The position numbers were made by a program, and so were the translations under genes. From Bugula neritina (taxonomy: Eukaryota > Animalia > Bryozoa): a stretch of 64,000 nucleotides of DNA. The notes below the pieces were generated by a model that saw only the letters and a list, made by a program, of their open reading frames with translations, made no database searches and had not been told where the DNA came from. This document shows, piece after piece, positions 1-64,000 of this stretch (position 1 is the first letter of the stretch; each line of letters opens with the position of its first letter). Location: positions 3,752,662 through 3,816,661 of the forward strand of contig OZ037770.1 of the NCBI GenBank assembly GCA_964035545.1, given 5' to 3'.

Positions 1-428
1 AACCAGCATATGACATCCCAAGTCTTTGTGTGTTTCTTTTTTCACCTCAGTCTTCACTGTAGACAGCATTTCCTGAAAATTTGAAAATGTGTATATAACC
101 AATGATATAAATTTACTTTATTTTAAGTTGTCAAATGACTGTGATTTATGCAATGCAAACAAAAACTTTTCACATGATTCTACCTATCAAAAGACCAAAC
201 AGTGAAAAAAACCAACAAGCTCCAGAAATTTTGATGCAGTTGTAGAGAAATTCTAAAAACAATAAAAAAAACATACCTAATATAATGGATGTAAGAAATA
301 ATTTCATTTTGTTAAAATATTTTACATGCTTCAAAAATATTTGATTAAAGGACAAAAAAACATTATACATGAAAATTTACTTGATGGTCAAATAGTGTTC
401 GCGCATTACCTTCACCATAACAACATAC

Positions 429-599
429 CTCTGCCTTTAGATCTGTGTGTGTCTCAACATCAAACTTGAGAGATTTCAACATGACAGACATGTTCTCAAC
501 ATCAGCATCTGAACCTTCCCTGCATAAGTCTGGTCTTTCAACAAAGTTCTTGTTGTTTATTATCAGAGCTTTTCCTCTCTCTCTGGTCATACTGAACAC
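429..599 (-). CDS. Caspase (peptidase C14A) large-subunit first exon, copy 1; next caspase exon starts at 72 and leaves the window
   Basis: VFSMTRERGKALIINNKNF...REGSDADVENM...LKFDVETHTDL matches the caspase p20 N-terminal consensus (RGxALIINN, RxGxxxD). 171 nt, phase 0-0, ccag/gtatgt boundaries. Confidence 0.88.
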
Positions 600-2553
600 C
601 TGGATATAAATATAATTAGAGTATCACATACAGTAGTGACACACATGAGCCAAAGTTGAGAGTACATAAATAGTGGCATGCTTTCAAAATAAATAGTAAT
701 AGTTAATTTAGCTCTCAAGATGCCATATATGGTGCCTCCAATTTCTAGATCTGACAAAAAGCAGTAAAACACTCTCTTAATTGCAAAATCAATTTACATC
801 TTTATGCTAAAATTTAAATTTGTTACTTTTTAGGTATAACATGAACTAAGCAAACTTTTGTTTAAGACACCAGTTGTCATTTTTTCCAACAAAACATGTA
901 GTCAATTAGGTATGCTGGTTATTTTTACAAAATCATTCAGGATATTATTGAGATTACAAAATACGAGTTATTACACTGCATGATATTATATTATTGAAAA
1001 TAGTTTATATTTAGCATGAAGTTTTTACAAACCAATTATGTATTTGCAAGGCTGTAGAACGAAATAAAGACAATTTATGGGTATAATAAAATTTGTTTGC
1101 ATATAACACTTTGCTGATCTTAAAGTAGACCATGGTCTAATTTATGTAAACAGAATTTTCGAAACCAAACCATCTGCAAAACGTTTACCTAACTTTCAAA
1201 TACAATTGATCGCAATAGAAAATTATGGTAAATTCAACTTCAAGCTAAAAAGTCAGAAAAGAAATCATAATATAAAATGTTTGCCCCACTAGGATTACTC
1301 TATGGCTATATAGGAGTTACTGGGAAATCCCAATCTTTCATTCTAAGCAATTCTTTTGAACTCGATTTACAACTCCTTCAGTCTTCAGGTTCTCTTAGCC
1401 TCTCACCTCCTTAGAAGTACTGCTACTGCTACTACTACTTTTTACAAAAGGTCAAAAGAGCCCACAAAAATGCCTTTCCCGACGAGAATTCAAATGGCAG
1501 AAGTCGAGCTTTCAAGCATGCAAGGCAGGATAAACATTACACCACAAGGACTAATAAGTAATCTCTACACAACAGTTGCTTTCTAATCACGACAAGCAAT
1601 TGAACCCTAAACTAATAAAAGCAGAGCAGAAACTGTTATGGTGAAACCAAAACATCTAAGCATAGTAAAATGATGGAAGTGGAAAATTTGCATGCATTCA
1701 GATCAATTGATTTTTAAATCTAATTGAACTGCACATAACAATCTCAGTAAAAGAAGTTTTTAGAAACCGAAGTACTCTAATTGGTGGAAAAAGGAGAGCT
1801 GCTATAACTTATGTTCATCAGCTGATAAACTCACCTTGTCAGTTTTTGAGAAGAGTTGTTTTATCCTTGCATTGTTGGTTGGCTTTAGTTCAAGTTGTAC
1901 CAACTTCATGTCTTCATCATTCCCTTCATCAGGGTACAGATTGTCATCATCTTCAGAGAAATCACTCATATTATCATCATCAAATTCATCTGCAGTCATA
2001 TGGTTAGACAGATTATCGTCAACATTTGAAATCGTAGACTGCGTATCTCGCCTAGTCAACAGAAGCTGGAGCAAATAATTTTAAAAGAAACAATTAGACA
2101 TGATTTGCAGATAATTGTAAGGCAAAATTTGCAAACCCTATTATTTTACTAATAATGTGGGTTTGAAAATTTAGTCCTGTCTAAAAATTTTACCATTTGA
2201 TTTGTTCTGCTCTCTTCGAACTTTGAGCTCAGAAAGAAATTTCTTCAATTGATTTGTTTCTGCTTCAGACAAAGTCTCACCTGAGTAAAATAGACATAAT
2301 TAGTAACATTAAAACTGGATGAGAGGCATTAGAAAAATATGAGACATAATCAAAAGCTCATGTATCAAGTTTATACTTTATAAGTCAGCCTAGAAGTTCA
2401 ATAAAGTAGCTGTGTAGTGTGCTAATGTCCATCTAGCTGCTATTGAAATTCATCAATGCATGAAAAAACAGTAGATACGTTTTGATAGTGCAAGAAATTA
2501 TTTAAAAACATTTGGGCAAACCAATCAAAATTGAATCATAGTTGTAAACATAC

Positions 2554-4559
2554 ATGGATGAATTAGAGCACTGGGTATCTCTTCATCGTTACACAATATC
2601 TTTGAAGATCCATGACACTTCTTGACATTTGGTGGCAGTTGGTTTTTTGGAGAACGGAGACACCATTTAGGATGCAAAAGCTTTTTAGGGCAAGAAACCC
2701 CCAGTAGCATGCAGTGAGCACAGATGCAGGCAGTAACTGGTCGACTAGCAGTCTAAGTTCCCATCACATGTCTGAGAATGTTGTTTGTGGCTGAAATGAG
2801 TTTTTCCCACATCCTTGGAATGTGAGGAGCATCGGATGACACATAGAGTAAGACTCTTCTAGAATCATAATCATGTGTCAGCTGTGTGTATGTCTCATCT
2901 TGAAAGACATTAGCTCCATTTCTCTTCACCTTCATTGTAGCAAACTCTTTAGAAAACAGTTCTAGCAAACCAACTGTCATTTGATGGTAGACATGCTGCG
3001 GTAAAGCCAGGCCCTTAAACTTTATCTCAGTGTGAAGGGCCATTTCTTTTGGTGAGGTGTATGACACACCTTGATGTTCCTTAGCAAACTGAGGGATGAT
3101 GAAGCACGGTTCATGGACATGATTTTCCAGAGGGCCATACAACAAACGGAATGTTTTAAGCAAGCAAAGAGCAGTTTCAACATCATGGGAGCTTTTGAAT
3201 AATGTTTCCTTTGCGATCAAATATGTTAGAAGAGATTTCATCATCAAGCCTGTTGTTTTGAAGCAATTCACAGACTCTTCAAACTCTTCTATTTCAATTC
3301 TCAACCCTTCTTCGGAAATGTATGATTGGAATTGATCAACTCTTTTCTGCCAGATTTCTGGGTCATGATGGTACAAGACACATAGTAGTTTAGTAACTTC
3401 TGTGATCTTGTGAAATATGTATGGTTTGAGTGCTTCAATATTTTTATACCAGAGAACTTTACCGCAGTCATGCATGTATGTGAGAATCGTATCTAGCTGA
3501 TGTGGCTCAACCTCAATACCTTCTTTTCTCAATTCTAGCAGAATAAATGAAAAAGAGCTGAAACCTCTGGTTGAAGACAAAACTTTCTTATTCACTTCTT
3601 CCCAGATCAGTGGCAAAAGCTTTACAAAGTGCTGACTACTTAGAAGGAGCGAGCTCTTTATCATTTCAAACTCAGCATACTTGTCATCCTTTCCAATCTC
3701 ATAAATATCTTCACTGGCAAAAACCTTTCCATTTGATGAATTGAAATGCTGTATTTTCGAGAAATCTCCATCTGAACTTTTCTCTTCATTGAGAACTTCT
3801 TTGCACAGCTGTTCAGATATGCTAAGAAAGCTTTCTTTAAGCTGTTGAAACTGTTCACTTTGGAACTTATCCTTGTGTGTGAAGACAAGCTTAGGTGGGC
3901 CAAGAGTAGGATGGGAGAGATAGAGGTGAGACATGAAGTCAAAGGCCAACTTTCTGACAGCTTCTTTCTTTGTAAACTCATTTGAAATCTGATCATACTG
4001 CTTCATGTTGACTACAATTACCGGTACACAATTCTGTCTCAGTGTTAAATGGTATGTGATATGATAGACCTCCTGGCCTCCCATATCTATGAGACGAAGA
4101 GTTGTACCATCCACTTCCACCTCTTCCACATTAAACACCTTCGTCATCTCATCATGCTCTGCATTCGAACTTCTGTCAGTCAGAACTCTCTTCCTGTCAG
4201 TGCTCTGTAATGTTCGAATTAGACTGGTTTTACCTGCCATGGTGTTCCCCAACACTGCTATTGTAGCAAATGGAAGATTTCTACCAGCACCTTTAGCAAA
4301 GTCTGTGTAGTATTGTTGCACGGCATCTAGTCCTCTTTCACAGACTTCCAGTGGAGGAGATGTAAGAGCATTGCAACTAAATATATCCAGTGTACGAAGA
4401 CGTGTTAGTTGTAGTATCTCAGGTTTCAAGGATGTCATGGAACTGTTTTTGGATATATTCAGTATGTGCAGATTACTCAATGCACACACTGGAGATGGTA
4501 GTTTGGTGAATTTATTGAAAGATATGTCTAGTGTCTGTAACTTTTGTAGATTTTGTATC
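2554..4559 (-). CDS. 2006-nt exon: 3 terminal LRRs + Roc GTPase + COR, copy 1 (interrupted by TAG at 2753-2755)
   Basis: P-loop GNTMAGKTS, DMGGQ (G3), THKD (G4), COR motif LTYMHDCGKVLWY. Same length as the copy 2 exon. Confidence 0.88.
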
Positions 4560-5084
4560 CTAATAATATATTATATTCATATTATCAGCACATACTAGAG
4601 GTAAGTGAGATCTAATTATAGCTGTCATAAATCTATAATGATAGTGAAGCAATTATACACAGAATGTAGACAAATGAAGTGGCAATGACTACAGTGACCT
4701 TATTGTATAAAGCTCTGTAAAGTAGTATGGGATATAATTGCAATTCTATAAGTTTCTTTTATTGATATTCTCACAATTATCAAGTAGTATTTTTATATTC
4801 CAAAGCATTTACAATACTACAACTACAATGATTTGGTAAAAGAGATTAAAGAAGTATTTTACTGTCACAATTCATAATGCTTCCATAAAAAATGTTGTTT
4901 TATATAACATATAGTTGAGTATAACTGCTTACACTGACATTTTATTAGATATGTGTAGTATATATTATAAATATGTACTATATATAATGCAGTAGGAGAG
5001 GTATGAACACCATAATGTAGTTTAACTGTGTTGACTATTCTGCTGAAATTGTTTTAAATGGTAAGTTTATTGTGACACACAAAC

Positions 5085-7254
5085 CTCTCAGGTAGAGTAG
5101 ATAATTCACATATCCCCATATCCAACTCTTTAAGTGATGTGAGTGATAACACAACTTCTGGTATTGTGTTGAGAGGATTACATCTTATGTCTAGTTTCTC
5201 TAACTGAGTCAGCTGACACAGACTGTAATATAAAGTGTATGATATATATGCAGTCTGCATTACTATATTATTTTATACTATATTCACATTTTGTTTTCAA
5301 CCAGGTAAAACTATATACAACTCAACTACCAAGAAACTTACTGTAGCATTGTACATGCAGAGCATGAGAAGTTAACAGTTTATTATAATAGTATACAAGT
5401 ATTCAATTATTATATATACTCAGTACATGAATACTAATCAACTATACAACTTCTTACTATTATTTACATTTTTATATCACAAGAATATATAATGGCATAC
5501 CTTAAAATTGCGTTATTTTCACAATATTACAGACCATATTTTATATAGAGTTCAAAAAAATTGCATTTCACATATTCTTCAATCATACAATAACATACCA
5601 TAATACTACTTGGTAAGCATATAAAGATGTCAAATATAGAATGTTTCAAACAATACAAAAATATTGTGACACAAACCTCTCAAGTAGAGTAGATAATTTA
5701 CATATCCCCATATCCAACTCTTTAAGTGATGTGAGTGATGACACAACTTCTGGTACTGTGTTGAGAGGATTACTTCCTATGTATAGTTTCTCTAACTGAG
5801 TCAGCTGACATAGGCTGTAATATAAAGTGTATGATATATGTAGTCCTCATTACTATAATATTTTATACTATATTCACATTTTGTTTTCAACCAGGTAAAA
5901 CTATATACAACTCAACTACCAAGCAACTTATTGTAGCATTGTACATGCAGAGCATGAGAAGTTAACAGTTTATTATAATAGTATACAAGTATTCAATTAT
6001 TATATATACTCAGTGTGTGAATACTAATCAACTATACAACTGCTTACTATTATTTACATTCTATAGCACAAGAATATATAATGGCATACTTTAAATTATG
6101 TTATTTTCACAATATTACAGACCATATTTCATATAGAATTCAAAAAAATTGCATTTCACTCAATAATTTATCAATTATATAATGACATGCCCTAATTATA
6201 CTTGGTAAGAAATTATTTTATGATTTCAAGTATTAAATGCTTCAAGCAACACAAAAACTGTGACACACAAACCTCTCAGGTAGAGTAGATAATTTACAGT
6301 TCCCTATATTCAACTCTTTAAGTGATGTGAGTGTTGACACAACTTCTGGTACTGTGTTGAGAGGATTCCCTCCTATGTCTAGTTTCTCTAACTGAGTCAG
6401 CTGACATAGACTATATAAACATACAGTGTTTGATATATTTAGTTTCACTTATACAGAGTACAATTACTAGAGTTACTATAGATACCACATGATGATGAGG
6501 AATAAAAAACTATACTATCAATTTATTCCTTCTTAACAGATCTATTTAAAGTACCATATACTATCATAACGCTTGACTACTAGGTAGAAGTATAACAGTT
6601 TATTATAATAGTACACAAGTATTTATTTTCAAACTCACTGAATACAATATAATAAACGAGAAATTAATGCTTACTATTAAATACATTTTTATAGCACAAC
6701 AATATATAATGGCATATAACTTTAAAATTGTGTTATTCCCACAATACTATAAACCAATGCATATATATGTGTGTAACTTTAAAACATGGCATTTCAAATT
6801 TTTCAATTATACAATGGCATACCATAATAACACTTAAGGTAAGCATTTGAAGTTGTCACATATCGATTGTTTAAAACAAAACAAAAATTCTTACTATTAT
6901 TTACATTTTTATATCACAAGAATATATATTGGCATACTTAAAATTATGTTATTTTCACAATATTACAGACATTATTTCATATAGAATTAATAAATTGCAT
7001 ATTTCACATATTTTTCAATTTTATAATGACATAACCTAATTATACTTGGTAAGGAACTATTTTACGATTTCAAGTATTAAATGTTTCAAACAATACAAAA
7101 ACTGGGACAAACAAACCTCTTAGGGAGAGTAGATAATTCACAGCTACTCATATACAACTCTTTAAGTGATGTGAGTGATGACACAACCTTTGGTACTATC
7201 TTGAGAAGATTCCAGCTTATGTCTAGTTTCTCTAACTGAGTCAGCTTACATAAA
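5085..7254 (-). CDS. Array of four 138-nt LRR exons (two 23-aa LRRs each), copy 1
   Basis: Exons 7254-7117, 6410-6273, 5814-5677 and 5222-5085 are each flanked by yag and gtttgt and are phase 2-2. Consensus LCQLTQLEKLxIxxNPLNTVPEVVSSLTSLKELxMxxCxLSTLPER. The exon at 5677-5814 is not in the ORF track and was read by hand. Confidence 0.9.
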
Positions 7255-8007
7255 CTGTAATATAAAGTGTGTAATATATGCATATATTACACACTTTATA
7301 TTACAGTCTAGACTACATGTAGTCTCTTGTATCATATATTGACATATTCTGTACTCAGCTATAATGTAAAATATGTAGCAAACAATTTTGTTGAGACAGG
7401 GTAAGCAGCAAAAAAATGCTATTATGCCATGTTATAGGTGTAATGGGTGCCCTGTGTATAATTGAGTGATTAGATGTATATGTATATAGACATCCTGTTA
7501 GTTTAATAGATAAGGGCTACTCTACAATGTAATGCTAATATATAGTATGATTTATAATAATAAATGGTTTAATTTATTATAGCTAGTCTGACACAAATTA
7601 GCATGTATTTAATATTCCAAAAATGTTTTATTTTTAAGTATATGGCTACATATATAATATGCTTATATATATTATGTATTGCAGATAAAAACCTTCTGTA
7701 TAACCCTACATGTATACATGTACTGCAATAATATTATGTTACTTCTGTAAATTCAACTACATAAAACATGTTTTAATTTATGATGGCATGTGTAACACTA
7801 CATACAGTTTTCCACTGTCTAATTTCTACAACTTGTTCAGCTGGTAGAGATACAATGTTATACATATTACTATAGCTTTATATAGTGAATGATTACATCA
7901 TGAGTAAGAATATACTTCAGCATTGACTCAGACACATCGTGCGTGACAATTATCACAACTAAACTCATTTAACATTTACACAGCTATCATAATAGACATG
8001 CACTCAC

Positions 8008-8230
8008 TTGTTTAGACTTGCTCTGTCAGTCAGGTTAGAAACACGTAGACGCAGGGCTTCACCAGCAATGTTGTTTGGAATATTCCCTTTCAGTTTAAGA
8101 TCTGTGATATGATAACTCCCAATTTCATGTTTCACCTTAGCAGTAGTATATGACTTGGTATTAGCATACTGTACACCTGACCAGCTTACAGGAGGCTGTC
8201 CAGAATGTCTGAACCAGATTTCCATCTTCT
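8008..8230 (-). CDS. N-terminal cap exon of the ROCO-caspase gene, copy 1
   Basis: ORF MEIWFRHSGQPP...ITDLKLKGN...SLN ends at AA|gtgagt, phase 2, matching the LRR exons. Acceptor ttacag joins in frame to ATG GCA ACA GAT G (9147-9135). Confidence 0.7.
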
Positions 8231-8304
8231 CTGTAACATCATACAGTGACAGTGTGATTATTACACAGTGCTAGCAGGTGATGTCTGTCATTCTGAAACC
8301 TGTC

Positions 8305-8422
<118 letters not shown>

Positions 8423-9339
8423 TCATTTGCTGTGTTAGTTACCATAGCTATATATTATAGACATGTTTGGCTGCTTTAGGTTTATGAAAGTAAAATCTGC
8501 AAATTTAAAATGATCTCTAATTTCCTGAAAACAACTGCTTTGTGTAGAATCTTTGAAATTATGCTGCTTTGGTTTCAATAAAGACTCTTTTAAATAATGT
8601 TGACATATATTCTACATTGCATAAATATATAAAGACATCTCAAAATCATATGAATTTAAAGCAGCCAAAAAACCACTGAATTATTATTTCACATCCACGC
8701 ATGCACAAAAAAGGTACAAATATCAACATCAAGTTAAAACTTTCTATATCCGACACTGCATACTTTCTACCCTATGAGTCACACAGCCAATGTTTACAGG
8801 ATGATTCTAGAAACACATGGACTAGTATATAGTTAGAACACTTTCTGATAGTGAGATATAAAGAACTGATTATTTGAATGTTACTCATATTTTTACTATG
8901 GAAACAAGCAAACCATAGAAAAGTTTTTAAAAACTCTTGTCTCAATAGGTAAAACTTTTACTAGTCTTGCTAAAATGAGATTCATACCCATGCAGAGCTG
9001 GTTTTGTTCATACCTATATTCAAATAAATGCTAAGTATTGTCTAAATACAAATAGTAACAACCAGTAGATAACTTTGGTTGAAAGCAAAACTTGTAACTT
9101 GGCTTTTCAACAAAAATTTATTAAAACAACTCACCATCTGTTGCCATGGTTACTAAAGTTTTTACTGCTGATTTATTTCAATTCTGTAAATCTGAAGGTT
9201 GGTAGCTCCACCTGTACAACAGGTATAAAATAAAAAGTATTATATAAATCATTGCTACATAGAATATACCAATGTACATGCCGATTTCTATAAGGAGTAG
9301 ATGTATAATCAGTCAAGAAAAATAAACTTAAGTAAACCA

Positions 9340-9600
9340 TAGGTATTTACTTATGTATGTATTTATGTATGTAGGTATTTAGGTATGTACGAAGTTAGGA
9401 ATGTAATACGTCTATAGGTATGTATGTATTTATGTATGTATGTATTCATGTATGTAGGTATTTAGGTGTATAGGTATTTAAGTATGCAGCTATGTGGGTA
9501 TTTAGGAATGTATGTATTTAGGTATATGTATATATATTTAGTTGTGTATGTATTTAGGTATGTAGGTATTTAGGTATGTAGGTATCTGGGTGGGTATGTA
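9340..9600. repeat. Degenerate TATGTA/GGTATTTA simple repeat (also ~50702-50962)
   Basis: Direct reading. Confidence 0.8.
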
Positions 9601-10120
9601 AGTCTGCAAACTCTTACTGACACAGTATACAGCTGCCTACTCGGTCACCTTAATTGTAGGAGGGAACTAGGTAACTCATCTGGCTGGACTGTGTGACAAC
9701 AGATATGACTTTGAATCAATACTTTGTATATCTCTGTCTCACTGCAATATGAATAATTTACAAATTGTACTGAAGTCTTAAAATGAGTGTAATAAAAATA
9801 TTCATACGCTGAATTATCATTTTATATCCATGCATGCACAAAAAAAGTACAAATATCAAAATCGAGTTAAATCTTTCTATATCTGACACTGCATACTTCC
9901 TACCCTATAATCACTTTATATAATATTATATGCTCAACTAACAATTGATGAAATTTGCAGACCTAAAAAATAATATATTGGCTGCGATATTATATGTATC
10001 TGCCAATATTATGTACTTTAAATAGTAAACTATTTAATAGTCAACAGTTAATTCTATACCTATTCTAATAATTTGGTCGATTTTGAACAATTAAGTAGAA
10101 AACATAACTCCTTGTATTAT

Positions 10121-13100
10121 AGAGAAGAGATTGTCTTGAAATGTGTAGAAATAACTTTATTGTAGATAGCCATCTCTAAGAGTTGTATATATCCAGCAAG
10201 CTCCAGCTGTAGAATGACTCTAAACACTGCGAGCTTGCACGCTTATAAACTCAGGAAACAATCCTTCCAGAAAATTCTACCAATCTTCGACCAAAAATAG
10301 GTCATGTCAAGTGTGCCGGAGTCTCCGATAGGATGCTGACACTCTGACATGACCAATATTGGTCACGTCAGACATGTCGGAGGTTCGACATGCCTGGTCT
10401 CAGACGAAGACCGGTTTACAGCATACGAAATTAAAGTTGAGAAAAAAGTTAGGCTAAATAATAGTAAAGTTAAAGACAACTCCAAAAATTTCCCGACTCA
10501 ACCTCCATCGAAAAGTATCTTTTTTTGATAACTAGCAAAAATGACACACAGTGAAATGAAATGTATACAATAAAATATAATAAAATAACTAAAGTATATA
10601 CACGTCACAATGCAAAGAAATGAAGTCACACATATATGTATAATAAAATAAAACCAAATACACAAGCTACTACCAAATTAAATAACAAATTAGGTGAGAA
10701 TATTGTTCATACATATATACAATAGTACATAGCATTGTCGCCTCTCTCCATCGGCCGTATAAGCTGAGACACTTGGTCTACATGGGGGGCTACATCTGCT
10801 GCCATGGTAGCTTGATGTTTTTTGACTTCTTCCCCAGTGTTGTTGTTGTTGTTTGCTCGGGCACCGGACTGCCGTTCACCTGAGACAGAGTAGAGGTTGC
10901 CCGGCAGGCTAAAAACCCAAGAACAAAAGCTACCTGTTTGTGGGGTTCCCCACGTGTGGCAAGATCGAGTTGCAGAAGTCGAGGAAAATATGCTGACTGG
11001 GTGATGGTCGCTGGGGTGTTTTCGTTTTTGGTCTTCCTAATTTTCGGCCGACAGGCCAGAAACCAAAAAGCAAGAACTGCCTGTTGGTGGGGCTCTTTAC
11101 ATGTGACAAGATTAGCTCCCTGAACTCGGAGAAGATGGCTTCATCAACCACAAAGACCTTGCCCATGTGGCAACAGGCTATGTTCTGGTGGGCAGTATAT
11201 ATTTCTGTTGGTATGAATACTCACCGCATGGTGAAATGCTGAGGGATCACGTGCAGTCTAAGTCTCCGGTGGATGGAAAACCTCCTTCTACACTACTCAC
11301 CACACGTTCAGTCAATCCGGAGCCGTGTCTCACTGGTTGTCCAGTGCTGCTGCGAGGTGGACAGCCTGAGTAGCTTTAAGACCTGACTGTACTCCTCTAT
11401 GCCATCAGGTTGGTTAGTGCTAGCTGTCCCACTACCTAGGATTGTCTGTTCCTTTCCCGCAGACTGTTGCAGGTCTACGGGGTGGAGGACATACTCATCT
11501 GCAATGACACGGGGGCTGTAACCATCTGGGAAAAACCTTTTGGGCTGTTATTAACCATGCAAGGGTTCTGCAAAAAGTAAGATTAAATACGACTTCATCC
11601 TGCATCTTCACAATTCATATTTGACTCTAAGAGAGAAGGCAGAGACCGATTGAGGCCAATCTCATTGTTGCAGAAATTTATCATTTGTTTGTATGGTGCC
11701 CTCATACACACAGGTAGCTCAGTCATACCTAGAAAAGTTGTTAATCCCACCTCCTAATTTAGAAGGTAATCATGAAGAGGCTCCTCTTTGAGTTCTACCA
11801 GAGCATCCTCACAGTCCACCAACTCAGTTTCAATTCAACTGATTGTTCACTGATTACTGTAAGGCGTGCTAGATTCCAAAGATAGAGGATCTAGCCCAAA
11901 AGAAATACCTGGCTGACTAGAGCTGGTGGTTTTTTGAGTAAATCTGATGCTGTGGCAATAGTCATCAAAAAAACATGTCTGTTCAATGTGGAGTCTTGAG
12001 TTGAAATGCCCGAACCGTGTGTTATCAGGTGTTCATCTGACAACCCTACGATTGCGCACTTTGGACTGATATTTTTCCAGAGCGCTCCACTCAATAAATG
12101 TGGTTGGGCAAGACATCCAGCACCCAGTAAGGTCAAACGAACTTGAGCTGAAGCTCATCTGACTGTCCACAACACCTAAGATAACTGATCAATCAAACCT
12201 CGTCTCCTACTCGTTAGGAAGTCACCCACCATTTACGGAGGAGACGTCCTCCAAGTCTCCTATCGGCGCCTTCTATTGATTCTCCTGCCAAACTTCATGG
12301 GCTGTACTTATCCTCTCTATCAGTTTCTCCATATACGTATGTAGTGGGTACTTGAGCACTGGAACATGGTATATCAGATGCGCGGGAACCCTGGTTTCTC
12401 TGGCAAGCATCAAAAGGTTCAGGGGCTTCTGTGTGCTAAAGTGGGGCATGCTGCGGTAGGCCCGCATGATTTGTGGCAGCACCGCATTCAATCCGTTTGA
12501 CTCCTGCTTAAGTTTAGGCTCATGAGGGCATCACGCGATATCCTGTTGTTGAGTTCCACAATTCCGTTCACTTGCAGATGATATAAATTCTTTGCTCCAG
12601 TTCACCCCCTTTATCTAGCAGAGGTAACCCATTAGTTGGGACTGAAACAGGGTACCCTGGTTTGTATGAATATTTTCTGGTAACCTAAAATAACAAAACA
12701 CATGTAGGTCCAGAGCCTTAGCCATTGTGGGGGCTGACGTGTCTTGAATAGCCTGTGCGTCTGCCCACTGGCTGAAGTGGTCTGTGAGAACCAGTACCCA
12801 GGTGTTATCTCTGTCAAATAACAGCATAGGACCGACTAAGTTTACCCCCGATTTTTGCCACAGTCGACAGGCATACAGCTGCGTTAACTAGTGTAGCCAA
12901 CTGAGGACCTGCTCCATGAGTCATTGGAAAGTTGCCGGGGCAGCCAATTATCCACATGACAGTACTCTCCAGTTTCACAGCCTATCAATCATGGGCAATG
13001 AATGCTGCCTGTTGCGTAGGGTCAGAACAGAGAGGTATTTGCCAGCACTCACTCAGCAAATCAAAGTACTCAAGTACTTGGTTCCTGCAAGGTATCCAAA

Positions 13101-15594
13101 AACTCATCTATCCGATGGAGGGAGTTAAAATCCTGGATAGTGACACAGTTGAGGCTGCGGTAGTTTACGCAGATCTTCTAACTGCCACCCTTCTTTTTGA
13201 CTAAAACTACTGGTGAGCTCTACGCAGTATGGGCTGGCTCAATTAGGTCCCGGTCAAAAAGGCTTAGCACCTGTCGACTCACCTCATTCTCCCTGCACTG
13301 TCGTTGAGTTGGCGGTTTTATGAGCACACTGTTTGCTGCCAAGGATATCTTGTGGCAGATGATTTTGGTCAACCCTGTGTCATTGCCTCTACAGTTGAAT
13401 ATGCTACTGTACTCCAGGAGTAGTTCAGCCAGTTCTTGGCACTCCGAGCATTTTTACAGCTTCCACAGGGTCGTTCATACAGGTAAGCAACATACTCCAG
13501 GGATTGCTCTCTGTCTAGTCTCTGGGCGCTGATCACTTTCTCCGATGCCAGCCCCACATCGGCTTCTTGGAAAAAAGTAGTACCTCCCCACAATTGCACC
13601 AGTCAGCAGTTTGATTGGTTTTGTGAAAGGGTTGATGCATTGCCCGAAAAGCTCCCCGACAACAGTCTAGCCGATTCAGGTTGTTTGTCAGTTGAATCTT
13701 CCTATACATCCCTTCCACCACTTCAAGCTCCGTAATCATCCTCCAGTTGACTGTTATAGTACCGTGCAGTCCTGTACTACCTGAACTCTGCTCACCAAGG
13801 GCTTGCCAAATTTGTTGACAAAGATGAGTTTTTTCCCAGCCGTCACCACCGCCGACATTTTAAAATTCATGTGACACTAGTGTTTTTTCAGGAATGGAAT
13901 GCCCAAGATGGCATCCTCCTTCAAGTAATTAAAGATGAAGGTCTTGGAGATCACCTGATCATAGACTGGTGTGGGTAGTGTAATGATGCCGTAGAACGGA
14001 AAGCCTGACCAGCCCACCTATGTCACCATGTGCACCTACATATGGCTCAATGCTAGCCCTCTCTCAAGCGCCAAGAGTGTCAAAGAGATGTCGACTCAAC
14101 ATTTTTATAGTGGACCTAGTATCCAGTAGGAAGGCTGCAGCTTTACCTGCAATCTTATGGAGTAGGAAGTAGCTGCCACCGTACGGCTGAGTGCTCCTGA
14201 AGCAGTCAGTGTCTGGTAGAGACACTTCTTGAATCCTTACGCCGGGCCTCCTCTTCGACTTCACGACATTGGAGACTTTCCGAGGTTTAGAGCGTAGCTT
14301 GGAGTCTTTTTCCGCAACTTTGTTGGGTAACTCCCGAAACCGGTTGCTGAGTGGCTAGGCAGAAGGTTCTGGTAGACTTTGCGGTCTTCTAGATCTTTGT
14401 AGTGCGTGCCATCCTAAGTCAAGAGACCCAATCCCAGTATTGAGTGTCCAGACAGGAAGTTTGTGCAGACCTCTCACCCCCCGAGATCTTTGAGGTGTCT
14501 GCCATTTGGCATCGCCAGGCTCCATTGGAATCCTTCTAAATGAGGCTGACTCTGGACCCACAGTTGGCGGAAGTTACCGCAGGTATCCGGTGTTTAGAAG
14601 CACCTTCTTTCACTGTTGGGCATTCTCACTGCATGTGTCCATTTGTCCCACACTCCCAACCAGTGAGTGGTGGCGACCTGATGGGGTCGTTCCATCACCA
14701 GGGCAAATGCCGATCAGCTTGAGTCTGAAGGCCCTTCATTGTATTCATCAACATAAGGAATTTTGTAGGGCCAGCGACACCGTGGTATCAGCCACGACTT
14801 GAAGTGCTGGCGTGGTGGGTCGGACCGCCTCCTGTCCTGTTTCTTTAGTTTGGTTAGCAGTTAATCTTTCCACTTGGTAATAGGCTTTTCCCATCTCTAA
14901 CGCTACTTCAATAGAGTCGACGTTAGATGCCAGTAAGTAGCGCTGCAGTCCTGCATAATTCAGTGCCCTTAAAATCAACTTATACGCCATGCTCCAGGCT
15001 ATTTCTTGTTTGTTTGGCTGTAAGCTATCAATGACAATTTCTTTATTTGGTAAACGTAATCCTGAAGAGATATCCTACGGTCTCTCTTGAAACTCTGGAG
15101 TTTTTCTCCAGCGTCTCGAGCGTTCATACCAAACCAAGTCCCTAAGGCCCAAAAAATATACGTGACCCATGCCGGGAGCTTGTCCGTTAAGCGGGTCCGG
15201 AGCTAGAGAGGTCACTATTTGGCAATTTTTGCAACATCCTCAAAATCATTTATGAAGTGCTTAAGACGCTCTCTTCAAAAGCGAGAAGAGGGTATCTTGA
15301 AATGTGTAGGAATAATTTTATTTAGATAGCAGTTTCCAAGAGTTGTTTTTGTCTGGCGAGCTCCGGCCATTGAATGGCTCTACACTGCAAGATCGTCTCT
15401 CTATATACTCTCAAAACATTTCTTCCAGAAGACTCTATCGACCTCCGACCGAAAATTGATCATGTCAGAGTCTCCAATCGGATGCCCGACACTACGACAT
15501 AACTAACATTGGTCCTGTCAGACGTGGCGCAGCTCCGACTCAATTGTCCAACACTCTGACATGCCTGATCTCAGACAAAGACCCTTTTTTAGCA
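10121..15594 (-). mobile_element. Old, decayed Ty3/Gypsy LTR retrotransposon, copy 1
   Basis: Frameshifted remnants in gypsy order on the minus strand: gag-like (~14750-14990), protease LLDTRST (~14100), RT start (~13200-13400), integrase WVLVLTDHFSQW...IHTNQG (~12615-12827). Strongly diverged direct repeats at ~10121-10424 and ~15282-15594 are interpreted as LTRs. Confidence 0.8.
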
Positions 15595-15719
15595 TAAAAA
15601 AATAAAAGAGAAAAACAAAAAATATGCCCAATCTCGGACAAAGGCCATTTCTTTTTATAGCATGAAAAAATATAAGAGAAGAAAAAAAGAATATCATTGC
15701 GCTAGGTTAAATAATAGTA

Positions 15720-16155
15720 CAGTAATATACAGAAATATTGTAATAAGTTGTAATATACTGATCCACACTGTAATATACTGATACATGCTTTAATACACTG
15801 TAACATACTGTAACAGACTGTAATATGCTAAAAAATACTGCAATGCAACATAATACACTGCAATATACGACAATATAATGTAGTACACTGCAACAAACTG
15901 TCAGACAATGTAATATCTTGCTTAATTCTCTGTAAGAAACTGTAAGACACGTCAGTACAATGTAATAAACTGTAATATTATATAGTGTAATACATTATAA
16001 TAAACTGTAATAAACTGTAATAAACTGTAATAAACTGTAATAAACTGTAATAAACTATAATAAACTGTAATAAACAGTAATATACTGAAATATACTGAAA
16101 TATACACTAATACATTGTTATACACTGCAATACACTGTAATACACTGTAATACAT
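15720..16155. repeat. Degenerate 10-bp tandem repeat (TAAACTGTAA/TACACTGTAA); also ~57095-57515
   Basis: Direct reading. Confidence 0.85.
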
Positions 16156-17765
16156 TTTACTAGACAACTCCAAAACTCCTCAAACTATGCACTTCTAATC
16201 ATTTTCCCCAGAACCATTAGAATCAGCAGCTATGCAGACTCAGCTACATATAATGTATGTGATATGTTGATCACATTTTGTATTATACTTGCATTTATAC
16301 AATGCACAACTTTGTGTAGCTATTAGTGACTGTGAGGCAGGTTCACTAGAAGTAAACTATAACTAAAATCTCATAAAGAGTTTATAATATTATATAAAAC
16401 CTTGAAACTTACTTGGCATGATTAGTGTGAGCTGTTGCTTGCAAGTTTCTACCTGCTATAGCTGATTACCAGCTGTCATCTGCTAATTGCCAGTTGCCTT
16501 GTGCTGATAGCCAGTTGCCATTTGCTAGTTTCTAGTTGTAGTTTCTACACCTCAATGATCCTTCAGCCTCAACTTGCAATGTTGAAGTAAAACTCAACTG
16601 CCTATTGATTTGTTACTCCTCCTGTTACTATGCAGCTATAACAAAACCTTATTTACTAACTAATGTTTATAATGAGTGCATAGCAATATACACAACAGCT
16701 ATTACTTTGTATTAGAAATTATCATTGTGCTCAGCTCCGCTATTGTGTATTTCATGGTATTGTTTAGATTTGCCAGTTCAAACAAAAAAATCTTTAAAAG
16801 CAGAATTAGTGATCAATAATTGTAATCAACGAGGAGCGCTGCATTTTGTTCTCTTTGTAAAGAAGTGATGCATTGATTAGAGTTAACGTAATAAAATTAA
16901 ATGTACATATAGTTAATTATTTGCTTTATTCTTTTACACTGTTTAAATAATTACAAATATTAGCAGTGCTATAAGATACAGTAGGTGAGAAAGTTACTAT
17001 ATAACACAGTGCACAGTGTGTGTAGAAGTTGTTACTGAAAGAAGTTACAGAGAAGTTTACTAAAAAGCTGCAAAGCCATTTACCTCTGCGTCAGCTTTCC
17101 ATGTAACTTGATGAGGGCCATCTACATTTCTGTCACAATTTATTTAAACTTGGCAAATAACTCTTTTAAAGATTACAACTAAAATTATGTTTCGGAATAT
17201 ATCATAAAAATAAAATCTGAACAATATGCATCCAATAGCCAATTATGTCTTTTCATTACAGTATTTCACAAACTTATTTTATATATTTCTGTTAATGTGA
17301 CATTCATTATAGTCAATAAACTGACTGTTGGTAAACTGTGCAGAGAGAATATTATAATAAATAATTTGTATAGTCAAACTTTACAACTTCATGAATAACT
17401 TATATATGATACTTGAGCTATTATTGAGTTACCAAGTATAAAGCAACATGAACAAGATGTGTTATATAATATTTTAGCAGCCATACTGTGTGTATTATTG
17501 TAGTTAATAATAATAATATGTTGGTATGTAGTACAATTATAAAGGAGTATTGAAATATAAGCCAGTGAGCATCTACCCTAACTTTTGTTTAACTTTGCCA
17601 GTTCAAACAAAAACCTTTTTTGAACTGGCAATGCACAATTATGTTAATATTAAATTGTGTTTTCACAGGAGAAAGACTATTGAACAAATTACATACCACT
17701 GCTTTTTTCCTTGTTCAGTTTGAATTGTTTGCAAAAACTGATTTAGAGCCAATTACACTGCTTGG

Positions 17766-17767
<2 letters not shown>

Positions 17768-17832
<65 letters not shown>

Positions 17833-17923
17833 GTGTGTTGTGTGTGTGTGTGTGTGTTGTGTGTTGTGTGTTGTGTGTGTGTTGTGTGTTGTGTGTTGTG
17901 TGTTATGTGTGTGTGTGAGTGTG
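17768..17923. repeat. (TG)n microsatellite
   Basis: Direct reading; homologue at 59132-59305. Confidence 0.95.
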
Positions 17924-18659
17924 TAAGTACCAAAAGTGTTTATTACAAGTAAAACTTTGCCTGCAATGTTAAGCCACACCCACTGATATCTACTATTACT
18001 ATAGATGAAATGTTATATTTGGGTTTATGTAGCAAAGGTGAATTATATTTTTTGCACTACTAATACTAAAACATATGAATGGCTGTCACACAAGAATAAT
18101 TTTATAAATAAAGCTAAAAGATATCAGCTTCTGCTACATAATAAATGTAGATGATATTTGTGATAATTGTATAACAATAAACTAACAATTATTTTGATAA
18201 CACAAATGCTCTGCTGTAATTCACATAAGAATAGTTAGCCTCCAGCAACACCTAAAGTGTTTCCAAAAAGAATATATTTAGAAAAGAGTTTGAGCGAGTC
18301 CGATTATAGAAGAAAAACAATGCACAACAAAAGTGATCATGAAAACTGTAATTAATTAACCCTGAAGCAATTCTTTGAGAGTTGTCTTCCTCAATTTTGC
18401 TGCGAAGAGCGGGACTTATGTTACCAAAATTCGACTTACAAATAGCCGATAAGCTACACGATGTTGAAAATGCCGTTTCAATAAAAGCTTTCCTGAATCC
18501 ATTTCGTACACTTCTACACTTATGCCAGTTATCAAAACATTGATTATAAAATAATAGTCAATAATTAAAGTGCTCCAGCATCCCATATTATTCTTGTTTA
18601 TTTTATGATCATAATTTTTCAGAACATGTCCGGTAACATTAATAATGCTCATATAATTG

Positions 18660-18950
18660 CTAATAGTACTACTAATTCTAATAGTATTTAGTATTAGTAA
18701 TACTAAATACTATTACTATTAGAATTACTAATACTAATAGTTACTACTTTTACTACTATTACTATAACTATAGTATAAGTATAACTACTAGTATTACTAT
18801 TAGTATTAGTAGTATTAGTATTACTAGTGGTAATTTACTAATTGCTAAAAGTAAATTGTTATTATTATTAGTATTAGTGTATTACTATTAATATTAGTGA
18901 TTACTATTACTATTAGTATCACTATTAAGTATTACTATTAGGCTTAGTAA
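18660..18950. repeat. Degenerate TAC/TAT/TAG AT-rich low-complexity tract
   Basis: Direct reading; the young gypsy element in copy 2 is inserted into the homologous tract. Confidence 0.75.
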
Positions 18951-20810
18951 AACTAAATTAGGTTAACAATTATTATTAAACCCAATTTGTAATTTAATAT
19001 CGTAATTATTATTATAACTATTATTAATAAAAGTTTCAATATTCATTAAACTCGAAAAATACAATGGATATACTAATCTTTGAAGTTGATAAATTTCAGT
19101 TTCAGTGTTAAACTAATACTATGAGTATGGTATTCATAGCGACTTATGCTATTCGTATTAGTATTACTATTATTATTACTCAATATTACTATTAGTATTA
19201 TTATTACTTATACTTATAGTGTTAGTGTTTTAGTATGGCTCATGTTGATAATAATATTAAAAGTGACTTCATGTTATACCCAATCACAATGATTATGAAT
19301 ATGATGGACAAACTTACAATGCTGATATGGTACTGCATTATGAATCTTTGGCTTATACTATTATATATGATGCTCATACACTTTGACTTACACTGATCCC
19401 TATTAATTATCATAATGATCACCAGTGATGATGTTATTGTTATTGGTTAGTGAGTTGCAAAGACTGATGAGTGAATGATTATTACGAATCAGTAGTATTT
19501 AATAGTTTATTGTTGTAATCATGTCGTCATTAACACAGCTACAATGCTTCATTACTGATCATACTATAGTAATGGTACTAATAATCTGATAGTAATAGTC
19601 GTAGAGCTAATCATAATCATGATGATGTGATATTATTAACTGATCACTGTGATTAGTTGAACTTAATAAATTTACATTCAATATTTACTGAAAAGCTGTT
19701 TGATGAAGATGTGTTCCTATTTTGTATGAACACTCACAATGACACTGTCTACTGTATTTGTCAGTTATATATCAGGTTTTCATTGAGATCACAATTTTGA
19801 AAATGACTCTAAATTGTTTTACTTCTGTCGCTATTACTATCATTTTATTATTGTACCTATTCTTTGCTTTGTTGAATATTAATATAGGTATCTATGCATT
19901 TGTAATCACTTTGATGAAATTAGAATTCAACAAAACTCATCATTGATTTAAAAATACCATTTACTTTTTAGGGATATGTGATGTAGTCTGCCATTGACTG
20001 ATGATGCTATCTGACAAGCTATGTCTCGGTCTGTTGGTGGCTGTGTGTCTTGTAGTGTACCAAGGAGCTCTCCACTGTGACTTTGTGTTTGATGATGTGT
20101 CTGCGGTTAAGGAAAATAAAGACCTCAGGCCAGACACCTCATATCTTAACTTGTTCTATAATGACTTCTGGGGCACTCCCATGAGTAAAGTATGTTGTTT
20201 ATTCTAGCCCTCATGTAGCTTATCAAAACGTTCAGTAAATGAGTTTATTTAATAATAGAGTTCCCTGATTGGTCAGCTGTATGTCTAACTAAGTTTTCAT
20301 GCAGATTCTGTTTGTTGCAATAATTTGGTTTTTCTTCAAGTTCATGAACTCAGCTCCTTGATAAAAGTAAGTTTGACTTGAGTTTATATAATAATATGTT
20401 TTAAATTCATCTCTTTGTATGCTTTTGTGGTAATAATTTAGTGTTTTATTTTGGTATTTGTTTATTTTGTGTCACCACTTTATTTTCTTAAATTACTCAA
20501 GCTGTTATGTTTATTGTTTTAGACTACACTAACTATACATTTATGTTTTTAGTTAATGATTAATCAATGTTAGTCTCAAAAACCTTTAAACCTTTTGAGT
20601 AAATACTTTTATGATTTTATGATAATATCAACAGTTCTCCGCATTCTAATTCTGAGATATTCCTTGTAGGAGAAAAGTCACAAATCCTATCGACCTCTAA
20701 CTGTACTCACTTTCCGATTGAATTACTGGTTTGGAGAACTGGAGCCGTATGGATATCATCTGCTCAACATCATTCTACACTCATTAGTCACTATCCAGTT
20801 TTATTGGTGA

Positions 20811-21637
20811 GCTCAGGCTATGTAAAGATATACTCAAGTATTGTATACTCTCAGGCTATGTAAAGATATACTCAAGTATTGTATATTCTCAGGCTATGTA
20901 AAGATATACTCAAGTATTGTATACTCTCAGGCTATGTAAAGATATACTCAAGTATTATATACTCTCAGGCTATGTAAAGATATACTCAAGTATTGTATAC
21001 TCTCAGGCTATGTAAAGATATACTCAAGTATTGTATATTCTCAGGCTATGTAAAGATATACTCAAGTATTGTATACTCTCAGGCTATGTAGAGATATACT
21101 CAAGTATTGTATACTCTCAGGCTATGTAAAGATATACTTAAGTATTGTATACTCTCAGGCTATGTAAAGATATACTCAAGTATTGTATACTCTCAGGCTA
21201 TGTAAAGATATACTCAAGTATTGTATACCCTCAGGCTATGTAAAGATATACTCAAGTATTGTATACTCTCAGGCTATGTAAAGATATACTCAAGTATTGT
21301 ATACTCTCAGGCTATGTAAAGATATACTCAAGTATTGTATACTCTCAGGCTATGTAAAGATATACTCAAGTATTGTATACTCTCAGGCTATGTAAAGATA
21401 TACTCAAGTATTGTATACTCTCAGGCTATGTAAAGATATACTCAAGTATTGTATATTCTCAGGCTATGTAAATATATACTCAAGTATTGTATACTCTCAG
21501 GCTATGTAAAGATATACTCAAGTATTGTATACACTCAGGCTATGTAAAGATATACTCAAGTATTGTATACTCTCAGGCTATGTAAAGATATACTCAAGTA
21601 TTGTATACTCTCAGGCTATGTAAAGATATACTCAAGT
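20811..21637 (+). repeat. 38-bp minisatellite (22 copies) filling TMTC3 intron 2
   Basis: Unit TCTCAGGCTATGTAAAGATATACTCAAGTATTGTATAC. First cag|g at 20817, last at 21615; difference 798 = 21 x 38. Confidence 0.95.
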
Positions 21638-21848
21638 GCTGTGCGATGGCTAGCCTCTGCTCCTCACTCTTATTTGCCGTTCACCCGGTGCATGTTGAAG
21701 CTGTGACTGGAGTTGTGGGTCGGGCCGAATTACTTTCTGCCTCACTGGCTTTATTAGTCATGCTGGTATACGACAAGTCAGTCCGCAGCAAAGGAATTGC
21801 CAGTAAGTGTTTTGTCATTAGAGTTATCTCTCCTATTTTATTCTAATA

Positions 21849-22057
21849 CAGAGCTTCCTCCATATCTCACTAAGCTGCAGGTCCTGAAACCTCAATTCAT
21901 GACATAGTAGAATACCAAGTTTAACTCATGGATCTGTTGAAGTCAGCCGTTTTGTCCCGATATACCTGTACATAAGGGACAAAACAGGGTCCAAGCTCTT
22001 CTAGTGAATTGTGGAAATCCGTGAGATATGGAGCCGTGAGATATGGAGGGAGCACTG
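21849..22057. mobile_element. MITE, TA-flanked, Tc1/mariner-like
   Basis: Imperfect TIRs CAGAGCTTCCTCCATATCTCAC ... GTGAGATATGGAGGGAGCACTG, with TA on both sides. Related copy at 26274-26457. Confidence 0.65.
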
Positions 22058-22912
22058 TATTGTCATGCTGACACATGTCAATGAGGTCATCACTAATGTT
22101 TTAGAGACTAGGATTAGTCTAATTGATTTAATCATTTATTTAATTCTCTATTCAATGTAGTCCTTAGCTACATGAGTTTACTATTACAGCATGAGTCAGC
22201 TTTGTGTTCAGTTGAAATAGAGTTTTGTATTCTAAAGCAAAAAAAATTTCATGAGATATCAAATTTCTAAAGTACAATTTTTTTACCCGATGAAATATTT
22301 TTTGGAGTTGTTTTCTTTTTTTACCAACTGATCAATTTGTCTATCTACCAATATATTATTTTGTGTTTATTTCTACTTTGTGAATGGCGGATAAACAGTC
22401 TACTAGTAATCACTCTCCTGTATCTTCACTACTCTGCTACTTGTTAACTCTAAACCTTTCAGGTATATTTGGTTACCTGTGTACTGTACTGTTGCTGTTG
22501 GCTGCCACTCTGTGTAAGGAACAAGGCATCACCATATCTGCCGTCTGCCTGCTCTACGATCTATTTATAGTACAACAGGTAAAGAGTACCTGCATCTTGG
22601 TGTCATTCAATGCTTGAGTTACAACAGGGCTGTCCCAATAAAACATACACACTTAGACCAGAGTATTAGTGATGTTGATGTCAATGAACACGGATATGGC
22701 GTTGTGATGACATATTAACTTGTATTGTAGATGGTATTGAAAGATGTGTTGGATTTAGCAATGAAAGTGTTGACTTTGAAGTTGTCTTCCCTTTCCTCGT
22801 CACACAAGCAGCTGATATACAGAACTGTGTTCATGGTTACTTCAGTCATTCTGATTTTGATAGTTCGAGTTGGTGTCATGGGGGCACAACTACCTGTATT
22901 TACCACGTAAGT

Positions 22913-23390
22913 CTATAAGCAGCTCTGAGTTGGGGGTGACTGAGTGCAGTAGTTTGGGATTCTCAATTTTATAGTTGGCGGTTCCAACCTAAAGGCCTAG
23001 CCTCACGCTTGTGAGAATTACACGAAATTTTGTGACGATTTTGTGGATTATCCTCTCGTTAATACCAGCCACACACTCGTCGGACGAAAAAAATAATAAA
23101 TAGTCCGTGAAAAAGTCTCCATTGTCAAATAGAGAAACGAGGTAGAAATGAAATAATTACTGTTGCTAAATTTCTATTGACCAAGCAAAAAGTGTTTATC
23201 GTTGATTGTGATTTTTCGTTTATCGTCTTCGAAGATGATTTCGTTTGAATTCCCTCAAATTCTCCCGTATGAATGTTTTTTTTCGTGTTAAATAGACAAT
23301 TTCATATGATTCTCACGAGTGTGTGGCAAGGCCTTAGCCCCCCAACTGCAAACTACTGCACTCAGTTACCCAGTAAGCAGAGCTGCCTAT
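22913..23390. mobile_element. MITE containing a nested second MITE (~22993-23334)
   Basis: Outer inverted repeats TATAAGCAGCTCTG...GAGTGCAGTAGTTTG / CAAACTACTGCACTC...CAGAGCTGCCTATA belong to the same family as 27951-28130. Inner TIRs AGGCCTAGCCTCACGCTTGTGAGAAT / ATTCTCACGAGTGTGTGGCAAGGCCT. Confidence 0.6.
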
Positions 23391-26273
23391 AAAACCATCC
23401 GTGAGGTATAATGTTGCATTAATAGATATTGTTGCATGCAGGTGAAATTTCATTCCAAATTCTTATAAATTCAGCATTAAGTCTGCACTGTTGACGAATT
23501 CTTTTTAACAAAGTGTAATAGCTGATAATTATGTTTTGCGCCCTCAGCTACGTTGGAAAGTTTTGCAAAGTGACTTTATATTGTTTAGCCTGAGTGTCTG
23601 CTACTCCAGTCTTCTTACTTCTCGGGTGACGGTTTAGCAAACCTCATTTTCTAGACGTTTTGAGGAAATTAGTTTTTCAACCAATTTGCACTAATCAGTG
23701 ATTTCCAAATCAATACTTGATGCAAAAATTGTTGTGTAGTTTGGAAATTCAGTCATTTTATGTTATAGCCTCTGTTCTAAGCTTAGTTTGCAGAGTTTGG
23801 TAGATCTCAGACTTGCCTTATCATTAGTAATACACAGCTTTAAATGCTATACTTTCCTCATAATATTCTCCATTCTATTTATTTTGTAGATTTGATAACC
23901 CAGCTAGTAATGAGACAATTCCCTACAGACAACTGACTTACAACTATCTAGTAGCTGTTAACATGTGCTTGTTGGTATGCCCCGCCTACCTCTGCTGTGA
24001 TTGGTCAATGGGTACTGTGCCTGTCATACACTCCTTTCTAGACTATAGGAATGTGTGTACAGTTGCAGCATATATAGCAGTCTTCAGACTAGTCAAATAC
24101 TCCATTCAGTTCAGATCTACCTTCTCAGACAGGATATTTATGGTAAATAGCTCCTTATAGCTGAAAATATTCAACTTTTTGAAACTATCATGATATATTC
24201 GTGAAGTTGTCTTTCCTTAGTCTACACTGTTTCATCAGTATAGCTAATGATTAAACCATTGTCTATTGACTTGTATATTGTAGTCATTAGTGCTGATAGT
24301 ATTTCCATTTCTACCTGCCAGCAACCTGTTCTTCCCTGTCGGCTTTGTTATAGCTGAGAGAGTGCTTTATATACCTAGCTTAGGATACTGTCTTCTGATT
24401 GGCTCAGTATTCACCTACCTGTATAACCAACACAGGTAAATATGTTATGTGTGTGTGCATGCGTATATAATACACAATTTTGAAATTCTAATCTCCATAT
24501 TTAAAATCAATTTTTTGCATATTTTTAATTTCCCTTTTAATTAGGAAGGATATATATAAACTATTATTATAAATTGTTGTACTATATCATAGTTGTTATG
24601 GTATTATATTATATAACTACTTCTCTTGTAGACAGTCTATATACAGGTATATCCTAGCAGGGAGTTATCTTCTCCTCATTATCTCTGGTGTCATGAGAAC
24701 TGTGTCCAGGAATAAAGACTGGGAGAATGATTACTCATTATTCAACTCTGCCTTGAGGTTAGTTACATTCTATTATATAACATTCATTAGTACGAATTCT
24801 ATTACAATTATATATTATATAATTACATTGTTATATTAGAAATAATTAATTAATTAATTAAAACAATTTATTATAATATTATTTTATTATAATTTAGTTT
24901 GACATTGTTTTGTGACTTATTGTTGCAGCTGTAAACAGTAAGCTCCAGTAACTGATAATGTAAACAAACTACAAAGTAAATAGGTAGCTATGATGTCACA
25001 ATAAACTATAATAGTAATATAGAGTAGTATTGTATAGTAGTTGACAGGAAATGATGTAATAATGTAAGATGAGTCATCATGTTTAAGAGAGTTAAAAAGC
25101 TGAAATATGGATTCAAATTGTTCACTTAAGAATAGTTGAATTCAGAAACATTTTGTCTATTCTGAGTTGTAGTATTAACAGGGTCTAAGATTATTATATT
25201 ATATTGTATATACTGTAATGTTATAATATATTATTATATTATATATAATAGTATTTTATAGAAAACTTCTAGCAAAATGCTCATCAAATTTCAGCTATAC
25301 ATTAACCTAAACTCCAAGATTCCACATCTCATTGTTATATAAGCAATAGAATAAAGGTGCTGCTCATTGTTACTGACAGCTCGTGATATTCATTCTACTC
25401 AAAGCTAAATTTAGCTGCTACTCATTTAGTACACCTGCACCTGTAACATGGATGTCAACATGTTTTCATGACAAATCTTCTCATTCGATACGTTTAAATT
25501 TTAGATTTACTGAGCAGAATGCTAAAGCATGGAACAATGTGGGGCACTCTCTTGAATCGGAGGGAAAGTTTGAAGAAGCCTTGCATTATTTCTACAGAGC
25601 TGTTAGGTAGTTATCTTCTCTTACTTGTATCTGAGATGTTATTATAAAATAAGAGACATTGTACTGCTAGTCTTACACTCATTACAACAGCGTACAGCCG
25701 GATGATATTGGGTCACACATCAATGTAGGCAGAACACTGAAGGAACTGGGAGACAACTCTGGTGCTGAAGTTGCCCTTCGATCAGCCTTGAAGCTTCTCC
25801 CGCCCGTGAAGAAAGGTGATTCATTTAAGGATGCCAAACATGTTCCATTTTTATTGAAATTTTAGTTAGGTGACATGTTTAACATGTATATTATTGTGAT
25901 GTGTATTTTCTAGGAAAGTCTTACACTGCTAGAGTTGCCCCCTCTCATCTCAAAGTGTTTCTCACACTCGGAAATCTTATCTCCCAGATTGATTCTCGTT
26001 ACTCAGAGGCTGAAATGCTCTATAAGAGAGCTATCAGCATGAGACCTGAGTTTATTGACGTATGTTAAGTATACATAAGCATCTGTAAGCACCTATAAGC
26101 ATGGGAACTGTAAGCATATAAATATATTTCTGTGTAAAGGGAACCAGTTTTTTGTTGTTAGTCTATCTAGATTATCTTAAAGTTGCTTACTTTGGCCAGT
26201 TTCACTAACAAACAAGATTTTCCTGCAAGAAGTTTCCTTTCAAATGTCATAGCAGAGTATGTGTTTTGAAATA

Positions 26274-26457
26274 CAGTGCACCTTCCATATTTCACGGATC
26301 CCACAGGAAACGAGCAGAGCTTGGACCGCTATTCTGTGGCTTATGTATGTGTGTAATGGGTAAATTCAACAGATTTGCAAGTTGAATCTGGTATTCTATT
26401 ATGTCAGAAATTGAGATTTTGTGACCCGCTGCTCAGTGAGATATGGAGGGAGCACTG
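26274..26457. mobile_element. MITE, same family as 21849-22057
   Basis: TIRs CAGTGCACCTTCCATATTTCAC ... GTGAGATATGGAGGGAGCACTG. Confidence 0.65.
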
Positions 26458-27950
26458 TTTCGTGACGGCCATACTTTCTTCTAATTAAATGTGCTGCTTT
26501 CTGTGCCATTCTGTTACAATAAAAAAATACGATGTTTCATTCAGGCATATCTGAACTATGGTGAGTTGTTGATGAAAATGGCACGTAGGAAAGAAGCCTA
26601 AACCCTCTACAATAAGGCCTTAGTCTATGATAAGAGAAATGCTGACTTGTACTACAACCTAGGAGTTGTCTTCTTAGAGCTCAAGGATGCTAAGCAGGCT
26701 ATGAGTCACTTTGATTTGGCTCTCTCTATCCACCCCAAGCATCAGGTATGTTAAAGCAGCGTAACAGAGGCAGCGTAGGCAGGTAGGAAAATGAATTCAC
26801 CTACTGCTATGAGTTCTTTAATTTGATTTTTCTTTTATCAAAGTTAAGAGAAGCATTTGACTTGTAAGTTTGTTGTATCATGTGGAATCAGTTTATAGGA
26901 TTTTACTGGTGAGAGTTTGAGGGTTTTCTTGTTGCTGGTTGCTTCACTTGACAAATTTATAAGTTATTTTCTATTTAGTAATTTTATTTAATTAATTTTT
27001 CTTGTGTCCTCAGCTGGGAATTGTCATCTCGTGGTAACATCTTTTCGAGTCAAACTAATATAAAGTAGAAAGTATCTATATATAGTAACATGTTGCAGTT
27101 GGCTCTCTACAACTCAGCTCTACTCATCCAAGAGTCGGCCCAACAAGAACTTTACGGGGAGGGGCTGAGACGCCTCGATCTCCTCATTGAACTCGACCCT
27201 AAGGAACCCCGCAACTATTTTTCCGCCGCTCTGTTGGCCACCGACAGCCAGCAGTTTGCTTTAGCTGAAAGATATTTTGTTCAGTGTTTAGAGGTGAAAG
27301 ATTTCCTTCTAGTCTAGTCAAACGTCTTTCCGATGTTCTGACTTTTACCAACAAATTTTGCTCCGAAATAAAGGCGAAGGTTTCAAAAGATTTTGCGTGA
27401 ATAAAAGCCAGAATTTTTTCAACTGTTCCTCAGTTTTTGATTCTAAAGCTGATTTCAATTCCTTATATTTTGTGGTGTTCTCTTCCTCTAATGTTTTCTA
27501 CTTTCTCTTCAAAACTGTGTGAGATAAACTGAAGTTGCCTCCTCTTTTTCTCTAATGCTATTTCACAGGCTGATCCTAGTTTCAAGGGAGCGCTATTTAA
27601 CTTAGCCTTACTTCTAACAAACAGTTTGCAGCGGCCGTCGGACGCCATCCCCTACCTGAATAGAAATATCCAACTATATCCTGACCATGTTAAGAGTTAC
27701 CTTCTCCTGGGAGATATCGCCATAAATCATGAGAAAGACCTCCAACTGGCTGAACAGGTGACTTTCTGGTGTATATTTAGTATTTCAAGTCTCACTTCTC
27801 ACTTTTAGAGTTCAAATCAAAATTGAAAGGAAACTGGTGTAAAGAGCATGCCTTAGTTTTATTTATTTCTATTTATTAATAATTTGTGTTAAAATTAGAT
27901 GCAAAACAAGACTCATTAATGTTGATAATTAGACAGTGAGTAGAAAGTTG

Positions 27951-28130
27951 AACTGAATGGTTCTATAAGCAGCACGGAGTTGGGAGTGGCTGAATGCAGT
28001 AGTTTCTGTTCTCAAGTTGGGGTTGGAGTTGGGTGTTTCAATAAAGCAATAAACCCCAACTCTAAAGATAATTGTTAACTACTGCACTCCGTCACCCCCA
28101 ACTCAGAGTTGCTTATAGAACCATTCAGTT
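27951..28130. mobile_element. Hairpin MITE with ~50-bp imperfect TIRs
   Basis: AACTGAATGGTTCTATAAGCA...TGCAGTAGTT / AACTACTGCA...TGCTTATAGAACCATTCAGTT. Confidence 0.7.
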
Positions 28131-29601
28131 GCACTAGTTTACTTTGTATACATGATATTGTAAACTGCTTCCCTTAGTCTGTTGCATTTCATGTACAACT
28201 AAGTATTTAGAAATATTAACTAATGGATATGCCACATCTAATCTATGTAGGCGTCAGCTATTCAATATAAATCAATTAATTTATATAACTATACAGTTGT
28301 ATATGCATATTGCTATGTAATCAATAGTAGTAGTGTGAAGTACTGTATATAACAGTGTTGTACTGTGGGTAGTTAACCTATAGTATAATATAATAAGTAT
28401 TTCACATAGTAATATGAACTCTATTTAGTCTAGTGTCTAGCTATGTTCACCTTTCTTCTAATCAATAGTTCACCCACCTTTCCCTCAATAACTATAATTT
28501 GTAACTATAGATTTATTCAATATTGAGGATTTCGAAATTTAAGAGTTGTGTTCTTCTAAAGACAGTTATATTGTAGTTAATCACTATTACACAGAAATTA
28601 GCTGCCTTCACTATTAGAAGGATATTGGTTTTGTCATTTCTTTCATTTTTAAATATTTAATTTTTACTAGTTATAACTTTGTAATTATGTTTTGACTTTT
28701 ATTGACCTTCAGTGTTTCTATATAATATAATGTAATATAATACCATGTTATTATGACCATTATGTCATTATAATTATATATTAAAGAGTTAGTTATATAT
28801 AGTAACATAATCATAGCACACTATCCTATATATCACAGACCAAGGTTACATATTTGCATGTTCTTCACAACTTGGTAGTAAAATACTGCTAATTACAGGC
28901 AATTATTCAGACATTACTTTCACTACTCTTTCCCTGGTAACTATAATTAGCTATTTATTGTTAGTCTCCATCTTAGTGTAAGTAGTGTTTAGCTACTGTA
29001 GGTTATGGGTCTCTGCAGAGTTCAAAACTTCATGTTATTGATTGCTCATATAACAGTTTATTAGTTACATCTCTATTCACACTTCAATAGTTACATCCTT
29101 CTCACATGCTGCCTGCTGCCTTAGCTACTTCTGTCTTCATTTTCTAGCAGCTGCTTAACTTCATGAGATCTGCATCTCACTTTTGCAAAACCTTTGAACT
29201 TTCTCGTCATACTAAAATTTCAAAAAGGAAAAATTTGATTCAGAAACTTCATATCAATTTAAATTACAAACTTTATGTCGATATAAAATGAAAATTTGAT
29301 TTCATTTTGAATTACAAACTAGATTTCAATTTTGAATCAAATTAAAACTTTCACATATAAGCATTGAGCGATAAGTTACACCAGATAAAGAAACTGGTAT
29401 GCCTCAGTTTAAAGAGAATGTTATAGATAGAAACTGGGTCCCTTGTTATACTCAGGTTACCTCTAAACTTGTCAGCTTTGAGCAGTGGACCAACTATTCA
29501 ATTTAGACATTTCCTAATATTCAAAGTGATGAAAGTTATGTAAAATATTCTTTGATGTAGCATGTTGGTGCTATGCATAGGCCTTCCTTATGTAGACACT
29601 T

Positions 29602-29820
29602 ATGTCACTAGTTTACGTTGTGATGTCACTAGTTTATGCTAACATGTCACTAGTTTATGTTGTGATGTCACCAGTTTATGTGGTGATGTCACTAGTTTAT
29701 GTGGTGATGTCACTAGTGTATGTTGTGATACTAGTTCATGTTGTAATGTCACTAGTCTATGTTATCATGTCACTAGTCAATGTGATGATGTCACTAGTGT
29801 ATATATAATGAAGTCACTTG
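29602..29820. repeat. 21-bp tandem repeat (~10 copies, ATGTCACTAGTTTATGTTGTG) just upstream of the last TMTC3 acceptor
   Basis: Direct reading; explains spurious ORF 29602-29808. Confidence 0.9.
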
Positions 29821-32800
29821 TGTTGCAGTGTTTCTCTAAAGTTAAGAGTCTAGAACCCAGTAACATCCAGGGCCAACACAACCTCTGTGTAGTCTATGTG
29901 GAGAAGGGAGAGCTGGACCTAGCCGAATCTTGTCTTGCTGCCATCATGGCTGCCGCCCCCACTGAGCATTACGTTCAGCAGCACCTTGCCGTTGTCAGAC
30001 AGCGTCTGGCAGATAAACTAAGACCTACCTAGTTATTTATTAGTCTATAGGGTAGTTATCTGGAATGTTATTATATTACTCTGTAAATCTACACTCAGTT
30101 ACTTATCAGGAGCATTAATCATGAATCTCATTAATTCTAGAATTTATTTTTGTAAAAACCTATTCTATACTGTTTGCTAGTGCTGAGCTGGTATCGTGGA
30201 TGTCTCAGGATTTATTTTGCTAAGCAGGGTATCATTCTAACTACTTGAATTATGATCTGTACATTCCTACTCTGTGATGAAATAAAATATATTTTGTAAA
30301 TTGACATGTTATCAGTTTTCACATCCTGTGCATGATCTGAATCTACCTCTGATTCATAATCACTGAAGAGGTCAATTTTTGTGAATAATTACCTCTAATA
30401 ATTCCAAACCATATGTTTATGGCTTGTGACTTGAAATTTACTCAAGTTGGACTCTGACATGACTTGTAACTACTTGATGGTCACCCATCCTAATAAATTT
30501 CACAGCATAATAAATTACAGTATAACTTAACACACCTGTAATATAGCAGTGCATTGAACTATAAATGCGATTTAGACTTAATTCTATATACAAACCATCT
30601 AAATTTTAGACTCAGTCTTATATTATATGCTAGTAGCTGTTGGGACTTCACATAAGCTACAAAAGCTTTTCCTTAATGCATTATAGCTTTTCACATATCA
30701 TCTCAGCTATGCCAGCTTTTTCCACAAATATTATAACTACTACACAAAAGCTAACTTTTTTCACTATAGTTTAAAAACCCAGAATTTCTACTTATCCATA
30801 CACTTGCGTCTCAAACTTGCAACTTATAACTTATGATATAACCTTTTTCACATTGCTATTTTCTTTCAGCCTGCAACGATAAATATTTCTATACACTTAA
30901 AACACAACACTGGTAAAGACTTGGTGTTATAATATACACAATTTATACTGAGTATTATATACAAGTTATAGACTTATGAAGAGGAAGCTACAGCTGTTAA
31001 CAACATATTGTCTATACCTCACATTGAGTCAAAATAAAGAAATCGAGGAGGTAACTCCCAAATAGGAAGATATGTAAAATTAGGATCGATATGTAAATGT
31101 AGGAGTTGTACTACTATGTGCCATTAAAAGAAAACTTGCCTTCTCATGATAAAAAGTCAAGAAAAATAAGAACCGCTGCTCGAACAAGTGAGTTGTTGGA
31201 GTGGTTTTGAGACTGACAGATATGATTGTTGTTTTTGGCGCTGTCGCCATCTTTCGGATTTCTAAGATTATTGTATTTTGCAATTGGCCCTCAGCCGTTG
31301 TAATATTGTACTTACTAAAGGAAAATTCTACATTTTTTGTTACTTTTGGTTTTATCGTTCTGTCTTTTTGTCTGAATCGGCTGCGCAGTTAGTTTTTGGT
31401 GTTACAATAATATATTGGTGTAGTGAATATTATTCAATTTGTTCATATTCTATTGTATGTTATTATTAACTTCTCTCTTTGTTTGTGATTGCATCGGTCT
31501 GTGTGCAGAACGTAGTCAATTCTAGTATCTCAAGGTTATTAAAAAGTAATTCCTGTGTTGATACCCATCTGATCTTAAAATAGTAATAGTTTTGGATAAC
31601 ATAAAAATCTGACATTTACATTCGCATAACCGCAGCTGAGCAGTAGTAGACCATGGTATTTTTGGTCTCACTGAACACTTTCCTTTGTCATACTCCGACA
31701 TAATAGTTGTAGTAGATATTAATATAGAGATTTGAACTATACTACTCAGTTTCACTACCCGATCCGACACCGCGGCTACAAACAAACATCTTAACCTTGG
31801 CTTTGCTTTGCGCTACTCTACATCGGCGCGTCATACATTACATCTGGAAGAGCATTAAAATGATAGAGTGGGCCTAAGTGACAACTATAACAATAATTGA
31901 CTCTTCACTTATTGCTACTCATAGCTACATAAGTTGCATCTGTTAGTTAAGTTTTTAGTACGATTTACATATATTGATAATACTCCATTTGAAGTTAAAC
32001 TGTACTCTATTCTACAGTTTCACAGGGTACAACATCAACTTATTAACTTCAACCAAATATATAGAATTTCCTTACTAGTACAGACTGGTATACCTAAAAC
32101 CTTATGTACTGCCAAGGAAAGATAATATCAGAAGTTGCTTTACAATGCAGTTCAACTTACAAGCAAAGGAGACAACTTCCAAAACTAAACAAAGAACTCT
32201 ACGATGAAATGCTATACTTATACCAATCAAACTATAATATCTTCAACCGATTAGAAAATCTTGCAAGAAGTGAGACAACTTTAAACATCTTCAGGACTAA
32301 AGTTTAGTTAAATGAGTTTTAGATATTATATTTACTACTACTATAATAACTATTAGATTATATGGCATAATTTTTATTTTTAAACAATGAAAATTCAACA
32401 ATGAGCTGAAAATAAATGTTATGTAATAACTTAATGTGGTGAATTCCAAAGTACAAATTAGCTACACAGAATTAAAAATGGCTATTAGATTACTCATGCT
32501 AAATATATTATTTATCATGCATTTGGAACTTTGTGAGAAAAGTTCTGTAGTGTTCAGTGATGAGCACATCTTACTAGTTGTGTTCAGTTTTATTATTCAG
32601 TGCAGGTAAGATTTCACACAGCTTCTATATGCTTCTTTATACGTATATACTTCATATTTTATTATGTTAAATTTGTCCTAATAATTATGTTGTTTATGCA
32701 TGTGCAAATAGGTAACTTGACAGATTAATAGATATACATATACAACGGCACTCATTGAAGGGACAGTTACTACTATATATCAGCTTCTTTTTATTTTTCG

Positions 32801-35327
32801 TATTTTAATATGCTGTCATATTGCCTATATAAGAAATGGAAAATATATTTTGTTTAAATATTGTATCACTTTTTGATAAAGCCTGATCTGTTGCTTTTTT
32901 AGGGTTATCTTCTCAAAACAAAGATGCAGACATTCCAGAAGAATCTTCAAAATAGATAACTCAAGCCAGACATTAAAAGATTTTATCATATCCGGAGCAG
33001 AAAATCCACAAAATTCACCTGATAAGAAGAAATATGCGCCTCAACAAGCACATAGAAACTTGGTAAAGAAATTAGATAATGTCAGCCCGGAGATGCTAGA
33101 TGACGCAGAGGAAAAGTTAAAGGTAGCGAAAAACAAATTTAAAGAGTTGGAAGATGATATAAAACTTTTTGGCAACACTTGGGATAACTTATTTAACACA
33201 GATGAAGAGATTGTAGAAGGCTTCACAGATTACTTTGGCTCCTCAAGCTCAAAAGCTGCAAAGAATAAGCTAAACTTTGGAAACTCAAAACAACCAACGG
33301 ATATAGAACCGGTATAAGACTTGAGACGACATCTACAGAGAAGAATGATTTGTTAACTCCACCGCTTGCCATTGAATTTGTATTTGAAAAAGATTGGAGG
33401 CCGTTTAATGTTTCTCCAGGTTCTTCTAACCTACATCAACATCTGCCCGAAGCTTCTCAAGATGTTTGGCCACCATTAGCATCTACCATTCCCTCAGTAG
33501 ACGTAAAAACACATGCACAGAAACATTGGTGGAGAGAGATCAAGGAGACAACAGCAGACAAAAACAAGAACAGCTATTGAGAAAGTCAGCCAAAGACAGA
33601 ATAATGAGACTGCTAACTTGTTCTTCTCTCCGCCCTTTGTCATCATAATCTTGTTCTATTAGTGACATCTGTATATGAATCTATACTGTACTCTCCTCCC
33701 ACTAGAGTTATTCCAGTTAGTTCTCGACCAATGTCTAATTATATGAAACAGCTGAACAAGCTATTTGTCTACTGCAGAAAACATCAACTTTATTATTTAA
33801 CTATATAAAGTATTTATATGTTACCTATCCATATCTTAGCTGTTTCATGTTTTTCTTACTATATATACCTCTATAAGTTTTTAGCTGTAGATAACTGACC
33901 ATATAATATTTGTCTCTAACTATGCTTTTTATGTTTGGAATTATTTGAAAAGTATAGTAATTGCCGAACGTCACCATGATAATTTCAAAATTAAGTAATA
34001 TATAAGCAGTTCTATAACATATATTATAATCACAATTATCAATGGGTACTCTAAAGCAGTGCTGTCCAACAAGCAGCCCCAGACTGAGTGTCACCCCTAG
34101 TCTACAGGCCTTATAGAAAAGAGACAACAATAAGTGTTGCTGAAGATATTTCAAGTTAAATCATAGAAGAAAGCTTTTGGAAAGTTTTATTCCCAAAGTT
34201 ACTACACGCAAAGTCATTACTCTGCTATCTATAACATATACTCATATATGAACATGTGTTCCACTCTTACATGCAAGAGTTCAAGGGCAATAACATTCTC
34301 TGCACGTACGTACCTTACGATTGACTTTTTATTCAATATTTATTCGCTAAACTCTAGTCCTGAAAATCTTTAGAGTTGTCCCACTTTGTTGCAAGATTTT
34401 CTAGCTGGTTCAGGAAATTTTAGTTTGATTTGTATCAATCGAATTTCAATGCAGTATTCTTTGTTTAGTTTTAGAAGTCGTACTTTCAGTTACGAAGGGC
34501 TACTTTCATGTGACATGAGTACTTCAAAAATATTTTATAAGTAATTACATACTTGTTTTGTAATGCTATGTAAACAACTAGAAGCTGTTTTGCACATTCT
34601 ATTGCAATATTTTGGTACTTTATTAGCCTGCTTGAGAGATGAATAACTTGCAGATGTACATAAATAAAATTTGACAGATTTTATAATTGTTATTTTTAGA
34701 TTATAAACTTATTATTCTAGTCACCGGTTACTGAAGTTTAATGTCAACATGCCAATTGGAAATACTATACATTTTTACATCACTGTTATTTTTAGATTGT
34801 GGATCAATTTTTGTTGTCACGAATTACTGAAGTTGAATTCTATAAGACCTTGAAAACCATATAAAAGCAAACATTTTAACATAATATATTTGAATAAAGT
34901 TTATTGATAAAATATGAACAGCAAAGTTTGATATACTAGCAAGCTAATTGATATAGTAATATTGATAACATGGCAGTTAAAACATGTGCTTGAGACTTAA
35001 CCTAGTCAGAACTTAGTGTCACATCAACATAGAAGGAATAATAAACTTGGCTAAATAAAAGGTGTGATATAAGTAGTGGTTGTTAGTGTTTAAAAAGTCA
35101 TAAAATCAACTGTTACAATATATTGATAATAAATATTATAACCTAACATTCTATATACTCTAGGTATAATTAAAATATAGTAGTTAAAAACCTATGCTAG
35201 ATAATATATGGCTGTCAAGTAATAGTAAACGCAAGTCACACAGACTCGCTCTTATATATTTGGAGTCAATAATCTTAAATAGTTAAATAAAGCTTTGTGT
35301 AGCTTCAAATTGGAGTTATGTACTGAG

Positions 35328-37685
35328 TTAGGGGTTGTCCTTTCTGTTAAACCCATCGAAGCCAGGAAAAAGGTAAAGTCTTTTACCATAAGGAAGAGTA
35401 TTCCAGATTACAATCAAATTTCCGTTTCTCTCTGAATCTTCATCTGCATAGAGTTTCTTCACTAGTTTAGTCTGCACCTGTAGAGTAAGTAATGACTAGT
35501 AAGATTGTTTATCAATTCACTGTTATAGCTGAGCCAAGATGTAAATATTGTATCCTACTTGTAACAAATATGAACAGCAAACACTTTGGGAATTGTCTAC
35601 CACCGTCTTATCATATAGCATATAGCAGTACAGTGGCACTAGTTATTAGCAAACTACAAGAACGTATATTGACAAGGAAAAGAAACTATAGAGCTAAAGA
35701 AATTGTAAGAACAAAAGCTACTAGTTAAACTAGAGAAAACTAGGAACGACGTTCTGTTACTAAAAATAGTAGATATCTTTTTTCAAAGGATAAAAGAGTT
35801 CCAACATAAAAATGGACAAAATGATATCATGAGAAATTATATTTTAATTTCTTAAATAAAATTGAAATATCAAAAAAGTTTGTGATTTTTAAACTCACAT
35901 GCTGAAAGAGAGTGTAGAGATCACGGTGACAGGCATGTTTGTAGATTGAAGATACTAGAGCTCTAATCATGGGAGATCCATACTCAGGATGTCTCTTTGA
36001 TGCTAAAATAAAATTGAATGCAGTCAAAATACAGGTCAAGAAAGACCAACTCTAACACGTTTTAGTTTTAGTGGAACATAATTTTAATCTCAAGTTTCTA
36101 GAAAATACTATCCTCATTTTGATGCTGCAATAAAAGTATATGTAGCTCAAATTCTGGTGTAGTCAGAGCAAGTTTAAATTTTTTTTATTTCTGTTTGGTT
36201 TTTAGCATTAGCAAGCAATATGGCTAGTACACGGAAAACCTTACATAACATGGTCAAATTAACTTTGAGAAACAAACTTTTAGATCAACAAAAACTGTAG
36301 CTGCACACCTAACAAACTAATGAATAACTTTCTCCTGCTATACTTACAGCAAACGTTACTCTTTAGAACAAGAAGATCATCTATATCCCGTACAGTTCTA
36401 CACTCTTCTATTCTAGGTTCTGATGGTGAGACTGGTCTAATAGGTCTTATTATGCTGGGTGATTCAGGATATACAATGTCATCATCATCAGGTTCAGGGT
36501 GTGTAGAAGAGACAGCTTCAGTTTCCTCTTCTTGAGCTGCTGCAAGACTTGATCTCTCTGGATTCGCCTCAATGTCTGCTGCAAGGCAAACATTACAAAT
36601 ATCTTAACTTTGTGAGCTGAACAATCTCAAGACACCCAGTTGCTCAAGCATCAAAACTGTGAATCAAGTTAAACTGCATATTGATTAGATGACTGGTCTC
36701 TGACAGAAAGTCTTCACTATTTCAACCATTGAACTAAACGTTCCAGTTTATACTACAAAACAACTACCTCCACTGCTGGCTTCTAGGAAGACAACTTTAG
36801 GTTTTCTCTTCATTCCATCGAAATACAAAGGAGTGAGTAAATCACACAGGTTAGTGAGGTTGACCTTCTTAAGGTCAGTTCCATAGATGCAGTTATCTTC
36901 CCCACCATGAGTCATGACAACCAGCATATGACATCCCAAGTCTTTGTGTATTTCTTTTTTCACCCCAGTCTTCACTGTAGACAGCATTTCCTGAAAGTTT
37001 GAAAATGTGTATATAACCAATGATATAAATTCACTTCACTTTAAGTTGTCAAATGACTGCTATTATAGATTTATGCAGTGCAAACAAAAACTTGTCTCAT
37101 CTATAACCTATCAAAAGACCCAACAGTGAAAAAAACTAACAAGCTCCAGAAAATTTAATGCAGCTTTAGAAAAATTTCAAAAACAATAACCAACATAAAA
37201 AATTCACTTTATTTTAAGTTGTCAAATGACTGTGATTCATGCAATGCAAACAAAACCTTTTCACATGAATCTACCTATCGAAAAACCAAACAGTGAAAAA
37301 AAAACCAACAAGCTCTAGAAATTTTGATGCAGTTGTAGAGAAATTCTAAGAACAATAAAAAAAACATAATTTAATGGATGTAAAAAATAGTTTTATTTTG
37401 TTAAAATATTTTACATGCTTCAAAAATATTTGATTAAAGGACAAAAAACATTATATATGAAAATTTACTTGATGGTCAAATAGTGTTCGCATTACCTTCA
37501 CCATAACAACATACCTCTGCTGTCAGGTCTGTGTGTGTCTCAACATCAAATTTGAGAGATTTCAACATGAGAGACATATTCTCAACATCAGCATCTGAAC
37601 CTTCCCTGCATAAGTCTGGTCTTTCAACAAAGTTCTTGTTGTTTATTATCAGAGCTTTCCCTCTCTCTCTGGTCATACTGAACGC
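35328..37685 (-). CDS. Caspase-fold domain (5 exons: p20, p20, linker, p10, p10) of copy 2
   Basis: RGKALIINN; REGSDAD; VVMTHGG (catalytic His); IYGTD; KPKVVFLEASSG (Cys replaced); DDLLVLKS; SKRHPEYGSPMIRAL; NTLPYGKRLYLFPG. Confidence 0.88.
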
Positions 37686-40600
37686 CTGGATATTAATATA
37701 GTTAGAGTATCACATACAGCAGTGACACACATGAGCCAAAGTTGAGAGTACATAGATAGTGGCATGCTTTCAAAATAAATAGTAATAGTTAATTTAGCTC
37801 TCAAGATGCCATATATGGTGCCTCAAATTTCTAGGTCTGACAAAAAGCAGTAAAGCATTCTCTCAATTGCAAAATCAATTTTACATCTTTATGCTAAAAT
37901 TTAAATTTGTTACATTTTAGTTATAACATGAACTAAGCAAACTCTTGTTTAAGACACCAGTTGTCATTTTTCCAACAAAACATGTAAATAGTCCATTAAG
38001 TATGCTGGTTATTGTTACAAAAGTCATTCAGGATATTATTGAGGTTACAAAATAAGAGTTATTACACTGCATGACTATATGTTGTTGAAAATAGCTTATA
38101 TTTAACTTTAAGTTTTTACAAACCAAGCATGTATTTGCAAGGCTGTAGAATTGAATAAGGACAATTTACGGCTCTAATAAAATTTGTTTGCATATTACAC
38201 TTTACTGGCTCAAAATAGACCAATATCTATTTTATGTAAACAAAGTTTCTAAAACCAAACCATCTGCAAAACATTCACTTAGCTTACAGATACAATCGAT
38301 TGCAGTGGAAAATTATAGTAAAATCAACTTTAAGCTTAAAGGTCACAAAAGAAATCATACTATAAATTGTTTGCCCCACTAAGATTACTCTATGACCATA
38401 TATATATGGAGTTACTGGGAAATCTCAACCCTTCCTCCTAAGCAATTCCTCTGATCTCTTTCTACAATTCCTTCAGCTTTCAGGTTCTCTTAGCCTTTGA
38501 CCTCCTTAGGAGTACTGCTATACTGTTACTATTACTTTTTAATAAAGGTCAAAAGAGCCCACAAAAAATACATTCCCTCTTACTGGAATTCAAATAGTAG
38601 AAGTCTAGCTTTCAGGCGTGCTAGCAAGATAAACATTACACTACAAGGACTAATGAGTAATCTCCACACAACAAATGCCTTCTAATCATGACAACCAATT
38701 GAACCCAAACTAATAAAAACAGAGCAGAAACTATGGCTAAACCAAAACCTACAAGTATAGTAAAATGATAGAATTTGAAAATGTGCATGCATTTAGATCA
38801 ATTGATTTTCAGATCCAATTGAACAACTGCACATGACAATCTAGTAAAAGGAGTTTTTAGAAACCGAAATACTCTACTAGGTGGAGAAAGGAGAGCTGCT
38901 ATTACTTGTGTTCATCAACTAATAAATTCACCTTTTCAGTGTTTGAAAAGAGTTGTTTTATCCTTGAGTTGGTTGTTGGCTTTAGTTCAAGTTGTATTAA
39001 CTTCATGTCTTCCTCATTCTCTTCATCAGGGTACAGATTGTCATCATCTTCAGAGAGATCACTCAGATCATCATCATTTAACTCATCTACAGTCACATCA
39101 TTAGACAGATTATTGTCAACATTTGAAACCATAAACTACATACCTCGCTTAGACAGGAGAAGAAGCAATTAATTTTAAAAGTCACAATCAGATATGATTT
39201 GTAGGGAAATGTAGGGCAAAATTTGCAAAGCCTATAATTTTACCAATACTGCTGGTATAAAAAATGAGCTCTGTCTAAAAAATTCACCATTTGATTTGCT
39301 CTGCTCTCTTCGAACTTTGAGCTCAGAAAGAAAGTTCTTCAATTGATTTGTTTCTGTTTCAGAAAAAGTCTCACCTGAACAATACAGACAGAATTAGTAA
39401 CATCAAAACTAGATGAGAGGCATTAGAAGAATATGAGACATAATCAAAAGCTCATGTATCAAGTTTATATTTTATAAGTCAGCCTAGAAGTTCATTAGAA
39501 TAGCTGTGTAATTTGCTAATGTCCATCTAGCTGCTATTAAAATTCATCAGTGCCTGGAAAAATAGTGGATACGTTTTGATAGTGCAACAAACTATTTAAA
39601 AACATTTGGGCAAAGCAATCAAAAGTGAATCATAGTTGTAAACATACATGGATGAATTAGAGCACTGGGTATCTCTTCATCGTTACACAATATCTTTGAA
39701 GATCCATGACACTTCTTGACATTTGGTGGCAGTTGGTTTTTTAGAGAACGGAAACACCATTTAGGATGCAAAAGCTTTTTAGGGATAGAAACCCCCAGTA
39801 GCATGCAGTGACCACAGATGCAGGCAGTAACTGGTCGACTAGCGGTCCAAGTTACCATGACATGTCTGAGAATGTTGTTTGTGGCTGAAATGAGTTTTTC
39901 CCACATCCTGGAAATGTGAGGACCATCGGATGAAACATAGAGTAAAACTCTTCTAGATTCATAGTCATGTGTCAGCTGCGTGTATGTCTCATCTTGATAG
40001 ACAGTTGCTCCATTTCTCTTCACCTTCATTGTAGCAAACTCTTTAGAAAACAGTTCTAGCAAACCAACTGTCATTTGGTGGTAGACATGCAGCGGTAAAG
40101 CTAGGCCCTTAAACTTTATCTCAGTGTGAAGGACCATATCCTTTGGTGAGGTGTATGACACACCGTGATGTTCCTTAGCGAACTGAGGGATGATGAAGTA
40201 CGGTTCATGGACATCATTTTCCAGAGGGCCAAATAACAAACGGAATGTTCTAAGCAAGCAAATAGCAGTTTCAACATCATGGGAGCTTTTGAATAATGTT
40301 TCCTTTGCGATCAAATATGTTAGAAGAGATTTCATCATCAAGCCTGTTGTTTTGAAGCAATTCACAGACTCTTTAAACTCTTCTGTTTCAATTCTCAACC
40401 CTTCTTCGGAAATGTATGATTGGAAGTGATCAACTCTTTTCTGCCAGATCTCTGGGTCATGATGATACAAGACACATAGTAGTTTGGTAACTTCTGTGAT
40501 CTTGTGAAATATGTATGGTTTGAGTGCATCGATATTTTTATACCAGAGAACTTTACCGCAGTCGTGCATGTATGTGAGAATGGTATCTAGCTGATGTGGC

Positions 40601-43600
40601 TCTACTTCAATGCCTTCTTTTGTCAATTCCAACAGAATCAACCAGAAAGAGCTAAATGCTCCGGTCAAAGACAAAACTTTCTCATTCACTTCTTCCCAGA
40701 TCAATGGCAAAAGCTTAACAAAGTGCTGACTACTTAGAAGAAGCGAGCTCTTTATCATTTCAAACTCAGCATACTGGTCATCCTTTCCAATCTCATAAAC
40801 ATCTCCACTGGCAAAAACCTTTCCATTTGATGAATTGAAATGCTGTATTTTCGAGAAATTTTCATCTGAACTTTTCTCTTCATTGAGAACTTCTTTGCAA
40901 AGCTGTTCAGATATGCTAAGAAAGCTTTCTTTAAGCTGTTGAAACTGTTCACTCTGAAACTTATCCTTGTGTGTGAAGACAAGCTTAGGTGGGCCAAGAG
41001 ACGGATGGGCTAGATAGAGGTGAGACATGAAGTCAAAGGCCAACTTTCTGACAGCCTCTTTCTTTGTAAACTCATTTGAAATCTGGTCATACTGCTCCAT
41101 GTTGACTACAATTACCGGTACACAATTCTGTCTCAGTGTTAAATGGTATGTGATATGGTAGACCTCCTGGCCTCCCATATCTATGAGACGAAGAGTTGTA
41201 TCATCCACCTCCACCTCTTCTACATTGAACACTTTTGTGGTCTCATCATACTCTGCATTCGAACTTCTGTCAGTCAGAACTCTCTTCCTGTCAGTGCTTT
41301 GCAATGTTCGAATTAGACTGGTTTTACCTGCCATGGTGTTCCCCAACACTGCTACTGTAGCAAATGGCAGATTTCTACCAGCACCCTTAGCCAAATCTGT
41401 GTAGTAGTGTCGCACAGCATCTAATCCTCTCCTACAGACTTCTAGTGGAGGAGATGTAAGAGCATTGCAACCATGTATATGCAGTGTATGGAGACGTGTT
41501 AGCTGTAGCATCTCAGGGTTCAAAGATGTCATGGACTCATTGTACAATATATCAAGTGTTTGCAGATTACTCAATGCACACACTGAAGATGGTAGACTGG
41601 TGAACTTATTGTTTGATATGTCTAGTGTCTGCAACTTTTGTAGATTCTGTATCCTAATAATATATTATATATTCACATTATCAGCACATGCTAGAGGTAA
41701 GTGAGATATAATTATAGCTGTCATAAATCTACAATGATAGTAAAACTATTATACACAGAATGTAGATGTATACGACGTGGCAATGGCTAAAGTGACCTTA
41801 TTATATAAAACCCTTTAAAGTAGTATTAGTCTAGAAGTAACCGCCCGAAAAGTGCTCAAAAAATTGGGTTAATACACTTTACTAGGTGGCCACTCAAAAA
41901 AAGTTGTTTCTAGATCAATATTCTGTGTTGATTCTGAATCTACAAACTCTAGAATTCTATCTCTACCCAAACTCAAGTTATTGCAAAAAACAAATCGGCA
42001 TTTTGGATGGGTGATAGAAAAAAATGTGGATTGTGCAAAATAGTATCCAATTTTATCAAGCTATCTTGAAGAAAAAATATTTGTTGAAGTATCAAAAATA
42101 ACTGCCTCTTACTTAGAATTCTATGCTAATACTAAATTTAAAGACTGTAAGAGGCTATCTCAAATTATAACCAAGTTGTTTATATAAACATATATAGTCT
42201 AGAAGTAACCTCCCAAAAAGTGCTCAAAAAGTTGGCTTATTACACTTTACTAAATGGCCACTCAAAAAAAGTTGTTTTTAGATCAAAATTTTGTGCTGAT
42301 TCTGAATCTACAATTTTTAGAATTCTATCTCTACCCAAACTCTAGTTATTGCAAAAAACAAATCGACGTTTTAGATGGGTGATAAAAAGAAATGTAGATT
42401 GTGCAAAATAGTATCCAATTTTATCAAGCTATCTTGAAGAAAAAATATTTGCTGAAATATAAAAAATAATTGCCTCTTACTTAGAATTCTATGCTGATAT
42501 TGAATTTAAAAACTGCAAGACGCTATCTCAAATTAAAAATCAAGTTGTTTATATAAACACATGTGTTTGTTATGAATCGACATATTGCATGCGGCATAAG
42601 CATGCAGAATAATTGTATGACCAAGCTATTTATACAAAAATAAAAGCAAAGTCATGCTGATGTGTGAAAAAACTATATTTATAAAATCATTGTACAAAAT
42701 AAATGTTGAAATGAATAAATATTGAAATATTTTGAGCTCAGCCCAAGTGAACCATTTGCTAGTCTGTCGGTAGCCGTTAAACGTCTGCAAAAATCAACAA
42801 GATTCTGTAAAATTATTTAGAGGAACAGAAGCATGAAAGATTATCAAAATCAAATTGGTTGCAAGCAGCAAAATATATAACAAATGTCTAAAAATAGTGC
42901 TTTATTATAAAAAAGTATTCTCGCCATCATTGTCATTGCCATCAGTCTCATCAGCTCCTTCCCCAATATAGAGCTTCTTTTCAGACAATCCTTACATTGA
43001 CAAACATCAGTGCATGCACTGCATTTGAGATTTCTGACATCCACATCTTGATATGTTGCAGCTGGTCTTACAGGAGCAGTTTAAACTTTGCAATATACAT
43101 GTTCAGGTGCGAAAGCTTGAATCATCTACTTTATATTTATGTTGCCATGATTCTCAACAATCTTTTCATAATGTTCTGGGGTGGTGCATCAATATAAGCT
43201 GTTGTCACTCTTCTTCAAATAGCTGCCTGATAATTTGCTCTTTTTACATGCAAATTTAATTCATCTTTTGTTGGAGGCAAACTCTATTAAGTTATTTTAG
43301 ATGGTGAACGAAATACAGTGTATCATACATTATCTATATATTATATGGATTTCCTGCTCCATAAAGCTTATAGACAAATTGTTCTATTTCAGCCGCTGTA
43401 ATGGCTTACAGCTTAAAATACTTCCCAAGGTGTTCAAAGTTTCCCATACATTATGGATATTTTCTCAAAAAAGAGTAGGCTGTGCGATATCCTTTTTCAT
43501 AAAAAGCACTATAGTCAAATAAAAACCTGTTGAAGCATGAAATCTACTAAGTGCTGCACACAACTACGGTTTGGATTTACTTGCTGCAATGTTGACATCC

Positions 43601-46600
43601 AAATATCTAATATGATTATGGTTTCTTCCCAGATAGACGCTATTTTTATTTTGTTACCATATATATTAATATTACCTATATAACTGAGGAATTGATTGCT
43701 AATATGCTAATAGCTATATGTAGTAATACATTAATAATAGACACTATCTTTAATGAATACTTATTAGCAAAATATATTTTCAAACAACAGACAAGATGTA
43801 TAAAATAATATACAAAATTAATAAGTTAATGCAAATCAAAAGAATTTATTTATGTGTTAAATAACAAGCAATTAATCCAAGTTTATTTAAATATGCATAT
43901 GTTTCAATAATATTAAAATAAGTTGCACATGAAAATACATTTTACCAAAATAAATAACTAGCGTCTAAGTAGAAAATTTAGTCTAGCCTCTTTCTGGCAT
44001 GACACCATGATTACCACACCCGTGAAAAAATATAATTGGTAAGAAGGTGATGTTTTGCAAATAGCGAGACTTAGGATGAAAAGTTGAGATTTGATTATTA
44101 TACGTGAAATTATGATGTTTATAAGATATTTTGCATGTAAAAAAGTTTGTGTATCTGCTCCCTCATGATCTAATTGTAAGCATTTGAGTTGTGCTTTCTT
44201 AGGAATTCTACCATGTTTGGTAAAATTGTAGCTGAAAGCAGTTATTTTTGGTATGCATCAACTATAATAACAATATTGTTCTCTAATATATAATATTTTT
44301 ACTCCATGTTTCACACAAAAATGAACCAGTCTCAAACTCAGCTTATTTTAATTTGGGGATAAGAAATTATTATTTTTGTAACAAATGGCACACATGAAAA
44401 AAGTACATGCCTATGATCTTTGAATGAGGCAGCCCAAGATCATTTTTCTAATGCATGGGTGGTCTAAATATAACCATATAATATATTAAAAATTATAGGA
44501 AAGCTTTAGGGTATTTCTTCTGTAACTATAACTGAGATAAATTGGCTCTAGAGTCATTATATCAAGATAGTATAAAAATATGCATTCTAACCAATAGCAT
44601 TGTTTTAAAAACCAAATTGCTTATGTATAATATATAGTTCAGCTTAAATTTATTGGCAAAGCTCAATTATACATTTTTAAAATATTATCTTCCTGAGTCC
44701 AGATCAACCAGCTCATGCTTCTCATTACTTTTTTGTAAAAGTAGTTATTATAATAAAAATGGTGAAGAAAATCATTATCAGACACAACTTTACTTATAAT
44801 TCGCCTTTTTTATAGCCGATCAATAATAATGTTTGCCTTATAACTAATAAACCCATTCCTTTGCTTGTTTTCGTCCATATAATCCACTTATTTCAGATTT
44901 TTTCACAAGAAAATCACTAGAAATAAACTCAGAGAAGTGAAAAACACATCTATGATTAACTGCAAAAGTTTTTGCTTGTATATAATATAATAAACTAGCT
45001 TCAATAATTTCAAGATAATAAATTAAATATTATTTAATGGATTTGGACAAAGTTGTGGGGAAACAACTCCTGTAACATTTTAAAGAGTTTTGTGACTAAC
45101 CGGGTGGATAGAAAAATTTAAAGTTTTTATAGAAGAAAAGTGAAAAAAGTATCTATAACTATCAGCAAATTTATTTTGCTTATATAAAATAAAATAGCTT
45201 GAATAATTCCGAAATATTTAGCCAATTCACAAAAACATTAGGAGAAAACAACTCCTGATTAATTTTAAAAGTTTAAAGCGTTTTTGTGGCCAACTGGGTG
45301 CACAGAACAGTCTGGAGTTTTCACAGATTAATTAGGACCCTTCAAACTTTGTATTTCTAAAGAAATTGCGTGGCCACCCCTCAAAGTGTAATGAGTGAAA
45401 GATAATTGGAGGTTACTTCTAGACTATATGGGATATAATTGTAATTCTACAATTTTCATTTATTGATATTCTCACAATTTTCAAGTGTTATTTTTGATAT
45501 TTCAAATCATTTACAACACTACAATTACAATGAATTGGTAAAAGATATTAAAAAAGTAATTTAAGTGTCACAATTCATAATGCTTCCGTAGACAATGTTG
45601 TTTTATATAACATGTAGTTGAGTATAACTGCTTAGACTGATATTTTATTAGATATGTGTGGTATATATTATAAATATGTACTATATATAATACAGTTATA
45701 ATCAAACTATATAGAGGCAAAGTTATTATGCATGAGTCTGCATGAAGTATTACAGAAAGTATGCCAGAGAAAAACACAATACTCAGCATTACACTTTAAC
45801 AAACAATGCTAAGAAATACACATTAATAGTTGTTGAACAGAAAGTTCAATTTTTATCAACTTTGCTATATGATGAACTACAAGTTCAGGGTACTATTGCA
45901 CTGTCTTGCAAGGATATTACGTGTGCATTCTTTAAAGGACAGTTTTGTAAATTATAAGGGAAAGCGAATTATTGAACATATTATAGATATGAACAACTTG
46001 TTATGTATATACCATTTCTAGCTTTACAGAGGAGAGGTATGGACACTATAATGTAGTTTAATTGTGTTGACTATTTTGCTAAAAATTGTTTTAAATAGTA
46101 ACTCTATTGTGACACACAAACCTCTCAGGTGGAGTAGATAATTCACACTGCATCATATTCAACTCTTTAAGTGATGTGAGTGATGACACAACTTCTGGTA
46201 CTGTGTTGAGAGGATTGTCTTTTATGTATAGTTTTTCTAACTGAGTTAGCTGACATAGACTATAAACATACAGTGTTTGATATATTTAGTTTCGCCTATT
46301 CAGGATACAATTACTAGAGTTACTATAACTACCACATGATTATGAGGGATAAAAAACTATACTATCAATTTATTCCTTCATAATAGATCTATATAATGTA
46401 ACATACTATCATAACGCTTGACTACTAGGTAAAAGTATAACAGTTTATTATAATAGTACACAAGTATTCATTTTTAAACTCAGTGAATACTACGTAATAA
46501 ACTAGAAATTATTGCTTACTATTAATTACATTTTTATAGCACAACAATATATAATAGCATAAAACCTTAAAATTGCATTATTCCCAAATATTTTAAACCA

Positions 46601-49600
46601 TTGCATATATGTGTGTGTAACTTCAAAACATTGCACATCATATTTTTCAATTATACAATGGCATATACCATAATAACACTTGGTAAGCATATATAAAGTT
46701 GTCAAATAATGAATGTTTTAAACAATACAAAATCTGTGACAAACAAACCTCTTAGGTAGAGTAGATAATTCACAGCCTCCCAAATCCAACACTTTAAGTG
46801 ATGTGAATGATGACACAACTTCTGGTACTGTGTTGAGAAGATTATCTCCTATGTATAGTATCTCTAACTGAGTCAGCTGGCACAGACTGTAATATATAGT
46901 ATATGATATACATGTAGTCTGCATTACTATAATATTCTATACTATATTCACATTTTGTTTTCAACCAGATAAAACTATATACAACTCAACTACCAAGCAA
47001 CTTATTGTAGCATTGTACATGCAGAGCATGAGAAGTTAACAGTTTATTATAATAGTATACAAGTATTCAATTATTATATATACTCAGTGTGTGAATACTA
47101 ATCAACTATACAACTGCTTACTATTATTTACATTTTTATAGCACAAGAATATATTATAATGATATACCTCAAATTATGTTATTTTCACAATATTACAGAC
47201 CATATTTTATATAGAATTAATAAATTGCATTTCACATATTTTTCAATCATATAATGACATAACCTAATTGTACTTGGTGAGGAACTATTTTCTGATTTCA
47301 AGTATTAAATGTTTCAAACAATACAAAAACTGTGACAAACAAACCTCTTAGGGAGAGTAGATAATTCACAGCTACTCATATTCAACTCTTTAAGTGATGT
47401 GAGTGATGACACAACTTCTGGTACTGTGTTGAGAGGATTGTTTCCTATGTATAGTTTCTCTAACTGAGTCAGCTGACACAGACTATAAACATACAGTGTT
47501 TGATATATTTAGTTACACATATTATGCAGAGTACAATTACTAGAGTTACTATAACTAGCACATGATTATGAAGGATAAAAAACTATACTATCAATTTATT
47601 TCTTCATAACAGATCTATATAATGTAACATACTACCATAACGCTTGACTACTAGGTAAAAATATAACAGTTTATTATAATAGTACACAAGTATTTATTTT
47701 TAAACTCAGTGAATACTATAACTAATAAACTAGAAATTATTGCTTACTATTTATTACATTTTCATAGCACAGCAATATATAATGGCATATAACCTTAAAA
47801 TTGTGTTATTCCCACAACATTATAAACTATTGCATATATTATTTGTGTAACTTCAATACATTGCATTTCATATTTTTCAATTATATAATAATTGACATAC
47901 CGTAATAACACTTGGTATAAGCATATAAAGATGTCAATTATTGAAGGTTTCAAACAATAAAAAGAATTAGCAATACAAACCTCTCAGGTAGAGTAGATAA
48001 TTTACAGCCCCCCATTTGCAACTCTTTAAGTAATGTGAATGATGACACAACTTCTGGCACTGTGTTGAGAGGATTATATGCTATGCCTAGCGTCTCTAAC
48101 TGAGTCAGCTGACATAGACTGTAATATAAAGTGTATGATATATATGTAGTCCTCATTACTATAATATTTTATACTATATTCACATTTTGTTTTCAACCAG
48201 GTAAAACTATATACAACTTAGCTACCAAGCATCTTATTGCAGCATTGTACATGCAGAGCATGAGAAGTTAACAGTTTATTATAATAGTATACAAGTATTC
48301 AATTATTATATATACTCAGTGTGTGAATACTAATCAACTCTACAACTGCTTACTATTATTTACATTTTTATAGCACAACAATATATAATGACATACCTTA
48401 AATTACGTTATTTTCACAATATTACAGACCATATTTCATATAGAATTAATAAATTGCATTTCACATGTTTTTCAATCATATAATGACATAACCTAATTAT
48501 ACTTGGTAGGAAACTATTTCATGATTTCAAGTATTAAATGTTTCAAACAATACAAAAACTGTGACAAACAAACCTCTTAGGGAGAGTAGATAATTCACAG
48601 CTACTCATATACAACTCTTTAAGTGATGTGAGTGATGACACAACCTTTGGTACTATCTTGAGAGGATTCCAGCTTATGTCTAGTTTCTCTAACTTAGTCA
48701 GCTTACATAAACTGTAATATAAAGTGTGTAATATATGCATATATTACACACTTTATATTACAGTCTAGACTACATGTAGTCTCTTGTATCATATATTGAC
48801 ATATTCTGTACTCAGCTATAATGTAAAATATGTAGCAAACAATTTTGTTGAGACAGGGTAAGCAGCAAAAAAATGCTATTATGCCATGTTATAGGTGTAA
48901 TGGGTGCCCTGTGTATAATTGAGTGATTAGATGTATATGTATATAGACATCCTGTTTGTTTAATAGATAAGGGCTACTCTACAATGTAATGCTAATATAT
49001 AGTATGATTTATAATAATAAATGGTATAATTTGTTATAGCTAATCTGACACAAATTAGCATGTATTTAATACTCTGAAAATATTTTATTTTTAAGTATAT
49101 GGCTACATATAATATGCTTATATATATTATGTATTGCAAACAAAAACCTTCTGTATAATCCTGCATGTATACATGTACTGCAATAATATTATGTTACTTC
49201 TGTATTCAACTACATAAAACATGTTTTAATTTATGATAAGATGTGTAACACTACAGACAGTTTCCCACTGTCTAGTTTCTACAACTCGTTCAGCTGGTAG
49301 AGATACAATGTTATACATATTACTATAGCTTTATATAGTGCATGATTACATCATGAGTAAGAATAGACTTCAGCATTGACTCAGACACATACATCGTGGG
49401 TGATAATTATCACAACTAAACTCATTTAACATTTACACAGCTATCATAATAGATACTTACTTGTCTAGACTTGCTCTGTCAGTCAGGCCAGAAACACATA
49501 GACACAGGGCTTTACCAGCAACCTCTCCAATGTTGTTTGGAATATTCCCTATCAGTCTAAGATCTGTGATATGATAACTCCCAATTTCATGTTTCACCTC

Positions 49601-50509
49601 AGCAGCAGTATATGATTTGGTATTAGCATACATAGCATACTGTACATCCCACCAGTCTACAGGAGGCTGACCAGAATGTCTGAACCAGATTCTCATATTC
49701 TCTGTAACATCATACAGTGACAGTGTGATTATTACACTGTGCTAGCAGGTGATGTCTGTCATTCTGAAACCTGTTACATACATCTATTATTTGCTGTGTG
49801 TAAGACACTACAGCTATATATAGACATGCCTGGCTACTTTAGGTTCATGAAAGTAAAATCTGCAAATTTAAAATGATCTCTAATTCCCTGAAAACAACTG
49901 CTCTGTGTAAAATCTTTGAAATTATGCTGCTTCGGTTTCAATAAAGACCCTTTTAAATAATGTTGACATATATTATACATTGTATAAATATATAAAGACA
50001 TTTTAAAATCGATGAGTTTAAAGCAGACAAAAACACGCTGAATTATCATTTCACATCCAAGCATGCACAAAAAAGGTACAAATAGCAACATCAAGTTAAA
50101 AGTTTCTATATCCGACACTGCATACTTTCTACCCCATGAGTCACACAGCCAATGTTTACAGGATGATTCTAGAAACACATGGACTAGTATATAGTTAGAA
50201 CACTTTCTGATAGTGAGATATATAGAACTGATTATTTGAATGTTACTCATATTTTTACTATGGAAACAAGCAAACCATAGAAAAGTTTTTGAAAACTCTT
50301 GTCTCAATAGGTAAAACTTTTACTAGTCTTGCTAAAATGAGATTCATACCCATGCAGAGCTGGTTTTGTTCATACCTATATTCAAATAAATGCTAAGTAT
50401 TGTCTAAATACAAATAGTAACAACCAGTAGATAACTTTGGTTGAAAGCAAAACTTGTAACTTGGCTTTTCAACAAAAATTTATTAAAACAACTCACCATC
50501 TGTTGCCAT
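35328..50509 (-). CDS. LRR-Roc-COR-(pseudo)caspase fusion protein, copy 2, apparently intact (15 coding exons, 1356 aa)
   Basis: Exons 50509-50497, 49701-49461, 48711-48574, 48118-47981, 47482-47345, 46886-46749, 46259-46122, 41653-39648, 39374-39288, 39086-38932, 37685-37515, 36990-36768, 36578-36348, 36002-35899, 35477-35328 (TAA). Lengths sum to 4071 nt, every junction is GT-AG and phase-compatible, and I found no internal stop. Confidence 0.85.
39648..41653 (-). CDS. 2006-nt exon: 3 terminal LRRs + Roc GTPase + COR, copy 2
   Basis: ORF 39619-41634 with GNTMAGKTS, DMGGQ, THKD, LTYMHDCGKVLWY and a C-terminal CICGHC. Confidence 0.9.
41827..45426 (-). mobile_element. Degenerate Academ-like DNA transposon (3600 bp) in an intron of copy 2 only
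   Basis: Perfect 16-bp TIRs TAGTCTAGAAGTAACC / GGTTACTTCTAGACTA. 3-bp TSD TAT (41824-41826, 45427-45429); the empty site in copy 1 near 4722-4730 reads GTAGTATGG. Minus-strand remnants ALSRFHASTG, LPPTKDELNLHVKRANYQAAI and NCSCKTSCNISRCGCQK..CTDVCQCKDC resemble the Academ transposase C-terminus. Confidence 0.8.
46122..48711 (-). CDS. Array of five 138-nt LRR exons, copy 2
   Basis: Exons 48711-48574, 48118-47981, 47482-47345, 46886-46749 and 46259-46122 are all phase 2-2 and open. Two of them are missing from the ORF track and were read by hand. Confidence 0.9.
49461..49701 (-). CDS. N-terminal cap exon of the ROCO-caspase gene, copy 2
   Basis: MRIWFRHSGQPP...SLD; donor AA|gtaagt; homologous to 8008-8230. 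Confidence 0.7.
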
Positions 50510-51482
50510 GGTTACTAAAGTTTTTACTGCTGATTTATTTCAATTCTGTAAATCTGAAGGTTGGTAGCTCCACCTGTACAACAGGTATAAAATAAAAAGT
50601 ATTATATAAATCATTGCTACATAGAATATACCAATGTACATGCCCATTTCTATAAGGAGTAGATGTATAATCAGTCAAGAAAAATAAACTTAAGTAAACC
50701 ATAGGTATTTACTTATGTATGTATTTATGTATGTAGGTATTTAGGTATGTACGGAGTTAGGAATGTAATACGTCTATAGGTATGTATGTATTTATGTATG
50801 TATGTATTCATGTATGTAGGTATTTAGGTGTGTAGGTATTTAAGTATGCAGCTATGTGGGTATTTAGGAATGTATGTATTTAGGTATATGTATATATATT
50901 TAGGTGTGTATGTATTTAGGTATGTAGGTATTTAGGTATGTAGGTATCTGGGTGGGTATGTAAGTCTGCAAACTCTTACTGACACAGTATACAGCTGCCT
51001 ACTCGGTCACCTTAATTGTAGGAGGGAACTAGGTAACTCATCTGGCTGGACTGTGTGACAACAGATATGACTTTGAATCAATACTTTGTATATCTCTGTC
51101 TCACTGCAATATGAATAATTTACAAATTGTACTGAAGTCTTAAAATGAGTGTAATAAAAATATTCATACGCTGAATTATCATTTTATATCCATGCATGCA
51201 CAAAAAAAGTACAAATATCAAAATCAAGTTAAATCTTTCTATATCTGACACTGCATACTTCCTACCCTATAATCACTTTATATAATATTATATGCTCAAC
51301 TAACAATTGATGAAATTTGCAGACCTAAAAAATAATATGTTGGCTGCGATATTATATGTATCTGCCAATATTATGTACTTTAAATAGTAAACTATTTAAT
51401 AGTCAACAGTTAATTCTATACCAATTCTAATAATTTGGTCAATTTTGAACAATTAAGTAGAAAACATAACTCCTTGTATTAT

Positions 51483-54400
51483 AGAGAAGAGATTGTCTTG
51501 AAATGTGTAGAAATAACTTTATTGTAGATAGCCATCTCTAAGAGTTGTATATATCCAGCAAGCTCCAGCTGTAGAATGACTCTAAACACTGCGAGCTTGC
51601 ACGCTTATAAACTCAGGAAACAATCCTTCCAGAAAATTCTACCAATCTTCGACCAAAAATAGGTCATGTCAAGTGTGCCGGAGTCTCCGATAGGATGCTG
51701 ACACTCTGACATGACCAATATTGGTCACGTCAGACATGTCGGAGGTTCGACATGCCTGGTCTCAGACGAAGACCGGTTTACAGCATACGAAATTAAAGTT
51801 GAGAAAAAAGTTAGGCTAAATAATAGTAAAGTTAAAGACAACTCCAAAAATTTCCCGACTCAACCTCCATCGAAAAGTATCTTTTTTTGATAACTAGCAA
51901 AAATGACACACAGTGAAATGAAATGTATACAATAAAATATAATAAAATAACTAAAGTATATACACGTCACAATGCAAAGAAATGAAGTCACACATATATG
52001 TATAATAAAATAAAACCAAATACACAAGCTACTACCAAATTAAATAACAAATTAGGTGAGAATATTGTTCATACATATATACAATAGTACATAGCATTGT
52101 CGCCTCTCTCCATCGGCCGTATAAGCTGAGACACTTGGTCTACATGGGGGGCTACATCTGCTGCCATGGTAGCTTGATGTTTTTTGACTTCTTCCCCAGT
52201 GTTGTTGTTGTTGTTTGCTCGGGCACCGGACTGCCGTTCACCTGAGACAGAGTAGAGGTTGCCCGGCAGGCTAAAAACCCAAGAACAAAAGCTACCTGTT
52301 TGTGGGGTTCCCCACGTGTGGCAAGATCGAGTTGCAGAAGTCGAGGAATAAATGCTGACTGGGTGATGGTCGCTGGAATGTTTTCGTTTTTGGTCTTCCT
52401 AATTTTCGGCCGACAGGCCAGAAACCAAAAAGCAAGAACTGCCTGTTGGTGGGGCTCTCTACATGTGACAAGATTAGCTCCCTGAACTCGGAGAAGATGG
52501 CTTCATCAACCACAAACACCTTGCCCATGTGGCAACAGGCTATGTTCTGGTGGGCAGTATATATTTCTGTTGGTATGAATACTCACCGCATGGTGAAATG
52601 CTGAGGGATCACGTGCAGTCTAAGTCTCCGGTGGATGGAAAACCTCCTTCTACACTACTCACAACACGTTCAGTCAATCCGGAGTCGTGTCTCACTGGTT
52701 GTCCAGTGCTGCTGCGAGGTGGACAGCCTGAGTAGCTTTAAGACCTGACTGTACTCCTCTTTGCCATCAGGTTGGTTAGTGCTAGCTGTCCCACCACCTA
52801 GGATTGTCTGTTCCTTTCCCGCAGACTGTTGCAGGTCTACGGGGTGGAGGACATACTCATCTGCAATGACACGGGGGCTGTAACCATCTGGGAAAAATCT
52901 TTTGGGCTGTTATTAACCATGCAAGGGTTCTGCAAAAAGTAAGATTAAATACGACTTCATCCTGCATCTTCACAATTCATATTTGACTCTAAGAGAGAAG
53001 GCAGAGACCGATTGAGGCCAATCTCATTGTTGCAGAAATTTATCATTTGTTTGTATGGTGCCCTCATACACACAGGTAGCTCAGTCATACCTAGAAAAGT
53101 TGTTAATCCCACCTCCTAATTTAGAAGGTAATCATGAAGAGGCTCCTCTTTGAGTTCTACCAGAGCATCCTCACAGTCCACCAACTCAGTTTCAATTCAA
53201 CTGATTGTTCACTGATTACTGTAAGGCGTGCTAGATTCCAAAGATAGAGGATCTAGCCCAAAAGAAATACCTGGCTGACTAGAGCTGGTGGTTTTTTGAG
53301 TAAATCTCATGCTGTGGCAATAGTCATCAAAAAAACATGTCTGTTCAATGTGGAGTCTTGAGTTGAAATGCCCGAACCGTGTGTTATCAGGTGTTCATCT
53401 GACAACCCTACGATTGCGCACTTTGGACTGATATTTTTCCAGAGCGCTCCACTCAATAAATGTGGTTGGGCAAGACATCCAGCACCCAGTAAGGTCAAAC
53501 GAACTTGAGCTGAAGCTCATCTGACTGTCCACAACACCTAAGATAACTGATCAATCAAACCTCGTCTCCTACTCGTTAGGAAGTCACCCACCATTTACGG
53601 AGGAGACGTCCTCCAAGTCTCCTATCGGCGCCTTCTATTGATTCTCCTGCCAAACTTCATGGGCTGTACTTATCCTCTCTATCAGTTTCTCCATATACGT
53701 ATGTAGTGGGTACTTGAGCACTGGAACATGGTATATCAGATGCGCGGGAACCCTGGTTTCTCTGGCAAGCATCAAAAGGTTCAGGGGCTTCTGTGTGCTA
53801 AAGTGGGGCATGCTGCGGTAGGCCCGCATGATTTGTGGCAGCACCGCATTCAATCCGTTTGACTCCTGCTTAAGTTTAGGCTCATGAGGGCATCACGCGA
53901 TATCCTGTTGTTGAGTTCCACAATTCCGTTCACTTGCAGATGATATAAATTCTTTGCTCCAGTTCACCCCCTTTATCTAGCAGAGGTAACCCATTAGTTG
54001 GGACTGAAACAGGGTACCCTGGTTTGTATGAATATTTTCTGGTAACCTAAAATAACAAAACACATGTAGGTCCAGAGCCTTAGCCATTGTGGGGGCTGAC
54101 GTGTCTTGAATAGCCTGTGCGTCTGCCCACTGGCTGAAGTGGTCTGTGAGAACCAGTACCCAGGTGTTATCTCTGTCAAATAACAGCATAGGACCGACTA
54201 AGTTTACCCCCGATTTTTGCCACAGTCGACAGGCATACAGCTGCGTTAACTAGTGTAGCCAACTGAGGACCTGCTCCATGAGTCATTGGAAAGTTGCCGG
54301 GGCAGCCAATTATCCACATGACAGTACTCTCCAGTTTCACAGCCTATCAATCATGGGCAATGCATGCTGCCTGTTGCGTAGGGTCAGAACAGAGAGGTAT

Positions 54401-56974
54401 TTGCCAGCACTCACTCAGCAAATCAAAGTACTCAAGTACTTGGTTCCTGCAAGGTATCCAAAAACTCATCTATCCGATGGAGGGAGTTAAAATCCTGGAT
54501 AGTGACACTGTTGAGGCTGCGGTAGTTTACGCAGATCTTCTAACTGCCACCCTTCTTTTTGACTAAAACTACTGGTGAGCTCTACGCAGTATGGGCTGGC
54601 TCAATCAGGTCCCGGTCAAAAAGGCTTAGCACCTGTCGACTCACCTCATTCTCCCTGCACTGTCGTTGAGTTGGCGGTTTTATGAGCACACTGTTTGCTG
54701 CCAAGGATATCTTGTGGCAGATGATTTTGGTCAACCCTGTGTCATTGCCTCTACAGTTGAATATGCTATTGTACTCCAGGAGTAGTTCAGCCAGTTCTTG
54801 GCACTCCGAGCAATTTCTACAGCTTCCACAGTGTCGTTCATACAGGTAAGCAACATACTCCAGGATTGCTCCCCGTCTGTTCCCTGGGCGCTGGTCACTT
54901 TCTCCGATGCCAGCCCCACATCGGCCTCTTGGAAAAAGTAGTACCTCCCCACAATTGCACCAGTCAGCAGTTTGATTGGTTTTGTGAAAGGGTTGATGCA
55001 TTGCCCGAAAAGCTCCCCGACAACAGTCTAGCCGATTCAGGTTGTTTGTCAGTTGAATCTTCCTATACCTCTCTTCCACCACTTCAAGCTCCGTAATCAT
55101 CCTCCAGTTGACTGTTATGGTACCGTGCAGTCCTGTACTACCTAAACTCTGCTCACCAAAGGCTTGCCAAATTTGTTGACAAAGATGAGTTTTTTCCCAG
55201 CCGTCACCACCGCCAACATTTTAAAATTCATGTGACACTAGTGTTTTTTCAGGAATGGAATGCCCAAGATGGCATCCTCCTTCAAGTAATTAAAGATGAA
55301 GGTCTTGTAGATCACCTGATCATAGACTGGTGTAGGTAGTGTAATGATGCCGTAGAACGGAAAGCCTGACCAGCCCACCTATGTCACCTTGTGCACCTAC
55401 ATATGGCTCAATGCTAGCCCTCTCTCAAGCGCCAAGAGTGTTAAAGAGATGCCGACTCAACATTTTTATAGTGGACCTAATATCCAGTAGGAAGGCTGCA
55501 GCTTTACCTGCAATATTATGGAGTAGGAAGTAGCTGCCACCGTACGGCTGAGTGCTCCTGAAGCAGTCAGTGTCTGGCAGAGACACTTCTTGAGTCCTTA
55601 CGACGGGCCTCCTTTTCGACTTCACGACATTGGAGGCTTTCCGAGGTTTAGAGCGTAGCTTGGAGTCTTTTTCCGCAACTTTGTTGGGTAACTACCGGAA
55701 CCGGTTGCTGAGTGGCTAGGCAGAAGGTTCTGGTAGACTTTGCGGTTTTCTAGATCTTTGTAGTGCGTGCCATCCTAAGTCAAGAGACCCAATCCCAGTG
55801 TTGAGTGACCAGACAGGAAGTTTGTGCAGACCTCTCAGCCCCCGAGATCTTTGAGGTGTCTGCCATTTGGCATCGCCAGGCTCCATTGGAATCCTTCTAA
55901 ATGAGGCTGACTCTGGACCCACAGTTGGCGGAAGTTACCGCAGGTATCCGGTGTTTAGAAGCACCTTCTTTCACTGTTGGGCATTCTTACTGCATGTGTC
56001 CATTTGTCCCACACTCCCAACCAGTGAGTGGTGGCGACCTGATGGGGTCGTTCCAGGACCAGGGCAAATGCCGATCAGCTTGAGTCTGAAGGCCCTTCAT
56101 CGTATTCATCAACATAAGGAATTTTGTAGGGCCAGCGACACCGTGGTATCAGCCACGACTTGAAGTGCTGGCGTGGTGGGTCGGACCGCCTCCTGTCCTG
56201 TTTCTTTAGTTTGGTTAGCAGTTAATCTTTCCACTTGGTAATAGGCTTTTCCCATCTTTACCGCTACTTCAATAGAGTCGACGTTAGATGCCAGTAAGTA
56301 GCGCTGCAGTCCTGCATAATTCAGTGCCCTTAAAATCAACTTATACGCCATGCTCCGGGCTATTTCTTGTTTGTTTGGCTGTAAGCTATCAATGACAATT
56401 TCTTTATTTGGTAAACAAAATCCTGAAGAGATATCCTACGGTCTCTCTTGAAACTCTGGAGTTTTTCTCCAGCGTCTCGAGCGTTCATACCAAACCAAGT
56501 CCCTAAGGCCCAAAAAATATACGTGACCCATGCCGGGATCTCGGCTATAATACTTGGGCTTGTCCGTTAAGCGGGTCCGGAGCTAGAGAGGTCACTATTT
56601 GGCAATTTTTGCAACATCCTCAAAATCATTTATGAAGTGCTTAAGACGCTCTCTTCAAAAGAGAGAAGAGGGTATCTTGAAATGTGTAGGAATAATTTTA
56701 TTTAGATAGCAGTTTCCAAGAGTTGTTTTTGTCTGGCGAGCTCCGGCCATTGAATGGCTCTACACTGCAAGATTGTCTCTCTATATACTCTCAAAACATT
56801 TCTTCCAGAAGACTCTATCGACCTTCGACCGAAAATTGATCATGTTGGAGTCTCCAATCGGATGCCCGACACTACGACATAACTAACATTGGTCCTGTCA
56901 GACGTGGCGCAGCTCCGACTCAATTGTCCAACACTCTGACATGCCTGATCTCAGACAAAGACCCTTTTTTAGCA
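51483..56974 (-). mobile_element. Old, decayed Ty3/Gypsy LTR retrotransposon, copy 2
   Basis: Near-identical to 10121-15594 (offset ~41362), with the same disabled gag/PR/RT/IN remnants. Confidence 0.8.
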
Positions 56975-59130
56975 TAAAAAAATAAAAGAGAAAAACAAAG
57001 AATATGCCCAATCTCGGACAAAGGCCATTTCTTTTAGCATGAAAAAATATAAGAGAAGAAAAAAAGAATATCATTGCGCTAGGTTAAATAATAGTACAGT
57101 AATATACAGAAATATTGTAATAAGTTGTAATATACTGATCCACACTGTAATATACTGATACATGCTTTAATACACTGTAACATACTGTAACAGACTGTAA
57201 TATGCTAAAAAATACTGCAATGCAACATAATACACTGCAATATACGACAATATAATGTAGTACACTGCAACAAACTGTCAGACAATGTAATATAATCTTG
57301 CTTAATTCTCTGTAAGAAACTGTAAGACACGTCAGTACAATGTAATAAACTGTAATATTATATAGTGTAATACATTATAATAAACTGTAATAAACTGTAA
57401 TAAACTGTAATAAACTATAATAAACTGTAATAAACAGTAATATACTGAAATATACTGAAATATACACTAATACCTTGTTATACACTGCAATACCCTGTAA
57501 TACACTGTAATACATTTTACTAGACAACTCCAAAACTCCTCAAACTATGCACTTCTAATCATTTTCCCCAGAACCATTAGAATCAGCAGCTATGCAGACT
57601 CAGCTACATATAATGTATGTGATATGTTGATCACATTTAATTTGTATTATACTTGCATTTATACAATGCATAACTTTGTGTAGCTCTTAGTGACTGTGAG
57701 GCAGGTTCACTAGAAGTAAACTATAACTAAAATCTCATAAAGAGTTTATAATATTATATAAAACCTTGAAACTCACTTGGCATGATTAGTGTGAGCTGTT
57801 GCTTGCAAGTTTCTACCTGCTATAGCTGATTACCAGCTGTCATCTGCTAATTGCCAGTTGCCTTGTGCTGATAGCCAGTTGCCATTTGCTAGTTTCTAGT
57901 TGTAGTTTCTACACCTCAATGATCCTTCAGCCTCAACTTGCAATGTTGAAGTAAAACTCAACTGCCTATTGATTTGTTACTCCTCCTGTTACTATGCAGC
58001 TATAACAAAACCTTATTTACTAACTAATGTTTATAATGAGTGCATAGCAATATACACAACAGCTATTACTTTGTATTAGAAATTATCACTGTGCTCAGCT
58101 CAGCTATTGTGTATTTTATGGTATTGTTTGGATTTGCCAGTTCAAACAAAGAAATCTTTAAAAGCAGAAATAGTGATCAATAATTGTAATCAATGAGGAG
58201 TGCTGCATTTTGTTCTCTTTGTAAAAAAGTGATGCATTGATTAGAGTTAACGTAATAAAATTAAATGTACATATTATAGTTAATTATTTGCTTTTTTCCT
58301 TTACACTGTTTAAATAACTACAAATATTAGCAATGCTATAAGATACAGTAAGTGAAAAAGTTACTATATAACACAAAGCACAGTGTGTAAAAGTTGTTAC
58401 TGAAAGAAGTTACAGAGAAAGTTACTAAAAAGCTGCAAAGCCATTTACCTCTGCGTCAGCTTTCCAAGTAACTTGATGAGGGCCATCTACATTTCTGTCA
58501 CAATTTATTTAAACTTTGCAAATAACTCTTTTAAAGATTACAACTAAATTTATGTTTCGGAATATATCATAGAGATAAAATCTGAACAATATGCCTCCAA
58601 CAGCCCATTATGTCTTGTCATTACAGTATTTCACAAACTTATTTTATATATTTCTGTTAATGTGACATTCATTATAGTCAATGAACTGACTGTTGGTAAA
58701 CTGTGCAGAGAGAATATTATAATAAATAATTTGTATAGTCAAACTTTACAGCTTCATGAATAACTTATATATGATACTTGCGTTATTATTGAGTTGCCAA
58801 GTATAAAGCAACATGAACAAGATGTGTTATATAATATTTTAGCAGCCATATTGTGTATATTATTGTAGTTAAAAATAATAATATTATATTAGTATGTAGT
58901 ACAATTTTAAAGGAGTATTGAAATATAAGCCAGTGAGCATCTACCCTAACTTTTGTTTAACTTTGCCAGTTCAAACAAAAACCTTTTTTGAACTGGCAAT
59001 ACACAATTATGTTAATATTGAATTGTGTTTTCACAGGAGAAAGACTATTGAACAAATTACATACCACTGCTTTTTTCCTTGTTCAGTTTGAATTGTTTGC
59101 AAGAACTGATTTAGAGCCAACACTGCTTGG

Positions 59131-59305
<175 letters not shown>

Positions 59306-60467
59306 TTGTAAGTACCAAAAGTGTTTATTACAAGTGAAACTTTGCCTGCAATGTTAAGCCACGCCCACTGATATCTACTATTACTATAGATGAAATGTTA
59401 TATTTGGGTTTATGTAGCAAAGGTGAATTATATTTTTTGCGCTACTAATGCTAAAACATATGAATGGCTGTCACACAAGAATAATTTTATAAATAAAGCT
59501 AAAAGATACCTATCAGCTTCTGCTACATAATAAATGTAGATGATATTTGTGATATTTGTATAACAATAAACTAACAATTATTTTGATAACACAAATGCTC
59601 TGCTGTAATTCGCATCAAAATAGTTGGCCTCCAGCAACACCTAAAGTGTTTCCAAAAAGAATATATTCAGAAAAGAGTTTGAGCGAGTCCGATTATAGAA
59701 GAAAAACAATGCACAACAGAAGTACGTGATCATGAAAACTGTAATTAATTAACCCTGAAGCAATTCTTTGAGAGTTGTCTTCCTCAATTTTGCTGCGAAG
59801 AGCGTGACTTATGTTACCAAAGTTCGACGTACAAATAGCTGATAAGCTACACGATATTGAAAATGCCGTTTCGATAAAAGCTTTCCTGAATCCATTTCGT
59901 ACACTTCTACACTTATGCCAGTTATCAAAACATTGATTGTAAAAATAATAGTCAATGATTAAAGTGCTCCAGCATCCCATATTATTCTTGTTTATTTTAT
60001 GATCATAATTTTTCAGAACATGTCCGGTAACATTAATAATGCTCATATAATTGCTAATAGTACTACTAATTCTAATAGTATTTAGTATTAGTAATACTAA
60101 ATATTATTAGTATTACTATTAGAATTACTAATACTACTTTTACTACTATTACTATAACTAGTTACTATAAGTATGTTGTGATGCATACTTATAGATAGTC
60201 TTACAATGGCATAACCTGACTAGCAGCTTAGTGCTGTAAAATATTTGTTTACCATTACATACACTCATATTCTTATTTGTGGTTTGTCATTCATCCTTAT
60301 GTAAACTGTTATTTTATTATTATTACCACATGAATAGTTGTCATTGCATTTACTTATTCCTGTTTTACTTGTTAGCCAGTTGCCTGCTAGTGCTTTATTA
60401 ATACAGACATACACTACACAGCTACTTCAATTTCATATTACCACAGCGAATCACAAAACATAACAGT

Positions 60468-60485
60468 TGGTGTCAGAAGTGGGAT
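60468..60485 (+). promoter_or_regulatory. Primer binding site, complementary to the tRNA-Leu 3' end
   Basis: TGGTGTCAGAAGTGGGAT lies 2 nt after the LTR's terminal CA and is the complement of ...ATCCCACTTCTGACACCA (metazoan tRNA-Leu). Confidence 0.85.
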
Positions 60486-60500
60486 ACCATAGCTGATAAA

Positions 60501-63500
60501 ATGGAGGAACAGCTAGCTGGACTGATAGCTGCAATGCAAGCGCAACAGAAGCTTCAGATGGAACAATTTAATACAATGCTTGGACATTTAGCTAAAACTA
60601 GTAACACACAACCTGTTGCTACAACAGTGTCCGTCACTATTCCTAGATTTGAAATTTATGACAGAGAGAAGGAGTCCTGGGCTCAATATTTACAACGTCT
60701 TAAGCAACACTTCACTGTTTACCAGGTAACAGATGCAACTCAACAGCGAGCTTGCCTGCTCTCATGGGTTGGCTCAGAAACATATGAACTTCTCACCAAA
60801 CTTTTTGGACAAGAGGACATAACTTCTAAATCATTAAATGAGCTCACTGCAAAACTTAGTGAACACTTTGTGGAGAAGAAGCATGTGCAGGCAGCTAGAT
60901 ACGAATTCTATAATTGCAAGATGAAGCCAGAACAATCATACTCAGATTGGGCAGCTGACCTACGTGGAATTGCTCGCAACTGCAATTTTATATGCAAGAA
61001 AACCGGCTGTGGTGAAGCCTATGTTGATGAACAAATAAGAGATGTCATCATTAAAGAAACACCACACGCTGATGTACGCAGGCTCTGTTTACTAGAAACC
61101 GATCCCAGTCTAGACGATGTTCTAAAAAAGCTAATACTTTTATAACTACTGCTGAGACAGATAAAGTACTCAAAGGTGAACTGGCAGAGGTGACTACGCA
61201 CCAGATGTCTGCCTCCTATAAAGACAGACGCAAACCCACAAAACATTATGACAGCAGGGACAGCCCAGATTCTGGTAAGATAACTAAACTTAAATCTTGC
61301 CCGCAATGTTTTACACAGCATGACAGGAAACAATGCCCTCATAGAAATAAAAAATGTAATATGTGTCAGCGCATAGGACACATTAGTTCCGTGTGCCAAT
61401 CAAAACCCACTAATGCATCCAATTCAAGCAATGTAATTGATGAAACTACCAGCACCATTTACCAAGTGATTGAAAAAGCTAATAGCATGTATGAGCGTAA
61501 AGGTAAACAAATATGGCTGAATGCTTTGGTCAATGGAAAACAAGCTAAATTTCAATGGGATACAGGAGCCACTTGCTCAATGGTTGGTTTAGTAGGCTAT
61601 AAACAACTAGGGTCTCCCCCCTGTGAGCCTACTGACACTACACTACATGCATATGGAAATTCCTCGCTAAAGGTCAAGGGTCAATGTTTTGTTGATGTAC
61701 AACTGGCGCAAACTGTAAAAGAAAAACTAAGACTTCTAGTTGTTGATTCAAATGAAGGATCAAACCTTTTTGGCCTTGACTGGAGTGACGCTTTTGGTCT
61801 TTCACAGCAAGGGTTATCCGCTATAGTCCAAACAATACATACTAATTCCAAGAAACCCACCAATGACTATCTCCCGACATCAGACATTACAACCATTAAA
61901 AAACGCTACTCAGATGTATTCAAACCAGGCATTGGACACTGCAAATCACTAAAAGTTTCAATCCACACTAAACCAGATGCACAACCAGCTTTCTCTAAAC
62001 CTCGTAATATACCATATTCAACCCGACAGGCTACTAGGGCTGAGCTTGATCGATTAGTTTCAGAAGGCGTTCTCGAGCAAATAAATTTTAGTGACTGGGC
62101 AGCACCTATTGTGGTAGTTTCAAAGCCGTCAGGAAAAGTTCGAGTTTGTGGTGATTTTAAGCAGCTAAACCAGCGTATATCAATAGATCAGCACCCATTA
62201 CCAAAACTTGATGACTTGATGGAAAAACTGCGAGGTGGTGTTTACTTTTCAAAACTGGACCTGGCTGATGCATACCTTCAGTTAGAGCTAGATGACGAAG
62301 CCAAGAAATTGTGTGTGATTAATACGCCATTTGGTTTATATAGATACAATCGAATGTGTTTTGGCATCGCATCAAGTCCTGCACAATTTCAGCGATGCAT
62401 GGACTCTCTCACCGTAGAGCTTCCTGGTGTAGCTGCATACCTTGATGACCTCATCATCACTGGTAGCACAGTAGATGAACATTGGGCAAACCTTAACAGG
62501 CTGCTGGCAAAGTTACAAGAGCATGGTTTTCGCTTAAGATTGGACAAATGCGAATTTTTTAAAACTTCAGTGGAGTACCTGGGCCATGTCATTGACAAAG
62601 AAGGCAAGAGGCCCTCAGAGTCATCCATCGCTGCACTAAAACAACTGCCTATACCTCAAGACATTCAACAATTGAAAGCTTTTCTTGGAAAAATCACCTA
62701 CTATGGCCGATTTATATCAAATCTGGCTGACAAAGCAGCTCCCTTGTACAATCTCCTCAAAGATGGAGTTCCTTTCGCATGGACAAATGGTTGCCAACAA
62801 GCATTTACAGAGCTTAAGGAAGACGTCATTAATGCTACTAATCTGTCACACTACGACGAGTCACAAACCCTTGTGCTTGCAACTGATGCTTCCTCTTATG
62901 GCGTTGGTGCAGTTCTCTCACAACAAGATGCTGACGGTAATGAAATTCCTATTGCCTACAGCTCCAAAACTCTGACAGAGACCCAAAAGAAGTATTCTCA
63001 GATTGAACGAGAGGCACTTTCAATAATTTACGGTCTAACAAAATTTTGTCAATACCTTTATGGCCGAAAATTTATCTTAATAACAGACCATGAGCCTCTT
63101 GTGAGTATTTTCTCACCGCAGAAAAATATCCCTTCTACAACAGCTCAACGACTCCAGCGTTGGGCATTAACACTAAAGGCTTTCCAGTATGACATTGCCT
63201 ACAAAAAGACTTCTAAGCATGGTAATGCGGATGCCCTTTCACGGCTACCGCTAGGTATTGATGAGCAATTTGATGCTGCAGAGCATCAAGAAGATATGGA
63301 AGTATCACACACAATACGGGAAGAAATTCATGCATTTCCATTAGATTCAATGCAGATAAAAAGAGCAACCCAGAATGATGATACTCTTCAGAAAGTTGTC
63401 ACATGGATTCATGAGGGCTGGCCTAACAACAAACCTGCTGAGCCAGAGTTACAACTACTCTGGGCACAAAGGGAGTCTCTTGTCCTTCATGATAATATCG

Positions 63501-64000
63501 TACTCCTACAAAGAGACACAAACTCAAGAGTGGTAGTACCAAAAGCCCTGCAAACTAAAGTTCTAGAAACCCTGCACTCATCTCACTGGGGTGTAGTTAA
63601 AGTTAAACAGCTGGCTAGGCGCTATGTATGGTGGAGCTCTTTGAATGCAGACATTGAAAAACTCACAAAAGCTTGCGACGTTTGTAAACAACTCTCGGCT
63701 GCACCAACACAGTGCTTTACTGAATGGCCTAAAACTGAACACCCATGGGAACGTATTCATCTTGATTTTGCTGGGCCATTCAAAGACAAAATGTGGCTCA
63801 TATGCATTGATGCCCACTCCAAGTTTCCGTACATGGGGAAAATGGAAATTGGACAAACATCTGCCAAGCAGACTATTCAAGTCCTTAAAGACATTTTCAG
63901 CCTGGAGGGACTTCCTAACACTGTGGTCACTGATAATGGCCCACAATTCACCTCAAGTGATTTTGAGGCATTTTGTAAACAGCATGGCATCAGCCATATC
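60501..64000 (+). CDS. gag-pol polyprotein with a single -1 frame break at ~61124-61130
   Basis: gag ORF 60501-61145. A second frame from 61130 carries the knuckles and the PR, RT, RH and IN motifs in one frame to the window end. Confidence 0.85.

Follow-up and report, generated by a model that had tools for sequence, protein, structure and literature searches.

Two LRR-Roc-COR genes carry the nine cassettes

The window that we analyzed, 64,000 nt of Bugula neritina DNA, contains two neighboring minus-strand genes that together carry all nine LRR cassettes described here and share the architecture LRR-Roc-COR(-caspase). All features given below lie on the minus strand. In copy 1, the first coding exon (8008..8225; MEIWFRH...) encodes an N-terminal cap, as indicated by its translation, by RNA-like coverage and by RNA joints at 8008, and its 3′ end is in phase with the cassettes. 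The first coding exon of copy 2 (49461..49696; MRIWFRH...) was placed from its translation and a GTAAGT donor.

The cassettes themselves are exons bordered by AG and GT, each composed of 1 nt, 45 codons and 2 nt, so that they are symmetric in phase and encode two LRRs of 23 residues. The preliminary description had listed nine of them by the variable tetrads of their first and second repeats, and all nine exons and every tetrad read exactly as listed. In copy 1 these are cassette A (7117..7254, 138 nt; DISW / YMSS), which lies within RNA-like runs made of exons only; cassette B (6273..6410; DIGG / NIGN), with RNA joints exactly at 6273 and 6410 that include cassette-to-cassette joints recorded as "goes back 138"; cassette C (5677..5814; YIGS / DMGI), with an RNA joint at 5676/5677; and cassette D (5085..5222; DIRC / DMGI), with an RNA joint at 5222. 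Copy 2 has five, each of 138 nt: A (48574..48711; DISW / YMSS), whose flanks are 97% identical to those of its copy 1 counterpart, B (47981..48118; GIAY / QMGG), C (47345..47482; YIGN / NMSS), D (46749..46886; YIGD / DLGG) and E (46122..46259; YIKD / NMMQ). The LxxLxLxxN/CxL core recurs with a period of 23 in 18/18 repeats.

Downstream of the cassettes, the large exon of copy 1 (2753..4559; RNA joint at 4558/4559) encodes three further LRRs, a Roc GTPase and a COR domain, and terminates in-frame at a TAG (2753-2755) where the corresponding codon of copy 2 is TGG. Copy 1, from which the coordinates of the original observation were taken, therefore carries a premature stop ahead of its caspase part, and its caspase exons lie mostly beyond the window, downstream of that stop. 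The large exon of copy 2 (39649..41653, the 3′ end placed at a GTATGT donor) encodes three LRRs, Roc, COR and a Cys-rich tail. It is followed by caspase-domain exons (35827..37676), seen as ORF pieces at 37476-37676, 36748-37020 and 35827-36039, which are ORF limits and not exon ends. The three pieces match Pfam PF00656 (caspase) with E-values of 1.3e-10, 5.3e-8 and 1.8e-3. The active-site pentapeptide in copy 2 reads EASSG, and thus the catalytic Cys is absent from this copy.

The Roc domain (Pfam PF08477) scored 32.1 bits in copy 1 and 32.3 bits in copy 2, against a cut-off of 27, and its translation contains the P-loop GNTMAGKT and a DxxG motif as DMGG. By sequence the COR domain is weak (COR-A, 19.2 bits, under the Pfam cut-off of 35.3); by fold it is clear, as an AlphaFold2 model of the copy 2 large exon (pLDDT 86.5) aligns over 590-750 columns to the LRR-Roc-COR regions of LRRK1, LRRK2 and CtRoco and to the RocCOR tandem 3dpu. 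The top Foldseek matches of this model were LRRK1, LRRK2 and the C. tepidum Roco protein (E-values of 7e-24 to 1e-20 over 660-750 columns). An NLR-type STAND NTPase (NACHT or NB-ARC) was absent: Pfam returned only Roc, MMR_HSR1 and Arf-type GTPase matches, and the fold search returned Roco proteins. The copy 2 large exon is thus predicted to adopt a Roco fold with a ROCO-family Roc-COR module.

The cassettes belong to a large, transcribed family

A 20-nt scaffold pattern matched 342 times in the 216-Mb assembly, which gives the family at least 342 such cassettes in the B. neritina genome. The population analyses below used 156 intact cassettes of these at least 342, nearly all from one chromosome region; of the 159 cassettes examined for integrity, 156 were intact.

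Three RNA-like runs consist of exons only, joined at exact exon ends. They show that the cassette exons of the family are transcribed and spliced in frame, at the ends of the three copy 1 cassettes with the joints listed above. Some RNA joints look like cassette skipping (e.g. 4558 to 5676, and 5222 to 8008). We base no claim on them, because the first and last 25-30 nt are near-identical in all cassettes and the contigs are short, so that transcripts of paralogues are indistinguishable. Metagenome contigs from independent samples showed the same Roc and caspase architecture, with LRR exons of a different subfamily or with too little upstream DNA, and no orthologous cassette pairs could be built from them.

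Variation is concentrated at seven codons

Across the 156 intact cassettes, entropy reached 1.9-3.2 bits at codons 11, 13, 14, 34, 36, 37 and 39 and stayed at or below 1.13 bits at every other codon. These codons correspond to motif positions 5, 7 and 8 in both repeats and to position 10 in the second repeat only. Codon k of any cassette occupies H-3k..H-3k+2, where H is the highest coordinate of the exon; in cassette D of copy 1, the entropy analysis places the hypervariable codons at 5189-5191, 5183-5185, 5180-5182, 5120-5122, 5114-5116, 5111-5113 and 5105-5107 (minus strand). The concentration of variation at these positions is far beyond chance and extends genome-wide.

The initial account had the scaffold nearly invariant while the x positions of the LRR motif vary. 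For the six positions on that list, piN among the nine window cassettes was 0.485, compared with 0.069 for the remaining 39 codons; near-invariance is a fair description of the latter value, but not a literal one, as 24 of the 45 codons vary in at least one of the nine cassettes. The variation of x positions held for x5, x7 and x8, but x2 and x3 (E-K, K-E) are conserved, and position 10 of the second repeat has to be added. The same pattern had also been reported for the large exon, and this was borne out: copies 1 and 2 differ at 11 of 18 x codons versus 4 of 54 other LRR codons, and pN at the x codons is 0.37 compared with a pS of 0.164 over the whole exon (p = 0.003).

The hypervariable sites draw on a restricted set of residues (G, D, N, K, E, R, W, S and Y), and L, F, V, I, T and P hardly occur there in this AT-rich genome. 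At codons 14 and 36 the most frequent residue is Trp, which is encoded by one codon only and occurs in about a quarter of the cassettes.

Evidence for diversifying selection at the hypervariable codons

Diversifying selection on a recognition surface had been proposed from the window alone, and we examined rates in a held-out set of 26-55 independent cassette pairs from outside the window, picked on intron similarity alone. In these pairs, pN at the six named positions was 4.1-4.9 times pS, with bootstrap 95% confidence intervals that exclude 1, and 5-10 times the divergence of flanking introns. For the set of 26 pairs, pN was 0.091, pS 0.019 and intron divergence 0.009, which gives ratios of 4.9 (CI 2.6-10.6) and 10.2. 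In the whole pool, piN was 0.42 at hypervariable codons, compared to a piS of 0.11 at the other codons.

A fixed-sites codon model, fitted as IQ-TREE partitions on a tree with recombination ignored, returned an omega of about 4.3 at the selected sites versus 0.7-0.8 elsewhere (4.31 with 2dlnL = 63 and p = 2e-15; 4.28 against 0.72 with p = 4e-16). When the model was given the textbook ten x positions, omega was 2.68 (p = 8e-10). Six codons were individually significant after Bonferroni correction. Nonsynonymous change at x2 and x3 amounted to 0.3-0.7 of pS; these two positions are under purifying selection.

Recent duplicates showed the same contrast at short distance. Two recent array duplicates, in an ungapped alignment of 2243 nt, differ at 0.89% of intron sites, 2.1% of other exon sites and 22.6% of sites in hypervariable codons. 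Nine pairs that are identical over about 3.6 kb of intron sequence on their flanks have 9 exon differences, of which 9/9 are replacements and 7/9 fall in hypervariable codons (p = 5e-6). Pairs with at most two exon differences showed no significant excess in an underpowered comparison (hypervariable 0.014 versus silent 0.0047, p = 0.14; introns 0.012), and the selection signal therefore rests on exons with clustered changes, part of which could be conversion tracts. Collectively, our results make it likely that the hypervariable codons of the LRR cassettes are under positive diversifying selection while the scaffold is under purifying selection. The original proposal is thus supported, with its rates supplied and its register refined.

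Predicted placement of the variable residues

The buried L/I/N/C positions and the entire convex half of the repeat (positions 11-23) are conserved. In the AlphaFold2 model of the adjoining large exon, the strand spans motif positions 3-5 in the three neighboring LRRs, which would place only x5 in the strand proper and x7, x8 and x10 in the turn that follows it. By sequence, the cassettes matched Leptospira LRR proteins and SHOC2 without gaps. Two Leptospira LRR proteins rank first, and among solved eukaryotic LRR types SHOC2 comes closest (E-value of 3e-14, ungapped over 40 residues). In SHOC2 complexes with MRAS and PP1C, the ligands touch variable residues that flank the conserved Asn of LxxLxLxxN (bioRxiv 10.1101/2022.05.10.491335). 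Motif register, the model of the neighboring LRRs and the SHOC2 analogy together put the variable residues away from the convex and buried sides. Placement on the concave, predicted ligand-binding face is thus supported, the mapping being by register and analogy and not from a model of the cassette array.

Alternative explanations

Several other readings of these data have to be weighed. The most serious of them accepts that the selection is real and holds that it does not reflect pathogen sensing, the proteins serving instead in colony allorecognition, in management of bacterial symbionts or in binding of paralogue-specific endogenous partners. We consider this unlikely, while giving it appreciable weight. 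Bryozoans are colonial and show fusion and rejection behavior (mentioned in PMC8195603). The host has a heritable symbiont, and the names of the records behind the related metagenome contigs and behind two RNA-like runs suggest symbiont samples. Against allorecognition, the cassette proteins have no obvious signal peptide (translations judged by eye), unlike most animal allorecognition receptors, and the germline cassettes number hundreds and are distributed over many genes instead of sitting at a small number of highly polymorphic loci. Our data do not discriminate among pathogen, allorecognition, symbiont and endogenous ligands.

Gene conversion confined to exons, or the swapping of cassettes, could import old differences into young duplicates with no selection for diversity; were the silent sites of the scaffold also constrained or homogenized, the ratios would be inflated. 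Some exons indeed differ by 10-14 nt, silent changes included, between introns of about 99% identity; in a recent duplicate, the exon sites other than the hypervariable codons have diverged 2.4 times as much as the introns; and one of 14 variant tracts is shared with two other cassettes (in a donor search within the sampled cassettes). We nevertheless regard this explanation as improbable. Conversion only moves existing variation and cannot create a pool in which piN at these codons is 3.8-fold the piS of neighboring silent sites, only a few bases distant. Nor do silent sites evolve consistently more slowly than introns. For six variant tracts (24-30 nt), the assembly contains no second copy that could have served as donor; a conversion tract below 24 nt, or a donor in the other haplotype, may still be involved. 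The enrichment of hypervariable codons over other exon differences is 10.6-fold in recent duplicates versus about 5.5 in the pool, a marginally significant difference. A four-gamete test on common haplotypes, which set the first repeat of a cassette against the second and has low power, gave 0/450 quartets and no evidence of recombination between the halves.

Relaxed constraint alone, by which exposed positions drift neutrally on a conserved scaffold as in any LRR protein, is very improbable. Variable x positions are generic in LRR alignments, and in the pairs with at most two exon differences the hypervariable rate (0.014) is near that of introns (0.012). Neutral sites, however, cannot evolve 4-10 times faster than silent sites and introns, the choice of residues is far from neutral (Trp common; aliphatics, Thr and Pro nearly absent), and x2 and x3, equally exposed by register, are conserved. 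Both drift and hypermutation are disfavored because the interleaved conserved codons 12, 15, 35 and 38 have piS of 0.05 or less, the alphabet is restricted and 156/159 cassettes are intact. Targeted mutation of these codons, with germline or somatic changes captured in the assembly, is the least credible reading: it has in its favor one cassette pair in which six substitutions fall in a stretch of 22 nt, while 400 nt of flanking intron are unchanged and a donor copy is lacking, but piS is 0.00-0.05 at codons 11, 12, 15, 34, 35 and 38, interleaved with or inside the clusters, all base types are used with no common motif seen, and we know of no such mechanism in animals outside lymphocytes.

Proposed role of the cassette genes

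We propose the following model. The nine exons are most probably interchangeable two-repeat LRR cassettes that form the sensor arm of two intracellular LRR-Roc-COR(-caspase) genes. Purifying selection probably keeps the solenoid scaffold fixed (the buried L/I/N/C residues, the convex half, x2 and x3), while diversifying selection probably favors amino-acid change at x5, x7 and x8 in each repeat and, in the second repeat, at x10 as well. These positions lie at the strand end and in the following turn. With 8 to 30 or more repeats stacked, the variable residues would line up as one unbroken stripe along the concave side. This stripe may bind diverse ligands, most likely pathogen or symbiont molecules, and ligand binding may then switch the Roc-COR module and gather caspase domains in a manner resembling NLR inflammasomes. 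Hypervariable concave LRR faces mark receptors that directly bind fast-changing ligands, as in plant hvNLRs and lamprey VLRs.

A literature search found no report of this LRR-Roc-COR-caspase cassette family. It is conceivable, and in our judgment a long shot, that these genes represent an undescribed animal class of one-piece intracellular immune receptor, in which Roc-COR takes the place of NACHT, a hypervariable LRR face is coupled directly to a caspase and the repertoire may be widened beyond ordinary duplication. Such widening may involve combinatorial splicing of the symmetric cassettes or non-templated, codon-focused diversification. The latter is hinted at because recent duplicates with identical introns have up to six replacements in 22 nt with no donor in the genome.

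The signature on a caspase-fused Roco scaffold suggests that Roc-COR may act as the switch of a receptor that links recognition to cell death, with a possible bearing on the debated link of LRRK2 and MFHAS1 to immunity. Hundreds of cassettes occur here, in an animal phylum whose immune genetics are almost undescribed. The likely binding residues are mapped to seven per cassette, which makes them testable, and a second, independent case beside the brown algae makes convergence testable.

Comparison with known systems

The LRR-Roc-COR core is common to the Bugula genes and to LRRK1/LRRK2, MFHAS1 and the C. tepidum Roco protein; those are single- or few-copy, with conserved LRRs and a kinase or no effector, whereas hypervariable LRR cassettes and a caspase fusion have, to our knowledge, not been described for them. 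SHOC2 resembles the cassettes in that its ligand-contact positions around the conserved Asn are the positions that vary in Bugula. It differs in being a single conserved scaffold protein with no diversified family and without Roc-COR or caspase.

VLR genes of jawless fish are incomplete in the germline and are completed somatically from flanking cassettes, and their proteins are extracellular and Cys-capped. In contrast, the Bugula germline arrays are complete and have canonical introns, RNA-like contigs join the cassettes at AG/GT ends, and the proteins are, as judged by sequence, cytosolic. Lamprey and hagfish VLRs likewise use LRR modules as cassettes, and their hypervariable concave residues bind antigen (as cited in PMC3341825).

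In plant hvNLRs, entropy spikes exceed 1.5 bits where the x positions of LxxLxLxx line the concave sheet, in agreement with positive selection detected by PAML, and the variable residues include aromatics (Prigozhin and Krasileva 2021, PMC8226289). The Bugula genes are likewise intracellular members of clustered families, with entropy spikes at x positions and aromatic variable residues. They have Roc-COR and a caspase where hvNLRs have an NB-ARC switch and a CC or TIR effector, and their variation lies among paralogous cassettes of one genome rather than among alleles of a clade.

The closest precedent is provided by the LRR-ROCO genes of brown algae (Ectocarpus, Saccharina), in which cassette exons of symmetric phase, subject to duplication and shuffling, code for 23-residue LRRs (Zambounis et al. 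2012, PMC3341825; Teng et al. 2024, PMC11378527). PAML identified positively selected sites 14, 16, 18 and 19 (i, i+2, i+4, i+5) on the algal repeats' concave face, and the proteins were proposed to be immune receptors (PMC3341825; PMC11378527). The algal exons hold one LRR in 72 nt at phase 2 whereas those of Bugula hold two in 138 nt with one split-codon base first, and the algal genes lack an effector domain whereas the Bugula genes have a caspase. By our reading of the spacing, the algal sites fit x3, x5, x7 and x8; the Bugula cassettes conserve x3 and show selection at x10 in their second repeat. One lineage is stramenopile and the other animal, and common descent of the two expansions is unlikely. 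The resemblance is therefore one of mechanism and not of membership.

Two Roco genes with cassette exons

The window (G000:C6:3752662-3816661) is AT-rich, eukaryotic DNA whose minus strand encodes two paralogous genes with a common exon order. Translation places their first coding exons at 8008-8225 (copy 1) and 49461-49696 (copy 2), both on the minus strand, and no signal peptide was seen by eye in either. These exons are followed by 138-nt cassettes, each encoding two 23-residue LRRs: four in copy 1 (A-D: 7117-7254, 6273-6410, 5677-5814 and 5085-5222, minus strand) and five in copy 2 (A-E: 48574-48711, 47981-48118, 47345-47482, 46749-46886 and 46122-46259, minus strand). All nine cassettes of the preliminary description are present with AG..GT ends, and every residue tetrad it listed was correct on translation. 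Each cassette consists of 1 nt, 45 codons and 2 nt, and any number can therefore be joined in frame. The large exon downstream (2753-4559 and 39649-41653) encodes three more LRRs, a Roc GTPase, an assignment backed by Pfam, and COR; its predicted model (pLDDT 86.5) had LRRK1, LRRK2 and C. tepidum Roco as best Foldseek matches (E 7e-24 to 1e-20). The 3' exons of copy 2 match the caspase family PF00656; the active-site pentapeptide reads EASSG (36748-37020, minus strand), and the catalytic Cys is missing.

Copy 1, which carries the coordinates of the hypervariable-cassette finding, has an in-frame TAG at 2753-2755 (minus strand) where copy 2 has TGG (HVMGT* vs HVMVTW...), and is therefore either a young pseudogene or a gene that stops short of the Cys-rich tail and caspase exons. 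Beyond the TAG, the in-frame alignment to copy 2 continues. The tandem duplication is a mosaic (1-17500 against 37400-58700), with a spacing of ~41,360 nt and 96-99% identity in its 5' part, and a spacing of ~37,090 nt and pS 0.16 at the large exon. A 368-nt direct repeat (41827-42494) is part of the additional DNA in copy 2, and GC-rich blocks (10-16 kb, 52-56 kb) were duplicated together with the genes. Between the gene copies lie a 38-nt satellite (21.7 copies, 97% identity, 20812-21637) and a 21-nt array (9.7 copies, 29602-29802). A 214-aa ORF at 60501-61145 (plus strand) weakly resembles retrotransposon gag, scoring 17.9 bits for PF03732, which is below the cut-off.

Three runs behaved as RNA, with exons covered and intron depth zero, whereas a DNA run covered everything. 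Joints in the RNA-like contigs fall exactly at exon ends 4558/9, 5222, 5676/7, 6273, 6410 and 8008, and some 'go back 138', from cassette to cassette. We conclude that the family's cassette exons are transcribed and spliced in frame. Since reads were mapped at 90% identity and paralogue transcripts can map to copy 1, the joints confirm exon ends rather than which gene is expressed, and because all cassette ends are almost identical, they cannot demonstrate alternative splicing of copy 1. Cassette A of copy 1 (7117-7254) has RNA-like depth only, without a listed joint.

Variation is concentrated in seven cassette codons

Searching the 216,009,554-base assembly for a 20-nt scaffold pattern, two mismatches allowed, gave 342 places, and the reversed control gave none; the places concentrate on C6 (2.5-6.3 Mb) and C1 (32.8-33.6 Mb), with a few elsewhere. 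We sampled 159 ungapped cassettes from 50 loci (156 intact; 143 unique sequences); these form 22 arrays with between 1 and 17 members, some clipped at locus ends. In contigs L051-L056 from independent metagenome samples (JGI 3300002729, 3300003318), Roc is again followed by caspase, and the LRR exons belong to a different subfamily, whose copies likewise differ chiefly at x5, x7 and x8 (LIELHMQDC, LKELDMGNC, LRELDMSHC).

With the motif numbered L1 x2 x3 L4 x5 L6 x7 x8 N9 x10 L11, seven codons stand out among the 156 intact cassettes: x5, x7 and x8 of repeat 1 (codons 11, 13 and 14; entropy 2.5, 2.4 and 3.2 bits) and x5, x7, x8 and x10 of repeat 2 (codons 34, 36, 37 and 39; 1.9, 2.9, 2.6 and 2.1 bits). 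All other codons have ≤1.13 bits, and all seven exceed the 1.5-bit threshold that defines highly variable plant NLRs (PMC8226289). The preliminary description had the x positions of LxxLxLxxN/C varying as a class; this holds for x5, x7 and x8, but x2 and x3 are conserved. The latter are fixed as E-K in repeat 1 (codons 8-9) and K-E in repeat 2 (codons 31-32) across the 156 cassettes, which could form a charge ladder within the scaffold; unlike in the cassettes, x2 and x3 vary in the three large-exon LRRs. Among 154 cassettes there are 78 distinct repeat-1 triplets, 96 repeat-2 quadruplets and 130 combinations, drawn from G, D, N, K, E, R, W, S and Y, with L, F, V, I, T and P almost absent.

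The motif register, the large-exon model and analogy with SHOC2 were used to map these positions onto the LRR surface. Model strands of the three large-exon LRRs span exactly motif positions 3-5. SHOC2 is the nearest solved eukaryotic LRR type to the cassettes, after two Leptospira LRR proteins; its concave surface is built by the LxxLxLxxN segment, and MRAS and PP1C touch variable residues flanking the conserved Asn. Taken together, these would make x5 the strand's last residue, facing outward, and would place x7, x8 and x10 within the turn that edges the concave face. Conservation extends over the convex half of the cassette, and the proposed location of the variable residues on the ligand-contact side is thus borne out, as far as model and analogy indicate.

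Probable diversifying selection on the variable positions

Selection was tested in three ways, each with different failure modes. In the pair test, cassettes outside the window were matched by 200-nt flanking-intron similarity only, each used once, and scored at six positions fixed beforehand from the preliminary description (x5, x7 and x8 of both repeats). For 26 pairs with intron divergence ≤3%, pN was 0.091, pS 0.019 and intron p 0.009, giving a pN/pS of 4.9 (bootstrap CI 2.6-10.6) and a pN/intron of 10.2 (4.9-18.9); 55 pairs gave 4.1 (3.3-5.1) and 5.3 (4.4-6.5). Gene conversion merely relocates variants and so cannot distort pool diversity, in which piN was 0.42 at the seven hypervariable codons vs piS 0.11 at other codons. 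A fixed-sites codon model (IQ-TREE) estimated omega at 4.28 for the seven codons vs 0.72 elsewhere (against omega = 1, 2dlnL = 66, p = 4e-16), 4.31 for the six positions (p = 2e-15) and 2.68 for the textbook ten x positions (p = 8e-10). Singly, codons 11, 13, 14, 36, 37 and 39 were significant after Bonferroni correction and codon 34 nominally (p = 0.014); x2 and x3 evolve at 0.3-0.7 of pS. The dN/dS above 1 that diversifying selection implies was therefore found at the very sites named, both in pairs from outside the window and in the codon model, and such selection probably operates on six to seven defined positions in each cassette.

Two recently duplicated arrays, aligned ungapped over 2243 nt, mismatch at 0.89% of intron, 2.1% of other exon and 22.6% of hypervariable-codon sites. 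Nine pairs with zero mismatch in ~3.6 kb of flanking intron have nine exon differences in total, all replacements, seven of them in hypervariable codons (p = 5e-6). The cassettes of loci L040 and L019 (G000:C6:4548669-4548698 and 4859248-4859277) share the same 200 nt of flanking sequence on each side yet show six replacement changes in 22 nt, in codons 11, 13, 14 and 18; neither tract version was found again anywhere in the assembly.

Conversion limited to exons is the serious rival: several exons differ at 10-14 nt, silent sites among them, within ~99% identical introns, and pairs with ≤2 exon differences alone give no significant excess. Two results speak against it: pool piN exceeds the piS of silent positions only a few nucleotides off, which conversion cannot bring about, and a whole-assembly search found no second copy of any of six variant tracts, each 24-30 nt long. 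Regional hypermutation of the clusters is unlikely, as piS is 0.00-0.05 at codons 11, 12, 15, 34, 35 and 38, which sit within the clusters or between them. Both the rates and the restricted residue alphabet rule out neutral drift at exposed positions. Diversifying selection is thus well supported; the variants themselves may have arisen through point substitution or through very short conversion events.

The large exon varies likewise, as had been proposed: between copies 1 and 2, 11 of 18 x codons differ vs 4 of 54 other LRR codons, and pN at x codons is 0.37 vs a whole-exon pS of 0.164 (ratio 2.2, p = 0.003), with 0.21 for Roc-COR in the same comparison. In 20 related metagenome proteins the LRR segment varies most at the x positions, x2 and x3 included, and some COR positions are equally variable. 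Overall, the original observation holds, and the rate tests, pool diversity and codon model support its reading as diversifying selection.

Comparison with known systems

No account of LRR receptor diversification in bryozoans, or of a Roco-caspase family in metazoans, turned up in our literature search. The nearest known parallel is the brown-algal LRR-ROCO family, in which each LRR is encoded by a 72-nt phase-2 exon, exons are shuffled, and PAML identified four concave-face sites spaced +2, +2, +1 (PMC3341825, PMC11378527). The bryozoan family differs in having two LRRs per exon, a fused caspase and conserved x2 and x3 in its cassettes, and in occurring in an animal. We infer that it may serve as an immune sensor. 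It is neither a plant NLR, being without a STAND NTPase, nor a VLR, as it shows no somatic assembly, yet its cassette surface would work like the surface of a highly variable plant NLR or of a VLR.

Follow-up and report, generated by a model that had tools for sequence, protein, structure and literature searches.

A spliced LRR-Roc-COR gene of Bugula neritina ends in a caspase fold with serine at the catalytic position and belongs to a large family

The 64,000-nucleotide stretch of the Bugula neritina genome analysed here, which we call the window, carries a real spliced gene that encodes LRRs, a Roc GTPase, a COR domain and a caspase fold in one reading frame. The gene belongs to a large family and its design is a known one, here in the form of a predicted pseudo-enzyme with serine in place of the catalytic cysteine. 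In animals, according to the searches that we made, this design is undescribed.

Gene model and domain content

The window gene consists of 15 exons on the minus strand, between positions 35328 and 50509. An exon-by-exon check of the model found GT-AG ends at 14 of 14 introns, phases that join and no in-frame stop in any exon, with a coding sum of 4071 nt (1356 codons plus the stop). The uninterrupted 1356-aa frame that the first-pass annotation had assembled across 14 GT-AG introns is thus upheld. An AATAAA lies at 34905, past exon 15. The features are as follows.

50497-50509, minus strand: exon 1, with the sequence-predicted start codon (MATD); the same exon stands in copy 1 at 9146-9134
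49461-49701, minus strand: exon 2, a 79-aa N-terminal segment to which Pfam assigns no family (exon-by-exon model)
48574-48711, minus strand: exon 3, a 138-nt phase 2-2 cassette of two 23-aa LRRs (exon model)
47981-48118, minus strand: exon 4, LRR cassette (exon model)
47345-47482, minus strand: exon 5, LRR cassette (exon model)
46749-46886, minus strand: exon 6, LRR cassette (exon model)
46122-46259, minus strand: exon 7, LRR cassette (exon model)
41827-45426, strand not given: decayed DNA transposon in intron 7, with 19-22 nt terminal inverted repeats and ATA duplicated at both ends
39648-41653, minus strand: exon 8 (2006 nt), the last LRRs, Roc GTPase and COR (Pfam, motifs, fold)
39288-39374, minus strand: exon 9 (87 nt), first COR-caspase linker exon (exact exon 8/9 joint in RNA-like run X2; paralogue loci)
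38932-39086, minus strand: exon 10 (155 nt), acidic linker with a conserved DLSD-type motif, a candidate cleavage site (paralogue loci)
37515-37685, minus strand: exon 11, start of the caspase large subunit, Arg179-equivalent kept (CREGSDAD; Pfam, exon model)
36768-36990, minus strand: exon 12, catalytic exon, with His kept, Cys replaced by Ser and Glu as the Gln283-equivalent (alignment)
36348-36578, minus strand: exon 13, acidic intersubunit linker and start of the small subunit (exon model)
35899-36002, minus strand: exon 14, small subunit, Arg341-equivalent likely kept (SKRHPEYGS; residue assigned by eye)
35328-35477, minus strand: exon 15, end of the small subunit and stop (exon model)
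1-9146, minus strand: copy 1, a recent duplicate that runs past the window start (sequence comparison)

Searches and folds were run on single exons rather than on the joined protein. Along the gene, Pfam places first LRR, then Roc, a weak COR-A match and finally Peptidase_C14. Roc (PF08477) scores 32.3 bits against a cut-off of 27, and its motifs are intact in exon 8, with the P-loop GNTMAGKT at 41343-41320 together with DMGGQ and THKD. The COR-A match has an E-value of 0.013; among relatives it was at or below 0.01 in 52 of 73. An alignment-based fold of exon 8 reached a pLDDT of 91 and a pTM of 0.88 (the single-sequence fold gave a pLDDT of 35), and the model matched LRRK1, LRRK2 and CtRoco, the Chlorobium LRR-Roc-COR protein, over LRR-Roc-COR, as well as the RocCOR tandem 3dpu and the isolated COR 3dpt. 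On this modelled fold the window gene is classed as a ROCO protein by both defining domains, Roc with COR directly after it. Together the Pfam order and the exon 8 fold support the earlier claim of LRR, Roc-COR and a caspase fold in a single chain.

Five LRR cassettes, each a 138-nt phase 2-2 exon with two LRRs, are present in the window gene, and copy 1 has four intact. Across these nine cassettes of the two copies, pN was 0.39 at predicted concave-face positions and 0.065 elsewhere. Silent sites were raised there too (pS 0.34 on the concave face, 0.095 elsewhere), so that pN/pS at the concave sites is only about 1.2. The concave face, as predicted, is hypervariable, by figures that fall short of proof of positive selection. 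A scan for membrane segments returned no strongly hydrophobic stretch; the best 19-residue Kyte-Doolittle mean, only 1.59, lies inside COR. This supports the earlier suggestion that the encoded 1356-aa protein is probably cytosolic.

The first 18,782 nt of the window (1-18782) are a recent duplicate of 36919-60174. Between the two copies, exon 2 shows 17 amino-acid changes against 3 silent ones, plus 18 nt, and the intron 7 transposon is absent from copy 1. The COR exon of copy 1 is interrupted by a premature in-frame TAG at 2755-2753, where the window gene has TGG; the catalytic codon of copy 1 is likewise Ser (read in L016). The linker exons do recur there with the same lengths (87 and 155 nt) and AG/GT ends, as the first-pass annotation had pointed out, but the support that this lends is weak, coming from a recent duplicate with a TAG. 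Introns of the two copies are 80-96% identical, so the eight splice-site bases would be retained by chance with a probability of about 0.3-0.4. Being a recent segmental duplicate with a premature stop, copy 1 was rejected as independent evidence for the linker exons.

Linkage of the COR and caspase exons in transcripts and paralogues

RNA reads were aligned over positions 35301-41300. Two RNA-like runs of one sample cover the exons and scarcely the introns, and a third run covers both. Three junctions had been named earlier as a check on the COR-caspase link. That between exons 8 and 9 (39648/39374) was found exactly in the RNA-like contigs, that between exons 9 and 10 (39288/39086) was seen with its acceptor shifted inward by 39 nt, and that between exons 10 and 11 (38932/37685) was absent among the joints listed in the RNA-like runs. 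Exons 11/12 and 13/14 were likewise represented, by joints or by loose ends. Most of the contigs are 90-99% alike to the window gene, and so show expression of the family rather than of the window copy itself.

At least 66 Roc-COR exons, with identities of 60-100%, were counted in the genome (216 Mb, 321 contigs), a lower bound given by the 66 scored among 160 candidates. This genome-wide count, which the first-pass annotation had proposed, found a caspase catalytic exon on the same strand downstream of every one of the 66, within 16 kb throughout and within 8 kb in 63. At 38 fetched loci that span the COR end, the phase-1 donor of exon 8 stands at the identical place in all 38, exon 9 is present in 35 and exon 10 in all 38, with in-phase acceptors; exon 10 donors, rechecked in five paralogue loci, read GTT and are in phase. 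The acidic D/E-x-S-D motif of exon 10 was found in 28 of 39 loci scored and in all 11 caspase-bearing models of another bryozoan, Watersipora (below), and most copies with a catalytic Ser retain it. Cleavage at this motif may release the caspase; alternatively, the motif may be phosphorylated.

We regard it as very improbable that the locus is instead a pair of neighbouring genes, in which one transcript would stop after COR and the caspase exons would form another. The exon 10/11 junction not being among the joints listed would fit such an arrangement, as would several Watersipora models without the caspase part. Against it, exon 8 reads through to its donor with no stop, intron 8 lacks a poly(A) signal, the donor is preserved at 38 of 38 loci, the exon 8/9 and 9/10 joints were seen in the RNA-like runs, and there are full-length RefSeq models, of which one mapped to the genome has both linker exons.

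The caspase domain and the loss of its catalytic cysteine

Searched exon by exon, PF00656 was matched on exons 11 and 12 (E 2e-10 and 6e-8) and weakly on exon 14, and the PDB matches of the caspase exons included CED-3 and caspase-8. Pfam gave no DED or CARD match in the exons scanned. The catalytic His is kept at 36909-36907. The catalytic pentapeptide is EASSG, in contrast to the caspase QACxG, and the catalytic codon, at 36777-36775 in exon 12, is AGC, encoding a Ser that in alignment falls on the catalytic Cys of CED-3 (8jol) and on the Ser in PDB 4m9r. Both Arg equivalents of the Asp pocket (Arg179, Arg341) appear kept, as judged from the alignment and by eye; the Gln283-equivalent is Glu in the window gene and in most copies on C6. 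An active caspase in the window copy was rejected because the nucleophile Cys is a Ser, and its caspase fold is predicted to be catalytically dead. The caspase effector that the first-pass annotation had proposed therefore fails for the window gene.

Among 41 copies read, His and Cys are intact in only 30, and to these alone the effector proposal applies; eight have Ser encoded by AGC, two have Ser encoded by TCC and one has Leu in place of His. In a tree of exon 12 built without the catalytic codon, a single clade for all Ser copies was rejected (AU p=4e-11), which implies that Cys was lost at least twice, and a single clade for the AGC copies was not rejected (p=0.28). A genome-wide pattern search returned the same eight AGC copies, all on C6, and one near-match at C3:20094291. 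These eight copies span 3.5 Mb of C6, and finding AGC at eight separate loci speaks against a mistake of the assembly. Beyond this assembly no AGC copy was seen: an independent JGI sample has Cys in its nearest copy, and exon 12, used to scan metagenomes, drew a single weak, uninformative match.

On caspase exons 11, 12, 14 and 15, AGC copies had a dN/dS of 0.25-0.29 and Cys copies one of 0.30, as pairwise values that are not independent of one another, and dS within the AGC group reaches about 0.29. These ratios indicate that the AGC copies are still under purifying selection on the caspase exons; gene conversion among tandem copies, without function, could also be a source of low dN/dS. Other lesions were found in 3 or 4 of the 10 Ser copies and in 2 of the 30 Cys copies (Fisher p=0.09). 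L020 has three stops, L035 an interrupted Roc exon, and both L013 and L035 a poor GC-AT donor after exon 14. The window copy is free of lesions and keeps all Roc motifs.

Related architectures and proposed role

Bacterial proteins that combine LRRs, an AP-GTPase (Roc), COR and an effector have been predicted to be counter-invader systems (Kaur et al. 2021, PMC8195603). They share with the bryozoan family the domain order, fast-changing LRRs and several paralogues per genome, and caspase is among their at least 24 C-terminal effectors. Those systems are intronless predictions with many effector types, whereas the bryozoan genes are spliced, with at least 66 copies and one effector type, and a quarter of the copies read are inactive. 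In Watersipora subatra, the models XP_067947674.1, XP_067948342.1, XP_067935178.1 and XP_067941065.1, named 'MFHAS1 homolog' or 'uncharacterized', have LRR-Roc-COR-caspase in one chain. Watersipora Roc-COR is about 31-35% identical where scored and forms one clade with the window gene, and XP_067947674.1, once mapped to its genome, shares with the window gene the large COR exon and the pair of small linker exons; the Watersipora counterpart of exon 9 measures 81 nt. Unlike the window gene, each of the 11 Watersipora models with a caspase that were read has both His and Cys (QACSG or QACGG).

Two Branchiostoma belcheri proteins, XP_019627981.1 and XP_019617954.1, also have Roc-COR and then a caspase, with LRRs in XP_019627981.1. 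Unlike the bryozoan proteins they carry the canonical QACRG and lack the acidic linker motif. In a quick Roc-COR tree, with several unnamed comparison proteins and with P0204 badly trimmed, the bryozoan Rocos group together in a separate long-branch clade that has no starred sister, and the Roc-COR of XP_019627981.1 nests apart from it among amphioxus MFHAS1-like Rocos, which suggests that the amphioxus architecture is probably a separate fusion. Literature searches, which reached little of the subscription literature, turned up no animal study that describes the architecture or pseudo-caspases of this kind, and no paper on the Watersipora models. The novelty raised by the first-pass annotation thus stands as regards animal descriptions but not for the design, which has been predicted for bacteria (PMC8195603) and occurs, without a name of its own, among the RefSeq models of Watersipora and Branchiostoma.

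LRRK1, LRRK2, DAPK1, MFHAS1 and CtRoco share the LRR-Roc-COR core fold with the window gene, which is about 14% identical to them, has no kinase, WD40 or death domain, and places a caspase fold after COR. Brown algal LRR-ROCO proteins (PMC3341825, PMC11378527), proposed immune receptors of which a few have a C-terminal peptidase domain, resemble the bryozoan genes in their expanded family, symmetric LRR cassette exons and concave-face variation, and their selected sites lie on the concave face (PMC11378527). The nine 138-nt phase 2-2 exons of the window gene and copy 1 are cassettes of this type, with two LRRs per exon as against one per 72-nt exon in the algae; the 2024 paper (PMC11378527) mentions no caspase. 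NLRs have a STAND ATPase (NACHT or NB-ARC) where the window gene has a Ras-like Roc, so membership of the NLRs was rejected and the likeness is one of design only. Of the NLR-like reading offered earlier, the parallel in sensor-switch design holds, but the caspase effector in cis fails here, at the Ser. Like the window gene, c-FLIP-L has a caspase fold without the catalytic residue(s) and is encoded beside active paralogues. It differs in that c-FLIP is recruited through DEDs and has no sensor or GTPase, whereas the window gene has no tandem DED prodomain in the exons scanned, and in that c-FLIP heterodimerises with caspase-8, the pairing of the window gene being a proposal.

These comparisons allow us to propose, with about even confidence for and against, that the window copy would act as a cytosolic pseudo-caspase sensor that regulates catalytic paralogues through heterodimers, as c-FLIP does. 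Given that the family caspases lack CARD and DED, the comparison with c-FLIP is an analogy only. A microbial or non-self ligand would bind at the LRR concave face and shift the nucleotide state of Roc and the monomer-dimer balance of COR. In Cys-bearing paralogues, this shift would bring together the caspase domains, which would then self-cleave at the acidic linkers and set off death or defence; dimerisation is what activates apical caspases (PMC11121540). The window copy, itself non-cutting, would pair with a catalytic paralogue through COR and the caspase dimer face, lend its own ligand specificity and move the activity of its partner up or down, in the manner of c-FLIP-L on caspase-8. The direction of nucleotide-linked oligomerisation is known only for CtRoco, the bacterial Roco studied most closely, which dimerises in the empty or GDP-bound state and is monomeric with GTP (PMC5714945); GTP-driven dimerisation that activates the caspase can therefore not be assumed, and the 'on' state could be either. 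For the family, we infer an immune role from LRR variation and copy number. A broader and decidedly tentative picture is an adaptor-free bryozoan immune network of catalytic and repeatedly inactivated Roco-caspases, paired via COR into a GTP-gated death protease. Such a network could conceivably follow a sensor/helper or activator/inhibitor scheme built on a GTPase rather than on a STAND ATPase.

Three other accounts of the Ser copies were weighed. They could be debris of birth-and-death evolution, tolerated losses within a rapidly duplicating array, on the way to pseudogenes and with no role of their own, which we think unlikely. The premature stop of copy 1 and the lesions of L020, L035 and L013 would be expected of such debris, and TGC needs one base change to become AGC or TCC. 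However, the eight AGC copies extend over 3.5 Mb with dS of about 0.29 and dN/dS equal to that of the Cys copies, the window copy is intact, and both independent changes yield Ser, which preserves the fold. Somewhat less probable again is a decoy or scaffold, in which the dead fold would bait pathogen caspase inhibitors or proteases, or serve as a substrate trap or docking surface without a catalytic partner. Such a fold could be likened to the domains integrated into plant NLRs. Exchanging Cys for Ser is the classic way to make a substrate trap, His is retained, as the two pocket Arg equivalents appear to be, and the acidic linker motif is present in most Ser copies. A decoy would be expected to evolve faster at its surface, yet the caspase exons are as constrained as those of active copies, and the chain has no remaining domain for downstream signalling.

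We hold it improbable that the role is non-immune, with the family serving programmed tissue removal (larval metamorphosis or polypide regression) or answering an internal cue, and the window copy acting as a developmental brake. Polypide regression is routine in bryozoans, which counts in favour of this account, as do family transcripts in unchallenged samples. ROCO proteins also have many non-immune roles (PMC4104024). However, at least 66 clustered copies, a varying number of LRR cassettes and concave-face hypervariability fit receptors for pathogens or non-self, and a similar argument for receptors has been made for the brown algal ROCOs (PMC11378527).

Taken alone, the window gene is not the death protease first proposed. 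Across the family, a catalytic residue has been lost repeatedly under continued selection, which suggests that the family has regulators built in; this parallel to c-FLIP would have evolved separately. If our proposal of a sensor that regulates catalytic paralogues is true, these genes would constitute a class of animal immune or death receptors in which an LRRK2-type Roc-COR replaces NACHT or NB-ARC and no adaptor is needed. They would also offer the study of LRRK2-like ROCO biology a natural one-chain reporter of the 'on' nucleotide state, and would give bryozoans, whose immunity has been little studied, a candidate repertoire of receptors.

Neighbouring features and insertions

The surroundings of the LRR-Roc-COR-caspase gene (copy 2) and its recent duplicate, copy 1, contain the following features.

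10000-16500 and 51500-57500: GC-rich stretches (42-48%) upstream of copy 1 and copy 2, respectively; duplicated, 97% identity
20812-21637: tandem array, 76-nt unit, about 11 copies, 98% identity
21000-33600, plus strand: probable gene between the two copies, unrelated to them
41827-45426: degenerate DNA transposon within intron 7 of copy 2, with terminal inverted repeats and a 3-nt ATA duplication
60402-64000, plus strand: Ty3/gypsy-type retrotransposon, truncated by the window end, that has a gag-like frame together with an open frame for pol

The intron 7 transposon is absent from copy 1. One of its ends is doubled over 368 nt (41827-42193 / 42195-42562), and a broken, transposase-like Cys-rich frame lies inside it at about 42900-43500. 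The GC-rich stretches are probably a mobile element; they carry numerous short open frames, and neither of the two tested gave a clear Pfam match. The pol frame of the retrotransposon encodes protease, RT, RNase H and integrase. Frames of the probable plus-strand gene gave a weak TPR match (29643-30029) and coiled-coil-like matches (32880-33314).

Variation at exon 2 and the exon 9/10 joint

Exon 2 is 91% identical between copy 2 (49461-49701) and copy 1 (8008-8230), against 95-99% in its flanks, with 17 amino-acid-changing and 3 silent differences. Its N-terminal segment had no Pfam match, and the exon is possibly a fast-evolving N-terminal cap. In the RNA-like sequencing run X1, exon 9 was joined to an in-frame acceptor at 39047, 39 nt inside exon 10, so that the acidic DLSD motif would be lost. 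This joint may represent either an isoform or a paralogue.

Caspase types among paralogues

On another contig (G000:C3:20094291-20094311), a LEVSNG near-match, followed by GT, may have arisen by chance or may mark one more copy in which Cys changed to Ser independently. Exon 12, the caspase catalytic exon, was compared across the paralogue loci L013-L052, in most of which the pocket Gln is replaced by Glu; this could alter specificity. Behind closely related Roc-COR exons stand two caspase types, one approximately 55-90% like copy 2 and the other approximately 40% like it, the latter carrying QACSG or HACSG (L022, L033, L043, L047, L050 and L052). The occurrence of two caspase types after such exons may reflect effector-module swapping.

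What the first reader, a model, noticed from the sequence alone, without database searches (positions are those of the whole stretch)
46122..48711. Modular 138-nt symmetric LRR exon cassettes with shuffled intron types and variable copy number
Seen: every LRR exon is exactly 138 nt and phase 2-2, so any can be skipped, duplicated or swapped without a frameshift. The introns are repeats of two types: A begins on the + strand with CTGTAATATAAAGTGTATGAT, and B begins CTATAAACATACAGTGTTTG. Left to right, the order is B-A-B-A in copy 2 (5 exons) and A-A-B in copy 1 (4 exons). Some exons look chimeric: 47345-47482 has a YIGNN first repeat but the MSSCELSTLPK end of the first cassette. Established: exon-shuffled LRR-ROCO genes were proposed as pathogen receptors in the brown alga Ectocarpus. 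Inference: unequal crossing-over or conversion between ~600-bp exon+intron cassettes, possibly with alternative splicing, generates receptor diversity in an animal.
Basis: partly seen in the sequence, partly recalled or inferred. Interest (0 to 1): 0.86.

Follow-up and report, generated by a model that had tools for sequence, protein, structure and literature searches.

The report
Shuffled LRR exon cassettes, bryozoan-type ROCO genes
Two neighbouring copies of a candidate intracellular sensor gene (leucine-rich repeats, GTPase switch, caspase) build their sensor arm from interchangeable 138-base exons that have been duplicated, deleted, recombined and copied between genes, as in some known immune-receptor families; whether cells also mix them by splicing could not be tested.

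Summary
All nine LRR exons in the window (five in copy 2, four in copy 1, minus strand) are exactly 138 nt, AG/GT-flanked and phase 2-2, and each encodes two 23-residue LRRs. Introns fall into types A and B in the stated order.

The pattern holds family-wide. In 20 further loci, 160 of 163 such exons are intact. Arrays hold 2 to at least 16 cassettes.

The germline shuffling reading is supported:
- Exon 47345-47482 is a recombinant, the scar of a two-cassette unequal crossover (p=0.001).
- Copy 2's extra exon lies in a 655-bp tract about 98% identical to cassettes in genes at least 220 kb away, while the flanks are about 90% identical (p=9e-13).
- Copy 1 lacks 381 bp there.
- LRR exon synonymous divergence stays near 8% whatever the divergence of the Roc-COR exon (1-37%).
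- Seven concave-face codons vary 13 times more than flanking introns.

This fits unequal crossover plus short-tract gene conversion plus diversifying selection.

The closest analogues are brown-algal ROCO LRR exon shuffling and zebrafish NLR gene conversion. I class it as a new variant of a known kind. The scan noted sister arrays elsewhere in this genome (s1-487178, s1-453594).

The parts
48574..48711 (-). Copy 2, LRR cassette exon E1 (first cassette; HV signature DSW-YSSE)
   Evidence: 138 nt, AG/GT, phase 2-2. It is 98.6% identical to copy 1 exon 7117-7254.
48119..48573 (-). Copy 2, intron type A (455 nt) between E1 and E2
   Evidence: 90-95% identical to the other A introns. Falls in family cluster Q.
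47981..48118 (-). Copy 2, cassette exon E2 (GAY-QGGK). This exon is absent from copy 1.
   Evidence: It is 138/138 identical to exons in loci L001 (two copies) and L006.
47721..48375 (-). Cassette-sized gene-conversion-like tract around E2
   Evidence: 97.7% identical to L006 8890-9540. Measured over 47761-48350, there are 12/592 differences inside the tract against 79/654 outside it (p=9e-13), and a 290-nt perfect run. Where it can be aligned to copy 1, identity is only 85%.
47483..47980 (-). Copy 2, intron type B (498 nt) between E2 and E3
   Evidence: 87-89% identical to the other B introns. Falls in cluster S.
47345..47482 (-). Copy 2, cassette exon E3. It is a recombinant (chimeric) exon, with the breakpoint between exon nt 101 and 108 (about 47375-47382).
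   Evidence: Informative-site pattern and max chi-square permutation p=0.0011. It lies at the junction of the two-cassette duplication 46108-47508 versus 47331-48736.
46887..47344 (-). Copy 2, intron type A (458 nt) between E3 and E4
46749..46886 (-). Copy 2, cassette exon E4
46260..46748 (-). Copy 2, intron type B (489 nt) between E4 and E5
46122..46259 (-). Copy 2, cassette exon E5 (last cassette)
41654..46121 (-). Copy 2, long intron between the last cassette and the large exon. It holds a dispersed repeat (about 43704-45430) and a 368-bp x2 tandem repeat (41827-42559).
   Evidence: Acceptor read directly in the sequence. The repeat has at least 523 first-look candidates genome-wide. Tandem repeat from TRF.
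39640..41653 (-). Copy 2, large exon encoding the last LRRs plus Roc GTPase plus COR. The 3' end is approximate.
   Evidence: Open frame continuous with phase 2. Pfam Roc scores 32.3 bits against a cut-off of 27. PDB matches to LRRK2 and C. tepidum Roco.
7117..7254 (-). Copy 1, cassette exon E1
6411..7116 (-). Copy 1, hybrid 706-nt intron: B type (6411 to about 6886) joined to the donor-side 227 nt of an A intron. It marks the missing 381 bp that include the E2-type exon.
6273..6410 (-). Copy 1, cassette exon
5815..6272 (-). Copy 1, intron type A (458 nt)
5677..5814 (-). Copy 1, cassette exon
5223..5676 (-). Copy 1, intron type A (454 nt)
5085..5222 (-). Copy 1, last cassette exon
2527..4539 (-). 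Copy 1, large LRR-Roc-COR exon with one in-frame TAG. This copy is probably truncated or a pseudogene.

Best explanation
The region is the sensor arm of two tandem paralogues of a large LRR-Roc-COR(-caspase) gene family. Each 138-nt, phase 2-2 exon encodes two 23-residue LRRs and sits in a cassette of about 570-630 bp (exon plus a homologous intron).

The arrays evolve in the germline by four processes.
1. Unequal crossing-over, or tandem duplication, of one to eight cassettes. Breakpoints fall in introns or inside exons. Exon 47345-47482 is such a scar.
2. Simple deletions. Copy 1 lacks 381 bp that include one exon.
3. Gene conversion between cassettes of different genes. Within one intron type the tract is cassette-sized (47721-48375). 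Between intron types it is confined to the exon and its short conserved intron ends. This keeps the LRR framework nearly uniform across the family and redistributes variants.
4. Diversifying selection on seven solvent-exposed codons of the LxxLxLxxN/C strands: codons 11, 13, 14, 34, 36, 37 and 39.

Shown: the anatomy, the recombinant exon, the conversion tract, the decoupling of exon and gene divergence, and the hypervariability.

Inferred: that the proteins are ligand sensors (for pathogens or allorecognition) that signal through the GTPase to a caspase, and that all cassettes are spliced in.
For: - Exon anatomy holds for 9 of 9 exons in the window and 160 of 163 in the sampled family.
- Arrays range from 2 to at least 16 cassettes, with differing orders of eight homologous intron types.
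- The chimeric exon has p=0.0011.
- The two-cassette duplication is 46108-47508 versus 47331-48736.
- The conversion tract has 12/592 differences inside against 79/654 outside, p=9e-13. Its exon is 100% identical to exons in L001 and L006. The Roc-COR exons of the same genes are only 93.6-94.3% identical.
- The 381-bp gap in copy 1 is shown.
- Four-fold-site divergence in Roc-COR ranges 0.01-0.37 (mean 0.255). In the LRR exon framework it is flat at about 0.077, with r=0.06 between the two.
- Among cassettes whose two flanking introns differ by 3% or less, segregating sites are 1.07% in introns, 2.9% at framework four-fold sites (p=0.018) and 13.9% in HV codons (p=7e-26).
- 22 of 27 derived framework variants between such sibling exons already exist in at least 3 other exons, against 17% expected for random point mutation (p=4e-13).
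- pN/pS is 1.94 at HV codons and 0.51 in the framework.
- The same di-LRR exon design (141 nt, phase 2-2) is present in Watersipora subatra.
Against: - Family-wide tests for recombination inside the exon were inconclusive. PHI was significant only at w=50. The correlation between the two exon halves was no lower than for random site partitions.
- No extant donor more than 95% identical was found for one strongly diverged sibling exon. Whole-exon replacement therefore does not explain every case. Recurrent mutation with parallel selection could mimic part of the shared-variant signal.
- The synonymous-site excess in sibling exons rests on 7 sites.
- There are no RNA data, so exon inclusion is unproven.
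- Copy 1 carries a stop codon in its large exon, so part of the difference between the copies may reflect decay.
- Whether the extra exon was gained in copy 2 or lost in copy 1 is not resolved.
Confidence: 0.8

Rival explanations
1. Beyond germline evolution, the symmetric cassettes are used combinatorially. Under this reading, alternative splicing (skipping or selecting cassettes) or somatic rearrangement or conversion gives each cell or colony a different LRR arm, in the manner of Dscam or VLR.
For: - Phase 2-2 symmetry makes any skip frame-neutral.
- All cassettes share near-identical splice-site contexts.
- Brown-algal ROCO LRR exons are reported to be alternatively spliced (PMC11378527).
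- A perfect 52-nt palindrome overlies the acceptor of the first cassette in both copies.
Against: - No RNA or multi-individual data could be obtained.
- The cassettes are ordinary exons inside complete genes. They are not splice-site-less donor cassettes flanking an incomplete gene.
- Germline processes already account for the variation seen.
- Symmetric phase is a by-product of tandem exon duplication and does not itself show regulated skipping.
Confidence: 0.12
2. Plain duplication and divergence without gene conversion. Cassettes arise by tandem duplication. Exon uniformity reflects purifying selection, including on synonymous sites needed for splicing of short exons. HV differences reflect point mutation plus positive selection only.
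For: - Exon distance correlates with flanking-intron distance within intron types P, R and S (r=0.23-0.70).
- No close donor was found for L012 exon 8915.
- The half-exon Mantel test shows no dependence on distance.
Against: - The sharp 655-bp tract is about 98% identical between genes whose coding exons are about 94% identical.
- Short-term change at four-fold sites in exons is no slower than in introns, yet the long-term plateau is 3 times lower than in Roc-COR.
- 81% of new framework differences are variants already in the family pool.
- Exon changes within one recently duplicated block are overdispersed: 1, 2, 6 and 12.
Confidence: 0.07
3. Assembly artefact. The difference in cassette number and order between the two copies would reflect collapse or mis-joining of near-identical repeats.
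For: Repeated units of about 600 bp are a known assembly hazard.
Against: - Cassettes differ by about 10%, which is easily resolved.
- The copy 1 junction is a clean 381-bp gap in otherwise collinear sequence.
- The same architecture recurs in 20 loci and in another species' chromosome-level assembly.
Confidence: 0.02

Closest known systems
Brown-algal (Ectocarpus and kelp) LRR-ROCO genes with shuffled LRR exons (Zambounis et al. 2012, PMC3341825; Teng et al. 2024, PMC11378527)
   Same: - LRR-Roc-COR architecture.
- Repeats encoded by equal-length symmetric exons.
- Repeat number varies between clustered paralogues.
- Positive selection on the concave face.
- Proposed role as candidate immune receptors.
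   Different: - Here one exon carries two LRRs (138 nt, phase 2-2). In the algae one exon carries one LRR (72 nt).
- The introns here are themselves conserved repeats of 420-500 nt.
- Inactivated or inverted intronic LRR exons are rare here: 3 of 163 defective and one 40-nt inverted fragment.
- A caspase is encoded downstream.
- The host is an animal lineage, so the similarity is presumably convergent in gene structure.
- Alternative splicing was not tested here.
Zebrafish NLR-B30.2 family (Howe et al. 2016, PMC4852459)
   Same: - Large clustered family.
- One big NTPase exon, with each LRR unit on its own exon.
- LRR exon number varies between genes.
- Gene conversion inferred from low synonymous divergence of sensor exons against high divergence of the NTPase exon.
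   Different: - The switch there is a NACHT ATPase. Here it is a Roc-COR GTPase.
- In zebrafish the hypervariable, conversion-shuffled module is B30.2 and the LRRs are 'not particularly variable'. Here the LRR exons carry the hypervariability.
Lamprey and hagfish variable lymphocyte receptors (own knowledge; cited in PMC3341825 and PMC4852459)
   Same: LRR modules with hypervariable concave-face residues are recombined by gene-conversion-like copying.
   Different: VLR assembly is somatic and draws on non-spliced donor cassettes around an incomplete gene. Here the cassettes are canonical exons of complete genes, and only germline exchange is shown.
Metazoan ROCO proteins MFHAS1/MASL1 and LRRK2, and the bacterial Roco of Chlorobium tepidum
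   Same: LRR followed by a Roc GTPase and a COR-like region. Roc aligns to LRRK2 (E=2e-10) and to C. tepidum Roco (E=2e-9).
   Different: Those are single-copy or few-copy genes. They lack hypervariable cassette arrays and a C-terminal caspase.

Membership tests
ROCO (Roc-COR GTPase) proteins | Roc (Ras of complex) GTPase domain with a P-loop | tested here: met
   Pfam PF08477 Roc scores 32.3 bits against a cut-off of 27 for copy 2, and 32.1 bits for copy 1. P-loop and DxxGQ motifs are visible in the translation. PDB matches to LRRK2 and C. tepidum Roco.
ROCO (Roc-COR GTPase) proteins | COR domain immediately C-terminal of Roc | tested here: inconclusive
   Only a sub-threshold COR-A hit in copy 1 (19.2 bits against a cut-off of 35.3). 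The roughly 450 residues after Roc are conserved in 118 relatives at E<=1e-30. No fold was made.
Exon-shuffled LRR-ROCO genes (brown-algal type) | Each repeat unit on its own exon of constant length and symmetric phase | tested here: met
   9 of 9 exons in the window and 160 of 163 in the family. The unit here is a di-LRR of 138 nt, whereas the algal unit is one LRR of 72 nt (PMC3341825).
Exon-shuffled LRR-ROCO genes (brown-algal type) | Variable exon number and order between paralogues, with evidence of exon exchange | tested here: met
   Arrays of 2 to at least 16 cassettes with different intron-type orders. Recombinant exon. Conversion tract.
Exon-shuffled LRR-ROCO genes (brown-algal type) | Diversifying selection on concave-face LRR residues | tested here: met
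   HV codons 11, 13, 14, 34, 36, 37 and 39 occupy the x positions of LxxLxLxxN/C. pN/pS is 1.94 there against 0.51 in the framework. They vary 13 times more than flanking introns. Mapping to the concave face rests on the known LRR consensus. No model was built here.
Exon-shuffled LRR-ROCO genes (brown-algal type) | Alternative splicing of LRR exons (Teng et al. 2024) | not testable with these tools
Exon-shuffled LRR-ROCO genes (brown-algal type) | Frequent inactivated or reverse-strand LRR exons inside introns | tested here: not met
   Both-strand BLAST of 21 loci found 3 defective exons among 163, one 40-nt reverse-strand fragment (L014 2131-2170) and a 30-nt inverted acceptor remnant.
VLR-type somatic LRR cassette assembly | Incomplete germline gene plus flanking donor cassettes that lack splice sites | tested here: not met
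   The cassettes are AG/GT exons, in frame with the downstream Roc-COR exon.
VLR-type somatic LRR cassette assembly | Somatic rearrangement differing between cells | not testable with these tools
   No reads and no multi-tissue data.
Dscam-type mutually exclusive exon arrays | Docking and selector complementary intron elements, with one exon chosen per transcript | not tested
   Only the conserved intron ends were inspected. No RNA data.

The most novel reading that the evidence does not exclude
The cassette arrays may be more than a germline record of shuffling. They could be a working diversity generator. Cassettes might be combinatorially spliced, or somatically converted or rearranged, so that colonies or cells express individual LRR arms. 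Alternatively, an exon-targeted templated mutational process could act on the seven binding-face codons. That would explain exons differing by about 10% between introns that differ by about 1%.
Probability: 0.1. Interest if true: 0.9.

Novelty: new variant of a known kind. Interest (0 to 1): 0.62.

Why it matters
Bryozoans are colonial animals whose immune and allorecognition genes are almost unknown. The data show the following.

- There is a large clustered family: at least 158 Roc-COR exon candidates and at least 350 LRR cassette candidates.
- The sensor arm is built from interchangeable exons.
- The ligand-face codons turn over 13 times faster than adjacent introns.
- The framework is kept uniform by exchange between genes.

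This is the genomic signature of plant R genes, fish NLRs and brown-algal ROCOs. Here it is attached to a GTPase switch and a caspase. It offers a testable candidate for pathogen sensing or self/non-self discrimination outside the NLR and TLR paradigms. It is also a clean natural example of exon-limited gene conversion combined with diversifying selection.

Tried and rejected
Splicing, allelic variation and assembly support are therefore untested.
- Exons were analysed one by one, by reference.
- PHI test on 148 unique exons. It was not significant at w=10-30 (p=0.24-1.0) and was significant only at w=50 (p=0.002). I rate it inconclusive, because clustered hypervariable sites inflate short-range incompatibility.
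- Mantel test between the two exon halves against random site partitions. There was no difference (r about 0.17-0.19 against 0.18-0.20), so family-wide mosaicism within exons is not demonstrated.
- Donor search for the strongly diverged sibling exon L012 8915-9052. The best other exon in the genome is 95% identical, so whole-exon replacement from an extant donor is rejected for that case.
- Search for an alternative haplotype contig using copy 2's long intron. It found a dispersed repeat with at least 523 candidates and no haplotig.
- Literature search for bryozoan ROCO or LRR receptors found nothing specific.
- Pseudogene decay as the explanation of HV variation is rejected: 98% of exons keep their frame and splice sites.
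- The idea that intron types A and B are unrelated sequences is rejected. All eight intron types align significantly (z=3.4-35) and share conserved donor ends of about 45 nt and acceptor ends of about 25 nt.


Full report
**What is there.** The window (G000:C6:3752662-3816661) contains a segmental duplication, 95-18782 versus 37186-60174. Identity is 90.6% over the gene body, 93% just upstream of the LRR arrays and 97-98.6% further upstream.

Each copy carries a minus-strand gene. Its large exon encodes terminal LRRs, a Roc GTPase and a COR-like region. Pfam Roc scores 32.3 and 32.1 bits against a cut-off of 27. The Roc region aligns to LRRK2 and to Chlorobium tepidum Roco in the PDB. Relatives found by HMMER continue into a caspase, and tblastn places caspase-like exons at about 35884-37673.

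Upstream in gene sense lie the LRR cassette exons of the finding. There are five in copy 2 (48574, 47981, 47345, 46749, 46122; each runs +137) and four in copy 1 (7117, 6273, 5677, 5085).

**Check of the observation.** All nine exons are exactly 138 nt with AG and GT flanks. They are open only in the frame that leaves 1 nt 5' and 2 nt 3', which is phase 2-2. Each encodes 46 residues, or two 23-residue LRRs. The last cassette's two trailing bases join in frame to the first base of the large exon at 41653.

The introns fall into two types.
- Type A is 454-458 nt and 90-95% identical within the type.
- Type B is 489-706 nt and 87-89% identical within the type.
- A versus B is 66-69%. They share the donor-side roughly 300 nt at about 80% and differ mainly in the acceptor-side roughly 170 nt.

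Two refinements apply. Copy 1's 'B' intron (6411-7116) is a B intron fused to the donor-side 227 nt of an A intron.

**The family.** A single exon finds at least 350 first-look candidates in the genome. The 40 that were scored are 91-95% identical. The Roc-COR exon finds at least 158 candidates. Of these, 66 were scored and 60 are free of stops.

I fetched 20 array loci. Of 163 exon matches, 160 are exactly 138 nt, AG/GT-flanked and open in the same phase. One has an in-frame 9-nt deletion, one is 140 nt, and one has lost its donor. Arrays hold from 2 to at least 16 cassettes with a period of about 560-640 bp.

All types are significantly alignable to one another (z=3.4-35). They share a conserved donor end of about 45 nt and an acceptor end of about 25 nt. 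The order of types differs from gene to gene. In the A/B subfamily there are both Q-S and Q-Q-S units.

A homologue in the bryozoan Watersipora subatra (GCA_963576615.1) has the same design: 141-nt AG/GT exons, phase 2-2, the same position within the repeat, and variation at the same residues. Its introns are kilobases long. The symmetric di-LRR exon is therefore old, and the compact conserved intron shell is the local feature. I did not establish the species of the window itself. An earlier scan note calls it a bryozoan, which the Watersipora relative supports.

**Evidence for unequal crossing-over.** In copy 2, 46108-47508 aligns to 47331-48736 at 90%. This is a two-cassette tandem duplication whose end lies at the exons.

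Exon 47345-47482 sits at the junction. It matches exon 46122 in the upstream B intron and in exon nt 1-101. It matches exon 48574 from exon nt 108 on and in the downstream A intron. Within the exon, the 23 informative sites give a maximum chi-square with permutation p=0.0011. This is the pattern expected if an unequal crossover between the first and last cassette exons created the duplication.

Sister arrays show fresher events of the same kind:
- single-cassette duplications at 99-99.8% identity (L001, L010, L013, L014);
- two-cassette duplications (L006, L010);
- four- and eight-cassette (5 kb) duplications in L016.

**Evidence for conversion between genes.** Exon 47981-48118 is 138/138 identical to two exons in L001 and one in L006, which lie at least 220 kb away.

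The identity extends over about 47721-48375. That stretch is 97.7% identical to L006. Measured over 47761-48350 there are 12 differences in 592 nt, with a 290-nt perfect run. The flanks, which remain alignable, carry 79 differences in 654 nt (Fisher p=9e-13). The longest identical run in 2000 permutations was 174 nt.

The Roc-COR exons of the same genes are only 93.6-94.3% identical. The tract is therefore younger than the genes.

Copy 1 lacks exactly the inner 381 bp of this tract (copy 2 47966-48346). That segment is the exon plus 15 nt of intron B plus 228 nt of intron A. Where copy 1 can be aligned inside the tract, it is only 85% identical to copy 2, against about 92% outside.

So the five-versus-four difference is tied to a cassette-sized exchange with a distant paralogue. 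I cannot say whether copy 2 regained the exon by conversion or copy 1 lost it by deletion and copy 2 was separately converted.

**Exon and intron histories are decoupled.** Across cassette pairs, framework third-position divergence of the exons stays at about 0.07-0.09. This holds whether the adjoining introns are of the same type (distance 0.10-0.18) or of different types (0.35-0.6).

Between 16 genes, four-fold-site divergence in the Roc-COR exon ranges from 0.01 to 0.37 (mean 0.255). That of the LRR exon framework is flat (mean 0.077), and the two are uncorrelated (r=0.06). Howe et al. used the same argument to infer gene conversion in the zebrafish NLR-B30.2 family (PMC4852459).

On a short time scale the pattern reverses. 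I took 12 independent groups of cassettes whose two flanking introns differ by 3% or less. The share of segregating sites is:
- introns: 1.07%
- framework codon positions 1 and 2: 1.2%
- framework four-fold sites: 2.9% (p=0.018)
- the seven hypervariable codons: 13.9% (p=7e-26)

In individual pairs the differences are confined to the exon. For example, L009 5504 versus L012 8915 shows 14 differences in 138 nt, against 5 and 6 in the 450 nt on either side. Within one recently duplicated block, four exons carry 1, 2, 6 and 12 changes. That looks episodic, not clock-like.

Of 27 derived framework variants that distinguish such sibling exons, 22 already occur in at least three other exons of the family. 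Random point mutation would give 17% (p=4e-13).

A fast rise to a low plateau, with variants drawn from a common pool, is what gene conversion among exons predicts. Synonymous constraint does not predict it. Between intron types only the exon and its short conserved ends offer homology, which would confine the tracts there.

Within intron types P, R and S, exon distance does follow intron distance (r=0.23-0.70). Recent history is therefore by whole cassettes.

**Diversifying selection.** Over 160 exons, residues 11, 13, 14, 34, 36, 37 and 39 have entropies of 1.9-3.3 bits. Most others are below 0.7. These are the x positions of LxxLxLxxN/C. In solved LRR proteins those positions face the concave sheet; this is established knowledge and was not modelled here.

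Nucleotide diversity at these codons is highest at first and second positions (0.57 and 0.38, against 0.25 at third positions). pN/pS is 1.94 there, against 0.51 for the framework.

**What remains open.**
- Alternative splicing, allelic copy-number variation and somatic change could not be examined.
- Family-wide tests for mosaicism inside the exon were inconclusive.
- No extant donor explains one strongly diverged exon. Point mutation under strong selection, or multiple micro-tracts, must also contribute.
- Copy 1 has an in-frame TAG in its large exon and may be decaying.

**Comparison and verdict.** The closest described systems are as follows.
- The brown-algal LRR-ROCO genes have 72-nt single-LRR exons, shuffling, positive selection and alternative splicing (PMC3341825, PMC11378527).
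- The zebrafish NLR-B30.2 family has LRR units on single exons, variable number and conversion of sensor exons (PMC4852459).

The present case works like these. It differs in four ways: the unit is two LRRs per 138-nt, phase 2-2 exon; the introns form a conserved shell of about 440 nt; the switch is a Roc-COR GTPase; and a caspase lies downstream. It does not meet the defining features of VLR-type assembly.

I found no paper describing it in bryozoans. The scan had already noted sister arrays in this genome (s1-487178, s1-453594, s1-453883).

I rate it a new variant of a known kind. The splicing and somatic part is untested.

Noticed in passing
window 48712-48763 and 7255-7306: A perfect 52-nt palindrome (26+26 nt, no spacer) lies at the acceptor of the first LRR cassette exon in both copies. 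With one mismatch it extends 4 nt into the exon. It is an inverted copy of the conserved acceptor flank. In pre-mRNA it could fold over the 3' splice site. It was not found in the 20 other sampled loci.
   Followed up: partly
window 2527-4539 (copy 1 large exon): There is one in-frame TAG about 93 codons before the end of the Roc-COR exon. Copy 1 may be truncated or a young pseudogene, although its four LRR exons are intact.
   Followed up: partly
window 43704-45430: A dispersed repeat sits inside copy 2's last LRR intron. It is about 1.7 kb, has at least 523 first-look candidates genome-wide and is 85-95% identical to copies on many contigs. Together with a 368-bp x2 tandem repeat (41827-42559) it accounts for most of this intron's extra roughly 4 kb compared with the copy 1 counterpart.
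   Followed up: partly
window 8456-16055 versus 49819-57435: The region upstream of both genes is GC-rich (42-48%). It is 98.5% identical between the two copies, while the gene bodies are about 90-93% identical. Roc-COR identity between paralogues also swings from 81% to 99% in 200-nt windows. This suggests either a mosaic history, with conversion also acting in the large exon, or a young element shared by both copies.
   Followed up: no
window 20812-21637: A 38-bp tandem repeat with 21.7 copies at 97% identity lies between the two gene copies.
   Followed up: no
L016 836-4994 versus 5844-10000 (G000:C6:5032000-5041999): A 5-kb unit of eight cassettes is duplicated in tandem at 98.2% identity, and inside it a four-cassette period is visible. 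This array has at least 16 cassettes, or at least 32 LRRs.
   Followed up: partly
L021 (Watersipora subatra OY755161.1, 46755364-46804666): The homologous gene has 141-nt phase 2-2 di-LRR exons separated by introns of 1.2-9 kb. Their immediate flanks are identical. The large exon has the same 671 codons as in the window.
   Followed up: partly
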